Below, one piece after another: positions 1-43,134 of a stretch of DNA of 43,134 nucleotides. The notes beneath the pieces were generated by a model. The model was not told the origin of the DNA. It saw nothing but the letters and a program-made list of their open reading frames with translations, and ran no database searches. The position numbers and the translations under genes are program-made. This DNA comes from Candidatus Thorarchaeota archaeon (lineage in GTDB: Archaea; Asgardarchaeota; Thorarchaeia; Thorarchaeales; Thorarchaeaceae): the NCBI GenBank assembly GCA_030593165.1, contig JAUVHR010000002.1:1-43134 (forward strand), given 5' to 3'. How positions within the stretch are numbered: the stretch's first letter is position 1; every line of letters starts with the position of its first letter.

Positions 1-645
1 GACCCTTTTGTACGAATGGCTATGAAACTAGGTTTCTCAGGGATTGCAGTTAGCTCCAAGCTGGACCATCCAATCGTCAGGTTGGAAAACGGTTTCTTGA
101 TTTTAAAAAGAACCCAGTTGAACACTGAATCACTCGCATCTGCCAAGAAACAGATAGGTCATGTCCGCAGAAAATCTGCCATTGTAACGGTTCCGTTAGA
201 CAATATTCAGGTTTCAAACTGGGCAGCAGAAGATACTAGAGTGGACCTCCTGACTATAACCCATAATCAAGGTATCTCACTCAAACACACCACCGCAAAG
301 CTCGCCTCAGCATCAGGGACAGCACTGGAGATACCTATAGCACCATTGCTTCTGAAGAATGGTCTTGATAGATCCAAGGTCATCAAGGTCTATCGAGAAA
401 CTGCAAGAACTGCTGCCAGTGCAGGGATGCGAATTGTCCTGACAAGTGGATCTAATCAGCCAATACTCATGAGATCATCAATGGCAATGCGATACATTGG
501 ACTACTTCTTGGTCTTGATTTTGCCTTTTTGGGAACTGTGGTTAATGAAATACCCGACTTGATTGTCAAGCAGAACCAGCGAAAACTGGATGATGACTTT
601 ATTGCGCCAGGGGTAGAAGTTGTCAAGGAGGGCGCTGAAGAGTGA
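1..645 (+). CDS. rnp3: RNase P protein component 3 (Rpp30/Rnp3 family), probably 5'-partial
   Basis: The frame of ORF 16..645 stays open back to base 1. Rpp30-like blocks are visible ('VDLLTITH', 'SGTALEIPIAPLL', 'GMRIVLTSGSNQPILMRS'). A GTGA overlap joins it to a Pop5-like ORF, which is the conserved archaeal Rpp30-Pop5 pair. Confidence 0.7.
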   Translation, partial: DPFVRMAMKLGFSGIAVSSKLDHPIVRLENGFLILKRTQLNTESLASAKKQIGHVRRKSAIVTVPLDNIQVSNWAAEDTRVDLLTITHNQGISLKHTTAKLASASGTALEIPIAPLLLKNGLDRSKVIKVYRETARTAASAGMRIVLTSGSNQPILMRSSMAMRYIGLLLGLDFAFLGTVVNEIPDLIVKQNQRKLDDDFIAPGVEVVKEGAEE

Positions 646-947
646 CGAAGAACAATAAACGCTATGTCAGATTCTTATTGCACCGCGAAGGTACTCTGGT
701 GAGCAATCGACAACTGACAACAGCAATCCGCAGGATACTGCTCTCTCTCTTCGGCGAAGTGTCTGTTGCAGATTCCAAGTTCTTTCTCACCGAATATGAT
801 GAGGAAACTGGAATTGGAGTGCTTCAATGCAGTACACTTTCCCTAGCGCAAGTGATGACTTCGACCGCATTAATCAGCTTAATCGGCGAATCCCGTGTAT
901 CATTTCAGCCCAAGAAGACCTCTGGAACCATCAAAGGTCTAAGATAG
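642..947 (+). CDS. rnp2: RNase P protein component 2 (Pop5/Rnp2 family)
   Basis: 101 aa. Pop5-like pattern: 'KRYVRFLL', 'LFGEVSVADSKFFLTEYDEETGIGVLQC', C-terminal 'TSGTIKG'. It overlaps the Rpp30 stop by 4 nt. Confidence 0.75.
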   Translation: MTKNNKRYVRFLLHREGTLVSNRQLTTAIRRILLSLFGEVSVADSKFFLTEYDEETGIGVLQCSTLSLAQVMTSTALISLIGESRVSFQPKKTSGTIKGLR

Positions 948-956
948 TCGTACTGT

Positions 957-1388
957 TCAGTGGAGAACGATTGGAATCTCCATCGGGGAACCATTGGCAA
1001 GAATGAAAGCTCTGTAAACCCACTCGCCTGTGCTCTTTGATGCAATCAGCCAGATAACTGGATTGAGCTGCATGTTTCGAATGTCCCTTGACGAAGGTTG
1101 TGGTAGAGCAGGATGAGAATGGAAGATTGCGACCAAGTGCTCGTCACGGGATTCGGCATTCAGCATAAGTTTCCACTGTTCTTCAGGGTTCACCATGAAT
1201 GATGTCCTACCTGAATCGGAAACATTCTGCACTTGTTCCACACCGGTGACTACACAGGTGCTTTGTTCATACCTTCCAAAGAGAAGGGCGACAGACTCCA
1301 GTGGCAAATCCGCTTCTGCGTAAAGCAGCAGTTGTTGGATGTCCTTGCCGCAGATTCGTAGCTTGGTTTGTTTCAACTGCGATTCCAA
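957..1388 (-). CDS. JAB/MPN (JAMM) domain metalloprotease
   Basis: The JAMM metal site 'FHSHPALPQPSSRD' (HxHx7Sx2D) is present, with an upstream conserved Glu in 'PLESVALLFG'. 143 aa, a stand-alone MPN size. Confidence 0.8.
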   Translation of the reverse strand: MESQLKQTKLRICGKDIQQLLLYAEADLPLESVALLFGRYEQSTCVVTGVEQVQNVSDSGRTSFMVNPEEQWKLMLNAESRDEHLVAIFHSHPALPQPSSRDIRNMQLNPVIWLIASKSTGEWVYRAFILANGSPMEIPIVLH

Positions 1389-1391
1389 GCC

Positions 1392-1829
1392 TTAGAATAC
1401 GGATTTTATGTCCTCAAGGACTATACATGTTTCAACCTCGCCAACACCAGGTAGTCGTCCAAGCCGCTTTTCCAAGAACTGTCTGAGCTCGGAGAGGTCT
1501 TTTACTGTCACCTTCAACATGAGTCCACATGCACCATCAAGGAAGAAAGCCTCACTTACCTCTTCGAAGTCCTTGACCTTGTCGGCAATTGCAGATGCTT
1601 GTTTCATCATTGTCTTGACCCTAATCACTGCACGAATCTGTTTGCCAGTCTTCAGTGGATCAATCACAACAGTGAATCTTATGATTATCCCTTGTTTGAG
1701 AAGACGTCTTACGCGACGTCGTATTGTGACTTCAGTGCGCTCCGTCTTCTCAGCAATGTCTGAAAAGGATCTTCTCCCATCCTCCTGCAGCATGGAGATT
1801 ATTTGTTCGTCTATTGGATCAAGCTTCAA
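1392..1829 (-). CDS. Lrp/AsnC family transcriptional regulator
   Basis: 145 aa. N-terminal HTH ('RRSFSDIAEKTERTEVTIRRRVRRLLKQGII') followed by a C-terminal RAM-like domain. Confidence 0.85.
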   Translation of the reverse strand: MKLDPIDEQIISMLQEDGRRSFSDIAEKTERTEVTIRRRVRRLLKQGIIIRFTVVIDPLKTGKQIRAVIRVKTMMKQASAIADKVKDFEEVSEAFFLDGACGLMLKVTVKDLSELRQFLEKRLGRLPGVGEVETCIVLEDIKSVF

Positions 1830-1949
1830 GATGATAGCCTCGATTCTAGAACGGATTGGCGCGAGCTAGTTATCGTACATATACCTTCCGAAATATGAAC
1901 GATTCCGAAAGCTTTGATGTATCATATAGAACAGAACCTAGTGTCTGCC

Positions 1950-2786
1950 TTAGAGAACTCGCATCTCATCGTGCAGAATTCTATCCTCTCTACTGGCCAT
2001 CACAGCATATAGTTCAATGTGCTCAACAAGCTGGGTTGCGCTTCGAATCTTACGCTCTAGGAGCTCCTGTATCTGGAAGATTCCTGATACGTTGTTCATC
2101 ACGACCTCAATTCTTACGGTCTTCTCCTCGCCCTTCTTTATGATGACTCGTTCGATTGACATAGCTGATGCTGAATGGATGTTCACACTACCTGCCTCAA
2201 AGGGTATTCGTGCCCGACCCTTTGTCATGTCAGTTGCATCAGCGATTCCTGTTACGCCTGCTTCAACTGTTTCGGGACGAACGTGCTTGTCATGACAGTA
2301 AATCGCATGGAGAATCTGTCCTCTGACGTGCACACATTTGTGGATGTTTCGTGGGTAGACCTTTGCCAGAATTCTATCCAAGATTGGTGTTGCCAAGGCC
2401 ACTGAGAATATGTGATGTTCATCTCTGTGTATTCCCATTCCTATGTCGTGTAGGTAGCAGGACATCAGTACTATGAGCTGTGCATCTTCAAATGAGCCAG
2501 TCCCTTCCTTAACAATTGTCGGCTCAATTCCTGAGCGAAGTGTGTTCAAGAGTTTCATGCCGTTCATACTCACTATGAGTGAGTGAGTATGGCCATGGTC
2601 TGAGTAGCCCATCCGGTCAATTGCCATTCTGTTTGAGTCTTCCAACATTGTTTGGACTTCTATATCTCTCTCAAGTAAATCGAATGCAGTGGTACAGAGT
2701 TTGTTGTCCTTGAAGAGTTTCCTAACTCTCTCCTTCAGGGGATGCTTTGTCTTATTCCTTGATTTCTTAGGTTGTTTCCTAGTCAT
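1950..2786 (-). CDS. HD-domain metal-dependent phosphohydrolase
   Basis: 'SDHGHTHS' and 'YLHDIGMGIH' give the H..HD signature. I placed the start at ATG 2786, which has a GGGGGT Shine-Dalgarno-like box 9 nt upstream. The longest ORF runs to 2852. Confidence 0.65.
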   Translation of the reverse strand: MTRKQPKKSRNKTKHPLKERVRKLFKDNKLCTTAFDLLERDIEVQTMLEDSNRMAIDRMGYSDHGHTHSLIVSMNGMKLLNTLRSGIEPTIVKEGTGSFEDAQLIVLMSCYLHDIGMGIHRDEHHIFSVALATPILDRILAKVYPRNIHKCVHVRGQILHAIYCHDKHVRPETVEAGVTGIADATDMTKGRARIPFEAGSVNIHSASAMSIERVIIKKGEEKTVRIEVVMNNVSGIFQIQELLERKIRSATQLVEHIELYAVMASREDRILHDEMRVL

Positions 2787-3156
2787 ATTGCTGGTACCCC
2801 CTCGTTCTTTTCTAATGTATCCTGCCCCTCTTAGAGATATTTCTTTGCACAACCAAATAGTAGTGTACGTTTTCGATCTTGGTCCAGAATTCTATCAGAT
2901 TCTGTTTGGGAGTTATTCATTGGACCCAAGGAGTAGGGTGGATTGATTACGAGTATTTCCAGTTACATGAAAATTATGTTTTTGATTGCTTTATTATCTA
3001 TAGGTTGGTGCACACCTTCACTCTGCATTTCTAGGAGTGAAACTGATCACGTACATCCCATTAGTACATCTAATCAACATGAATCAAGAGAAGGGAGTTG
3101 TCCTGAAGTCAGTTGATATTCAACTACGCAGATTGTACCTGTACTGGTTTTTCCTC

Positions 3157-4005
3157 TTAATCTGACTGAGACTTCGACTTGGTACTAGAGGTCCTCACAA
3201 AATAGACAGTGATGAGTGTAAGATAAGCAGCATAGGCAATGACTTCCAGAGCGGATGGGTTCCCATTGTATCCAAGGAGTGCCTTTGCTAGTCCTCCGAT
3301 TAGCCCTTTGTCATGCAAGAGAGGATAACTTCCATCAGGAAGTAGTGGAGGATTGATGTTCCACACCTCAAGTGGACCGATTAGAAGTAATCCTGCCTCC
3401 TGCAACTCATGTATGCCATATGCAATCATCCCAGCTGCAAAGAGAACAAGGAGAACAGATGTCCAGTGGAAGAATGATTTGAAACTTATCCTTAGAGAAC
3501 CTTGGTATAATGCCGCACCTGTTATGGCGGCCAAAGCTAGACCTAGGGCCACACCCACATATGTTACAGCTCCATCTTGTATAGCAAGAGCAGCAGCAAA
3601 GAGTACAATCTCCACACCTTCACGCAGGACTAGGGCAAATGCCAGCATTGCCAGGCCAAGACCACTCTCACGTTTGGTACTTGTTCTCATTGAGTCTTCA
3701 ATCTCAGAAGTTATTCGTGAACCTGCGTTCCGCATCCATATTATCATAGTCGTCAGTAGAAGTGCAGCAATTAGGACTACAGAACCTTCAAACATATTGA
3801 GCATTGGTCCTTCAAAGACTCCCCATACCATGGCCATTATGAGAGCAATCGAGATACTTGCTGCAATAGCCAGTACCGTTCCAGCCAATACGTAACGTTT
3901 CAGATCAGTCCGATTTATTTTCCTTAGGTAGAGTAGCATTATCGAAAGGACCAAAGCTATCTCGATACCCTCGCGTAGTGCAATAATTGTGGGTGTGATT
4001 ATCAT
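3157..4005 (-). CDS. FTR1/EfeU-family high-affinity iron permease
   Basis: Two REGxE motifs ('REGIEIALVL', 'REGVEIVLF') lie in a polytopic membrane protein of 282 aa. Confidence 0.8.
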   Translation of the reverse strand: MIITPTIIALREGIEIALVLSIMLLYLRKINRTDLKRYVLAGTVLAIAASISIALIMAMVWGVFEGPMLNMFEGSVVLIAALLLTTMIIWMRNAGSRITSEIEDSMRTSTKRESGLGLAMLAFALVLREGVEIVLFAAALAIQDGAVTYVGVALGLALAAITGAALYQGSLRISFKSFFHWTSVLLVLFAAGMIAYGIHELQEAGLLLIGPLEVWNINPPLLPDGSYPLLHDKGLIGGLAKALLGYNGNPSALEVIAYAAYLTLITVYFVRTSSTKSKSQSD

Positions 4006-4182
4006 TTTGACCAGTTCCTGTGTTCAGTTATGTTCACTATAGTTAAATATTATTGGATTAGTCCTAATTGGCTTACATTATTGTCATCTCTTTGACTCTT
4101 AGGTCGAAAGAAATAGTGATTGTTTGATTAAAGCGTGAAAAATACCCCTATTATAGGAAAAACGACTCAGAGTAGATGACAG

Positions 4183-4674
4183 GTGATTGTGTTGAATGAA
4201 TTGAGTGGCTCAATAAGCAAATCTCGATATCTTTTCGAGGTTATCTACAGACCAATTATGTGGGGAGTGGGAACAGCAGCTCTGGTGTGGATTGGGTTCT
4301 CAGAAATTGATATGTTAACTGCATTCTTTGTAGGACTCTGTGTTGGTCTGGTACATGATTTGTATCTTGTGAGCATTGGAGTAATGGCGTATAAGCCGAG
4401 GATAGTTGGAATAGCTTATCATAACAAATTTGTTGAAGCGATGAAACTCTTTGAAGCAAGGAAATGGCAGCAAGCATTAGATTTGCTTGAGGAAATCTTG
4501 GAAGTGGACCCTCTGGCCAAAGAACCATTGTATTTCGCGATAAAGTGTTCGGAAAACTTGGAAAGGTGGGACCTATTATCAATGTACTCTGAAAGATATC
4601 TGAAACAATACCCTGATGATCAAGAAGTGCAAGACAGACTGAGATTGGCCTTGGATTGGATGAATAATACCTGA
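4183..4674 (+). CDS. Hypothetical membrane protein with a C-terminal TPR-like helical region
   Basis: 163-aa ORF with a GTG start. It has two hydrophobic helices near the N-terminus and then helical-repeat-like sequence. No family was recognised. Confidence 0.45.
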   Translation: MIVLNELSGSISKSRYLFEVIYRPIMWGVGTAALVWIGFSEIDMLTAFFVGLCVGLVHDLYLVSIGVMAYKPRIVGIAYHNKFVEAMKLFEARKWQQALDLLEEILEVDPLAKEPLYFAIKCSENLERWDLLSMYSERYLKQYPDDQEVQDRLRLALDWMNNT

Positions 4675-4692
4675 AGGGCATTAGTGTTATTG

Positions 4693-5103
4693 TTAGAGTC
4701 TAATCGGGTTCGGTCCTATCGCTCTTATCTCATCTGCGAACTCGTTGATATACGCCGCAAACTTGTCACCCTCCGCCGCTGACACCATCACCATCCTCAC
4801 GCGACCCTCATTCATTCCTAACTGGCCAACAAGCTTCTTTGCGAATCTGACTCTCCGTTCTGCCCCCAAGTTACCAGTCTTGTACGCACAGTCGCCAGGA
4901 TGACACCCTATGACCAGCACGCCGTCCGCACCCTCCTGCAGCGCCTTCAAGATGAAGTTGATGTCCAGCCTCGCGGTGCACGGCATTCTGATTATCCGCA
5001 CAGTGCCGTCGTACTGTAACTTCATCGTCCCCGCTAAATCGCTCGCTGCATACATACATTGCATACATCCCATGGCTATGATTTTCATGTCCTTCGGGGG
5101 CAT
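4693..5103 (-). CDS. mvhD: Methyl-viologen-reducing hydrogenase delta subunit (MvhD/FlpD family), stand-alone
   Basis: 136 aa. MvhD pattern: 'IIAMGCMQCMYAASDLAG', 'RIIRMPCTARLD', 'GADGVLVIGCHPGDCAY'. Confidence 0.85.
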   Translation of the reverse strand: MPPKDMKIIAMGCMQCMYAASDLAGTMKLQYDGTVRIIRMPCTARLDINFILKALQEGADGVLVIGCHPGDCAYKTGNLGAERRVRFAKKLVGQLGMNEGRVRMVMVSAAEGDKFAAYINEFADEIRAIGPNPIRL

Positions 5104-5213
5104 AATGAAGTCATTCCTTTAGCAGATGGATTTACGCTCATCTCTACCCGCCATATAATCTTTCAGATTAGTAGGAGGATTTTGATACGATCGGCTGCAT
5201 GCACTGACCTGTT

Positions 5214-7064
5214 TTAAGAGTCTAAGAAAGGTGAGTGAACACCCTCTAGAACCTTCGACTTCCGTGTTCCACCCTTCCCATGACAGTCGTCACCAACTGG
5301 AACCAAGGCCGCCCCTGGTCCTTCGTCACAGGCTTCATCCGAATTCATTGGAGCTTCACTCCTCTTTGCAGATTGAGCTTCTGTTCGCTGCACTGAGTTA
5401 CCACTGCTGTCAGATGCCTTTTGGGCGTCAATGGTGGCAGACGATGTTTCCACGGTTTTTTCCATGGCAGGATCGGTAGTGTCGTCAAACGACTCAAGAG
5501 CGGCTTGAATATGACACTCAACCACGGACCGTCCCCTTGAAGCTGACAGCTTCGAGGACGATGAGGACTTCCCTTTAGAGCGCGAACTCCTCCAGGTCTT
5601 CGGGGGATATCTCTCCTTCTCGCGAGGGAGAAGCCAACCCCCTAGTCCATTGGTCTCATCCCGTAAACGGGGAATGAGCTTGATGAGGCGCCTAGCTATG
5701 TTGATGGCACCATTCTTGTCGGCATTGTCGCGATAGCCGCAGGTGTGACAGATGAACAGGGACTGTTTCGGACGGATTCCGATGTGTCCACATTTGTGAC
5801 AGGTCTTGCTTGTCCAATACTCCAAGACTGGAATGAATCGAGAATCTCTCCCCTTCACCTTCCAACCGTGCCTTGTGAGGGAGTGTTTCAAGCCATCGCT
5901 GATTCTAGCAAATGACCATCTCGCCATCAATGCACGAAAGGCTTTGGGTTTCTTACTATCCCTACCAGCTTTCCTCCGAATGTGGGTCAGCTTGCCTATG
6001 GCCACGTAGAGGTCATACTTCTCGGACAACTCAATGATATGGTCTGTGAGTCGTTTGACAAGTACTCTGTCGTGGTCAACACTGATTCGGAGTCTTCGAC
6101 CGCGCAAGCTGCGAAGCTTTCTGACGACCCCGTCTGCTGGTTGACCATTGTTCAGGTGGGTATCCATCTCTCTCTGGAGAGTTGACACGAGATCATCGTA
6201 CTTCTTGATTCTCTTGGCCTTCTCAGGTTGCGTGAAATATCTCACATGTCTGAGCCTAGTCTGAGTCAGAAGAACGGAACAGACGGCTTTGTTGATTCCG
6301 AGATCGATACCCAGTACTGCGGGCGGCTTGTGTGAGCTGTCTTTCTGTGCAGTTTCAACTCTTACAGAGAATACTACCCACCACTTCCGTCTTGAGTCCT
6401 TGAAGAAACGAAGTGATGTCACCCGTCCCTCTTTCAGTCTGTTGAGATGGTAGGAAGACGGGTTCAAGGGAATCATTAGCTTGTCGTGTAACCGTCCCTC
6501 TCTTTGGGCCGAATCAAGGGAGTCCTGAAGCTCGACCCAGTGTTTAACTTCCGATTTTGGAGTATAGACTATCTTGAACCGTCTGTTGAAGACATAGCGC
6601 GGTAGCTTGTGTGGTTTGTAACCACGGGACTTGAGGGGAGGTTCACCCCCGAGTTCAAGATAGCTCTGCCACATGGCGACTGCTACCTGTCTGCATTCCT
6701 GTAGCTCATTCAGTGAGATATTCGGAAATCGCTCCTTGAAGTCGTGAGGGACAACCAGTCTTCGTTGTGATTCCTTCTTGAACCTCTTCGCAGTGAGAGT
6801 CAGCTTCTCGAGCTTTGCTCCACTGATTCTCTTTTTCCTTTTGCCGACAATTAGTTCATCTTCGCGACGCGCAATCACCCCAAGAAAAGCACGAATCACC
6901 CGAGTGTCCCTGCCGGTTATCCTTGACAGACGAGTACGTTGCCTCTCTGTCATGGATTCCCACTTGATAGGAACCTTAACACTGATGATTGTCTTACTGG
7001 AATGACCCAAGCGTTTCACCTTTCCATATAAATCTCCGACCTGTTTCCGGTCAGAGGGTTTCAC
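5214..7064 (-). CDS. tnpB: TnpB-like (IS200/IS605 OrfB / IS1341-type) protein, possibly catalytically impaired
   Basis: RuvC-I 'VLGIDLG' (D254), Zn ribbon 'CHKCGH..CHTCGY' and RuvC-III 'RDNADKNGAINIARR' (D449) are all present. The RuvC-II position reads 'VAIGKL' (G357) instead of an xxExL motif. At 616 aa it is longer than typical TnpB. Confidence 0.85.
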   Translation of the reverse strand: MKPSDRKQVGDLYGKVKRLGHSSKTIISVKVPIKWESMTERQRTRLSRITGRDTRVIRAFLGVIARREDELIVGKRKKRISGAKLEKLTLTAKRFKKESQRRLVVPHDFKERFPNISLNELQECRQVAVAMWQSYLELGGEPPLKSRGYKPHKLPRYVFNRRFKIVYTPKSEVKHWVELQDSLDSAQREGRLHDKLMIPLNPSSYHLNRLKEGRVTSLRFFKDSRRKWWVVFSVRVETAQKDSSHKPPAVLGIDLGINKAVCSVLLTQTRLRHVRYFTQPEKAKRIKKYDDLVSTLQREMDTHLNNGQPADGVVRKLRSLRGRRLRISVDHDRVLVKRLTDHIIELSEKYDLYVAIGKLTHIRRKAGRDSKKPKAFRALMARWSFARISDGLKHSLTRHGWKVKGRDSRFIPVLEYWTSKTCHKCGHIGIRPKQSLFICHTCGYRDNADKNGAINIARRLIKLIPRLRDETNGLGGWLLPREKERYPPKTWRSSRSKGKSSSSSKLSASRGRSVVECHIQAALESFDDTTDPAMEKTVETSSATIDAQKASDSSGNSVQRTEAQSAKRSEAPMNSDEACDEGPGAALVPVGDDCHGKGGTRKSKVLEGVHSPFLDS

Positions 7065-7085
7065 TCAACATCCTTTGTGGATGTT
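5214..7085 (-). mobile_element. Possible IS1341-like (tnpB-only) element or a domesticated remnant; ends not determined
   Basis: It consists of the TnpB-like ORF plus a hairpin (AACATCC-TTTGT-GGATGTT, 7067-7085) just upstream of the start codon. No TnpA (Y1) ORF was found, and no terminal repeats could be identified by eye. Confidence 0.3.
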
Positions 7086-7213
7086 AGGTGATAATCTCCA
7101 CACTTTCATAGAATCAATACCATATAAATCTATGAAGATTATTTGATTAAACTGTGATGTGATGGGCCCACATGGCGCCTAGCTAGGTAATTTGACTACG
7201 AAAAGACCGCGCC

Positions 7214-7222
7214 TTTATATAA
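7214..7222 (+). promoter_or_regulatory. TATA-box-like element (TTTATATAA) upstream of the giant gene
   Basis: The box is only 7 nt from ATG 7229. It sits about 25 nt upstream of the in-frame ATG at 7244, which fits a leaderless transcript starting at M6 ('MASEG..'). Confidence 0.4.
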
Positions 7223-7228
7223 TAAGAC

Positions 7229-10200
7229 ATGAAATGTTATCCTATGGCCTCAGAGGGCACAGAGAAGAGCAGTCCGTCATACCCCTATAGTCCAGCCCGG
7301 GTCATAGCCCGAGCCTACCTCAACGGTCTCTCATCCCTCAGGAATCTTCTACGCGAGCGAGTCACAAAGGACACGAAGGATGTCTACACCCGCACTCAGA
7401 ATCTATGGACCGGGGCCATGAAGAAATGGGAGGAGAGCAAGAAGAGTGGTGACCGTGACTTCTCACACATAACTGGTGTAGAGAGGCACATGAGGCGAAA
7501 CTTCTACGAGATGATCTGGAAGACCACAGCCCCGTTTGGGAACAAGGAGTACAAGCGGGTCCGGAGTGAGAGAACGGGGCAGGTCGGTCGAATGAACCGG
7601 CTGATAAACATGGCCGGGGCGCAGCTGAGAAACTACGTGGTGACACGGTTCCCCTTCCCTGAACCTGAGGTGATTGGACAGAGAGGCGGGAAGCCCATCT
7701 TCGGGTACGGTGAGGATAGTACATTTGGATGGGTCGAGGTGTCACATGCGACTCTGGGAGAGCTTGACTTTGCGGACATGATCAGGTCACATGTTCTCGA
7801 GCTCTGTCGTAAGTGTTTCATCTATGATGTGCCGATGAACGCAGCCAGAAGGTATGTGAGTCTCCTCATCTGGCGGCTGTCACCATTCCTGGAGTATCTC
7901 TACACCTCTGGTGAGTCGGGAAGGTGGGGATTCGCAAGGTCGAGAAGAAAGGAGGGTAGAAAGAAGACAGGACCTGATGCGGATAAGATTCTGAGAGAGA
8001 TTGTGGCTGAGATCGAGTCGATCTATGGCACACGCACTGGTCGACCCAAGGTGGTCACCGAGTCTGTTGAGGCGTCCAGACAGACTCTGAACAAGTCCTT
8101 CTTCAAGGAACAGATAGAGGAGTTGAGGAGGGTCAAGAAGGATGTTTCAAGAGAAGAGAAGGAGTGCAAAGAGATCTGGGCGGACCTCTTGGACTGTTAC
8201 TGCAGGCGTGGTATTCTTCGTGATGAAGATGCCAAGAGGATGCAGGAGGAAACTGTCAGACGTGCCAGATGGCAAGGTATTCGCTGGCACAGGTTGATGT
8301 CGAACGGACTCCCACAACCATTCGGTCTGGAGTCTGTGGTTCTTGACGGGGACTCTCTGGCAGACGAGGGTGATGAGTGGCTGCTGGTAGCCGAGGTTCC
8401 TGTGACAACAGAGCTGGGAGAGGGGCGTGCGGACTTGGTCATGTTCAAGCGGTATGTGATCCAGAATCCAAGACTGCCATCTCAACTGGTAGTCTGGAAA
8501 CCTGTGGCAGTGTTTGACATCAAGAGTAAGACTGCTTTTGACTGGGAGATTATATCGAAGGAAAAGGTTTCAAAGAAGCATGGCAAGATGGCCATACCCG
8601 GATTCATCCTTCGGAGACGTTCTCTCACTGAGAGCGAGTGGGATGCCGCAGTCAAGGATACTCCCAGAAAGGATGAGAAACAACAGCTTGAAGCGTACGC
8701 CAAAGGGCTTGCGAAAGAATATGGTAAAATCACTGGTGATGTAACTCCGGTTTCGTCACTCACTGGGGTAATCGTTCTCGATACTACTCAGGACTCGGCT
8801 CAAGTTCGTCCTGTAATGTGGAAACTAGTCAAGGAGCTTTGTAGGAATGCTCCAGCTCAATTGCGACGTCGTCTGGATAAACATGTACTGATTGTCATTA
8901 AGGACGAAACCCTAGACTTGTTGAAACTCACAGCCGTGGTAAAGAGCAGTAAGGACCAGCTTGAGTTGATTAGTGAGAAGGGTCATCCACTGGAGACTGT
9001 AAGTCCCTATAGTCCCCATGACGAGTCTACCCAGAGCAGAAACGGGCGTTTCGTCCTATATCTTGCTGTTAACTCGGCATCAAGGTCTGGAATCTCTGCT
9101 ACGTGGATAGCAAGATACTGGCATGGGTTAAGGCTAGTTCAAGACCTCAAATCGGAGGTGTCCTGCTCCAAAGTGATATGGTTGGACCTAGCCGGAGATC
9201 TTGGACATGGACCCTTGGCTGAAACAAGATTGGGATTATCCCAACACCTTCAACAGATTCGTGAGCTGTTTCGCACATCCAAGATCCGGGACCTCTCTTC
9301 AGTTGTTCATGATTTTCTCTTCAGAGGACAATCACTACCCACCCTTGAGGAGATGATAGGAGAGGAGTTGGAGGGATTACGTGATCAAATCGTAGTTGTC
9401 AGTGGATGGAGTCTGTTAAGGAGTGTAGTGCCGCCTAGGCTTCGCTCCGCGCTCTCTGAGTTGGAACGTATCTTGGCTGTTGAGTTGAGGCAGACAGGAA
9501 CCACTGTAGTATGGTTTGGTGAGCCTGAGATAACAGAGCTCACTTCATCCCTGCATCAGAGAAGGTCAGTAATACCATTTGCCGACAGGTCATTTCTTAG
9601 TGGTGTGACCACAGACATTGTCTGGAATCTGCCCATCCGACCCTATGCTTCGGGCCAATTGACTCCTCTGCTTGATGACCTCAGAGTCATAGTCAGTGAG
9701 GATGGAACCAATGCATCCTTTGATCTGGTGGAGATTCAACCTCTTCAGAATTGGTCGTCGAGATTCTGGAATGTTACAAGGGAGTCTATCAGTTATTCAC
9801 CCCGCAAGAGGAGAGGTAGAAGTCCTATTCGAACAATCGATGTGTTGCAGGATGCTGCACTTCAAGAACAACTCATTCGAGATTCTTTGGAACTCGTACC
9901 ATGGTGTAGGAATTACTTGGAGGAGGAAGTAGTACAGGACGGCTCTTCAATGACTACCAAGCTGAAGACGTATTCCTTGAAAAGAGGTCTTGGAACACGT
10001 ACATCTGGGGGACATCGTCTGACATACAGGACGAGGATGCCAACTTCTAGACACGGGAAGTCCTACATGCCTCTGAGAGATATTATCCCAAAGGCACTGA
10101 TTACACATCATCGCGGCTACAGGGAGATTCTAACTCCTACCAGCAACAAGAAGAGCGTTCATAGGCCGCCTAATGAGGCTCTGGTGAGATTTCACGGATT

Positions 10201-12628
10201 CAGCGAGAAGAGAGCTGAGTACATTGAACTCAAACACATCTCGCAGGTTGTCAAGACGCTCCTGCAATCATGCGAGAAAAACACCACGGATATAGAAGAG
10301 GATTGGACTGGATTCTTGAAGAGATTAGGATCACTTGTAACAACAGATCAGAAAGCAAATCGTAGTAGAGTCTTGAATGATATTGTGAATCTCCTGCAGA
10401 CGGACCCAATATCCGTTCAATTATGGGACACTATGGGATGGATGCGTGGGACTCGAATGACGGAGGGGTTGAACCCACAAGACCATGAGATGTTGGAGGA
10501 CCTGTTGAGTGCCAGACCGCATCTTACTCTCTCTTACGGCAACTATCTGTTCCTTATGCTTCTGGGACTTGTAAGGGAGTTTCCGTCACTGACTGAAGAG
10601 CATCTCAAACAATTATGGGACATGTTGAGACCTTGGCAACTCAAACAGATGAGTTTCAGACATACTATGGAAGAGGAATCAGAAGAGAGTGTGTCAAGAT
10701 TCGACATTCGAGCGGTCTGGGCTAACTTGAGAAAGCGAGTGAAGACAATGGTCGCTCGGCCTGTTCCGGAATCCGCCTCTATTAGGTATGGTCAGTTCTT
10801 GGTGTATACAAAGGATGAGGACGAATCCGCGTATAGTATGGTACTCGAGGAGAGGTACAATCGAGAAAGGATGCTTGTTGGAGTTTGGGTGGGATCCGAG
10901 CCCCTTATGCTCAAGTCTTCTATGAGCTGGGCCACGACTAATAGGGATGAGATTGTGGGATGTCTGTTGAACCATAGTAGTCCATCTGGGACTTACGATA
11001 TCGCAGTGAGCAATCATTCAGGGGATGACTACCTCTGGATATGTAATGAGGGTGAATGGGCCCTTCAGGGGAAACTTGATCTTGTCAGACAGAAGAGAGG
11101 TTCAGTTACTGGAATCCGTGGATTGTGTGTGTCGGAATTCACTCAGCAGGGTATCTCAGTAGTGCCAAGGGGGCTTCAGGCTCCATCAGAACTTGGCACG
11201 AAAGTGCAGCGAAGGCTTACTCAAGTCTTTGACTGTTTCAAGTTGTGTGTAGCAAGTTGTGTTTCGTTGGATATTGACTCGGAGGGTTATGTGGTCAGTT
11301 TCTGCGACCTAGATGACGGTGAGCTAGTCGACAAAAGGGTCATCCAACGAACCTCAGAGCTCATTGCCTTACTTCGCACTCCAGTTGTGACAGGACTCCC
11401 ATTACGAAGCTCAAGAGATTCAGAGGTTTACTTGACTTGGAGGTTGTATGATGATATTGACTATGGTGAGCTTCAACTCTTCAAGCCATATGTTGAGCGG
11501 AAGACTCCATTTGTACATGTACGAATGATATTGCCTCAGACAGCATCTGATCTGATGAGCCGTGATGTGGAACATATTACTCTGACAGTAACACATGACG
11601 AGTCATTATGTCCCGTCAAGAACAATGGTACAGACAGACATGATGCATGCTGGCGCATTGGAATTCCTGATGATGTTGATGATTCCTTTCTGAAGGAACT
11701 CAGTACCAGGGGGATGGCCGATAACGAGATTCTGAGTCTGATATCTTCAGGCAAGGTGTTTCTTGAGGGTGCGAGCTATGATTTTGATCACATATTTGAC
11801 CCTGAGCTTCATACAAGAGAAGCTGTGGTGTTCAGAGAGAGCAGCTACTTCGCCCGCAAGTTCGAAACAAAAAGAGTGAGTGCTGGTACGTACCTTCAGA
11901 TAGAGTCAGAGAAACTGGTCTGTATCTTACGCAAAGAGAATCGGGATATAGTGCTCAATGTCAGGTCAGACATAACTGGTGAAGAGGTCTATTCATGGAT
12001 ACTAGTGACGATGGAAGAGGGTGTGGGAATTCAAGATGCAATGATAGACGCTGAGGCCAGACTTCAACAGATTGTAGATGACCACTTTGGAGAGGGTCAT
12101 GGGCTTGGAACTCGAATAGACGATTATGAGCAGGTTGCTGAGAACATCAGGGAAATGCTTCAGACGATGTATGTTTCAGACCTTAGAGAGTCTGTCTTTG
12201 CGGATAGTGGAATGGACCATGGTGCACTTGAAGAACTTCTTCAGTACTACAGGGACCAGGCGGAAGAAGACCCGACCCTTGAGATAGAAACCGCTTCAGT
12301 CCTTCATGAGGTTGCACAACTGTTGATTGAACAGGACGAACTAGATGAGGCAAGTGCTGTGATTGAGGAGTGTATTGAAATTCTCGAGAGTTACCTGAAT
12401 AAATGGGACACTGATTCCGTCCGAATAGATCTCTCAGAGATGTTGGTATTGGGAGTAAGAGTAATGATGTCGAGGGAGGGTGAAAATCTAGACAGTGATT
12501 CAGTAGAGCGGAACCTCAAGAGAGCAGTGAAACTCAGCGAGGGGATTACTACTCATGGTCATCCTCATTCTCAGGCCAAGAGAATTGTTGCTGAAGCAAA
12601 AGAATTGCTTGTACAGATTGGAGAATAG
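7229..12628 (+). CDS. Giant orphan protein (1,799 aa) with a PD-(D/E)xK-type nuclease motif and a C-terminal acidic helical-repeat region
   Basis: An uninterrupted 5.4-kb ORF. The nuclease-like motifs are 'GRAD402LVMF', then 28 aa later 'VFD430IK432SK', then 'Q486LEAY490'. No P-loop was seen. The last ~160 aa are helical, acidic and TPR-like. The start may be ATG 7244. Confidence 0.8.
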   Translation: MKCYPMASEGTEKSSPSYPYSPARVIARAYLNGLSSLRNLLRERVTKDTKDVYTRTQNLWTGAMKKWEESKKSGDRDFSHITGVERHMRRNFYEMIWKTTAPFGNKEYKRVRSERTGQVGRMNRLINMAGAQLRNYVVTRFPFPEPEVIGQRGGKPIFGYGEDSTFGWVEVSHATLGELDFADMIRSHVLELCRKCFIYDVPMNAARRYVSLLIWRLSPFLEYLYTSGESGRWGFARSRRKEGRKKTGPDADKILREIVAEIESIYGTRTGRPKVVTESVEASRQTLNKSFFKEQIEELRRVKKDVSREEKECKEIWADLLDCYCRRGILRDEDAKRMQEETVRRARWQGIRWHRLMSNGLPQPFGLESVVLDGDSLADEGDEWLLVAEVPVTTELGEGRADLVMFKRYVIQNPRLPSQLVVWKPVAVFDIKSKTAFDWEIISKEKVSKKHGKMAIPGFILRRRSLTESEWDAAVKDTPRKDEKQQLEAYAKGLAKEYGKITGDVTPVSSLTGVIVLDTTQDSAQVRPVMWKLVKELCRNAPAQLRRRLDKHVLIVIKDETLDLLKLTAVVKSSKDQLELISEKGHPLETVSPYSPHDESTQSRNGRFVLYLAVNSASRSGISATWIARYWHGLRLVQDLKSEVSCSKVIWLDLAGDLGHGPLAETRLGLSQHLQQIRELFRTSKIRDLSSVVHDFLFRGQSLPTLEEMIGEELEGLRDQIVVVSGWSLLRSVVPPRLRSALSELERILAVELRQTGTTVVWFGEPEITELTSSLHQRRSVIPFADRSFLSGVTTDIVWNLPIRPYASGQLTPLLDDLRVIVSEDGTNASFDLVEIQPLQNWSSRFWNVTRESISYSPRKRRGRSPIRTIDVLQDAALQEQLIRDSLELVPWCRNYLEEEVVQDGSSMTTKLKTYSLKRGLGTRTSGGHRLTYRTRMPTSRHGKSYMPLRDIIPKALITHHRGYREILTPTSNKKSVHRPPNEALVRFHGFSEKRAEYIELKHISQVVKTLLQSCEKNTTDIEEDWTGFLKRLGSLVTTDQKANRSRVLNDIVNLLQTDPISVQLWDTMGWMRGTRMTEGLNPQDHEMLEDLLSARPHLTLSYGNYLFLMLLGLVREFPSLTEEHLKQLWDMLRPWQLKQMSFRHTMEEESEESVSRFDIRAVWANLRKRVKTMVARPVPESASIRYGQFLVYTKDEDESAYSMVLEERYNRERMLVGVWVGSEPLMLKSSMSWATTNRDEIVGCLLNHSSPSGTYDIAVSNHSGDDYLWICNEGEWALQGKLDLVRQKRGSVTGIRGLCVSEFTQQGISVVPRGLQAPSELGTKVQRRLTQVFDCFKLCVASCVSLDIDSEGYVVSFCDLDDGELVDKRVIQRTSELIALLRTPVVTGLPLRSSRDSEVYLTWRLYDDIDYGELQLFKPYVERKTPFVHVRMILPQTASDLMSRDVEHITLTVTHDESLCPVKNNGTDRHDACWRIGIPDDVDDSFLKELSTRGMADNEILSLISSGKVFLEGASYDFDHIFDPELHTREAVVFRESSYFARKFETKRVSAGTYLQIESEKLVCILRKENRDIVLNVRSDITGEEVYSWILVTMEEGVGIQDAMIDAEARLQQIVDDHFGEGHGLGTRIDDYEQVAENIREMLQTMYVSDLRESVFADSGMDHGALEELLQYYRDQAEEDPTLEIETASVLHEVAQLLIEQDELDEASAVIEECIEILESYLNKWDTDSVRIDLSEMLVLGVRVMMSREGENLDSDSVERNLKRAVKLSEGITTHGHPHSQAKRIVAEAKELLVQIGE

Positions 12629-12760
12629 CAGACGACTTTGTTTACTGTGATATCATGATAACTATCACCCAAGAATAATTTCATCGGGACTTTTGTAGGT
12701 CTTAGTGGCCTAATAGCCTAACCATAAGTTTATTAGGCGTCGAAGGTACCTAACGCTTAG

Positions 12761-13585
12761 GTGTGTACTTTGGACCGTGATTATGAAAGTGTACAAATCG
12801 CAACTCCTGCAGTGACAATGGAAACAGTGGGAAAAGTTACGAGAGGACTATTCTCCTTCAAAAAACGTGCCACATACAAGGATTTAGCAAAACTAGTCGG
12901 TTTGCACGAAATCACTGTGAGTAAAGGTTTTAGTGCTGCGAGAGACCTTGGCCTAATGGAAACGACAGGTGGCAGAGGAGTATACATACTAACAAGTGTG
13001 GGCGAGAATTTTGCAAGGCTACTGGATTTTGGGAAAGAGGTGGATTGTCGAACACTGATTGCTAAGCAGATTATCGAATTGGAGAACTGGAGTGAGATAG
13101 TCACGTTTCTGGAGATTAATCGGGGCATTCCCAAGAATCCCCTAGATTTGGTTTTGCATGTAGAAGGAAGACTAGGGAAGCGATGGAAGAGTAGAATGCG
13201 CACGAAGATTGCCAGATCGTACAGGTCGATTCTTGAATATGCAGGCCTGATAGAAATTGATGATGGGAACATTATATCGATACTATCTATGGGGGGAGAA
13301 TCCGAATTACTGGGCCCATCTGATGGCCAAGAACCTGCAAAATCACCAACTGAAACCGGAACCTATTCTTCATCTATTTCTAATGTAAGGATGTTGACAG
13401 ATTACGCTGAGTTCGGTATTCCCGACTTCTTTGTCGTATTTGTTAAGAAAACACCTAGTGCTGTAGACTTCTTTCGAAAGCAAATTGCGAATAGTAGTCT
13501 CTTTGTGGCATGGCTTGATACCTTACAAAATGAGCTTGAAAAGAAATCATTGGAAGAGAATTTTGATAATGAGGAAGGGGACTAA
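12761..13585 (+). CDS. Tandem winged-helix protein, paralog A (274 aa)
   Basis: It aligns clearly by eye with ORF 14099..14899 ('IATPxxTM', 'ARxLGL', 'WxEIVxFL', 'DLVxHVE', 'YRxIL', 'DYAExxIP', 'WLD'). Two wHTH-like segments are present. The start is GTG 12761 or TTG 12770. Confidence 0.7.
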   Translation: MCTLDRDYESVQIATPAVTMETVGKVTRGLFSFKKRATYKDLAKLVGLHEITVSKGFSAARDLGLMETTGGRGVYILTSVGENFARLLDFGKEVDCRTLIAKQIIELENWSEIVTFLEINRGIPKNPLDLVLHVEGRLGKRWKSRMRTKIARSYRSILEYAGLIEIDDGNIISILSMGGESELLGPSDGQEPAKSPTETGTYSSSISNVRMLTDYAEFGIPDFFVVFVKKTPSAVDFFRKQIANSSLFVAWLDTLQNELEKKSLEENFDNEEGD

Positions 13586-14106
13586 TGACAGAAGAAGAGA
13601 AGCCAACCTTAGTTCCTACTTCAAGTATGAAGTTTGAGAAACATGTCTTGATTCTCAGAGCATATGTCGTCTTGACTGATAATGGGAAATCACCGGTCCA
13701 CTACAAGACTGTGATGAAGATGACACGACTTGCAAGAACGCAAATCTCTGGTACTAACGCCTTCTTTGTTGGACTAGGCCTTCTTCGAAAGGTCGATGAA
13801 GGAATATACAATCCAGTTGATCAATCCGTTCTCTTTATTGGTGAAAAACCTGGAGATGAGGACTTTTCCGTTCTGAAACCAGTTCTACAATATTCTGCTT
13901 TATACCGATTTATTAAGGGATTGATAAGAATACACGGGACTGTCACTGTTGATGATGCTGTTTCCTTCTTACTTGAGGAGTCTGGAGAGAAGTCGCCCGA
14001 GCGCGCGAAACGGGCCCTTGAGTGGTTGGAAAAGTGTGGTCTCATGTCGACTGTGGACGATGAAATCACATTAATTGATATCAAGGAGGGGATAGGAAGT
14101 GTCTGA
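13585..14106 (+). CDS. Tandem winged-helix protein, short member (173 aa)
   Basis: Its ATG shares 1 nt with the preceding TAA (TAATG). Two wHTH-like segments are present ('HYKTVMKMTRLARTQISGTNAFFVGLGLL', 'VTVDDAVSFLLEESGEKSPERAKRALEWLEKCGLM'). Confidence 0.65.
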   Translation: MTEEEKPTLVPTSSMKFEKHVLILRAYVVLTDNGKSPVHYKTVMKMTRLARTQISGTNAFFVGLGLLRKVDEGIYNPVDQSVLFIGEKPGDEDFSVLKPVLQYSALYRFIKGLIRIHGTVTVDDAVSFLLEESGEKSPERAKRALEWLEKCGLMSTVDDEITLIDIKEGIGSV

Positions 14107-14899
14107 TGAGAAGACCTCGCCTAGGATTGCGACACCAATCCAGACAATGGGAACAATTAGACGTGTGATTGAAGGCCTCTACAGGTACAAGAAAACGGCT
14201 AAAGGAACAGAATTCTCGACGCACGTGGGGATGCATTATAGTGAAGTAGGCAAAGCCCTAGGAGATGCTAGAAGTCTTGGGCTTGTTGCAGATGGGGAAG
14301 AGTATGGATCATTCATTCTGACTGACGAAGGAAGAAAGTTCGCAATACTTCTGGGCCATGAAAAAGATGATGAGTGTGGGCAGTTGCTTGCAGAACTGAT
14401 TCTGAGTTCCCCTGAGTGGATTGAGATTGTCCTATTCCTGAAAGAACGTATCGGACAGCCTTTTGACATTGCTGACTTGGTGGTACATGTCGAGCAAAAA
14501 CACGATAAATCATGGAGCAGTGGTAGACGTAAGAAGGCGGAAAGAGCATATAGAACAATTCTCAGCTTTGCCAATATCGTTCGGATTGAGGGGGGCATGT
14601 TGGTGCCAACATCAATTCTGGATGACAGCCACCAGTCAGAACAAATTACTATAGATAGTATTGATACTGGTTTGGCACACACGCTTCACGCAAGCTTCAG
14701 ATCATTGCAGTCCACACTGACTAAGACTAAAAATCCGGATTATGCAGAAGTCACTATTCCAAAATTGTTCACATTGAGCGTGAATATGTCCAGAGAAGCT
14801 GTAGAGTATGTTCGGGAACAACTGTCCAAAGAGAGTATGTTGAACGTGTGGCTCGATGAAATCGAAAGTTGTTTGGAATCCGAAAGTGAAATAGATTGA
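14099..14899 (+). CDS. Tandem winged-helix protein, paralog B (266 aa)
   Basis: The GTG start overlaps the previous ORF by 8 nt. It is a paralog of ORF 12761..13585 along its whole length. Confidence 0.7.
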   Translation: MSDEKTSPRIATPIQTMGTIRRVIEGLYRYKKTAKGTEFSTHVGMHYSEVGKALGDARSLGLVADGEEYGSFILTDEGRKFAILLGHEKDDECGQLLAELILSSPEWIEIVLFLKERIGQPFDIADLVVHVEQKHDKSWSSGRRKKAERAYRTILSFANIVRIEGGMLVPTSILDDSHQSEQITIDSIDTGLAHTLHASFRSLQSTLTKTKNPDYAEVTIPKLFTLSVNMSREAVEYVREQLSKESMLNVWLDEIESCLESESEID

Positions 14900-15137
14900 C
14901 GAAACAAGCAGTACATTCATTCGGATTTCAATTGCTTGAAACCCAGAGTCTGAAATAGTGCTATCAATCGATTGGTAATTTCGTGTGCTGTATCATCAGA
15001 TGATTTTGATTTCACTGTAAAGGTAATTCTGATATCCAGCTCCACTTCTGTTTCTCGCGTAGATCCTTCTTCATGCTTTTTGAAAAGGCATCAATAGAAA
15101 TATGAGTTAGTGATGTAAGTTTGAGGAAGGGGACTTT

Positions 15138-17114
15138 ATGGAAAAACTTCGGATTCCAATAGGGATTTCTTCAGATAGGTTGCTTTCTGTTTTGTCAGCA
15201 TGGTTCAGAACAGCGGGAGAAAGTGGAGAGTACTCAACAAGTGAAGTAGAGAAGAAGACCAAAGAAAAGAAACAAACCCTTCAGAGACAGAGCCCGTTCC
15301 TTGTTCAAATCGGGATTCTTGAACAAGTTGGTTCTAAATACAAGCTAACAGATAGAGGAAAACAAGTTACAAGATACGTGGAGTATGAACAATGGAATGA
15401 CTTCAAAGAAGTAATGAATAATCTAGTATTTGATTGGAAAGAATCTCAAGTTCTTTTTGAATACATTCACGAAAATGAACCTATTGAAATCACGACCTTG
15501 ACGAAACGTATCATGATGTATTCAGGGCGTGCTTCTTCCGATACGAATGTGTGGATGGGAGCGAATGCACTTCTGGGTATTCTGGAAAAAGCTGAAATTC
15601 TACAAATTTCCGAAAGTAGAGTCAGCCTTTCGGATGATTTTTTGAGAAAACGTCAAGGTGGAGTGGATGATTGGGGTCGTTCAGGTTTCACGAAACCTGA
15701 GGACAAGATTTCGATAACTAGTATTGTTATTCAGAATATTAAATCTCTCTTAAAAGTTGAATTTCCTGTCAAGAAAATGAACATCCTTATCGGGAAAAAT
15801 TCATCTGGAAAGTCATCTGTATTGCATGCTTTACTTGCTCTTAGATGCTTAAAATGGGGATCTACTCATGCCAGTAGTTCCTTTCATGATTTTCGCTGGC
15901 TTCATCGAAAGAACGCAATTGGACCAATGTTTCTGTCACTGAATGGTTCTGTAACAAATAGGAATGAGATTACTCCATTCAAGTTTAGAGTGTCATTCTC
16001 TATCACAGGATCATACTGCACCCAATTGTGCATTTATGATGGGTTGGATAGATTATGTGACACTTCCCTGTTTTATAGAAGACAAGATTTGTGGATACCC
16101 TTCAACCAGTATGATGGTTTAGAGGAACTAGAGGAATTGCGGGATAATATGCAGGAAGGCCTCATTCAGCTTTCTGAAATGTTGGAGAAGTATACTGATA
16201 CAGACCCAGCGAGTGAAACATCCTCGGATTCTAATGATGAACATAACTTCTCACTAATGATGGATAACAAAGGGAGTAGAGAGCAGACCTATCTTCCACG
16301 ACGTTTTCTGGGAGCATGGACAGGAATCTTACCTGAGTATCTGAGAGAAACCACAATGGAATCTCTGCGACTTGGTTACATGGTAAGTAGATCAGGATTA
16401 AGTAGATTTGTTGATAATATCGAGTTTATTCCCGCAGTGAGAGGCTTCTTTTCTATTGATTATCAACAAAGAGATACCCCCCCCGAGAGAATTCCTGATG
16501 ATTTGAGTTTCGTCACATATTTCCTCAGTAAGCTGATTTACAGCGATCATATTGTTGATGATGATTTAGAGGATATTAAAAAATGGGCAGCAATGTTTGG
16601 AATTCCTGGATTTGAGGCATTAGTACAACCAGGTCCAAAAGTAGAAGGCAGGGGTCGAATTTATGATGGCAATGAAACATTGCCAGTCGCATTGTATGGA
16701 TTTGGATCTAATCAGTTTTTGACTGTGGTTGGCAAATGCATTCTTGCACCGAGAAATGCGCCAATTCTCATAGAGGAACCCGAGATACATCTTCATCCTG
16801 AACTTCAAGCACTATCGGCTGATTTCTTGATTGAAATGATGCAAAGGGGGCACCAAGTTTTTGCAGCAACGCATTCAGAACATCTAATCGCAAGAATTCA
16901 GAGGAGAATTGCTGATGGGACGATAACTCCAGATGATGTCGCTATTCTTTGGATACACTTGGACGATGAGAGTCAAGGTACATCAATTGAAGAAGTGAAT
17001 ATCAGTGATGATGGTATAATTTATGGAGGACTGCAAACATACCTTCGATTTCTTGAGAGTGAGTTAGTGGAAATTGAACTTGCAAGACAGGCTAGAGAAC
17101 AGGAAGAGGAATGA
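15138..17114 (+). CDS. Tandem-wHTH module fused to an ABC/OLD-type (AAA_15/AAA_21-like) ATPase
   Basis: The N-terminal ~170 aa repeat the architecture of the three upstream wHTH proteins. Walker A is 'G219KNSSGKS226' (15792-15815). The Walker B/D-loop block is 'ILIEEPEIHLHPELQ...FAATHSEHLI' (from 16764). A GGAAGGGGA SD-like box precedes the ATG. Confidence 0.8.
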   Translation: MEKLRIPIGISSDRLLSVLSAWFRTAGESGEYSTSEVEKKTKEKKQTLQRQSPFLVQIGILEQVGSKYKLTDRGKQVTRYVEYEQWNDFKEVMNNLVFDWKESQVLFEYIHENEPIEITTLTKRIMMYSGRASSDTNVWMGANALLGILEKAEILQISESRVSLSDDFLRKRQGGVDDWGRSGFTKPEDKISITSIVIQNIKSLLKVEFPVKKMNILIGKNSSGKSSVLHALLALRCLKWGSTHASSSFHDFRWLHRKNAIGPMFLSLNGSVTNRNEITPFKFRVSFSITGSYCTQLCIYDGLDRLCDTSLFYRRQDLWIPFNQYDGLEELEELRDNMQEGLIQLSEMLEKYTDTDPASETSSDSNDEHNFSLMMDNKGSREQTYLPRRFLGAWTGILPEYLRETTMESLRLGYMVSRSGLSRFVDNIEFIPAVRGFFSIDYQQRDTPPERIPDDLSFVTYFLSKLIYSDHIVDDDLEDIKKWAAMFGIPGFEALVQPGPKVEGRGRIYDGNETLPVALYGFGSNQFLTVVGKCILAPRNAPILIEEPEIHLHPELQALSADFLIEMMQRGHQVFAATHSEHLIARIQRRIADGTITPDDVAILWIHLDDESQGTSIEEVNISDDGIIYGGLQTYLRFLESELVEIELARQAREQEEE

Positions 17115-17623
17115 ATTCTATGGCCTGCAATGGTTTGGCAGTCATCCTTGATACATCAGTTTTTGTTTGCTGTTTCAAGCTAAGAGAAGATTATGGAAAT
17201 ATAATAAATAAAATTAGAGAGGACGGTTTCTATATCGTGATTTGCCCTTCTATACGGCAAGAGTATGTAAGACATATGTATGGAAGATCTGCATCATCTC
17301 ATTGGTTAGTGCGGCAGCATCTAGATGATTTACAAAAAGATGGGGTTCTGGTTTATGCAAGACCTATAGAGGAGAACGAAATAGAGATTCAAAGGAAAGA
17401 TCAACATGTGATAGATTGTGCTTTTAATAAGACATGCAGAGTTCACTTGATTATCACTGATAACGCAAAAGATTTTGTTTCAAAAACTAAGCAGTTTAGA
17501 ATTCCAGTGATAGTTCAACCAAGGAATTTTCTTGAGAAGAATAATAGAGAAAATCTTTGTAGTGAAATACGACGGTTACTATCTGAAGAGAAAAAGATTG
17601 GGAAGTCTGTAGTAATTCACTAG
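17111..17623 (+). CDS. PIN-domain nuclease
   Basis: An ATGA overlap joins it to the ATPase stop. The PIN acidic residues are 'VILD14TSV', 'RQEY', 'VIDCA' and 'IITDNAKDF'. 170 aa. Confidence 0.75.
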   Translation: MNSMACNGLAVILDTSVFVCCFKLREDYGNIINKIREDGFYIVICPSIRQEYVRHMYGRSASSHWLVRQHLDDLQKDGVLVYARPIEENEIEIQRKDQHVIDCAFNKTCRVHLIITDNAKDFVSKTKQFRIPVIVQPRNFLEKNNRENLCSEIRRLLSEEKKIGKSVVIH

Positions 17624-17842
17624 TTCGTCAAAGTTCAACAGCTTCTTGAGCTTTCAACGCCACTTTATCATTAGTTCACTGTGGTGGTTGATGTAAGGAA
17701 GATTGCTAGCCAACAAGTAATTGAAAGCACAACGATTCGTTTTGTTGAAAATCCACTATCAGTCTGCGTAGGTGTTTCACTTCCCACTAAACATCACTCC
17801 CTAATTTGAATGTATTTTCGGTCCTCATCTGCTGGCTGATTA

Positions 17843-18478
17843 TTATCCAAGATGATACTGAAAGACGGAGTGAATTGCATCAACGAGACCGTCAAGTGCA
17901 TCCCCCGGCTCCAGTATGTAGCCGTCTAGGAGGTTCTGGTTTATGGGTCCGGTTCCGCTCATAAGAATAAGATGACCTTCTGAATCCAGTAGAGTTAGAA
18001 GTGATATCCAAGAACCATCTGTGTACATGATATCTAGACTGAATCCCATGGGAGTGTACATGATATCGTCATGTGTAGCATTTGAGGCGTATGTCATACT
18101 TAGACCATCATACAAAGCTGTGTTGATACTCACAACTTCCGTGAGATTTGCAGTGAAAGACCGTTCATAGATTTCGATTTCGTAATATCCACCTGAATCA
18201 TCAACAAAGGATGCTGTTAATTGCCATTCACCACTTGGAAGAGGGACAAAACTGGCCTCCATCAACTCAGGAAATATGATATCAGTACTGTTTCCGCAGA
18301 TGCTCATTGATGCTATCTGCGGTTCCCTGTCTTCAAGGTATCCGGACAATGCCAACCCAGCAAGCTGGATACGACTACCACCGAAAGGAGTTCCTCCACG
18401 CTGGAGAATAACTAATGCCAGTAATCCTCCTGTGACGATGATTATCATTACGAAGGCAATCGAAGTCCGTTTCTCCAT
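17843..18478 (-). CDS. Hypothetical N-terminally membrane-anchored (probably extracytoplasmic) protein
   Basis: 211 aa. It has a single N-terminal TM helix ('IAFVMIIIVTGGLLALVIL'). No motif was recognised. Confidence 0.5.
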   Translation of the reverse strand: MEKRTSIAFVMIIIVTGGLLALVILQRGGTPFGGSRIQLAGLALSGYLEDREPQIASMSICGNSTDIIFPELMEASFVPLPSGEWQLTASFVDDSGGYYEIEIYERSFTANLTEVVSINTALYDGLSMTYASNATHDDIMYTPMGFSLDIMYTDGSWISLLTLLDSEGHLILMSGTGPINQNLLDGYILEPGDALDGLVDAIHSVFQYHLG

Positions 18479-18614
18479 TCTTTGCCAATCTCCCGAGGAA
18501 TAGTATGTATTCGGTCCGTATGCTTAAGCATGTTCTCATTTCCGCTTGCTTGTGATGTTAATGCTGTCCAGAATAGTTAAATCGAAACGTTAACGTTAGC
18601 AGTATGGTGGTAGT

Positions 18615-18842
18615 ATGGCGGAGATTCCTCTAGGTCCTGGCGGACATGATCCAGGGCGATTATATCGTTCACGGACCAACAGGGTCATTGTAGGTGTCTG
18701 TGGTGGTCTTGCGGAGCATTTCAATATCGATCCGATAATTATACGGATACTATGGGTGCTGTAGTCACTGGGCTATGGGACCGGCCTCATTTTGTACTTG
18801 GTGCTGGCAATTATCATTCCTGAGGAGCCGGGTGGGCAGTAG
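18615..18842 (+). pseudogene. PspC-domain membrane protein interrupted by an in-frame TAG (18762-18764)
   Basis: My own translation reads 'MAEIPLGPGGHDPGRLYRSRTNRVIVGVCGGLAEHFNIDPIIIRILWVL*SLGYGTGLILYLVLAIIIPEEPGGQ*'. Both halves together form one canonical PspC domain. It is absent from the ORF track because each piece is under 60 aa. Confidence 0.6.
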
Positions 18843-18888
18843 TATCTGATTAGCGGCTTTCGACCCTCAATCTTCTTGATTTTAGTGA

Positions 18889-19260
18889 TTATTCTACAAG
18901 CTCTTCTGCATCCGGCTGCCATGATGGATAGACTATACAGAGAAACTCGAGAGTTTCAGCGCCACTATTCTCAATATATTGTGTTCCCATAGGGGGAATG
19001 TAGATTGTATCACCAACGCCCACTTCGGCAGAATCATCGTCTATGTACATGATACCCTGACCCTTTGTGATGCAGTATACCTCAGAGGCCTCCTTGAATC
19101 TATGAGGTAATGAGGATTGCCCAGGCTTGAGAACTGCATGTGCCAGACTGTACCCAAGATGGAGGTGGTTATCATCATGGAGCGGGTTTAGAATCTCCCG
19201 GACTTTGGTGTCGTCAAGTGCCGTGATTTCTTTGCGTTCATTCAGTCTTCTGATTAGCAT
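18889..19260 (-). CDS. Cupin-domain protein
   Basis: Cupin motifs are present ('LPHRFKEASEVYCITKGQG', 'GDTIYIPPMGTQYIEN'). The start is taken at the internal ATG 19260; the longest ORF runs to 19293. Confidence 0.7.
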   Translation of the reverse strand: MLIRRLNERKEITALDDTKVREILNPLHDDNHLHLGYSLAHAVLKPGQSSLPHRFKEASEVYCITKGQGIMYIDDDSAEVGVGDTIYIPPMGTQYIENSGAETLEFLCIVYPSWQPDAEELVE

Positions 19261-19316
19261 CGTGATACGCCTCTTGATTAGGGCTATGACCATACTTTGT
19301 CATAAGTGTGTTCGAT

Positions 19317-20528
19317 TCAGAAGTCGGGCTTGCCCTTTGCTCTCCAGCTCGGGCTTTTTTCCATAGCAGGCGTGTATCCATCTAGAGCATACCTTCCGAG
19401 AATGAGGCGTTGGATTTCGCTGGTGCCCTCGTATATCTGGTAGAGTTTAGCATCCCGGAAAAACTTCTCGAGAGGATACTGGTCAATGTACCCATATCCC
19501 CCATGTATTTGTAGAGCCTCACTGGTAACTTCCATAGCTGCATCTGTTGCATATGCCTTTGCTACACTAGCAGGAATAGTTGCATCTTCACCTTTGTCAG
19601 CTGTCCAAGCGGCTTTCAGGTATAGGACTCTAGCAGTCTCTATTTTCATATACATCTCAGCCAGTTTGAACTGAATTACTTGAAAGTCACGAAGTTTTTG
19701 CGCAAAAGCCTCTCTCTTGTTGACATATTCACGAGCGTATTCCATCGCAACTCGTGCTAATCCAGTTGAAAATGCAGAGATTGCTGGACGAGTAAGGGAA
19801 AATGTCTTCATGGCAATACGGAATCCATGTCCCTCCTCACCTAGCATATTCTCCATCGGAACCTTCGCATCCTTGAATATCACGGATGTTGTTGCTGATG
19901 CCCTGTGGCCCATCTTCTTCACAGGTGGTCCCGTCTTAACTCCGGGAGTATCTGCGTCAACTATGAATGCACATAGTGCCTTGTGGCGCTTGCTAGGACC
20001 AAGACTTGCAAACACCGTAAAGTAGTCCGCATATGGGGCATTGGTAATCCAAAACTTCGAGCCATTCAGGATATAGTAGTCACCCTCCTTATTGACACAC
20101 GTTCTGATACCTGCGACATCACTCCCCATGTACGGTTCACTGCATGCAAAAGAAGCGAATTTTAAGTCATTAGTGAGTGGTCGCAGATACTTCTCCTTCT
20201 GTTCATCTGTGCCTGCAACCAGAATTGGTTCGACACCAAGACTATTCACATAGATGCTAGTGGTCATTCCAGCACATCCAGCAGCCATCTCTTCAACCAC
20301 CAAACACTGTTCAACCACACCTAGACCAGGACCACCGTACTCTTTCGGAATGGCCAAGTTCATCAATCCTGCCTCCCAGCACTTCCTTATGATTGGGAGT
20401 GGGAAGTCACCCGTTTCATCATAGTAGTGAGCATAAGGGAGCATGTACTGTTGAGCGAATTCCCTAGCCTTTCTTTGGAGTTCTAGTTGTGCATCTGTAA
20501 ACGAGAAATCAATCATGTGATAGTTCAA
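19317..20528 (-). CDS. Acyl-CoA dehydrogenase
   Basis: 403 aa. ACAD blocks are present ('CSEPYMGSDVAGIRT', 'GSKFWITNA', 'YEGTSEIQRLILGR'). Confidence 0.85.
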   Translation of the reverse strand: MNYHMIDFSFTDAQLELQRKAREFAQQYMLPYAHYYDETGDFPLPIIRKCWEAGLMNLAIPKEYGGPGLGVVEQCLVVEEMAAGCAGMTTSIYVNSLGVEPILVAGTDEQKEKYLRPLTNDLKFASFACSEPYMGSDVAGIRTCVNKEGDYYILNGSKFWITNAPYADYFTVFASLGPSKRHKALCAFIVDADTPGVKTGPPVKKMGHRASATTSVIFKDAKVPMENMLGEEGHGFRIAMKTFSLTRPAISAFSTGLARVAMEYAREYVNKREAFAQKLRDFQVIQFKLAEMYMKIETARVLYLKAAWTADKGEDATIPASVAKAYATDAAMEVTSEALQIHGGYGYIDQYPLEKFFRDAKLYQIYEGTSEIQRLILGRYALDGYTPAMEKSPSWRAKGKPDF

Positions 20529-20618
20529 CCCCGTTTTGAATCTCGGAAACTGAAATGGTGCGCCAGTTTAAGATAGTTGCTAACTGTACGGATTCTTTTG
20601 TGGTTTGTAGTGATAATG

Positions 20619-22883
20619 TCAGTGTTCTGTGGTCATCTGACGTACAACCTCGGGCAAACTCCACTTCAATTCGAGATCTAGAGCACCGCCATCAGGTCCA
20701 GGACAGGTTCTAACACAGGTTCTGCAAGCCACACATAACCAAAGGTCCACTTCTACAGTGCCGAACCCAGGTGATTCCTTCTCCAAGATGATATCTTGAG
20801 TCGGTTTCTCTGTAGCAAGTTCCCTTACAGTTTGGTAGAACAGTGCCCTATTCGAAGGTAGCTCCTCAATCGATTCAGGGGAGAACTCGAAGAACATCGG
20901 TATCTCAATCTTGGGTTTCAACAGGATTGCATCCTCTGGACAGGATATCTCACAAGATTTGCACCCTAGGCACTTGGCCTGCTCCCAGTTGATTGTTCCG
21001 AAGCCGAGAATCGGAGCGTATCCCATCTGATCACGATATTCATCGAGTACAGATGGAACATCTATGTCCATCAGGTCATCAAGAGTGACTTTGGATCGCG
21101 TACTGGGAATCTTTGCACGGGTTCGGTAGGTCAGTAGTACAGCAGACTTGAGTTTCTCTTCAACACTACTAAGAACCGTAGCACCTACTACAGTCCCACT
21201 TACCTCAATCTTCGTTAGCTTTTCAAGTGCCTTGGAAAAGACTTCCAGAGCCGTAGCAAGTCTACCAATATCTTGTGGTTTCAAATCACCTAGAATCTGT
21301 TTAAGGTCAGAACTCGCTTGCGATAGCTGAAGTGCAAGACCTGTCACCGTTTTGATTGTCACCTCGGCCTCACTAAGAGTTCGTGGGACATCGTACAAAA
21401 CATAACCATGGGCTTCGCCCGCAATCAAGAGTAGCTCGTCCCGTTTCAATCTTAGAAGGTGTTGGAATACTCTGTCTTGAGGAATATTCGTTTTCTCCGC
21501 GAGATCGTGAGCGGTCATCGCACCCAGTTCGCGGATTAATATCAGAAGTGTCCCTCGTTCCATCTCATTCTCCAAGTAAGTGTCCATTAATTGCCTGTAG
21601 ACTTCGGGGTCAAGCTTTTCCCCATAGACATTGAATCCTGATACAAGATTGGGTCCCTTTTCTAGAGTGATTTTCAATCTGAATCGTGTGAATGCCTCCA
21701 GTCCAGCAGAAACAAGTAGATGTAGGTCGTCTGATCTCTCAGATAGCTGACCACCTAGAACAGCCTCAGTCGCTGAATCGACGGTTTCTCTGAGTGTGGT
21801 TATAGTTTCTGCGAGAGGCGACTCATCATATTCGCCAAGAATCTGTAGTCGCTCAAAAACTGTGTCAAGTCGACTAAGTGAATCATCTACAATCTGAAGG
21901 TTTTTGCCCTCAATTGAGCCGCGTATTCCGCGAAGTTGTTGAGCGATTTTTTTGATGATCAATGTGGTGTCTGGCTGTTTCCCGAGAACTCTGGTGAAAA
22001 CAGGAGCGTTCTCATCAAGACCCACCATCTCTACCTCGCTGCGTTGAAGCATTGATACTACCGCCTTCTGAACTACAAGGGGTGAGGCTCTCATGAGTGT
22101 AGCAAGTTGAATAGCTGTCTTGGAACCCATGTTATTGAGGATGAACATCATGACCCCACGCTGAAACTCGATCACAAGGTTATCCGAGAGCAGCTCCTTC
22201 ATTCGTTCGGGAGTGATTCGCTCTTCTCGGACCCCACGTTTCACTTGTGCTGCAGCTCGAAGAAATGGTCCATACCGGGTCTTGGTGCCAAGCTTCTGTA
22301 GGGAATCGAGTTCTACACCATAATCGGATTCCATCTCCGTAAGGATGTCTTGGAATGAATCAATCAGTTTGTTCAGTTCCTCTATTGCAGCTTGTGCTTC
22401 TGTTTCGGCTGTCTTCACATGTAATTCCACAACTTCCTCGATGCTAGAAACTAGGTCCGAAATTGAGCCCAGTTCATTTTCGAGATTGATTGAGGAACCC
22501 GACGTTTCTGTTTCATGGGTCACAGTCTTCGCATTGAGTGTGTTCCTCAGGATTTCAAGTAGTCCTCGGAGACCTTCGGAATCTATTCCTGTGACTGCAC
22601 TCTCTAGACTGACGATTGCCTCGTTGAGGATTCCTTTGTCGCCAATCTGTGCAATGAGATCCGATTTCGAGATGGTTTCATAGAACTGATCAAAGTAAGA
22701 TGATGGAAATGCGAGGATATTTTCAGTAAGTGGTCCAATTTCCGACTTGAGGTTGGCGATTTCCTCATTTACCTTACTGAGTGGAACTACAGATTCTTCT
22801 TTCAAACCTCCAAGTGTCATAATCATTTCCATCATACGGCGGCGTTTGGGAGCCATCTCTCTCTCAAGAGCAGTTTCACTCAC
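20619..22883 (-). CDS. Coiled-coil / double-wHTH protein with a C-terminal 2x[4Fe-4S] ferredoxin domain, last gene of the hdr operon
   Basis: The GTG start overlaps the hdrA stop (GTGA), with AAGGAGGT 6 nt upstream. MarR-like segments are present ('ILIRELGAMTAHDLAEKTNIPQDRVFQHLLRLKRDELL'). The C-terminus carries 'CLGCKSCEISCP' and 'CVACRTCVRTCP'. Confidence 0.75.
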   Translation of the reverse strand: MSETALEREMAPKRRRMMEMIMTLGGLKEESVVPLSKVNEEIANLKSEIGPLTENILAFPSSYFDQFYETISKSDLIAQIGDKGILNEAIVSLESAVTGIDSEGLRGLLEILRNTLNAKTVTHETETSGSSINLENELGSISDLVSSIEEVVELHVKTAETEAQAAIEELNKLIDSFQDILTEMESDYGVELDSLQKLGTKTRYGPFLRAAAQVKRGVREERITPERMKELLSDNLVIEFQRGVMMFILNNMGSKTAIQLATLMRASPLVVQKAVVSMLQRSEVEMVGLDENAPVFTRVLGKQPDTTLIIKKIAQQLRGIRGSIEGKNLQIVDDSLSRLDTVFERLQILGEYDESPLAETITTLRETVDSATEAVLGGQLSERSDDLHLLVSAGLEAFTRFRLKITLEKGPNLVSGFNVYGEKLDPEVYRQLMDTYLENEMERGTLLILIRELGAMTAHDLAEKTNIPQDRVFQHLLRLKRDELLLIAGEAHGYVLYDVPRTLSEAEVTIKTVTGLALQLSQASSDLKQILGDLKPQDIGRLATALEVFSKALEKLTKIEVSGTVVGATVLSSVEEKLKSAVLLTYRTRAKIPSTRSKVTLDDLMDIDVPSVLDEYRDQMGYAPILGFGTINWEQAKCLGCKSCEISCPEDAILLKPKIEIPMFFEFSPESIEELPSNRALFYQTVRELATEKPTQDIILEKESPGFGTVEVDLWLCVACRTCVRTCPGPDGGALDLELKWSLPEVVRQMTTEH

Positions 22884-25078
22884 TCGCTAACCTCCTTAGA
22901 TTGCAGTGTAAGGTCTTGGGTTTCGGATTTCCACTTACCAGCGGTCCCTTGGTGAACAGGAGTAGGACCGAATTCCGTAGCTCGACGCGCCATTTCTTTG
23001 ATGGCATCTGTAAATCGTTCTGGTTCAGCACTGAACATTCTGAACATGTCCACCCGTTCGCCCTTCCAACCTATTGCATTCAGGATGTCGCGGGCTACAT
23101 CAACCTGAACCTGTGCTATCTCATTGCCAGTACCGCCAATATGGCATCGATCTTTCTCACAGGCTGCAATCATCACAGTACTTGCACCGTGCTCAAGAGC
23201 CTTCAGAATATCAATAATCGAAACCCTACCCGCGCAGGGAACAGGAATCAGACGGGTGCTTGCAGGATACTTCATCTTCCTCGTGCCGACAATGTCTATG
23301 GTCGATACGGCACACTCTTCACAGTAGAAACAGAGAGTAATTGGTTCGTCAGGTCCTGCATCAGTTAGTGTGACCTCAATCTGGGTCCAGAGCTGTTCAT
23401 TTGTTAGGAAGTTCAACTGTGTTGCTCCTGAGGGGCACAGACTCTGACAAACACCACATGAGTGACAATTCAGGATTTCAATTGCAGCCTTGAATATGAA
23501 CTTCTGCTCTTCGTCTTCCGCCTCTTCCTCGGTTTGTTGGATCATTAGAGGTACTCCACGGGGGCATTGTTGTGCACACAGGCTGCATCCCACACAATCA
23601 TCAACATTCAGTACCGCGCCGCGGGTGATTCTTTCAATTTTTCCATGTTGTAGCTCATTGTGAATGATGAGAGCACCGGCCTGTGCATCTGTTACAGCCT
23701 CAAACACAAACTGAGGGCGTGTAACTGCACCGACTGCAACTACTCCTCTCCGACGTGTTTCATTTCTCCTTAGCTTTCCATATAGATCCTTGATGTGGCC
23801 ATCCTCTTCCACTGCATAACCGAGGGTTTCAGAGAGCTCGAGGACCCCGTCAGGTGGAAGGATAGCTGTTGAGAGGACCACTAAATCGGTTGTTGTTTCG
23901 AAATACTGATTCATTAACGAATCGTAGAGCCGGACATGCGTCTTGCCATCTTGCTCCCAGATCATGCTGATTCGGCCTCGGATATAGTCCACTCCCTTGT
24001 CACGTGACTCCTTGTAGATCATCTCGTTCTCGAAAGGAACGCGGATGTCCATGTATACAACACGAATCCTAGCATCAGGAGCCTTCTTCAAGATCTCGAG
24101 AGAGTTGTCTATGGCAAATGTGCAGCAGAGCTTACTACAGTCCCGCTTGAAGTCATCAGACCTACTGCCCACACACTGGACCATGACTACTTCCTTGACT
24201 TCGTTCCCATCAGAAGGTCGTTCCAGTCGTCCTTCAGTAAGCATTTGAGATAGTTCAAACTGAGTGATGACGTCAGGGTTCTTGCCATAACGATATTCAT
24301 CCATCATCACTGGTTTGAACTCCTTGAAACCTGTTGCCATGACAATGGCTGATGTTTCTAGACTGCTCTCCTCATCCTCGTTTGTGACATAATGGACTGT
24401 GAAATTACCCATCTCGCCCTCTACAAATTTGACTTTTGTATTAATCAGGACCTTTATCCTATCGCTCTGTTCAACTGCGGTGAGTCTACCACTGAGTACA
24501 TCAATGCCAGATTTACCAGTTGGGGCTACGATCGGGAGTTTTGTGACATGACCACCAAGCTCTCCAGAGATTTCTATAAGTGTAATATCATAGCTAAGGT
24601 TTGAAAGACTTAGAGCGGATTCCAAGCCAGCAATACCACCGCCTACTACAGTGACATGATTTGGAATCTCTCTTCCTTGGCTCTCAACAGGAGTAGACTT
24701 GGACGACAGAGCTAGTGTACCACGTACCATATCAAGTGACTTTCTGCTAGCTTCGTCCCTATCCTCATGGACCCAAGCAGAATGCTCGCGGATGTTGATA
24801 TATTGAACCTGTGAGGAGTCTATACCCTTGGCTTGGAGATACTGGTCTATCCTGAGTTGAATCTTCTGACTGGTACAAGCAGCAATCACTACTCGTCCCT
24901 TATTCGATTTGAGTGTATCTGCAATAGTTGCAAGTCCATCCTCTTGGCAGACTGTATCGTGAACTATCACAGTATTTGTGAGAGCATGTTTCATGATCTC
25001 GGTTTCCAAGAATGCGAAATCCAAATCAAGCTGCTTTCCACATGTGCAGATAATGACTCCCGACTTATCTTCCGGCAT
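22880..25078 (-). CDS. hdrA: Heterodisulfide reductase subunit A fused to a C-terminal MvhD domain
   Basis: FAD motif 'VTVVGGGIAGLESA', Fe-S motifs 'CVGCSLCAQQCP' and 'CHSCGVCQSLCP', and a C-terminal MvhD-like block 'LIPVPCAGRVS...TVMIAACEKDRCH'. Confidence 0.85.
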   Translation of the reverse strand: MPEDKSGVIICTCGKQLDLDFAFLETEIMKHALTNTVIVHDTVCQEDGLATIADTLKSNKGRVVIAACTSQKIQLRIDQYLQAKGIDSSQVQYINIREHSAWVHEDRDEASRKSLDMVRGTLALSSKSTPVESQGREIPNHVTVVGGGIAGLESALSLSNLSYDITLIEISGELGGHVTKLPIVAPTGKSGIDVLSGRLTAVEQSDRIKVLINTKVKFVEGEMGNFTVHYVTNEDEESSLETSAIVMATGFKEFKPVMMDEYRYGKNPDVITQFELSQMLTEGRLERPSDGNEVKEVVMVQCVGSRSDDFKRDCSKLCCTFAIDNSLEILKKAPDARIRVVYMDIRVPFENEMIYKESRDKGVDYIRGRISMIWEQDGKTHVRLYDSLMNQYFETTTDLVVLSTAILPPDGVLELSETLGYAVEEDGHIKDLYGKLRRNETRRRGVVAVGAVTRPQFVFEAVTDAQAGALIIHNELQHGKIERITRGAVLNVDDCVGCSLCAQQCPRGVPLMIQQTEEEAEDEEQKFIFKAAIEILNCHSCGVCQSLCPSGATQLNFLTNEQLWTQIEVTLTDAGPDEPITLCFYCEECAVSTIDIVGTRKMKYPASTRLIPVPCAGRVSIIDILKALEHGASTVMIAACEKDRCHIGGTGNEIAQVQVDVARDILNAIGWKGERVDMFRMFSAEPERFTDAIKEMARRATEFGPTPVHQGTAGKWKSETQDLTLQSKEVSE

Positions 25079-25082
25079 TAGT

Positions 25083-26387
25083 TCACTTCCTCTCCTGAAG
25101 TATCTTGGAAACCACCGCTCGGGCTTGGGTCACACTCTCAGGAACTTCTACTGGGCCAGATGCAGTCCCACAGACATACACATGGTCACCTGCTATTACC
25201 TCGTTTTCTGAAACAACGTCAGCAGGACCGATATAGCCGCTGGCAGATTTGAGGCCCAGTGATTTGATTATCTCAGAACTGCCGACAGGTGGTTCCAGTG
25301 CGGATGATAGAACAAGGAGATCCATAGAATACTTCAGGTACTTGTCCAGTAGCGAGTCGTAGACTGTGATATCGATTGTGCCATCTTCCTGTGGTTCAAC
25401 TAACCTTATGCGTCCTCTTACGAAACGGATACCACTTTCCCTTGCCTCTCGGTAGTAACGTTCATGTCTATCGTAAGTTCGCATGTCCATGTATACTACA
25501 GTCGTCTGGATGCCATTACGTTCTGCAGTCATTATGTTAGCATGTTTGAGTGCAAACACACAGCAAATCTTCGAGCAATAGGCATAGTAGTTCTCATCAC
25601 GACTACCTACACATTGTACCATCATGACATTCTTAACTTGAATGCCATCTGATGGCCGCAATAAAGCACCACCTGACGAGCCGTTTGGATCCAATATTCG
25701 TGCTAGCTCAAGCTGTGTTATCACGTTCGGGTACTGTCCGTAACCATACTCGTCCACATCCACGGGTTGCATCTCGTGGAAACCAGTTGCTACAACAATA
25801 TCCGAAACCTCAACTATTTCTTCAGTTTGTTGAGCACTCAAATCAATAGCCTTGGTGGGACACTCCTCCTCAGCTTTTTTGTCCCCTTCTTCTGCCTTGG
25901 CTGGTTCGTATGTAACAGATTGCGGCTGACATTGTGGTGAAATGAGTTTGAAAGCACCTGAGTATTCCAGACAAAGACCACACATGATACACTTCTTGGG
26001 GTCCACGTACATTGGACCAATACTCAACTTAGCCTTGAACTTCCCGGGCAGGCCAGATATCTCACTGACCTCGGTATTAATCATAAGATCAATGTTAGGT
26101 TGATCTATCATAGCACTTCTATAGAAGCACTTCCGAATTCCTGGACGCCACGAGTTTCCTTCAAAACAGTAGAAACAGTCGTCAGTAGGAAACGCCTTGT
26201 ATAGCTCCAGAGCGTTCCCGCCTATAGTCGGCTGTCGGTCAACAAGAATGACTTTGATACCTGAATCGGCCAGCTCCACAGCTGCTGTCATGCCAGCAAC
26301 GCCTGCGCCAATGATTAGGACAGAATCAGACAATGTAATGGTCACCTCATTCAGAAAGATGCTCATGAATCGGGTCAGCTGGAACAC
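25083..26387 (-). CDS. HdrA-like FAD-dependent oxidoreductase (shorter paralog)
   Basis: 'VLIIGAGVAGMTAAVELA...VDRQPTIGGN' plus the HdrA-like 'MVQCVGSRD' block. The start is uncertain: an in-frame TTG at 26333 is preceded by GAGGTGA. Confidence 0.75.
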   Translation of the reverse strand: MFQLTRFMSIFLNEVTITLSDSVLIIGAGVAGMTAAVELADSGIKVILVDRQPTIGGNALELYKAFPTDDCFYCFEGNSWRPGIRKCFYRSAMIDQPNIDLMINTEVSEISGLPGKFKAKLSIGPMYVDPKKCIMCGLCLEYSGAFKLISPQCQPQSVTYEPAKAEEGDKKAEEECPTKAIDLSAQQTEEIVEVSDIVVATGFHEMQPVDVDEYGYGQYPNVITQLELARILDPNGSSGGALLRPSDGIQVKNVMMVQCVGSRDENYYAYCSKICCVFALKHANIMTAERNGIQTTVVYMDMRTYDRHERYYREARESGIRFVRGRIRLVEPQEDGTIDITVYDSLLDKYLKYSMDLLVLSSALEPPVGSSEIIKSLGLKSASGYIGPADVVSENEVIAGDHVYVCGTASGPVEVPESVTQARAVVSKILQERK

Positions 26388-27213
26388 GATTCATCCCTAA
26401 ACCAATCGCTTCCTCATTCATACCCATTGCGAGGGCTAGTATTTGGGGATAGAGAAGAATAGGGAGGTCATAAACTTCGTTATAGGAATCCTTCAGACCA
26501 AGCTGCTGTAGATCCAGTTGATTCCCACAGGCTGGACATGCAACAGTAGCGAACTTGGCACCGGCTTCTTTCATCGATTTTATTTTGTCCCGAGCAAGAC
26601 GGATTGCTAGTTGCTCGTTCACGGGAAGAACTGTGGCACCACAGCATTGTTTCCAGAGTGGATATTCCACCACGCTTGCACCAGTAACGCGAACAAGATC
26701 GGCAAAAATCTCAGGACTAAATTCAGTCACATCTGCTGGACGAAGTACATGACAGCCACAGTGAATGGCAATGCCAACTCCATCAAGTGGCTTTGTAATC
26801 TTCTTCTTAATCTCCTCAATTCCAATATCGGAATATAGTGCCTCAATAAAGTGACGTACGTTTATTGAACCCTTTAGTGACAGACCCTGCCCGTTCAGCT
26901 TCTCGTTGACCTTCTTCATATCTGCATCATTATGTTTCAGATGGTGCAGAACATCCTTCAGGGAACCGAAACAGCCGTTGCACGGTGTTACAATATCGAA
27001 ACCATTCTTCTCAGCAATTGCGAGTGTGCGTGCATTGACTACGAGCCAACCGAAGTAGTCAATGGCTCTTAGATTGGGACTGCCACAGCATGCAACTCCC
27101 TCCATATACTCTAGCTCCATGTCGAATGCTTGGGCGACTTTCAACATTGCAGCTTCATAATTCGGATAGTTTGCAGGAACACTGCATCCCATGTAGAGAT
27201 TGTATGACGGCAT
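26347..27213 (-). CDS. hdrB: Heterodisulfide reductase subunit B (two CCG domains)
   Basis: 'VACCGSP' and 'KQCCGA' CCG motifs are present. ATG 27213 follows GGTGGTGAG and lies 1 nt after the hdrC stop. Confidence 0.85.
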   Translation of the reverse strand: MPSYNLYMGCSVPANYPNYEAAMLKVAQAFDMELEYMEGVACCGSPNLRAIDYFGWLVVNARTLAIAEKNGFDIVTPCNGCFGSLKDVLHHLKHNDADMKKVNEKLNGQGLSLKGSINVRHFIEALYSDIGIEEIKKKITKPLDGVGIAIHCGCHVLRPADVTEFSPEIFADLVRVTGASVVEYPLWKQCCGATVLPVNEQLAIRLARDKIKSMKEAGAKFATVACPACGNQLDLQQLGLKDSYNEVYDLPILLYPQILALAMGMNEEAIGLGMNRVPADPIHEHLSE

Positions 27214-27214
27214 C

Positions 27215-27757
27215 TTACTCACCACCGCTTACCAGCTTGCCTGTACGTGTTCCCTTCAGAATCGTCTTTGTTTCCTCTATGGAGAGACCCGGTACTTCTG
27301 CTTCTAGGTCAAGGTCCTCACGCTCCCAGTCGGCAGTAACTACGTACAACTGCCCCTTGTCTATGAGCTCCTTTGCAAGTGCTAGTATATTCTCAGGAAC
27401 CTTTCCTTCTTCAGCTGCCAGATTCTTGCAATCAAAGAAGATGTCTGTAACTCGCACCTTCTGGGGACACCTCTCCTGACACTGGAAGCAAGTCAGGCAT
27501 TCCCAGATTTCCTTGCTAGAAAGGACCTCTTCTCGCATTCCAAGTAGTATCATACGGATGAGCTGATGAGGTTTGTAATCCCACTGATTAGCAATTGGAC
27601 ATGCTGCTGTGCATGTTGAACACGCAAAACAAGCAGCCAGTTCTTCACCATTGGGCATACTCTTAATCACATTACGAAAATCAGGGTCCAGTTTGGACAT
27701 GTCAATCGGATCAATTAGCGTCACTGGGAGATCAGCGGATTCTTCTGTTTCTGTCAT
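27215..27757 (-). CDS. hdrC: Heterodisulfide reductase subunit C
   Basis: 'CFACSTCTAACP' and 'CLTCFQCQERCP' motifs are present. The start is taken at ATG 27757 ('MTETEES'). The 65-aa upstream extension of the longest ORF looks non-coding. Confidence 0.8.
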   Translation of the reverse strand: MTETEESADLPVTLIDPIDMSKLDPDFRNVIKSMPNGEELAACFACSTCTAACPIANQWDYKPHQLIRMILLGMREEVLSSKEIWECLTCFQCQERCPQKVRVTDIFFDCKNLAAEEGKVPENILALAKELIDKGQLYVVTADWEREDLDLEAEVPGLSIEETKTILKGTRTGKLVSGGE

Positions 27758-27899
27758 AATTGACTCACGCCTAGAGTTGGGCTGGTATGTGCTGGATGCG
27801 AGAGCGACATTAGCGCCCATATTAAAAGTTTGCAGCAAGACAACAATAGATTCTCTCAGAAATACTAGTTGTTGTTCAAGTCGTCTAATGAATAGGAGT

Positions 27900-28157
27900 C
27901 TAAGGCCATGATTTGCTTGGTTCAGAAACCTCATCTGGGAGTCCTTTTTCATTGATAAGTCGCAGTAATATCATGACCCCAGCGAAGATTGAAACCTCAT
28001 ATAATAGAATGTAAATAATGTTATAGCTACTTAGTGGATATATCAGTGCTCCACTGATTGCGAGAGAAATGCATATTATTGCGCATAGGAGTATGAGCCA
28101 ATTGATTCTCGCCATGAGTGAATTGTGTGTTTCCACCTTCTTATGCATTTCGAGCAT
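27900..28157 (-). CDS. Small hypothetical membrane protein
   Basis: 85 aa with two hydrophobic helices. It overlaps the upstream ORF's end. Confidence 0.35.
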   Translation of the reverse strand: MLEMHKKVETHNSLMARINWLILLCAIICISLAISGALIYPLSSYNIIYILLYEVSIFAGVMILLRLINEKGLPDEVSEPSKSWP

Positions 28158-28437
28158 GCTCTAGTATCTCGACCAGCTGTAATCTCAAACTCTCATGTCG
28201 CTTCATCATATTGCTGTGAGTTTCCTCTGCCATCTTCAGTAAATATCCGACTAAGTTCTCAGGACTACCATGTAGTGCGGCTAGTGTGCTCTTGTTGCTT
28301 TCCAGTAGAAGTCGAAGACCCCCGGTGAGTGCCACATTGAATCTTTGATGTTCTTGTTGGATATCATCTCGTGTCTTAGCTATGGTTTCTAGGACAATTG
28401 CAAGCTGGTCGATTATCGCATCGTCTGGCATTTTCAA
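28141..28437 (-). CDS. Hypothetical helical protein, translationally coupled to the GINS gene
   Basis: 98 aa, with a 4-nt overlap with the GINS stop. Confidence 0.45.
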   Translation of the reverse strand: MKMPDDAIIDQLAIVLETIAKTRDDIQQEHQRFNVALTGGLRLLLESNKSTLAALHGSPENLVGYLLKMAEETHSNMMKRHESLRLQLVEILEHARNA

Positions 28438-29048
28438 TCACCGATATCATCAATCATAACGCGAACAGCAATTTGCTGGTTAATCCAAACCAGTGCAGTA
28501 GATGATGGAATTCTAGCGATATCTTCCCGTTTGTATGGTCCATACACTTTCCCATCAAGACCTTCGGCTGGAGTGTCTGTGGGTTCGAGAAATCTTACAG
28601 TTACATAGTCTATCTCTTCGAGGTCATCTGTTTCGCCATCATAGCTCTTACCAGGTACTGTTTTCTTACCTCTAGTCTTTTGCTGAACACCTCTCAGGGA
28701 ATCATTAACGAATTCAAGATGGCCGTTGATACCCCGACTCAAACGGCTATGGAGCTCCTCTTCGAGTAAGGTCATGATTCCCTGGGGTCTACGTACCTCG
28801 AGAACAGCCTTCAAGATCTTGTCTCTTCTAATCATCAAGAGGTCCCTCATCATGAACTCCAAGTTTTGGCCCTCTTGGTTGAGGAGGTCTGACTGTAATT
28901 CATCCTCTGTTTCAGCAAGCTGGAGCCGAACCTTGGAGAGATAGTCAATCATTCTCCTCAGACGAAGATCTTGTAAATCTTGGAGACGTTCGGTTTCCAC
29001 CTCTAGTTCCCATGCCTCTTGGATATTCTCGTATTTTATCTCACTCAA
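28434..29048 (-). CDS. gins51: GINS complex subunit (Gins51/Gins15 type)
   Basis: 204 aa. It has a helical A-domain followed by a C-terminal B-domain-like block, 'VRFLEPTDTPAEGLDGKVYGPYKREDIARIP'. It lies immediately downstream of priS, a conserved archaeal gene pairing. Confidence 0.65.
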   Translation of the reverse strand: MSEIKYENIQEAWELEVETERLQDLQDLRLRRMIDYLSKVRLQLAETEDELQSDLLNQEGQNLEFMMRDLLMIRRDKILKAVLEVRRPQGIMTLLEEELHSRLSRGINGHLEFVNDSLRGVQQKTRGKKTVPGKSYDGETDDLEEIDYVTVRFLEPTDTPAEGLDGKVYGPYKREDIARIPSSTALVWINQQIAVRVMIDDIGD

Positions 29049-30420
29049 TTCCTGCCACTCCCTTGCATAGCAAGAAGACTGCTACATCTATTGGAATCTC
29101 GACCTTCTCGTCACCATAGGGTCCGTAGAACTCTTCACCAATCCTGAATCTTGGCACTTTTACTAGTCCGCCTAGAATACTTACCTTCATTTCACCCTCG
29201 CCAAATGCGAGAGCGTCTTTGAATGGATTAAAAGAGTTCGTTTCATCACGTGTAAGTGAGGTCACCGTGAATCCTGTCTTGCCGTTGATACTCCCAATCA
29301 GCCTAATTACTCTATGAAGATCGTGGGTGACGGGTACATCGATTTCTCCACCATATAGTAAAACAGCCTTACTGGCAATCTCTTGCCATGACTTCGTTCC
29401 CACACCGCTCACTCTAGAACTCAGAAGTGGAGGATTACTGGCAAGTCCTTTCAATGCTGCATCCTTTTGTTTTCTGAGAGCTTCCACCCAACGTTCAAGA
29501 CCATCATATGCATCAATATCCCTCACAAACTTGGCTATGGCATCTGCAGTCTTGCCAGCCCATCCAAGAGCCATTCTATCTGGAATGACTGTGGCTGGGC
29601 CTCTCTGGACCACGTACTTGTCGCTGCTGAATCCAAGACCGGTAATATGATGAATTATCTCCATCCGAGCATCTTGGTCCAGTCTGTAGACCTTGGAATC
29701 CCGTACACGGAGATGATAACCGCGATGTCCACTGTAGTTCAGCTGGATAGTTTCTGGAGGAATGCCTAAATCCTGAACCAAGAACTCATCGAATATCTTC
29801 AACGTGTTTTGTTTGGCGTCTTCAAGACAACTATCACAAATCCACTTTCTGGTGCTGAAACTCTCATTTCCGCATTTAGGGCAACCATCACTAGGAGAAT
29901 TGCCGGTTCCTGCTTCGTCACAATGTGGGGTGTTACATTTCCATGCATCATGTTCCTCAGAACATGCTAGTCCAAGATGGTCAGCATCAATGTCGAAGAC
30001 TAGTTCGGCACTCTGCCACTCCTTTTCGTCCATGTTGCGAGCAACTGGATAACCATAGAATGCTGCAGAGTGGTATACACTGTGTGGGGTGCGTACTTGG
30101 AGATCCTTGATGAGGGCATTTCTGGTACGGAATCCGATGGGACGAACCCATTTCGATGAATCGCTCAGGGGAGTACCGCAGAAGGGACATTTCTTGACTT
30201 GGATCGATGACAGACCGGATCTTCCACAGCCACTGGTTGTTTCGCCCCCATTTGGTATGTGCTCTGTACGTACAGGACATCTCCAAGGGTAGTCCCATCT
30301 CTCAAATGCAAACTCACGCATGTGTACCTTATCGGGCAGATCAACTCCGTCCGGATTCTTGAGATAATACTCTTGGAACTTCAATCGCAGGAAGTCGTTC
30401 TCTCTTATGCTTCTAGGCAT
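29041..30420 (-). CDS. priS: DNA primase catalytic (small) subunit PriS
   Basis: The AEP catalytic block 'ELVFDIDADH' and 'YSGHRGYHLRV' are present, with Cys-rich Zn inserts ('CPFCGT', 'CPKCGN'). 459 aa. Confidence 0.85.
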   Translation of the reverse strand: MPRSIRENDFLRLKFQEYYLKNPDGVDLPDKVHMREFAFERWDYPWRCPVRTEHIPNGGETTSGCGRSGLSSIQVKKCPFCGTPLSDSSKWVRPIGFRTRNALIKDLQVRTPHSVYHSAAFYGYPVARNMDEKEWQSAELVFDIDADHLGLACSEEHDAWKCNTPHCDEAGTGNSPSDGCPKCGNESFSTRKWICDSCLEDAKQNTLKIFDEFLVQDLGIPPETIQLNYSGHRGYHLRVRDSKVYRLDQDARMEIIHHITGLGFSSDKYVVQRGPATVIPDRMALGWAGKTADAIAKFVRDIDAYDGLERWVEALRKQKDAALKGLASNPPLLSSRVSGVGTKSWQEIASKAVLLYGGEIDVPVTHDLHRVIRLIGSINGKTGFTVTSLTRDETNSFNPFKDALAFGEGEMKVSILGGLVKVPRFRIGEEFYGPYGDEKVEIPIDVAVFLLCKGVAGIE

Positions 30421-30511
30421 TTTGCCCTGTCCCTTCAGTAGACATTTTCAGTAGAGTGTTCCAATCTGGAATTTTGTGTGCCGCAACCGCTTCGAAAAGA
30501 GTTGTTTTGCA

Positions 30512-31270
30512 CTATCGTCGCTCCACTCGTGGTGCAAGGATGAAGTTTATTGTTCCGGTTTCAGCTATTGAGAATTCTAGCATTATCGGTTTGCTAGTAC
30601 TGAACTGCAATATTATGCTGTCACTAGACATGGCCTTGATAATCTCGGAGAGGTAGTTCAAAGCATAGATTGCCTGTGATGGCTTCTTCACCCCTAAGTC
30701 AAATAAGTTCGCGTCGTCACCTACTTTCAAAGATACCTCTGCTTCACCTGTATCGCCCTCACCAGCGAAGACGAGTACGTCATTTTCTGCCTTGATTTTT
30801 ATGTGAATTGAAACCACTCCTATGTCTTTCACTGCCTGTTTGAATGCCTCGGAATACATCTCGGCCTTCACATCAAAGTCAAGGGTAGGTTTCTTTCCTC
30901 TACTATCAGGAGGTGAGAGTAGCTGTAGCTTGAAAGTTCGTTCAGCAGGTCCAACCATCCTAATCTCGAATCGTTGGTCATCTGTATCGAGATTGAATTC
31001 CAGTTTATCGTCTACACCCATCCGCTTGCTTACTTTGACTAGTTCATCAACGCCTAAGCAGACTTCATGTGATCCTTTGCAGCTATATTCTTGAAAGACT
31101 GCACTGGGAAGTTTCAGGTCAATCATTGCTGCTTTTGCTGGGTCAAACTGCCTCAACGAGAATCCTTTCTCGTCTATTATGAAGAGAGCCTCTGTAAGCA
31201 GAGTGGCAAGAGCATCCACAATCTGCTTCCAAGTCTTGCTACTATCTAGGGTTGCATGAAACAAATCCAT
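30512..31270 (-). CDS. pcn: DNA polymerase sliding clamp (PCNA)
   Basis: 252 aa. The profile is PCNA-like throughout ('FKQIVDAL'-type N-terminus, 'LEFSIAETGTINFILAPRVE' C-terminus). Confidence 0.85.
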   Translation of the reverse strand: MDLFHATLDSSKTWKQIVDALATLLTEALFIIDEKGFSLRQFDPAKAAMIDLKLPSAVFQEYSCKGSHEVCLGVDELVKVSKRMGVDDKLEFNLDTDDQRFEIRMVGPAERTFKLQLLSPPDSRGKKPTLDFDVKAEMYSEAFKQAVKDIGVVSIHIKIKAENDVLVFAGEGDTGEAEVSLKVGDDANLFDLGVKKPSQAIYALNYLSEIIKAMSSDSIILQFSTSKPIMLEFSIAETGTINFILAPRVERR

Positions 31271-31277
31271 TCCTCCG

Positions 31278-31673
31278 TTAGCGGGACATTGTTCGAACTA
31301 GTTCAGCCTCTAGTTCCATAGCCTCCTTATACAGTTTGATGTCTAATGAGTTAATGTTATGTGCTATGGAAACATCCAGTCTTATCTCCTTACCGCCGGA
31401 TGTCTTCCTCTCAATGATGTTTCCAATCAGTAGATATTTCTCATCGGCGACCAGTGTGCCTTCAACCAATACCCAGATTGATTTGGCCTTGTCTACATCA
31501 TCATAGATGTCCTGTACCAACGCACTTCCGGAATCCGGCCTGAGAACTATTCCTAGAATTCTTACGGAACCGGGGATATCTGCTGACAGATTCCTCACTC
31601 TCATAAGTGGTGCATGCGGCGTTCGGGGGTATTTTTTCTCCTCAGTCAATGCAATAGCACCATCAAACGTCAT
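31278..31673 (-). CDS. Small OB-fold-like protein (RPA3/RPA14-like?)
   Basis: The start is taken at ATG 31673 to avoid overlapping tfs. It has a beta-rich core and a C-terminal helix, 'LDIKLYKEAMELEAEL'. The resemblance to RPA3 is by eye only. Confidence 0.4.
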   Translation of the reverse strand: MTFDGAIALTEEKKYPRTPHAPLMRVRNLSADIPGSVRILGIVLRPDSGSALVQDIYDDVDKAKSIWVLVEGTLVADEKYLLIGNIIERKTSGGKEIRLDVSIAHNINSLDIKLYKEAMELEAELVRTMSR

Positions 31674-31717
31674 TCGGTGACGGAGTGATAATAAGTCCAC
31701 CGTTGAACTGCTGAACG

Positions 31718-32089
31718 TTAGCCACCGTAGTTGCGCCACGTTGCCTTACACTTTGTGCATCTATAGAATTCTGTTGCCCCTTCATCGCCACGTCTGGTCT
31801 GTACAGTCCAATAGTATGCCTCATTGTGACCACACTTGGGACATGCGGCAGATGTAGTTGGCATGGGAAGCGAGTCATCTTCGACGATGACGATCTTATC
31901 GCGTGGCGTTCTGTCAACCTTTTGAGATACGGTCAACCTACCTACAATCTCTTTAGTGTGCCCACAGCTACGGCATTTCAAAACCCTAGTATCATCTTCT
32001 GTCGTTGTAGGGGCCATCATTGAACCACATTTTTCACAAAATTCCAAGTTCCATTTCTCCGTTTCTCGTTCGTGGTGGGTCCTAGTCAA
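31718..32089 (-). CDS. tfs: Transcription factor S (TFS / RpoM family)
   Basis: An N-terminal Zn ribbon ('CEKCGS..CRSCGH') and a C-terminal TFIIS-type ribbon ('CPKCGHNEAYYWTVQTRRGDEGATEFYRCTKC'). Confidence 0.85.
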   Translation of the reverse strand: MTRTHHERETEKWNLEFCEKCGSMMAPTTTEDDTRVLKCRSCGHTKEIVGRLTVSQKVDRTPRDKIVIVEDDSLPMPTTSAACPKCGHNEAYYWTVQTRRGDEGATEFYRCTKCKATWRNYGG

Positions 32090-32105
32090 TTAAGCATTGT
32101 GACGG

Positions 32106-32543
32106 CTATGTTTTGTTTCTAGAGGCGTTCATTTCAGGAAGGCAATCAATGTAGTATTCGAGAAGCTTATGGAATGCTTCAGACGACACTTCTACCTCTG
32201 CTTTTCTGCTGGTCTGAGTATCAATGTCAAGGGATTCACGGAGAATAGTCACCATCTCTTCGATTGTGGCCTTTCCAGTCAGCCAGAGATAGGCCATTAT
32301 TGCTTCATAGGCATCTCCCGCTACACCTGCGTCTGTCCTATGACCTATGTATTGATAGACTGAAGTTGTGCGAATAGCGCGCGCAAGTACACGGTCGCGT
32401 ACTTTCTCGCCGGTAGCTGAATCCAGCACTAAGGACTTTGCAAGTGAGTAACAAAGATTGACCAAGCTATCGCCCAGCTTGGCAAGTCCTTTGTCTCTCA
32501 TCACTCCATCGACGCTGTCGTGCTTAACGAGAGAGTTCCACAT
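32106..32543 (-). CDS. RNase III-domain (mini-III-like) protein
   Basis: 'LAKLGDSLVNLCYSLA' and 'AGDAYEAIMAYLWL' resemble the two RNase III signature blocks. The start is taken at ATG 32543 to avoid overlapping rpoL. Confidence 0.45.
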   Translation of the reverse strand: MWNSLVKHDSVDGVMRDKGLAKLGDSLVNLCYSLAKSLVLDSATGEKVRDRVLARAIRTTSVYQYIGHRTDAGVAGDAYEAIMAYLWLTGKATIEEMVTILRESLDIDTQTSRKAEVEVSSEAFHKLLEYYIDCLPEMNASRNKT

Positions 32544-32574
32544 TCCGAAACCTCTCTTCCTGTTGTGGCGCCAA

Positions 32575-32865
32575 TCAGTCGACACTGTGGTCGGATACTG
32601 ATTGGTTGAATTTCTTGCGAAACTCTTCAGTTCTTGCAAGCATGGTTTCAAGGCTTTCTCTTAGCACAACATTGGCCTGCCGCTTCTTAGTTCTAATCGT
32701 CACGATTGGACTTGAGAGAAGAGGATGGTCGATGTTGTAACCCGCGAACTCAACTGATGGCATCTCCAATAGTGTCTTTCTCAGGAAGTTGCAAAAGGCA
32801 TGACCCTCCCCTTGGTATTCAATCTTCAGCTCGTGTCTGGCTTTCTCAATAAGTCGTGGCTTCAT
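32575..32865 (-). CDS. rpoL: DNA-directed RNA polymerase subunit L (Rpo11)
   Basis: 96 aa. 'LKIEYQGEGHAFCNFLRKTLLEMPSVEFAGYNIDHPL' is typical of RpoL/Rpb11. Confidence 0.8.
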   Translation of the reverse strand: MKPRLIEKARHELKIEYQGEGHAFCNFLRKTLLEMPSVEFAGYNIDHPLLSSPIVTIRTKKRQANVVLRESLETMLARTEEFRKKFNQSVSDHSVD

Positions 32866-32867
32866 CT

Positions 32868-33617
32868 CTATCGTCTCCCGCGTTCACGCCCTCTGTAAGA
32901 ATCGCTTCGGCCCCGTCTGTCGGAAAACCTTCCGTCACGACGGTCCCCATCCCGGCTAGGACTTCTACGATCATAACGTCGGTCGTCATCCCGTCCGCCA
33001 TAAGACCTTCTACGTGGGGCAAGATCCGGTCGGGGCTCGAGACCAAAAGACCTTCCATAGTCATTGGTGACCTCCCGGGTTTCTCGATTCTCGCACCTCA
33101 GGCAGAACATATTGTTGTGTGTAGTAAGTGTGAGTTCATTTCCGCATCTCCGACATTTCCCCTGAATAACACCCAAGTCTGGACCAACTATACTCAGACG
33201 AACAGGAATCTGATGCGTGTCTAGGGCAATAGCCCTGACTATGTCCCCAGGTTGAAGTACGTCAAGCATCGACTTAACGAAACGTCTAGTGACGTTGCTA
33301 ATATGAAGTTCTCCAATGATGGGTTTCAAGACATTCTCTCCGTTTCGTTTGACAGCTCTAATCTCTGCACGTTGGTCATATGCAAGGGTCACCCGTCCCA
33401 CCAGAATATCACCCTTAACCGGCAGAGCGAGCTGCATGCTGCCATCGGGATTCATAACCCTAATGCTGCGTTCCTTGAGGTCTATTGCACACTCGCCAAA
33501 TGTGGCTGCGTATACAATTCCATCCGATTCGTATGTACCAAAGCTAGGAATCAGTTCTTCTATTACACAAAGTTGATCCCCGGGTACTACTATGTCACCG
33601 CTCTTTACATCAGCCAT
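32868..33617 (-). CDS. csl4: Exosome complex RNA-binding subunit Csl4 with an Arg-rich C-terminal tail
   Basis: N-terminal 'VVPGDQLCVIEE', a central S1-like domain, and a Zn ribbon 'CRRCGNEL..CLRCEN'. A ~55-aa R/D/G/S-rich tail follows. Confidence 0.8.
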   Translation of the reverse strand: MADVKSGDIVVPGDQLCVIEELIPSFGTYESDGIVYAATFGECAIDLKERSIRVMNPDGSMQLALPVKGDILVGRVTLAYDQRAEIRAVKRNGENVLKPIIGELHISNVTRRFVKSMLDVLQPGDIVRAIALDTHQIPVRLSIVGPDLGVIQGKCRRCGNELTLTTHNNMFCLRCENRETREVTNDYGRSFGLEPRPDLAPRRRSYGGRDDDRRYDRRSPSRDGDRRDGRFSDRRGRSDSYRGRERGRR

Positions 33618-34257
33618 CTATATCTCTTCCATTCGTACATATGCGGTAAAGGTCCACTCTTGTCAGGTGCTTCTCCTTTGTGTGAAACTTGTATAGTTTC
33701 GGGATTGGGAACTCGAAGGTTTCGATTTGGGACACGCTTCCTCCTAGATTCTCAATTTTCTTGATTAGGAACTCTCTGTTTTTTTCGCCCGCGAGATGTA
33801 TGCTGTATATTACACTCGCAATCGCCATTGCCATACTCAGGAAGACGATGTCTGCACCCTTCTTCTTGACTCCAAAGGGCGGGTTACTCAGTACAGTATC
33901 CACAGGACCCTTCAGCATTCTAGATGAAACGTCCCCTAAGATGAAGTCTATGGTGTCTTCAGTCCCGAGTAGGGTTGAGTTCCTTTGTGCTTCCTTTAAG
34001 GCTTTGGATTGAACATCTATAGCAATAACTCGTTTTGCTCCCAGCAGAGCTGCACCAATCGCGAAAATGCCATCTCCACAACCCAAATCACAAACTACTC
34101 TGTTGGTCACATCATTATGCTCCATCTGGGCTGCATAGAGAATAGATGCCGCGACCTTGGCGGGCGTGGGGTATTGCTCTAGTGAAACATCGAGATTCGT
34201 TAGCCGATTCATTGACTGTAACTGAATCTCTAATTCTCTGAGCCGCAATATGATCAC
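33610..34257 (-). CDS. SAM-dependent N6-adenine RNA methyltransferase (METTL5-like, COG2263-type)
   Basis: Motif I is 'VCDLGCGDGIFAIGA' and motif IV is 'LSNPPFG'. It overlaps the csl4 start by 8 nt. Confidence 0.75.
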   Translation of the reverse strand: MIILRLRELEIQLQSMNRLTNLDVSLEQYPTPAKVAASILYAAQMEHNDVTNRVVCDLGCGDGIFAIGAALLGAKRVIAIDVQSKALKEAQRNSTLLGTEDTIDFILGDVSSRMLKGPVDTVLSNPPFGVKKKGADIVFLSMAMAIASVIYSIHLAGEKNREFLIKKIENLGGSVSQIETFEFPIPKLYKFHTKEKHLTRVDLYRICTNGRDIDG

Positions 34258-34327
34258 CTTATTGTCACATTATGTGTCCTCAAGAACTATGCGGCTTCTT
34301 GAAGTAATACCTAGCTTTATGTGTTAG

Positions 34328-34369
34328 GTTCCAGTGGAAGTAGATGTTCCAGTGGAAATCCAGTGGAAC
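34328..34369 (+). promoter_or_regulatory. Three direct ORB/mini-ORB-like repeats (Orc1/Cdc6 binding sites; candidate oriC or orc1 operator)
   Basis: GTTCCAGTGGAAG (34328-34340), GTTCCAGTGGAAA (34346-34358) and TCCAGTGGAAC (34359-34369) all point toward orc1, about 35-75 nt upstream of the GTG at 34402. Confidence 0.7.
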
Positions 34370-34401
34370 TGCCCTTTTCTTCGGATGGAGGTAGGCGAAC
34401 A

Positions 34402-35661
34402 GTGACGAATCCACCAAAACTCGACAAGCTTTTTGACAAGTTCCTGCAAGGCCAAAACATTTTCAAAGATAGGAATGCACTGCGTCCGACTTATGTGCCT
34501 GCTGAACTACCATTCCGTGATGAACAGATGAATCGGATTGGTTCGATTCTTGGTCCGAGCCTGCGTGGCGCACCCCCCTCAAACATACTTTGCTATGGTA
34601 AGACTGGCACGGGAAAGACAGTTGTGGCTAGATACGTGCTTGATATGTTGGTTCAGAAAGCTCAGCAGAGTGGTGTCAAAGCGCCCCTGAAAGCTATTGT
34701 GAACTGTCGTATTGTGGGAACAAACTACCGTGTTCTTAGAGCACTATGTGAAAGCGTTAATGCAAGGATGCCTGATGGGTCCGAGGTACCCTTTACTGGC
34801 CTTCCAACTGATGAGATTAGATCAATACTGAAGAAGAAGCTTGACCGTGAACCGAATATACTGGTAGTGGTTCTTGACGAGGTGGACAGCCTTGTCAAAC
34901 GTGATATTGGACAGGGCAATGACATTCTCTACGGTCTCACACGGATGAATAGTGAGCTAGAGAACAGCAGAGTTTCAATGATTGGTATAAGCAACGACTT
35001 GACATTCAAGGAAATGCTCGACCCACGGGTACTATCTACTCTAGGGGAGGAGGAAGTTGTCTTTCCTCCATACAATGCTGTTCAGCTGCGTGGCATTCTA
35101 GAACAGAGAGTACAACTCGCCTTTAATGAGGACGCTATTGCAGATGAAGGCGTGATAGGCCTCGTAGGCGCCCTTGCAGCGCAGGAGCATGGGGACGCAA
35201 GAAGAGCACTTGATCTTCTAAGAACCGCAGGAGAACTTGCCGAACGGCGGGGAGATGACAAGGTAACGCAAGATCATGTTCGTGAAGGACAAAAGCTAAT
35301 CGAAAGAGATACAGTCACTGAAACTGTGAAAACCCTGCCTTTACAATCGAGAGCCGTTTTGTTTGCTGTCTATGCTCTCTCAAGTAGTGGCAAACGAGAG
35401 GTGTTCACTGGTGAGGTCTACAACGCATACGAGGATATTGCAAAAGCTCTGTCACTGGATACGCTCACGCAACGAAGAGTAAGTGACCTAATCAGTGAAC
35501 TCGATATGCTTGGTCTCATTAATACTACTGTCATCTCAAAGGGCAGATATGGGCGTACCAAGAAGATTCGCTTGGCAGTCAGCAAGCGCCAAATCGGAGC
35601 TATTCTTGATGAGGATGTCAGACTGAGCATATTGGCAAAAGATCTTTTTGACCAAGAGTGA
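34402..35661 (+). CDS. orc1: Orc1/Cdc6 replication initiator
   Basis: Walker A 'GKTGTGKT', Walker B 'VVVLDEVD' and a C-terminal winged helix. The start is taken at GTG 34402, which has GGAGGT about 9 nt upstream. The longest ORF (from 34321) would translate through the ORB repeats. Confidence 0.85.
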   Translation: MTNPPKLDKLFDKFLQGQNIFKDRNALRPTYVPAELPFRDEQMNRIGSILGPSLRGAPPSNILCYGKTGTGKTVVARYVLDMLVQKAQQSGVKAPLKAIVNCRIVGTNYRVLRALCESVNARMPDGSEVPFTGLPTDEIRSILKKKLDREPNILVVVLDEVDSLVKRDIGQGNDILYGLTRMNSELENSRVSMIGISNDLTFKEMLDPRVLSTLGEEEVVFPPYNAVQLRGILEQRVQLAFNEDAIADEGVIGLVGALAAQEHGDARRALDLLRTAGELAERRGDDKVTQDHVREGQKLIERDTVTETVKTLPLQSRAVLFAVYALSSSGKREVFTGEVYNAYEDIAKALSLDTLTQRRVSDLISELDMLGLINTTVISKGRYGRTKKIRLAVSKRQIGAILDEDVRLSILAKDLFDQE

Positions 35662-35668
35662 AGAACTA

Positions 35669-37294
35669 CTATGAGTTTGTTTTTATCTTCTCTACGTCGT
35701 AGAAGAACCTCATGTCTGGAGCACCCGTTTTTAGGTTCAGTAGGGTGACCATACCGGGGGTTGGGTCAATACCTTGTTTACGCATGAATTCAGTCTGGCC
35801 TTGAAAAGTGCCCGAGTTGATTATCTGAACGCCTCGGTAGTTGTCGATGGCATAATGATGTGAATGGCCAAAGTGAACTACATCAGGTGGAGTGTCGATA
35901 ACCATCCAGTCCCGGCTAAGGGGCGCCAGCTCAGTTTTCCCCCCATACAGAGGAACGAGATGTCTCTTTCTAAGAAGTGCTTTCATGGGGGTTGCTGGAT
36001 CTGTGTAGGAAGCGCCTGGGATATTCGTGACAAGGTCATCAAGACTGTCACCGTGATTCATGAGAATACCAACGCCCTCCACTTTAATGTAGCATGGGTC
36101 CCCTAGCATGAGTACACGGTCACCAAGAGCGTACATTGACGGAGCGAATTCCTCAGGAATGGGAGGTTTTGGTAGTGCCTGTCTGACTGCATCGTGGTTT
36201 CCCGGGATGCAGATTATCTTGATGTTCTGCGGAAGACGGCGGAGTTTCTTTGCAAGATGTGCATATTGGTCATATATGCTGGTAATGGCAAGATTCTCAT
36301 GTTGGGTAGGATACACCCCAACACCGTCAACTAAATCGCCTGCTATGAAGAGATAGCGGAGATTCTCTACTATCTGTTTGTCAGACTCGGTACAGTCTAC
36401 GCCTCGCGCCCAATTGATGAATCTATCAAACTCGTCGTCCAAGAACTCCAGACTTCCACAATGAAGATCCGAGATGAATGCTGCATAGACATCTCGTTTG
36501 GCCCTTCCGACATCTCTAGCTGTAGGAATCTCCGGGTAGATTATATCATCCGCAATCATTCGATGGTCTTGGTCAAGACGACCTGATACACATACAATCT
36601 CATCTAGAAGAAGAGCATTTCCCTTTTCCACAAGCTGTTGACCTTTCACTCCATGACGCCCAGTCGGTATAACACAGATGATTGATGTTGTGTCATCCTC
36701 AATCTCTATGATGATGTTTTTTGACCGAGAAATACTCTTGTTCTTGATTATGCCTATAACTTTCAGATTCGGTGAACGTCGAGTGCGACCACCCTCACGC
36801 GAGATGAGTTTCTCCCTTCTGGCAGTTCTTGCCTGTTGCTTGGCGACTTCAAGTGTTAAAGCATCACGTGTATCAATTCGCTTCATGTAGATTCTCTTGA
36901 TTCTCAGAAACCTGTCAGTGAACAGAGCTAGAAAATCGTCTACAGTGCCAGCAGACGCAACCTCGATTTTGTCGGGATTCTTGACTATTACTATGTCATG
37001 AATGAGATTGTCTGGTTCTTCAGATGATGATGTCATCTCAGGTTCTGCAGTCTGTATTGGTTGATTTTGACTCGCACTTCCTAGTTGTGGAGGGCCCAAA
37101 TACTCAGACTGAAGAGGACGGTTCTCTAGAACAGATTCAATGTATTCCCGAGACACAACAGATGGGCGGCTCGAGGGATATGTCTGTTCCATCAGAGTGT
37201 CTACAGCTTCGCTAGGCGAATCGAGAGCCATTATGTAGTCCAAGGCATCAGGAGCGATTTGTATTCCCATTTTGATAAATCGCTTCAACACCAT
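35669..37294 (-). CDS. dp1: DNA polymerase D (PolD) small subunit DP1
   Basis: Calcineurin-like phosphoesterase motifs 'FIAGDLVDG', 'IPGNHD', 'NHGD' and 'FGHSHH'. The N-terminus 'MVLKRFIKMGIQIAPDALDYI' is typical of DP1. The start is ATG 37294; the longest ORF runs to 37462. Confidence 0.85.
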   Translation of the reverse strand: MVLKRFIKMGIQIAPDALDYIMALDSPSEAVDTLMEQTYPSSRPSVVSREYIESVLENRPLQSEYLGPPQLGSASQNQPIQTAEPEMTSSSEEPDNLIHDIVIVKNPDKIEVASAGTVDDFLALFTDRFLRIKRIYMKRIDTRDALTLEVAKQQARTARREKLISREGGRTRRSPNLKVIGIIKNKSISRSKNIIIEIEDDTTSIICVIPTGRHGVKGQQLVEKGNALLLDEIVCVSGRLDQDHRMIADDIIYPEIPTARDVGRAKRDVYAAFISDLHCGSLEFLDDEFDRFINWARGVDCTESDKQIVENLRYLFIAGDLVDGVGVYPTQHENLAITSIYDQYAHLAKKLRRLPQNIKIICIPGNHDAVRQALPKPPIPEEFAPSMYALGDRVLMLGDPCYIKVEGVGILMNHGDSLDDLVTNIPGASYTDPATPMKALLRKRHLVPLYGGKTELAPLSRDWMVIDTPPDVVHFGHSHHYAIDNYRGVQIINSGTFQGQTEFMRKQGIDPTPGMVTLLNLKTGAPDMRFFYDVEKIKTNS

Positions 37295-37482
37295 TCGACG
37301 AGCTGTAGAGGTCACGGAAACATCAATAGAAGTGAACGAAGATTCGGTTTTTAATATCTGCCATGTTGGCGCCAGAGTGGTATACGGATGAATGGGGGAG
37401 TCCATCAACTGGCTGTGCGATAAGAGTAAAAGGTCAATATGACAGGTATGATTTGGCGCCATACAAACAGGTGGAACAGATC

Positions 37483-38457
37483 ATGGCCTACACTAGAAGA
37501 CTCCAACAGACCAAGGATGGTAGCTCCTTTCTGATAACACTGCCTAAGGATTGGGTGACAAGACAGGGTCTAGGTAAGGGAAAAAGTGTGGATGTTACGG
37601 AACGCGAAGATGGTTGTTTAATCATTTATCCACGACTATTGGAAGGCGGAGAGAGAAAGAGTACCGACATTCATATTGAAGATAATCTCCGGTGGGCAAT
37701 CACAAGTAAGTACCTACTAGGTTTCGATGAGATTCGCATCTTTGGTGATCATCCAATCACAAATAGCCAACGGAATGAAATCAAGCAAATCATCAAACGT
37801 TTTGTGGCCTTGGAGGTGACAGATGAGGAGGAGGACTTCTTGGTGCTCCAGTGTCTTGTCGATCCCTCAACTCTTCCCGTAAGTAAAGCTATGAGAAGAA
37901 TGAATCTGATTACATCACGAATGCTAAGAGATGCGACTGTAGCTTACTTCACAGGGAATAGGGAAACAGCGGAGGAAATCATTGCTAGGGATGATGAAGT
38001 TGACAGGCTCTTCTTTCTAATAGTACGTGAGTTGAGGTGTGCAATTCAATATCCAGGAATGTCGGAGAAGATGGGGATTACCCCTGTTGAGGCGCTAGAC
38101 TTCCGGCTGGCTGCACAGTACATAGAAAGAATTGCTGATTTGGCAGTAGATATAGCTGCAAGAACTGGCACTATTCTTGACAAGAAGCTCGTGAAAAGAA
38201 TGGAGCCGATTATCACAAAAGTGAAGGAAATGCTTGAAACATCCGTCAGAAATCTCCTTGTGGGGTTTGATTCGGAGAAGGTTGCATCAGTCATAAGAGC
38301 AGAAAAAGAGTTGATAGAAGAAACTTCTACATTACGACAACAAATCATAGCTGGGACTATGAATGACCCTCAGACACATGTCTATGTTGTCGATATTCTG
38401 CTCAGAATTGGCGAGGCCGCAAAAGATATTGTTGATTTGGGACTTCCAAAAGAATAG
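37483..38457 (+). CDS. AbrB/SpoVT-PhoU fusion regulator (phosphate uptake regulator-like)
   Basis: An N-terminal swapped-hairpin motif ('SFLITLPKDWVTRQGLGKGKSVDV') is followed by PhoU-like helical repeats. The start is taken at ATG 37483. Confidence 0.7.
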   Translation: MAYTRRLQQTKDGSSFLITLPKDWVTRQGLGKGKSVDVTEREDGCLIIYPRLLEGGERKSTDIHIEDNLRWAITSKYLLGFDEIRIFGDHPITNSQRNEIKQIIKRFVALEVTDEEEDFLVLQCLVDPSTLPVSKAMRRMNLITSRMLRDATVAYFTGNRETAEEIIARDDEVDRLFFLIVRELRCAIQYPGMSEKMGITPVEALDFRLAAQYIERIADLAVDIAARTGTILDKKLVKRMEPIITKVKEMLETSVRNLLVGFDSEKVASVIRAEKELIEETSTLRQQIIAGTMNDPQTHVYVVDILLRIGEAAKDIVDLGLPKE

Positions 38458-38469
38458 GAGGGGCACTAC

Positions 38470-39852
38470 TTGTCCGAGAAACTCTTTGGAACCAGTGGAA
38501 TCAGGGGGGATATCATAGAGAAAGTGAATGTCGATTTAGCACTTGGATTAGGACGTGCACTGGGGACTTATTTGAATGGCGAAAGTTGCGTTGGCGTTGG
38601 TACAGATGCGAGAACATCCGATGTCATGCTCCGTGATGCGTTTGTCGCAGGTGTAGTATCCACAGGAGCAAATCTGGTTGATTTGGGTCGTGCTCCGATG
38701 CCTGCTGTTGGTGCTCATAGTGCAATGCGGGATATTACAGTTTCAGTAGTAATCACTGCCAGTCATAATCCACCGAAAGATAATGGATTCAAATTCTTTA
38801 GAGAAGGTCGTGAGTTCATTCGGTCCGAGGAGAAAGCTATCGAGGATTGCGTCTTTGACCGACAGTTCCTCGTTGCTGATTGGGTACGAATTGGAAAAGT
38901 ATCAAAGTGGGACATCAGAACAGTGTATCTAGAAAGAGTAAAACAGTTTGTCCTCAGTAGAGGAAGACGGGCTAGTGGAATGAGAGTTCTGCTGGACCTT
39001 GCCAACGGAGCAGCCACTGACTACACGCCCCATCTCCTACGTGAACTCGGATTCTCGGTGACGACAATTAATTCCCATCCAGACGGCCATTTTCCAGGAA
39101 GACCCGCAGAACCATCACCTAGAAACCTCAAAGATACAATGAAAATTGCTGCAGACTCCGACTTTGCTGTGACACTCTGTCATGATGGTGATGGTGACCG
39201 AGTTGCAGTCATTGATGAACGAGGACAATTCATTGATCAGAATAGAGTGATTGCTGTATTTGCAGGTGATGAGGTGCGAAGACGGGGCGGTGGAACTGTT
39301 GTAGTTTCAATAGACACATCAAGTGTCATAGATGAAATAGTCAAGGAGGCCGGGGGAGTGATTGTTCGTGCGCCATTGGGTTCACTCCAAGAACTTCTCG
39401 CATCCGACAATGAAGATATAATATTCGCCTCAGAACCTTGGAAACCCATTTTTACTGATCTTGGGGGGTGGATGGATGGGATTGTTGGTGCTGTTCGATT
39501 CGCACAGCTGGTTGAAGAGCAGGGGAATGGAAGTTGTATGAAGTTGATGGATTCGATTCCAGAATATCCAATGCTGCGTGACTTCATTCCCTGTCCGGAC
39601 CCTCTGAAACAGTGTTTCATTACATCAATCAAGGACCAGCTTGTTTCACAAATCACTGGGATTGAGCGGGTTCTTGACAGTGATGGGGTACGAGTGGAAC
39701 GTAAAGATGGGTCATATGTTCTGGTGCGAGTTTCAGGCACTGAACCAAAAGCAAGAGTGTACATCGGTGCAAGAACTCAGGAAACGGTGGATAAACTCGA
39801 GTCAATTGCAAAAGAAACTATGAAACAGACTCTAGAGCAATGCCAGAAATAG
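38470..39852 (+). CDS. glmM: Phosphoglucosamine mutase / phosphomannomutase family enzyme
   Basis: TTG start, 'LFGTSGIRG'. The phosphoserine loop 'TASHNPPKDNGFK' and the metal loop 'CHDGDGDR' are both present. Confidence 0.85.
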   Translation: MSEKLFGTSGIRGDIIEKVNVDLALGLGRALGTYLNGESCVGVGTDARTSDVMLRDAFVAGVVSTGANLVDLGRAPMPAVGAHSAMRDITVSVVITASHNPPKDNGFKFFREGREFIRSEEKAIEDCVFDRQFLVADWVRIGKVSKWDIRTVYLERVKQFVLSRGRRASGMRVLLDLANGAATDYTPHLLRELGFSVTTINSHPDGHFPGRPAEPSPRNLKDTMKIAADSDFAVTLCHDGDGDRVAVIDERGQFIDQNRVIAVFAGDEVRRRGGGTVVVSIDTSSVIDEIVKEAGGVIVRAPLGSLQELLASDNEDIIFASEPWKPIFTDLGGWMDGIVGAVRFAQLVEEQGNGSCMKLMDSIPEYPMLRDFIPCPDPLKQCFITSIKDQLVSQITGIERVLDSDGVRVERKDGSYVLVRVSGTEPKARVYIGARTQETVDKLESIAKETMKQTLEQCQK

Positions 39853-39919
39853 TGCACATTACGGTTTATTTCATGATAACTGCGGCATTCTAGGCTACAG
39901 TCATGTGATAAACGAGAAA

Positions 39920-40023
39920 TGGCGCCGGGGATGAGACTTGAACTCATGCGCCAACAAAGGGCAGCGGTTCTCTCGATTGAGAAGGTTTCGAGACCGCCTC
40001 CATAGCCACTAGGAGACCCCGGC
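39920..40023 (-). tRNA. tRNA-Ser(CGA) with a ~17-nt canonical (37/38) intron and encoded CCA
   Basis: Folded by hand. Acceptor GCCGGGG/CCCCGGC. Anticodon stem GCGGT/ACCGC with loop CU-CGA-A. The intron (ACCTTCTCAATCGAGAG) pairs TCTCGA with TCGAGA. Long variable arm (TGCCCTTTGTTGGCGC). T arm ATGAG-TTCAAGT-CTCAT. Discriminator G plus CCA. Confidence 0.8.
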
Positions 40024-40054
40024 ATTTGGTAGATGCTCTTTGTTTTGTGATATA

Positions 40055-41128
40055 ATGTTAGTGATAACCCGTTTTTTACATATTGAGAGTGAACCACAAC
40101 TGCAAAAAACTTCTGTGTTCCCAATCCTTGAGTCAATTGTCGCAAACATCGAAGACTCAGCTACAAGTACACATAGTTTGCTGTTGAAATGTTTAGAGGT
40201 AGCCGAGCTTCTTGATGTATCTTCAAGTGAAAAGAGTTGGATAACTCAAGAATTGACCGGATATGAACATCAAAGTGAAACATCGAAAATGGAACTCCCC
40301 TCTTTCAAACAAGCCCCTCATTATAGATGGTTGGAATTGTCTGGAAGGTATGACATCATTCAACCCTCGAAGACATTCAATACTGTCGGACAGTTTGCTG
40401 TATGCTTTCCATGTGACTATCTAGAAAATGCAACTTCAAGCATCAGCCTCAAAACAACCCTTGTTATAAAGCCTGAAAATATTTGGGAAAAACTGACCAG
40501 GGGTACTATAGTTGCTACGGCACAAGCAGAATTACCCGTCAGTAGGATTAAGCCAATAGTCCAATCCATTCGGGGTTTTGTTTACAAATTCGCAGTTACT
40601 AATCTGATTTCACTTCAGTTTAGTAAATCTGTGTCTGGAATTATTGACAACACAAGAAACCTTGTTGCTAGTAGGTTAAGATTCGTCTCCGAATCTCTTC
40701 TGAGATTCATAAATGAAACACTGGATTCGCATAAGAGGACCACAGAAGGTCTGCATTGGAGAGTAGCTCTAGAGAACATCAGAACAATTCTGCGTAGGTT
40801 CACTGGTTTGATATTAAAAGATGCAATGTTGATTGATACTAGACCGAAAGAAGGAGAAACGAGTAAGAAGGTCGAGCTAATAATCAAATGGTGTATGAAT
40901 CAATTGAAAGGGGGAAGTAGGACGGAATTGGATTCGTTGAAGAAAGAGAGCATACTTCTACTGGATTTGATTAACAAACCAATCCATGGTGAAATTGATG
41001 AAGTGAGTAAGAATGAAGTGGAGAGAATCTTACTTAGATCGCTCATATGGATGGCAGGTATAATAGATATTCTAGACCAATCAGGGTATACTTGGGTTCC
41101 AGAAGAGATTTCTTCTGGTTCTGAGTGA
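40055..41128 (+). CDS. AbiTii-like (abortive-infection N-terminal domain) protein
   Basis: The N-terminus 'LLLKCLEVAELLDVSSSEKSWITQELTGYE...LPSFKQAPHYRW' matches my recollection of the AbiTii signature (..A..L......W...EL.GY). The rest was not recognised. The start is taken at ATG 40055. Confidence 0.5.
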   Translation: MLVITRFLHIESEPQLQKTSVFPILESIVANIEDSATSTHSLLLKCLEVAELLDVSSSEKSWITQELTGYEHQSETSKMELPSFKQAPHYRWLELSGRYDIIQPSKTFNTVGQFAVCFPCDYLENATSSISLKTTLVIKPENIWEKLTRGTIVATAQAELPVSRIKPIVQSIRGFVYKFAVTNLISLQFSKSVSGIIDNTRNLVASRLRFVSESLLRFINETLDSHKRTTEGLHWRVALENIRTILRRFTGLILKDAMLIDTRPKEGETSKKVELIIKWCMNQLKGGSRTELDSLKKESILLLDLINKPIHGEIDEVSKNEVERILLRSLIWMAGIIDILDQSGYTWVPEEISSGSE

Positions 41129-41199
41129 ATCATTGTTTCAGATTATAGGCGCTAAGTTGAGGGCCTAGTTTCGTAGGAGTTCGCGAGCCTTTGAGAAAT

Positions 41200-41892
41200 T
41201 CATTCTTTCTTGAATGGTAGGATGTCAACAAATCCTCCCAGTATTCTGTTTTCGATTGATATCAAGAAGACTTTTGGTATAGTGTGTGCTGCAATATGAA
41301 AAGCATACATATGTTCTCGCGGTGACAAGTCCGTCACTTTCTTTGCTTCAGTCCACATTTCTTCTACTATTAGTTTTAGTTTCTCGCCATCAGTCGAGTT
41401 CTTTATCCTCCAATAGAAATCAAATCCAATCTTAGAGCCCTCTAGAGCAGCTTTAAGCAATCTCTCTGGTGAAAATTCTTCCGACTGATACTTTGGATGT
41501 TTAAGGGCTCTCCAATAATGACGAATACTGACATGAGGAGGAGAATTACTTTCTATTCCATCACCTTCAAAATCAATTGGTAAATCGAAAATTCGAGATA
41601 TCCTATTGGTAAACTCGATTATCACAGAGGGAAGCTGACTTTTCTCAGATTCTGAAAGTTCAATCTCACTAGTAGAATTATCTTCTTGAATTCCCAAAAT
41701 GTTCAAACAGACATAGAGATTACAATCAATAAGGGTGACTGTTTCACTTTCCAAGTGTACTGTGCCTCCATAAGTCGAGATTACATCTGAGATCAGATTT
41801 TGTTCTTTCCACTCGTCCAACTTCTTCATGTAAGACTGCTGGATTGAAGACAGACTATCAAATGAATCAATAATTCTTAGCCATACCCACAT
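41200..41892 (-). CDS. Hypothetical protein (230 aa), orphan
   Basis: A long ORF in AT-rich DNA. No motif was recognised. Confidence 0.5.
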   Translation of the reverse strand: MWVWLRIIDSFDSLSSIQQSYMKKLDEWKEQNLISDVISTYGGTVHLESETVTLIDCNLYVCLNILGIQEDNSTSEIELSESEKSQLPSVIIEFTNRISRIFDLPIDFEGDGIESNSPPHVSIRHYWRALKHPKYQSEEFSPERLLKAALEGSKIGFDFYWRIKNSTDGEKLKLIVEEMWTEAKKVTDLSPREHMYAFHIAAHTIPKVFLISIENRILGGFVDILPFKKE

Positions 41893-41963
41893 TAAAGAAA
41901 ACCAAATTTATCCAGTAATCTAATCTTATTAAGAAATCTACTCGTTTGATGATTTCCGCATAT

Positions 41964-42023
41964 GTGGAGGTTGCGTAGCCAAGTTAAAGGCGCTAGGTTG
42001 AGAGTCTAATCCCACAGGAGTTC
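41964..42023 (+). pseudogene. tRNA-Leu(GAG)-like 5' fragment (acceptor 5' strand, D arm, anticodon arm, variable arm); no T arm or 3' acceptor found
   Basis: GTGGAGG-TT-GCGTAGCCAAGTTAAAGGCGC-TAGG-TTGAGAG-TCTA-A-TCCCACAGGAGTTC aligns position by position with class II tRNA-Leu. The downstream sequence has no GTTCRAATC-type loop and no CCTCCAC acceptor complement. Confidence 0.4.
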
Positions 42024-42120
42024 CTTGAGCCATGGAGTTGTACTGACAGATCTTGACGAGGTTGCGAGTCTGCATCATGCGATTTCAGTTCTACAAAAAC
42101 ACACAGTGGGAAGAAATTAA

Positions 42121-43134
42121 GTGAAGAAATTGAGTTCCTATGCTTGTAGAAATTCCAAATGTGGCGATTATTACTTGAACTCCTACATGAATTATCCAAT
42201 TGATTGGGAACGGTCACCATATTACAGGACGCGGAATATTCCTGTTTTAAACTGGGAAAGAATCTCAGTTGGAAACAAATGTCCCGCTTCCATTTTCTCT
42301 GGAAGGAACAAATATGGTACACGAAAGGATATCGATTCGTGTGATGGATGCCCTGTTCGAAACTGGCCTGATGGACATATGAGATATACCAAATGGTTTG
42401 CAGATAGGTGGCATCCTCTTAAGGAATTCAAACGAGTAATTGGGGATCCTACATATTCTCCAAGGTATTATTCTGAGAGTGAAAAGAGAAGAGAAGTCGA
42501 CGTTAAATTTGAAGACTTCTCAAAATCCTTTTGGGAAAATTGGAGATCAAAACAGAAATCATATAGTCTAGAAAAATTCATGGATGATTTGAAAATCCCT
42601 GATCATATACGTACTAACTTCATTTCAGAAGAATCATTCTTTGAATGGAGTGGGTCTGCAATTCAAATAGGGCATTTGGGAGTAGAATTGCCCGAATTTG
42701 ATATCTTTGAAAGAACAATGCGCTATCAAGATAATTTTACAATAAGATTCCCTATTAGTAACGATACAATTCCCATTCCTACATTTGTATGGATTAGAGA
42801 TGGCGATAGGGTCTACTATAATGCTGAGATTGAAATCAGAACCTATGATGAGTTAGTCGAATTCATCTCTTATCTAATCAGGGAAACCACACAATTGGGA
42901 TTTCATCCAGTATTTCCAGTTTCACAATGGGTTCAAAAAATATTCAATCACTCAATGGATTCAGATTACAATAAATGGACAAACGAAGATTGGAAATTTT
43001 GTGAATTGGGTTCAAGTGAAACTCTAAAAAAAGAGTTTGAAGAGTATATCGATGAACTCAATTCAAAGTTGCCATTACAATGGCAGTTCCATGACTTATT
43101 CCTACACTGTAAAACTCTTTATCCTGACATATTG
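42121..43134 (+). CDS. Hypothetical Cys-rich protein, 3'-partial (open to the window end); not in the supplied ORF track
   Basis: My own translation from GTG 42121 (preceded by an in-frame TAA at 42118-42120) gives 338 codons with no stop: 'VKKLSSYACRNSKCGDYYLNS...CDGCPVRNWPDGH...LHCKTLYPDIL'. It runs antisense to two short listed minus-strand ORFs. Confidence 0.55.
   Translation, partial: MKKLSSYACRNSKCGDYYLNSYMNYPIDWERSPYYRTRNIPVLNWERISVGNKCPASIFSGRNKYGTRKDIDSCDGCPVRNWPDGHMRYTKWFADRWHPLKEFKRVIGDPTYSPRYYSESEKRREVDVKFEDFSKSFWENWRSKQKSYSLEKFMDDLKIPDHIRTNFISEESFFEWSGSAIQIGHLGVELPEFDIFERTMRYQDNFTIRFPISNDTIPIPTFVWIRDGDRVYYNAEIEIRTYDELVEFISYLIRETTQLGFHPVFPVSQWVQKIFNHSMDSDYNKWTNEDWKFCELGSSETLKKEFEEYIDELNSKLPLQWQFHDLFLHCKTLYPDIL

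Follow-up and report, generated by a model that had tools for sequence, protein, structure and literature searches.

A Thorarchaeota locus with a Cas1-like giant protein–TnpB element and an adjoining wHTH–ATPase–PIN module, probably two independent units

Gene Content and Base Composition of the Locus

The window is a stretch of 43,134 nucleotides from a Candidatus Thorarchaeota archaeon (contig JAUVHR010000002.1), of which the block studied here covers 10.4 kb. ORF calling returned six genes on the forward strand, with exactly the boundaries given in the original prediction: a giant gene (7229–12628, 1799 aa), three small genes, i.e., wh274 (12761–13585, 274 aa, wHTH-type), wh173 (13585–14106, 173 aa) and wh266 (14099–14899, 266 aa, wHTH-type), an ABC-type ATPase gene (15138–17114, 658 aa) and a PIN nuclease gene (17111–17623, 170 aa). 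The three translational couplings are present as well: TAATG at 13583–13587 and a GTG start at 14099 overlapping the TGA at 14104–14106, which couple wh173 to wh274 and wh266, respectively, and ATGA at 17111–17114, where the start of the PIN gene overlaps the stop of the ATPase gene. The two gaps (132 bp and 238 bp) are also there and, with six genes on one strand and so little space between them, read-through co-transcription from the giant gene may occur. On the reverse strand, a TnpB-like gene (5214–7064, a 616-aa ORF) diverges from the giant gene; the 164-bp intergenic region between them (7065–7228) is presumably the site of both promoters, and a spacing of about 200–300 bp is kept across loci. 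Base composition agrees with the by-eye remark that the 3' half is richer in AT, the GC content being 0.48–0.54 in the giant gene, 0.42–0.44 in the three small genes, 0.38–0.40 in the ATPase and PIN genes and ~0.46 in the flanks.

The Giant Protein and Its TnpB-like Partner

The giant protein had been regarded as an orphan, but more than 100 relatives exist: a word search yielded 27 homologs and a metagenome scan 76 loci, and those that are named come from Thorarchaeota. The PD-(D/E)xK and QxxxY residues (E389, D402, K432, Q486, Y490) are invariant in 23 homologs sharing 24–50% identity, and the alignments place the catalytic motifs where they had been predicted, not only in the giant protein (D402, K432) but also in the ATPase (K225) and the PIN protein (D14). 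The N-terminal domain (about aa 20–230) is helical and Cas1-like, with conserved E85, H173, D180 and D183, the last being invariant in an 11-sequence N-terminal alignment. When an AF2 model of aa 1–580 (pLDDT 82.7) was searched with Foldseek, Cas1 gave the top specific, if weakly supported, matches (probability 0.96–0.97, E 0.05–0.11); at the sequence level, no Cas1 was detected with Pfam, NCBIfam, phmmer against the PDB, hmmsearch or hhalign against E. coli Cas1. The giant protein is probably an aCas1. A second AF2 model (aa 561–1660, pLDDT 79.4) matched RAD51 paralogs, Dmc1, DnaB and KaiC (E 1.5e-5, probability 1.00), and includes a RecA/KaiC/Rad51-like domain at about aa 608–850 with a degenerate P-loop (SASRSG). 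The protein has further alpha/beta domains and ends with a lineage-specific, TPR-like tail (aa ~1660–1799), for which the TPR matches are weak.

That the divergent upstream gene is TnpB/Cas12f-like was borne out by profile searches (Pfam Cas12f1-like_TNB, 1.8e-13; NCBIfam guided_TnpB, 4.6e-24, with 85.4 bits under the curated cut-off of 100) and by PDB matches to TnpB/Cas12f. It is more than the neighbour for which it had been taken, as it is the constant partner of the giant gene in ~70 loci: with the exception of one contig, a divergent TnpB-like ORF was found wherever the DNA preceding the giant gene extends over 1.3 kb or more. In alignments of 6 and 61 homologs, the TnpB-like partners of the giant family fall into two clades, the window's protein being in clade A. 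It retains the RuvC-I D254, the RuvC-III D449 and the zinc ribbon (CxxC...CxxC), while a Gly replaces the canonical RuvC-II Glu, which is absent throughout clade A. With this glutamate lost, the protein could be catalytically dead; E415 (in the ‘PE.WTS’ motif), which is present in every clade-A row of the alignment, is a candidate for a relocated RuvC-II Glu.

An omegaRNA-like Structure at the 3' End of the TnpB-like Gene

A structured RNA resembling an omegaRNA is encoded on the reverse strand (5200–5649, nhmmer profile match, E 1e-70), where it overlaps the last ~430–450 nt of the TnpB-like ORF. Its scaffold is ~390 nt long, with covarying helices at about 5263–5601. RNAalifold predicted 54 pairs, of which 34 show compensatory changes; the paired cells reach 97.4%, versus 40–47% in slid controls, and the observed values were attained by none of 500 shuffles. 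The same constraint is visible in the reading frame, since the third-codon-position identity rises from ~0.38 to 0.55–0.65 past aa 475, meaning that the last ~150 codons are constrained at the nucleotide level. No Rfam family matches the region. A conserved GTTCACTCA motif, found in most of the clade-A loci examined, lies at 5232–5240, and the conservation stops at about 5212, just past the TnpB-like stop codon (5214–5216). The adjoining ~20 nt, CAGGTCAGTGCATGCAGCCG (5192–5211), are a candidate guide or host flank, and sequence beyond the scaffold is common only to loci at the same chromosomal site. Elsewhere in the window, a second low-GC stretch, which starts with an AbiTii gene, has another partial copy of the omegaRNA region at its edge.

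The ATPase–PIN Pair and the wHTH Genes

The ATPase belongs to Pfam AAA_15 (1.6e-23) and also matches AAA_21, while its best PADLOC matches are NsnB (3.9e-38, partial) and AriA (3.4e-26, full length). In an alignment of three orthologs, the Walker A K225, the Walker B ILIEEPE and the THSEH (H-loop) are invariant, as is the intact acidic quartet of the PIN protein (D14, E51, D97, D117). The latter matches PIN_3 (2.5e-6, 28.7 bits for a cut-off of 27) and no PADLOC model. A PIN homolog lies immediately 3' of the ATPase gene in L003/4, L085, L087, L089, L090, L092 and L093; taking the ~97%-identical L089/L090 fragments once, the adjacency amounts to eight sequence-distinct instances, i.e., all relatives with downstream DNA. 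Together with the NsnB and AriA matches, this upholds the idea that the 3' part combines an ABC/OLD-type ATPase with a small nuclease. The ~190 N-terminal residues of the ATPase form a wHTH-type domain: an exhaustive search retrieved no more than 18 representatives at E ≤ 1e-30, including four full-length wHTH fusions, and the fusion is seen in five ATPase lineages.

The original prediction counted four copies of one tandem-wHTH module, a count that holds for part of the set. The proteins wh274 and wh266 are paralogs (36% identity, E 1e-46) and, at the profile level, each shows a relationship to the ATPase N-terminus or its family (hhalign probability 79–95%), as in the comparisons of wh274 with a family of 250-aa proteins that are free-standing homologs of the ATPase N-domain (95%, E 4e-8) and of wh266 with the ATPase N-terminus itself (87%, E 4e-6); wh274 has in addition a weak HTH_Crp_2 match at aa 33–77. 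For wh173, the relationship is only marginal (44%, E 2.4e-4 over 150 columns with the ATPase N-terminus; 32%, E 5e-4 with the 250-aa family), with no match to the wh266 family or to Pfam, so that wh173 may represent a diverged copy of this module. From these similarities, at least two of the three small genes appear to encode free copies of the wHTH-type domain fused to the ATPase. A wh266 ortholog (251 aa, 37% identity, tblastn E 1e-56) directly precedes the ATPase–PIN pair in a BAJATHOR Thorarchaeota contig (L003/L004), which is, with the window, the only contig where a free gene of this type lies beside the pair; one small gene precedes the ATPase gene there, versus three in the window, and no wh173 ortholog was detected at that locus, the other one with the module.

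Co-occurrence and Homology Breakpoints

According to our comparison, the block most likely consists of two independent units in juxtaposition (probability of about 0.75): an aCas1-TnpB element, hereafter unit A (about 5.19–12.66 kb), and a wHTH–ATPase–PIN module, hereafter unit B (12.76–17.62 kb), which occupies a variable low-GC stretch adjoining unit A. At face value, the common strand, the short gaps and the three translational couplings might rather point to a single system of defence or conflict, so far undescribed, where the giant protein would act alongside the products of the five genes that follow it, all the more so as L003/L004 also has the giant gene and the wh266–ATPase–PIN genes less than 3 kb apart, at an orthologous site. 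However, three opposite-strand genes intervene between them in that locus, and co-conservation of the six genes, when tested, proved absent. Among ~80 giant loci, ATPase, PIN and wh266-like genes were found in just one other contig, and the giant gene accompanies a wHTH–ATPase–PIN set in 2 of the ~45 loci with enough downstream DNA. Conversely, six sequence-distinct ATPase–PIN loci have no giant gene, and some of the loci with the pair are devoid of any wHTH, giant or TnpB gene (the wHTH genes are missing in L085 and L092). Moreover, the two parts differ by ~10 points in GC content, and the homology between close relatives (82–92% nucleotide identity) stops 0–40 nt past the stop codon of the giant gene, which places the downstream genes outside the giant–TnpB unit. 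A single six-gene system is thus highly improbable, and it was the fallback of the original prediction, two juxtaposed modules, that turned out right, the giant gene and the ATPase–PIN pair occurring apart. The analogy once drawn with Wadjet and SMC–kite systems found no support either.

Nor was support found for the suggestion that the whole block is one accessory insertion between mvhD and the hdr operon: mvhD/FlpD–TnpB–giant on the left and cupin–ACAD on the right recur across Thorarchaeota contigs, and only the stretch following the giant gene varies. Depending on the locus, this 3' side holds restriction-modification genes, TPR proteins, a Rad51-like gene or unknown genes. One might therefore regard the downstream genes as cargo of the aCas1-TnpB element, the far end of which would lie beyond the PIN gene and which would ferry variable defence genes. 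In L002, L003/L004 and L021, the omegaRNA region does recur as a partial copy of like orientation beyond the variable stretch, and in L009 directly after the giant gene; the variable stretch of L001 carries restriction-modification genes, and the window's other partial copy edges the AbiTii stretch. Yet no such copy flanks the ATPase–PIN island of the window, terminal repeats were not found, many locus pairs lose homology within 40 nt of the giant stop codon, and in several elements the giant gene is immediately followed by housekeeping genes or a tRNA gene, all of which makes the cargo hypothesis quite unlikely.

Unit A itself occurs in unrelated gene neighbourhoods of Thorarchaeota (Asgard) metagenomes, with two copies on a single 213-kb contig and one element adjoining a tRNA-Arg gene. 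Since neither terminal repeats nor a target-site duplication was found in the window, and no conserved left-end motif emerged from the comparison across loci, the mobility that we infer for this element is drawn from its distribution and breakpoints only. It could be argued instead that the pair is immobile at this locus, having been domesticated as a vertically inherited host system (e.g., an RNA-guided regulator or nuclease complex). The order FlpD–TnpB–giant is indeed shared by at least six contigs, four of which have cupin–ACAD on the right, and the clade-wide loss of the canonical RuvC-II Glu recalls the nuclease-dead exapted TnpBs described by Altae-Tran et al. 2023 (PMC10691335), while the lack of detected terminal repeats would also fit. 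Nevertheless, domestication seems unlikely in view of the many paralogous copies in unrelated contexts, the sharp breakpoints at both ends, the tRNA gene beside one element and the conservation of E415, which is consistent with a rearranged rather than a dead active site. The FlpD site also holds very different lineages: giant proteins are only 27–50% identical there, versus 79–90% for the products of the flanking genes (in L021, at the same FlpD/cupin–ACAD site, 27% for the giant protein, 88% for FlpD and 79% for ACAD).

Relationship of Unit A to Known Elements

The aCas1 group was reportedly defined by Makarova et al. in 2020 (CRISPR J 3:156). TnpBs associated with aCas1 have since been reported, on computational grounds, in two Asgard groups, Cas1H-Asgard-1 and -2, in loci where a hypervariable region is followed by GTTCACTCA and which are often flanked by repeats (Altae-Tran et al. 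2023, PMC10691335). Unit A matches this known gene association, as indicated by the GTTCACTCA motif, which follows variable sequence at the 3' end of tnpB, and by the two distinct TnpB clades partnering the large protein. Its homologs likewise have Asgard (Thorarchaeota) hosts and exist in several copies at dispersed genomic positions, the top specific structural match of the partner is a Cas1-like fold, and nothing speaks clearly against membership. Flanking repeats were not seen in the window. In the text of PMC10691335, we found no description of the PD-(D/E)xK + QxxxY motif and RecA-like domain of the giant protein, of a quantified covariation of the ~390-nt RNA within an annotated ORF, of the Gly at RuvC-II and the Glu that may have been relocated, or of the homology end at the giant stop codon.

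As in IS200/IS605 TnpB-omegaRNA (OMEGA) systems, the protein retains its RuvC-I and RuvC-III aspartates together with the zinc ribbon, and a structured RNA overlaps the tnpB 3' end, its conservation stopping where the flank starts. In contrast, the window's TnpB-like protein is ~200 aa longer, its clade lacks the canonical RuvC-II Glu, the RNA scaffold is unusually long and without Rfam match, and the partner is a Cas1-like protein of 1600–1800 aa instead of a Y1 or serine TnpA. With casposons, unit A shares a Cas1-family predicted integrase in a self-contained element, one copy of which lies beside a tRNA gene. Unlike them, it includes a TnpB gene with its RNA and lacks a family-B DNA polymerase gene; neither terminal inverted repeats nor a target-site duplication was found, and the Cas1-like domain forms the N-terminal part of a giant protein with several domains.

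For IS200/605 TnpB, cleavage that retains the element or lets it home back is established. In our model of unit A, the TnpB-like nuclease gene bears the omegaRNA-type scaffold across its own 3' end, and the TnpB–omegaRNA complex would, by analogy, take the host flank past the scaffold as guide. The giant protein would be the integrase or transposase, its Cas1-like domain carrying out integration and its PD-(D/E)xK domain (RecB/Cas4-type) processing DNA ends, with the TnpB–omegaRNA complex cutting empty or re-joined sites so that the element is retained or homes back.

The ATPase–PIN Module as a Putative Defence System

By its gene content, the ATPase–PIN pair belongs to none of PARIS, Septu and Menshen, as the defining partner genes of named systems are absent, in agreement with the expectation that it would fit no named system. 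By analogy with their ABC-ATPase-plus-nuclease logic, the module is plausibly a rare, unnamed defence system. Like PARIS (AriA ABC ATPase, AriB TOPRIM nuclease), it is a two-gene ATPase-plus-nuclease operon, and its AAA_15/AAA_21 ATPase matches the full-length AriA model; it differs by a PIN_3 partner instead of DUF4435/TOPRIM, by the N-terminal wHTH domain and the free wHTH paralogs, and by its archaeal host. Menshen comprises the sensor NsnA, the ABC ATPase NsnB and the effector NsnC, in which a PIN-like domain is combined with a nuclease, such PIN-like domains being inactive and fused to nucleases (PMC12065111). With it, the module shares NsnB as best PADLOC match and a three-part logic, in which DNA-binding wHTH components join an ABC ATPase and a PIN-fold protein whose gene directly follows that of the ATPase. 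On the other hand, the ParB-DUF262 protein is absent, the ATPase has no DUF3696 tail (no PF12476 match; the NsnB model is matched at 112–323 of 345 only), and the PIN protein keeps its acidic quartet complete and lacks a second effector domain.

In our model, which is analogous to PARIS (AriA–AriB) and to the proposal for Menshen (NsnB–NsnC), the ATPase and DNA-binding wHTH sensor or adaptor subunits would keep the PIN RNase inactive until foreign DNA or protein is sensed; the PIN protein would then be released or activated, resulting in an abortive-infection-type defence. A toxin–antitoxin or addiction module, or a regulatory cassette, with the PIN protein as toxin and the wHTH proteins as autoregulators or antitoxins, is conceivable though less likely, and both readings overlap mechanistically. 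PIN_3 is a typical family of toxin–antitoxin toxins, AAA_21 is annotated as ‘putative AbiEii toxin, type IV TA’, the wHTH proteins resemble DNA-binding regulators, and VapBC-type and other toxin–antitoxin pairs abound in the orthologous neighbourhoods. However, the strict partner of the PIN protein is a 430–660-aa ABC ATPase with intact catalytic motifs and not a small antitoxin, L085 and L092 do without the wHTH genes, and the nearest profiles are those of defence-system ATPases. Finally, the neighbours of the ATPase–PIN pair in other loci include restriction-modification genes, an HNH gene, DUF4145 and SIR2_2.

Six neighbouring genes, two modules

The original prediction read six + strand ORFs as a single candidate system, undescribed so far, for defence or conflict. 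Their coordinates were recovered exactly: a giant gene (7229–12628, +; 1799 aa), three small genes of winged-helix (wHTH) type, namely wh274 (12761–13585, +; 274 aa), wh173 (13585–14106, +; 173 aa) and wh266 (14099–14899, +; 266 aa), an ABC ATPase gene (15138–17114, +; 658 aa) and a PIN gene (17111–17623, +; 170 aa). Reading the junctions likewise confirmed the coupled starts (TAATG at 13583–13587; a GTG start at 14099 overlapping the TGA at 14104–14106; ATGA at 17111–17114) and both gaps (12629–12760 and 14900–15137), and the AT-rich character of the 3' half is real, the GC content being 0.48–0.54 in the giant gene, 0.42–0.44 in the three small genes and 0.38–0.40 in the ATPase and PIN genes, with flanks of about 0.46 in the window. 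Profile searches agree with the functions first assigned to the ATPase (AAA_15/AAA_21 ABC-type, 1.6e-23), to the last gene (PIN_3) and to the ORF at 5214–7064 (-; TnpB/Cas12f-like), while the residues proposed for mutation (D402 and K432 of the giant, K225 of the ATPase, D14 of the PIN protein) are all invariant in our alignments. Profile searches with Pfam, PADLOC and NCBIfam gave no match for the giant, wh173 or wh266, and for wh274 only a weak, sub-threshold one to HTH_Crp_2.

The giant, described at first as an orphan, belongs to a large Asgard family with a constant RNA-guided-nuclease partner. A word-index search returned 27 homologs, every named one from Thorarchaeota (Asgard) genomes, and a metagenome scan added 76 further loci. 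In the seven contexts examined first, the giant is followed by a different gene at each locus (MmeI-type and Alw26I-type restriction-modification genes, small unknowns, a Rad51-like gene, TPR proteins), and a divergent upstream protein of 580–715 aa with a Cas12f1-like_TNB domain is present in six. When an HMM of these upstream proteins was run on the six-frame ORFs of all giant loci, an opposite-strand TnpB-like ORF was found about 200–300 bp upstream of the giant at about 70 loci, i.e., wherever 1.3 kb or more of upstream DNA is available, with one contig as the exception. Homologs of the ATPase, PIN and wh266/wh274 genes, searched with tblastn, accompany a giant on a single Thorarchaeota contig (BAJATHOR; L003/L004/L008), where three opposite-strand genes intervene between them and the giant. 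The six genes are therefore not co-conserved across relatives, a pattern that the original prediction itself had named as the mark of random juxtaposition, and its fallback reading of two juxtaposed modules is the correct one. The first module moreover reaches upstream of the six genes and takes in the TnpB-like gene together with a structured RNA.

A structured RNA over the 3' end of tnpB

Over its final ~150 codons, the TnpB-like ORF resembles a low-complexity extension and matches small stand-alone "ORFs" elsewhere. In a codon-position analysis, identity at third positions climbs from about 0.38 to 0.55–0.65 past residue 475 and amino-acid identity stays flat at about 0.45, from which it follows that the conservation of this region is not that of a protein. 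A C-terminal TnpB protein domain of ~150 aa with stand-alone small-protein copies was consequently rejected, the conservation being nucleotide-level and covarying as RNA. Compensatory changes are visible in the conserved blocks of DNA alignments of 31 loci, for which RNAalifold predicted 54 pairs, 34 of them with double substitutions. Paired cells amount to 97.4%, against 40–47% when the partners are slid by 1–3 columns; the slid controls retain 8–14 pairs with double changes, and their covariation score reaches at most 0.116, compared with 0.372 for the true alignment, whose observed values were attained by none of 500 shuffles. In the window, the helices span positions ~5263–5601 (-), and a conserved motif, GTTCACTCA, occupies 5232–5240 (-).

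Conservation of the RNA stops near 5212, just past the stop codon of the TnpB-like ORF and about 25 nt after GTTCACTCA. The next ~20 nt, CAGGTCAGTGCATGCAGCCG (5192–5211), are common only to loci at the same chromosomal site; the string is present once in the window, with no second match found. Rfam holds no family for the RNA. Sequence and covariation together point to a structured RNA of guide-scaffold type at the 3' end of tnpB, followed by a candidate variable guide, and this predicted order, a scaffold over the end of the gene and then a putative flank-derived guide, is the anatomy of a TnpB omegaRNA.

Similar RNA sequences also occur apart from tnpB. In the window, a partial stand-alone omegaRNA-like 3' end containing GTTCACTC lies at 40060–40150 (-) (nhmmer E 7e-8, model positions 346–437), beside an ORF at 40040–41128 (+), where a phosphoglucomutase gene gives way to a second low-GC stretch (0.37–0.39), which opens with an AbiTii-domain protein. 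Among the numbered homologous loci, full or partial copies without a TnpB ORF were seen in L006 (23374–23791), L032 (10776–11200), L051 (21411–21844), L061 (23223–23660), L079 (5144–5343), L002 (21372–21654), L003/L004 (21271–21508), L009 (7049–7163) and L021 (17455–17538). Several of them sit past the distal end of the variable stretch 3' of the giant (L002, L003/4, L021) or right after the giant. Such copies could be solo element ends, relics of earlier insertions or extra guide-RNA genes.

The first module as a probable aCas1-TnpB element

The aCas1 family is said to have been defined in Makarova et al. 2020. For aCas1-TnpB loci, Altae-Tran et al. (PMC10691335) describe an Asgard host, two TnpB groups and a hypervariable region downstream of tnpB, with the conserved GTTCACTCA motif after it. 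The family of the window resembles these loci in its Asgard hosts, its two TnpB partner clades (A, to which the window protein belongs, and B) and the position of GTTCACTCA after a variable stretch. The first module thus corresponds to a published but uncharacterised element type, in which the association between aCas1 and TnpB was already known. Because the six-gene system does not exist and aCas1-TnpB is already published, our results refine and extend earlier work without establishing a new category.

Clade A proteins measure ~555–630 aa and clade B proteins ~715–750 aa. The RuvC-I aspartate D254 (GIDLG) and the RuvC-III aspartate D449 (NAD) are present in 37/37 clade-A sequences and invariant in a 6-locus alignment, and the cysteine pairs of a CxxC...CxxC zinc ribbon, aligned to TnpB/Cas12f structures, are found in nearly all clade-A rows. 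In each of these 37 sequences, the window protein included, glycine (VAIGKL or VAIGRL) takes the place of the canonical RuvC-II glutamate, whereas clade B retains FEDL at RuvC-II and a canonical D-E-D triad. Judging from the alignment, E415 of the window protein, in "PE.WTS", may be a candidate relocated RuvC-II glutamate, as the E is conserved in every clade-A row. TnpB branches with a rearranged RuvC-II are described by Altae-Tran et al. (PMC10691335), and an enzyme that lacks the canonical glutamate is therefore not necessarily dead. Profile scores for the window protein are 50.9 bits with Pfam Cas12f1-like_TNB (above the cut-off of 26.3) and 85.4 bits with NCBIfam guided_TnpB (under the curated cut-off of 100).

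For the giant protein, no sequence comparison detects a Cas1 relationship. Neither the window giant nor 22 homologs had a Pfam Cas_Cas1 match at E<=1, no sequence match to Cas1 in the PDB was found, profile search included, and the N-terminal profile of the giant gave an hhalign probability of 0.2% against E. coli Cas1, a weak comparison since it involves a single, distant Cas1 sequence. More generally, searches of the giant against Pfam, NCBIfam, PADLOC and the PDB returned weak TPR matches and noise. The top specific Foldseek matches of an AlphaFold2 model of residues 1–580 (pLDDT 82.7) are Cas1 chains (7kfu_C, 7kft_E and 9p11_C), with a probability of 0.96–0.97, but an E of 0.05–0.11 and a TM(target) of 0.34–0.39. 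Residues E85, H173, D180 and D183 vary little or not at all in the homolog alignments; read by eye, they appear to stand in Cas1-like motif contexts, where they may be equivalent to E141, H208 and D221 of E. coli Cas1. Altogether, fold, context and literature, rather than sequence, make the giant a likely member of the Cas1 family.

PD-(D/E)xK together with QxxxY is a RecB/Cas4-type signature. The occurrence of this motif in the giant was correctly recognised from the outset: E389, D402, K432, Q486 and Y490 (E...D...(D/E)xK + QxxxY; residues ~380–500) are invariant across 23–27 homologs. The PD-(D/E)xK fold is not among the top Foldseek matches of the 1–580 model. A second model (residues 561–1660, pLDDT 79.4) contains an apparent RecA-superfamily domain at residues ~608–850, which matches RAD51 paralogs, Dmc1, T7 gp4, DnaB and KaiC (Foldseek E down to 1.5e-5, probability 1.00). 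Its P-loop region reads SASRSG, without the Walker A lysine of GxxxxGK[ST], and the domain is possibly not an ATPase. The last ~140 residues form a TPR-like tail specific to the window protein. In locus L006, the gene immediately 3' of the giant (14797–15837, -) encodes a Rad51/KaiC-like protein, which echoes the RecA-like domain within the giant. Directly 3' of the giant stop codon in the window (12629–12680), CAGACGACTTTGTTTACTGTGATATCATGATAACTATCACCC encloses a short inverted repeat, GTGATA...TATCAC, possibly a terminator or a hairpin at the end of the element.

Limits and possible mobility of the aCas1-TnpB unit

In many pairs of loci whose giant genes share 82–92% of their nucleotides at the 3' end, homology ends 0–40 nt past the giant stop codon, and its other end coincides with the end of the RNA scaffold. 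Two copies of the element are carried by one 213-kb contig. Locus L021 occupies the same site as the window, with FlpD on the left and orf211-cupin-ACAD on the right; its giant and TnpB are 27% and 46% identical to those of the window, and its FlpD and ACAD 88% and 79%, a pattern that speaks for repeated insertion or replacement at a specific site more than for simple vertical inheritance. At L024 (10406–10502), a tRNA-Arg gene (ARAGORN) lies 18 nt past the giant stop codon, while L016 and L026 have a tRNA-3'-end-like sequence just after it and no ARAGORN tRNA call, so that one of the three candidates is confirmed. We favour a mobile site-specific element of ~7.4 kb (window ~5.19–12.66 kb), composed of the TnpB-like gene, its RNA and the giant, with the five downstream genes outside. 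Its mobility is something we infer, since neither terminal or flanking repeats nor a target-site duplication were found in the window; likewise, no left-end motif is conserved across 49 loci.

A minority reading makes the variable downstream stretch part of the element, as its cargo. It is kept alive by the stand-alone copies of the RNA region, both those beyond the variable stretch (L002, L003/4, L021) and the one at 40060–40150 (-), but a sensitive search detected no omegaRNA remnant adjoining the ATPase-PIN island of the window. There is also no sign of a virus origin, as scans of viral contigs with the giant and with the ATPase yielded nothing useful.

From a functional perspective, the giant aCas1 and TnpB-omegaRNA could together be a natural RNA-guided integration machine, i.e., a Cas1-based RNA-guided transposon in archaeal relatives of eukaryotes, an unlikely proposal to which we give roughly one chance in five. 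TnpB and its ~390-nt RNA would pick or police the target, which would explain the presence of very different element lineages at the same FlpD-adjacent site, and integration itself would fall to the giant through its Cas1-like, Cas4-like and RecA-like domains. On this proposal, leftover RNA-end copies of the element might in addition mark or seed variable islands where modules such as wHTH-ATPase-PIN gather. Two testable questions arise, whether Cas1-family integrases can work with TnpB-type guides and how such elements return to the same chromosomal site, and both matter for how CRISPR adaptation arose, for RNA-guided transposition and possibly for tools of genome engineering.

In loci L001–L005, the region upstream of FlpD/TnpB holds many genes of toxin-antitoxin or defence type (VapBC, MazE-PIN, PIN-DUF3368/UPF0175 and a NucS_C/SduA_C-like protein). 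FlpD is present in duplicate in L001 and L002.

The ATPase-PIN module and named defence systems

Word-index searches with the ATPase were swamped by generic AAA_15 proteins and missed an ortholog of 42% identity; hence, an exhaustive search was used, in which only 18 representatives reached E<=1e-30. These include four full-length wHTH-ATPase fusions (38–46% identity), wHTH-less relatives of ~430–450 aa and free proteins of ~250 aa matching the ATPase N-terminus at 35–39% identity. In every relative with downstream DNA (L003/4, L085, L087, L089, L090, L092, L093), the ATPase gene is immediately followed or overlapped by one for a PIN homolog (35–40% identity), and several of these loci have no wHTH, giant or TnpB gene. 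Because PIN always adjoins the ATPase in these relatives and wHTH genes are missing from several loci, the conserved core is a predicted two-gene ATPase-PIN operon, with the fused wHTH domain and the free-standing wHTH genes as lineage-specific additions. Neighbouring genes in the relatives encode N6_N4_Mtase with MvaI_BcnI, HNH, DUF4145 and SIR2_2 proteins, and orthologous Thorarchaeota loci carry restriction-modification genes in the same variable stretch. The ATPase retains Walker A, Walker B, signature-like and H-loop motifs; D14, E51, D97 and D117 of the PIN protein, whose PIN_3 score of 28.7 bits is just over the Pfam cut-off of 27, are invariant in three orthologs at 36% identity.

A PADLOC search gave NsnB of Menshen (3.9e-38, partial) and AriA of PARIS (3.4e-26, positions 3-373/373) as the best matches of the ATPase. 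With PARIS, the window module shares an AriA-type ABC ATPase, but AriB is a DUF4435/TOPRIM protein, whereas the window partner is PIN_3, without a PADLOC, TOPRIM or DUF4435 match. Menshen combines a ParB-DUF262 sensor (NsnA), an ATPase with a DUF3696 tail (NsnB) and an inactive PIN with a C-terminal nuclease (NsnC) (PMC12065111). The window locus, in contrast, has no DUF262/ParB gene, its ATPase has no PF12476 match, and its 170-aa PIN protein retains D14, E51, D97 and D117 and carries no further domain. As for Septu, Gabija and OLD, just the ATPase parts of PtuA, GajA and Old match, over two short stretches (E 1e-10 to 1e-17), and neither an HNH (PtuB) nor a TOPRIM domain was found in the window module. 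The suggested likeness to Wadjet and SMC-kite systems had to be abandoned: SMC_N matches residues 193–232 alone (24 bits against a cut-off of 40) of an ATPase of 658 aa, with no long coiled coil and no kleisin, and PADLOC returned no match to Jet or kleisin models. Similarity of the 300-aa insert of the ATPase is confined to its own small family, the insert retrieving two proteins only when used as a query.

The logic first pointed out for Septu, PARIS and Gabija, an ABC ATPase coupled to a nuclease, thus holds for the window module, and the defining partner of every named system is absent. An ATPase-PIN pair with DNA-binding sensor parts follows the same logic as the named systems but belongs to none of them; the second module is rare and unnamed, an ATPase-PIN variation on a familiar defence architecture. 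On the model of PARIS and of the assembly proposed for Menshen, the ATPase and its wHTH sensors would hold the PIN protein back and then release it; conceivably, the module might also be of toxin-antitoxin type. To our knowledge, very few defence systems have been characterised so far in Asgard archaea. The pair would add an archaeal, PIN-armed variant to the growing number of ABC-ATPase-plus-nuclease immune modules (PARIS, Septu, Menshen), one in which the wHTH sensor domain is optional and free wHTH paralogs occur.

The small wHTH genes are related to each other and to the ATPase to different degrees. Paralogs wh274 and wh266 share 36% identity (E 1e-46), and hhalign comparisons with the N-terminal domain of the ATPase gave a probability of 95% for wh274 (E 4e-8), 79–87% for wh266 (E 4e-6 to 1.7e-5) and 32–44% for wh173 (E 2-5e-4). 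A scan of the genome collection with the wh266 family returned the already-known contig only. At the cupin-ACAD hot spot of a close relative (ACAD 80%), locus L091 encodes a free 251-aa homolog of the N-terminal wHTH domain of the ATPase (159–914), neither ATPase nor PIN being visible on this short contig. Finally, the 12-nt string GAGGAAGGGGAC occurs at 13572–13583, where it codes for the C-terminal EEGD of wh274, and again at ~15120–15131, and it precedes the wh173 start and the ATPase start alike; it may be a common ribosome-binding context or all that is left, in the 238-bp gap, of a wh274-like gene that has decayed.

Follow-up and report, generated by a model that had tools for sequence, protein, structure and literature searches.

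The aCas1 proteins of Asgard archaea were reportedly defined by Makarova et al. in 2020 (CRISPR J). TnpBs associated with aCas1 comprise two Asgard groups, Cas1H-Asgard-1 and -2 (Altae-Tran et al. 2023, PNAS, PMC10691335). The corresponding loci have a variable stretch next to the motif GTTCACTCA, for which the authors raised the possibility of a spacer-like nature, and are reported to be flanked by repeats; a transposon reading was favored, with the loci being called ‘putative transposons’ (Altae-Tran et al. 2023, PMC10691335). A rearranged RuvC site, in which the canonical Glu is replaced by Gly and an alternative Glu is present, was reported for RIIr-type TnpBs (Altae-Tran et al. 2023, PMC10691335).

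We analyzed a stretch of 43,134 nt from a Candidatus Thorarchaeota archaeon (contig JAUVHR010000002.1; hereafter the window), in which a giant gene and a TnpB-like gene are divergently arranged. This locus is probably an uncharacterized ‘Asgard Cas1 (aCas1)-TnpB’ element, because the GTTCACTCA motif, the two types of TnpB and the restriction to Asgard archaea match the published description. The family is of a kind already noted in the literature and functionally uncharacterized, and we found no description of it beyond the aCas1-TnpB reports. By elimination and from a weak profile alignment, we infer that the giant protein corresponds to ‘aCas1’ itself. We lean slightly towards the view that it is a multidomain integrase/nuclease of a Thorarchaeota two-gene element, working beside TnpB. 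The features of the locus are the following (positions in the window, strand, description).

5185..5204, minus strand: flank directly 3′ of the RNA scaffold, GTGCATGCAGCCGATCGTAT; expected guide site by analogy with IS200/IS605 omega-RNAs
5205..5570, minus strand: structured omega-RNA-like element of ~365 nt (covariation, boundary comparison)
5214..7064, minus strand: TnpB-like partner ORF, 616 codons as listed (Pfam, NCBIfam, alignments)
7065..7228, no strand: divergent promoter region common to the giant and TnpB-like genes (TATA-like boxes, conserved gap)
~7122-7131, minus strand: second candidate TATA-like box in the divergent promoter region
7229..12628, plus strand: giant ORF, uninterrupted, 1,799 codons plus stop
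7436..8008, plus strand: core of the mostly helical N-terminal domain, aa ~70-260, candidate Cas1-like (conservation, AF2, hhalign)
8327..8782, plus strand: PD-(D/E)xK RecB/Cas4-like nuclease segment, aa ~367-518 (invariance, predicted secondary structure)
9041..9748, plus strand: RecA/Rad51/KaiC/DnaB-fold domain, aa ~605-840 (Foldseek against PDB and BFVD, residue counts)
10205..12088, plus strand: conserved C-terminal half without recognizable relatives (AF2 model, consensus)
aa 993-1176, in the C-terminal half: helical domain with GNYLFLLLL and WQLxQxG motifs (AF2, consensus)
aa ~1185-1620, in the C-terminal half after the helical domain: beta-rich domains
aa ~1456-1475, in the C-terminal half: H/C motif HDExxCP...HGxCW
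12116..12625, plus strand: acidic TPR-like helical tail, aa ~1630-1799 (Pfam, Foldseek)

The giant protein had originally been described as an orphan, which does not hold: about 190 clusters of relatives were found, almost all from Thorarchaeota. A search among 1.84 billion proteins retrieved 192 representatives at E<=1e-3, while a word-indexed search gave 27-30 clusters, in which all source-given names were Thorarchaeota (a minority of the matches carry names). The family is almost entirely restricted to this lineage, where 72 loci are spread over 36 species-level MAGs with one to five divergent copies per MAG. The window contains AAA_15+PIN defense-type genes near the giant gene, and SLFN/AlbA_2, NucS/SduA-like proteins and toxin-antitoxin pairs are encoded in the neighborhoods of other copies. 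The downstream genes at 12761-17623 were rejected as part of the conserved unit.

The partner matches Cas12f1-like_TNB in Pfam (1.8e-13) and guided_TnpB in NCBIfam (4.6e-24). It contains the RuvC-I Asp, a C4 zinc finger and a RuvC-III of the form NADxN, with the canonical RuvC-II Glu replaced by Gly and an alternative Glu located in ‘PE.WTS’. Both the replacement and the alternative Glu are found in 46/46 partners, and the D / alternative E / D constellation with the C4 finger is conserved in 44-46 of 46. A ‘nuclease-dead TnpB’ was therefore rejected, since the variants carry a compensating Glu throughout; judging from these residues, the RuvC site appears to be active in a rearranged form. 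The partners fall into two types, and crude clustering did not resolve a co-phylogeny between these types and the clades of the giant protein. A divergent TnpB-like gene accompanies the giant gene in all six inspected contexts and in 41/41 assessable loci, at a median gap of 206 nt; no family member without such a neighbor was present among the latter. The pairing is obligatory.

With the published aCas1-TnpB loci, the Thorarchaeota element shares the restriction to Asgard archaea (here Thorarchaeota), the two types of TnpB partner, the RuvC-II replacement with alternative Glu and NADxN, the variable stretch followed by GTTCACTCA on the 3′ side of tnpB, and the behavior of a discrete, multi-copy unit. 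It differs in that the reported flanking repeats are absent around positions 4900-13200 of the window and at both ends of the 7.66-kb block described below, and in that the ‘hypervariable region’ covaries in our data as one arm of a hairpin. The published text available to us also mentions no PD-(D/E)xK site, RecA-fold domain or overlap between omega-RNA and ORF.

With the OMEGA systems of IS200/IS605-IS607 elements and with type V-K CAST, the locus has in common an RNA-guided RuvC nuclease and a second protein that presumably carries out DNA breakage and joining; as in the IS200/IS605-IS607 systems, the omega-RNA overlaps the 3′ end of the gene and stops at the element boundary. However, the second protein is a giant multidomain protein rather than a Y1 or serine recombinase or TnsB/TnsC/TniQ, and the two genes point away from each other. 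In contrast to Cas12k of type V-K CAST, this TnpB has a RuvC site that appears active in its rearranged form.

The uninterrupted 5.4-kb giant ORF at 7229-12628 was confirmed at full length. Its start is more likely the second ATG (7244, M6), which yields a protein of 1,794 aa, because a TATA box (TTTATATAA, 7214-7222, plus strand) serves the giant gene and the public gene call is likewise 1,794 aa long. The AF2 model of the N-terminal half has a pLDDT of 86 and a pTM of 0.85. Single-protein and profile sequence searches gave no nuclease or Cas1 match for the giant protein in Pfam, NCBIfam, PADLOC or the PDB.

The nuclease motif of the original prediction is located in EGRADLVMF (aa 398-406, nt 8420-8446), VAVFDIKSK (aa 426-434, nt 8504-8530) and KQQLEAY (aa 484-490, nt 8678-8698), and its five residues (D402, D430, K432, Q486, and Y490) were all correctly placed. 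All 27 homologues compared, at 23-50% identity, have E389, D402, K432, Q486, and Y490, and carry D or E at position 430. The conservation proposed as a check also held among 91 representatives, with D402, D/E430, K432, Q486, and Y490 each found in 91/91 and E389 in 89/91. By this measure, the motif is far beyond chance and is an invariant, selected feature, and a working PD-(D/E)xK site of the RecB/Cas4 type is strongly supported. AF2 predicts the order alpha-beta-beta-beta-(hairpin)-alpha-beta for the segment, which fits the PD-(D/E)xK core, with Q486 and Y490 lying within a helix. The unusually long K-to-Q spacing that had been remarked upon is real and is accounted for by a beta-hairpin insert, predicted at ORF aa ~436-464, ahead of the QxxxY helix.

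Models for PDDEXK and Cas4 gave no Pfam or NCBIfam match to the giant protein at E<=10. The hhalign score against Synechocystis Cas4 (15.2) was reached by 2/40 shuffles and is not significant, and the nuclease fold was not recovered among the Foldseek top-50 (PDB, BFVD), which were filled by RecA-fold matches to another domain. The RecB/Cas4-like reading is supported by its invariant, ordered motifs and fitting secondary structure, but not by any curated-family, profile or Foldseek match. The protein resembles Cas4/RecB nucleases in the ordered, entirely invariant series E...GxxD...(D/E)xK...QxxxY and in the predicted alpha-beta-beta-beta-alpha-beta core. It differs from them in having no detectable sequence-profile similarity, in the 28-aa spacing between D and DxK, in the hairpin insert before the QxxxY helix, and in the embedding of the segment in an 1,800-aa protein. 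The four cysteines of the Cas4 Fe-S cluster are also absent, as the consensus of aa 367-518 contains no conserved Cys.

A second invariant polar site is found in the N-terminal domain, formed by E85, N123, H173, D180, D183, and R186, which are conserved in 77-80 of 78-80 representatives. The core of this domain is modeled with a pLDDT of ~90. An hhalign comparison of the domain (79 sequences) with a small, diverse Cas1 alignment was colinear over Cas1 positions 123-297. In this weak alignment, the Cas1 E, DPVN, H, and DxxE..R motifs fall on E85, N123, H173, D180/D183, and R186. The score was 25.9 (E 0.007, probability only 5%), a value reached by 0/40 column shuffles (14.6 +/- 2.8). Only this deeper, 79-sequence query scored above all shuffles, an earlier and shallower control having given p ~0.1. 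The domain carrying this site is a candidate Cas1-like catalytic domain, the sequence similarity being weak and marginal.

Seeding a homology search with E. coli Cas1 yielded nothing but I-E proteins (identity of at least 77%), which made a poor Cas1 profile; with this shallow profile, hhalign probabilities were 0.1-3% in inconsistent registers. Against a Cas1e HMM, family members scored no better than their own reversed sequences. The window protein matches neither PF01867 nor TIGR00287 (Pfam, NCBIfam), and a match to TIGR00287 in 1/17 family members (E=0.23) was not reproduced with full-length sequences.

The likeness to casposases and Cas1 consists of candidate E-H-D(E) residues and of a shared order of the DPVN-like and DxxExxR-like motifs; like casposases, the giant protein would serve a self-contained element as its integrase. 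In some copies, the element directly adjoins the 3′ end of a tRNA gene, a known target type of casposons. In contrast to Cas1 and the casposases, the giant protein is about five times larger, its similarity is marginal, and the Cas1 N-terminal beta-sandwich domain is missing, the N-terminus being helical in the AF2 model. Cas2 and PolB are likewise absent from the element, as are terminal inverted repeats. As in Cas4-Cas1 fusions, one polypeptide unites a nuclease and a Cas1-like site, but the order is reversed relative to the known fusions (Cas1-like, then nuclease).

The third domain has a RecA-like core fold, for which Foldseek returned Rad51 paralogues, DnaB, KaiC, and RadA from the PDB (E 2e-4 to 1e-2; target-normalized TM up to 0.5). 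Phage DnaB/RecA-like proteins were matched in BFVD, with RecA-fold matches at E ~1e-4 in both libraries. The earlier statement that Walker A and helicase motifs are lacking agrees with a regex search, which found neither GxxxxGK[ST] nor a DEAD box in the giant protein, but it overlooked this RecA-fold domain. The P-loop is degenerate (S-x-T/S-S-S-G, with Lys in 0/93 sequences), and a Walker-B-like WLDLxG motif is present, with D653 kept in 90/93. The domain is probably a DNA-binding or oligomerization scaffold rather than a canonical ATPase.

The C-terminal half was modeled with a pLDDT of 81 and, apart from the TPR tail, matched no PDB fold or sequence. The acidic, helical, TPR-like C-terminus noted before is indeed present in the window protein (Pfam TPR_10, E=0.036; Foldseek TPR matches) but is not a family trait, as few relatives carry it. 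Of the ~1,700 aa first regarded as unrecognizable, the RecA/KaiC-fold domain, the second invariant, Cas1-like site and the TPR tail can now be set apart, while ~650 aa of conserved domains have no known relatives.

The TnpB gene and the giant gene form a discrete unit of ~7.7 kb with sharp ends. A 7.66-kb block extending from the RNA end to the stop codon of the giant gene recurs in three unrelated flanks; its copies share 75-80% nucleotide identity and two of them occur in one MAG. Conservation ends at ...AGGTCA (5205), the RNA 3′ end, with unrelated sequence beyond, and the element would have its right end here. Searches around the window copy (4900-13200) and at three compared ends revealed neither terminal inverted repeats nor target-site duplications. 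The window copy is syntenic with two relatives whose proteins share only 32-50% identity. Long-term vertical inheritance of this copy, rather than recent movement, is therefore what we infer. This and the missing repeats weigh against our preferred reading.

The most likely role of the giant protein would be that of the integrase/transposase of the element, the ‘aCas1’ of the published loci. On this view, its PD-(D/E)xK site would cut or trim DNA ends and its Cas1-like site would join them. TnpB with its omega-RNA would cleave guide-matched DNA and so favor homing or retention, as is the case for IS200/IS605 elements. By analogy with these elements, the TnpB guide is expected in the flank at 5185..5204; each copy carries just its local flanking sequence there, and this varies from one copy to the next.

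This last observation also bears on a domesticated, immobile system for RNA-guided defense or regulation, a reading we regard as possible though rather unlikely. TnpB and the omega-RNA would find a DNA target and the giant protein would be the recruited effector or processor, whose nuclease and RecA-like domains might degrade or remodel that target, much as Cascade recruits Cas3. The shared chromosomal position of the window copy and its two relatives agrees with such a system, as do the missing terminal repeats around this copy, the location of copies in variable islands beside defense-type genes and the several old, divergent paralogues per genome, reminiscent of a diversifying defense family. 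However, a guide position occupied by mere local flank argues against it, as do the recurrence of a sharp-ended block in unrelated flanks, a conservation that stops exactly at the RNA 3′ end like a transposon end, and the preference for a transposon in the published analysis (Altae-Tran et al. 2023, PMC10691335).

The omega-RNA scaffold is overlapped by the last ~120-150 codons of the TnpB-like ORF, and 35/48 predicted pairs show compensatory changes across 37 loci. Its terminal hairpin loop carries GTTCACTCA (5240-5232, minus strand), a motif found in 37 type-A loci, relative to which the stop of the partner ORF shifts position between loci. A further GTTCACTCA-like copy (7059-7067) was rejected because chance alone would account for it. 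In principle, the Cas1-like and Cas4-like sites could capture DNA and install guides beside this scaffold, so that TnpB gains new guides and the system would be intermediate between OMEGA and type V CRISPR. The combination of both sites in one protein recalls Cas4-Cas1 fusions, GTTCACTCA looks like the 5′ terminus of a CRISPR repeat next to the suggested spacer-like stretch (PMC10691335), and many loci contain a second GTTCAC-containing stretch near the 5′ part of the scaffold. Yet the ‘variable’ stretch base-pairs with the nucleotides that directly follow GTTCACTCA and the arms of this terminal hairpin covary; it is therefore a hairpin arm and not a free spacer. Moreover, many paralogues within one subclade share it almost unchanged, and the window contains no CRISPR array, tandem repeat or Rfam match. 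We consider guide writing improbable. This corrects the earlier interpretation of the published ‘hypervariable region’, which appears to form one covarying arm of a hairpin.

A stand-alone nuclease or sensor of a conflict system acting independently of the TnpB neighbor, as originally suggested, is very improbable: the large size, the invariant nuclease motif, the TPR tail of the window copy and the island-like neighborhood would suit it, but the divergent TnpB partner stays equally close in 41/41 loci even though their neighborhoods otherwise differ, PADLOC gave no match, the tail is not conserved, and the obligatory partner and guide-RNA scaffold indicate a TnpB-linked, transposon-like element of the kind known from computational work of 2020 and 2023.

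If our preferred reading of an integrase/nuclease working beside TnpB holds, the window contains a complete, apparently intact copy of a barely studied Asgard element, in which an RNA-guided nuclease is combined with a giant enzyme bearing two different DNA-cutting or DNA-joining sites. Experimental handles are provided by the two invariant sets of candidate catalytic residues, by the RecA-fold domain whose P-loop lacks Lys, by the mapped extent and structure of the guide-RNA scaffold and by the right end of the element. The locus would then touch on the role of TnpB nucleases in elements without the usual TnpA and on a first linkage of Cas1/Cas4-type adaptation enzymes to the ancestors of Cas12. 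It is doubtful, though conceivable, that a Cas1-family integrase site and a Cas4-like nuclease in the giant protein are coupled with an active TnpB for RNA-guided, Cas1-catalyzed integration or guide writing. In the case of integration, a CAST-like mechanism would have been invented independently in Asgard archaea; in the case of guide writing, the element would be a living intermediate on the way from OMEGA elements to type V CRISPR adaptation.

The open reading frame at window positions 7229-12628 (+) is uninterrupted over 1,799 codons. The best-supported reading of its giant product is a multidomain integrase/nuclease of an aCas1-TnpB-type element (aCas1, "Asgard Cas1"; Makarova et al., 2020; Altae-Tran et al., 2023), which would act alongside an active TnpB and its omega-RNA. 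Direct evidence covers the family, the pairing, the invariant sites, the RNA and the ends of the unit; catalytic activity, a division of labour and mobility are inferred. A TATA box (TTTATATAA) at 7214-7222 is separated from the first upstream-most ATG by only about 7 nt and from the second ATG by about 22 nt. Because of this spacing the true start is probably ATG 7244, with a leaderless transcript; the public gene call of 1,794 aa agrees with this start.

The protein is no orphan, as the original prediction had it. A word-indexed search, in which the majority of matches carry no source name, returned 27-30 clusters of proteins of 1.6-1.9 kaa, with all source names given being Thorarchaeota. 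When the full set of 1.84 billion representatives was searched with an HMMER profile, 192 proteins matched at E<=1e-3, 144 of them at E<=1e-30. Species-representative genomes contain 72 loci in 36 MAGs, with up to five loci per MAG and labels that are nearly all Thorarchaeota. No match to the family was found in curated libraries (Pfam, NCBIfam, PADLOC) or among PDB sequences. Loci L028, L074 (MAG labelled Ignavibacteria) and L076 (Woesearchaeota label) are contigs of 2.5-7.8 kb with a Thorarchaeota-type module, and their presence in unrelated MAGs most likely reflects mis-binning rather than horizontal transfer.

A divergent TnpB/Cas12f-like gene of 560-765 aa stands beside the giant gene in every neighbourhood inspected, syntenic or unrelated. 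The pairing holds in 41/41 fetched loci with sufficient upstream DNA (median gap 206 nt). The partner occurs in two types, A and B, the window encoding type A.

The type-A partner and its RNA in the window
5214-7064 (-): type-A TnpB-like partner with the RuvC-I D, a G at the canonical RuvC-II E, an alternative E in 'PE.WTS', a C4 finger and NADxN
5205-5570 (-): structured, covarying omega-RNA-like element of ~365 nt, overlapping the 3'-terminal ~120-150 codons of the TnpB-like ORF
5240-5232 (-): GTTCACTCA motif, in the loop of the terminal hairpin

Each of these type-A protein features is present in 44-46 of 46 sequences. Type A corresponds exactly to the E-to-G RuvC variants of TnpB that Altae-Tran et al. 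(2023; PMC10691335) describe as rearranged and probably active. Type-B partners retain the canonical FEDL motif; they are 715-765 aa long in loci L005, L023, L025, L033, L037, L041, L047, L052, L059, L061 and L079. Type-B loci have no GTTCACTCA hairpin and instead carry another conserved terminus of ~45 nt (...GTCCAACTTACAATGAACGGTT), so two RNA/end architectures serve one giant-protein family. The listed GTG start of the window TnpB-like ORF, at 7064 (-), is probably placed too far upstream, relatives starting at the equivalent of L19 (around 7010). A TATA-like box is located upstream of this ORF on the minus strand (~7122-7131).

One 7.66-kb block (75-80% nucleotide identity) is common to three copies, a pair of which come from the same MAG; it runs from the last bases of the RNA (TA) to the stop codon of the giant gene, between unrelated flanks. 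No terminal repeats were found around the window copy or at the ends of the three compared copies. Several copies adjoin tRNA 3' ends at a distance of a few to about 40 nt, with tRNA-Gly in two loci and tRNA-Lys-like sequence by three type-B copies.

tRNA sequences adjoining copies of the unit (locus coordinates)
L004, 7076-7150: tRNA-Gly(tcc)
L049, 1103-1180: tRNA-Gly(tcc)
L059, 3388-3464; also L061 and L079: tRNA-Lys(ctt) or tRNA-like

Integrase-driven elements typically target tRNA gene 3' ends for insertion. The window copy occupies the same position (RNase P subunits, FTR1, FlpD, then the TnpB/giant pair) as relatives with giant proteins of only 32-50% identity; this, like the lack of terminal repeats, counts against recent mobility of this copy. 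Of the three alternatives to an integrase/nuclease of a presumably mobile element, the likeliest is a domesticated, RNA-guided system of defence or regulation. The left flank (1-5103), in which only FTR1 (3157-4005) and FlpD (4693-5103) are annotated, is syntenic with Thorarchaeota MAG loci L001 and L002. Both loci have genes for RNase P p30/Rpp14, JAB, AsnC and HD proteins and for FlpD, and L001 also has FTR1. On the right side the flank varies, so the module borders a variable island.

Candidate defence module in the right flank
15138-17623 (+), with 12761-13585 and 14099-14899: AAA_15/AAA_21 ATPase, PIN_3 protein and two paralogous proteins

This candidate module is separate from the giant/TnpB pair and occurs elsewhere only in the syntenic Thorarchaeota locus L002/L013. 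The N-terminal part of its ATPase weakly resembles PtuA and the effector of retron Eco8. Encoded upstream are two ~270-aa paralogues, one of which shows a weak Crp-type HTH.

In type A, nucleotide-level conservation extends over the final ~350 nt of the 'ORF', yet the position of the stop codon varies: it lies downstream of the GTTCACTCA motif in some loci and about 100 nt upstream of it in others. Compensatory double changes occur in 35/48 pairs of the consensus structure, with few pairs broken (37-locus alignment). Because this structured, covarying RNA overlaps those codons, the low-complexity tail of the TnpB protein may be largely an RNA by-product. The stretches before and after GTTCACTCA pair with each other (window 5225-5260 (-); columns ~370-425 of the A4 alignment), with a mean stem of 5.8 for cognate vs 4.6 for non-cognate arms and 0/2,000 permutations reaching the observed value. 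Conservation ends at ...AGGTYA (window 5205). Altae-Tran et al. (2023; PMC10691335) describe a "hypervariable region" preceding GTTCACTCA downstream of tnpB; judged from these alignments, it looks like the covarying arm of a terminal hairpin whose loop holds the motif, and not like a spacer. A guide-writing machine ranks second among the three alternatives.

The original prediction read the giant protein as RecB/Cas4-like, and its quoted peptides and residues lie where it placed them. E389, D402, K432, Q486 and Y490 are invariant in 27 homologues of 23-50% identity, with D or E at position 430; among 91 representatives, E389 is kept in 89/91 and the other five positions in 91/91. Judged by these counts, selection on the predicted nuclease motif is strict. 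The AlphaFold2 model of aa 6-905 (pLDDT 86, pTM 0.85) assigns these residues to a helix-strand-strand-strand arrangement, after which come a beta-hairpin insert, the QxxxY helix and a further strand. This order fits a PD-(D/E)xK core, with the insert accounting for the long K-to-Q spacing. Neither of two further comparisons gave independent confirmation of the fold: the Foldseek match lists for the N-half model are filled by a RecA-like domain, and a profile comparison of the nuclease segment with one genuine Cas4 was without significance. The stand-alone sensor also proposed for this protein, which is paired with a TnpB-like gene in all 41 loci assessed, is the least likely alternative.

The RecA-like domain (aa ~605-840) matches Rad51 paralogues, DnaB, KaiC and RadA in the PDB and DnaB/RecA-like proteins in BFVD (E about 1e-4). 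Its P-loop reads S-x-T/S-S-S-G, without lysine, whereas 90/93 sequences retain the Walker-B-like aspartate D653; a motif search found neither a Walker A, as predicted, nor a DEAD motif. The C half (aa 876-1799; pLDDT 81) is modelled as a disordered linker, a helical domain, beta-rich domains and a TPR-like tail. The helical and beta-rich domains have no PDB match in Foldseek, and the tail, recovered as predicted, is missing in most relatives. Members of the main clade, but not the divergent subgroup (P0022-P0026), share an HDExxCP...H(G/D)xCW motif (window 11594-11653 (+), ORF aa ~1456-1475) that resembles a small H/C metal-binding knuckle.

The most conserved region is the N-terminal domain, which has a second set of invariant polar residues: E85 (77/78), N123 (79/79), H173 (78/79), D180 (78/80), D183 (77/80, plus three E) and R186 (80/80). 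Shallow profiles gave no similarity to Cas1. A 79-sequence profile of this domain, compared with a small Cas1 alignment (types I-D, I-F and I-E), yielded a single, colinear alignment that spans the entire catalytic domain of Cas1. In it, the Glu, DPVN, His and DxxE..R motifs of Cas1 fall on E85, N123, H173, D180/D183 and R186. The score is 25.9 (E 0.007, probability 5%) vs 14.6 +/- 2.8 for column shuffles, 0/40 of which reach it; this is suggestive of a Cas1 relationship, not proof. According to PMC10691335, aCas1-associated TnpBs form two Asgard-linked groups and aCas1 is the probable transposase of a distinct transposon family. Our loci match that description in the two Asgard TnpB groups, the transposon-like unit and the variable stretch with GTTCACTCA. 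Because these three features match and the giant gene is the sole conserved neighbour of the TnpB partner, the giant protein is most probably the published aCas1. This kind of system, already noted computationally, gains a new example here.
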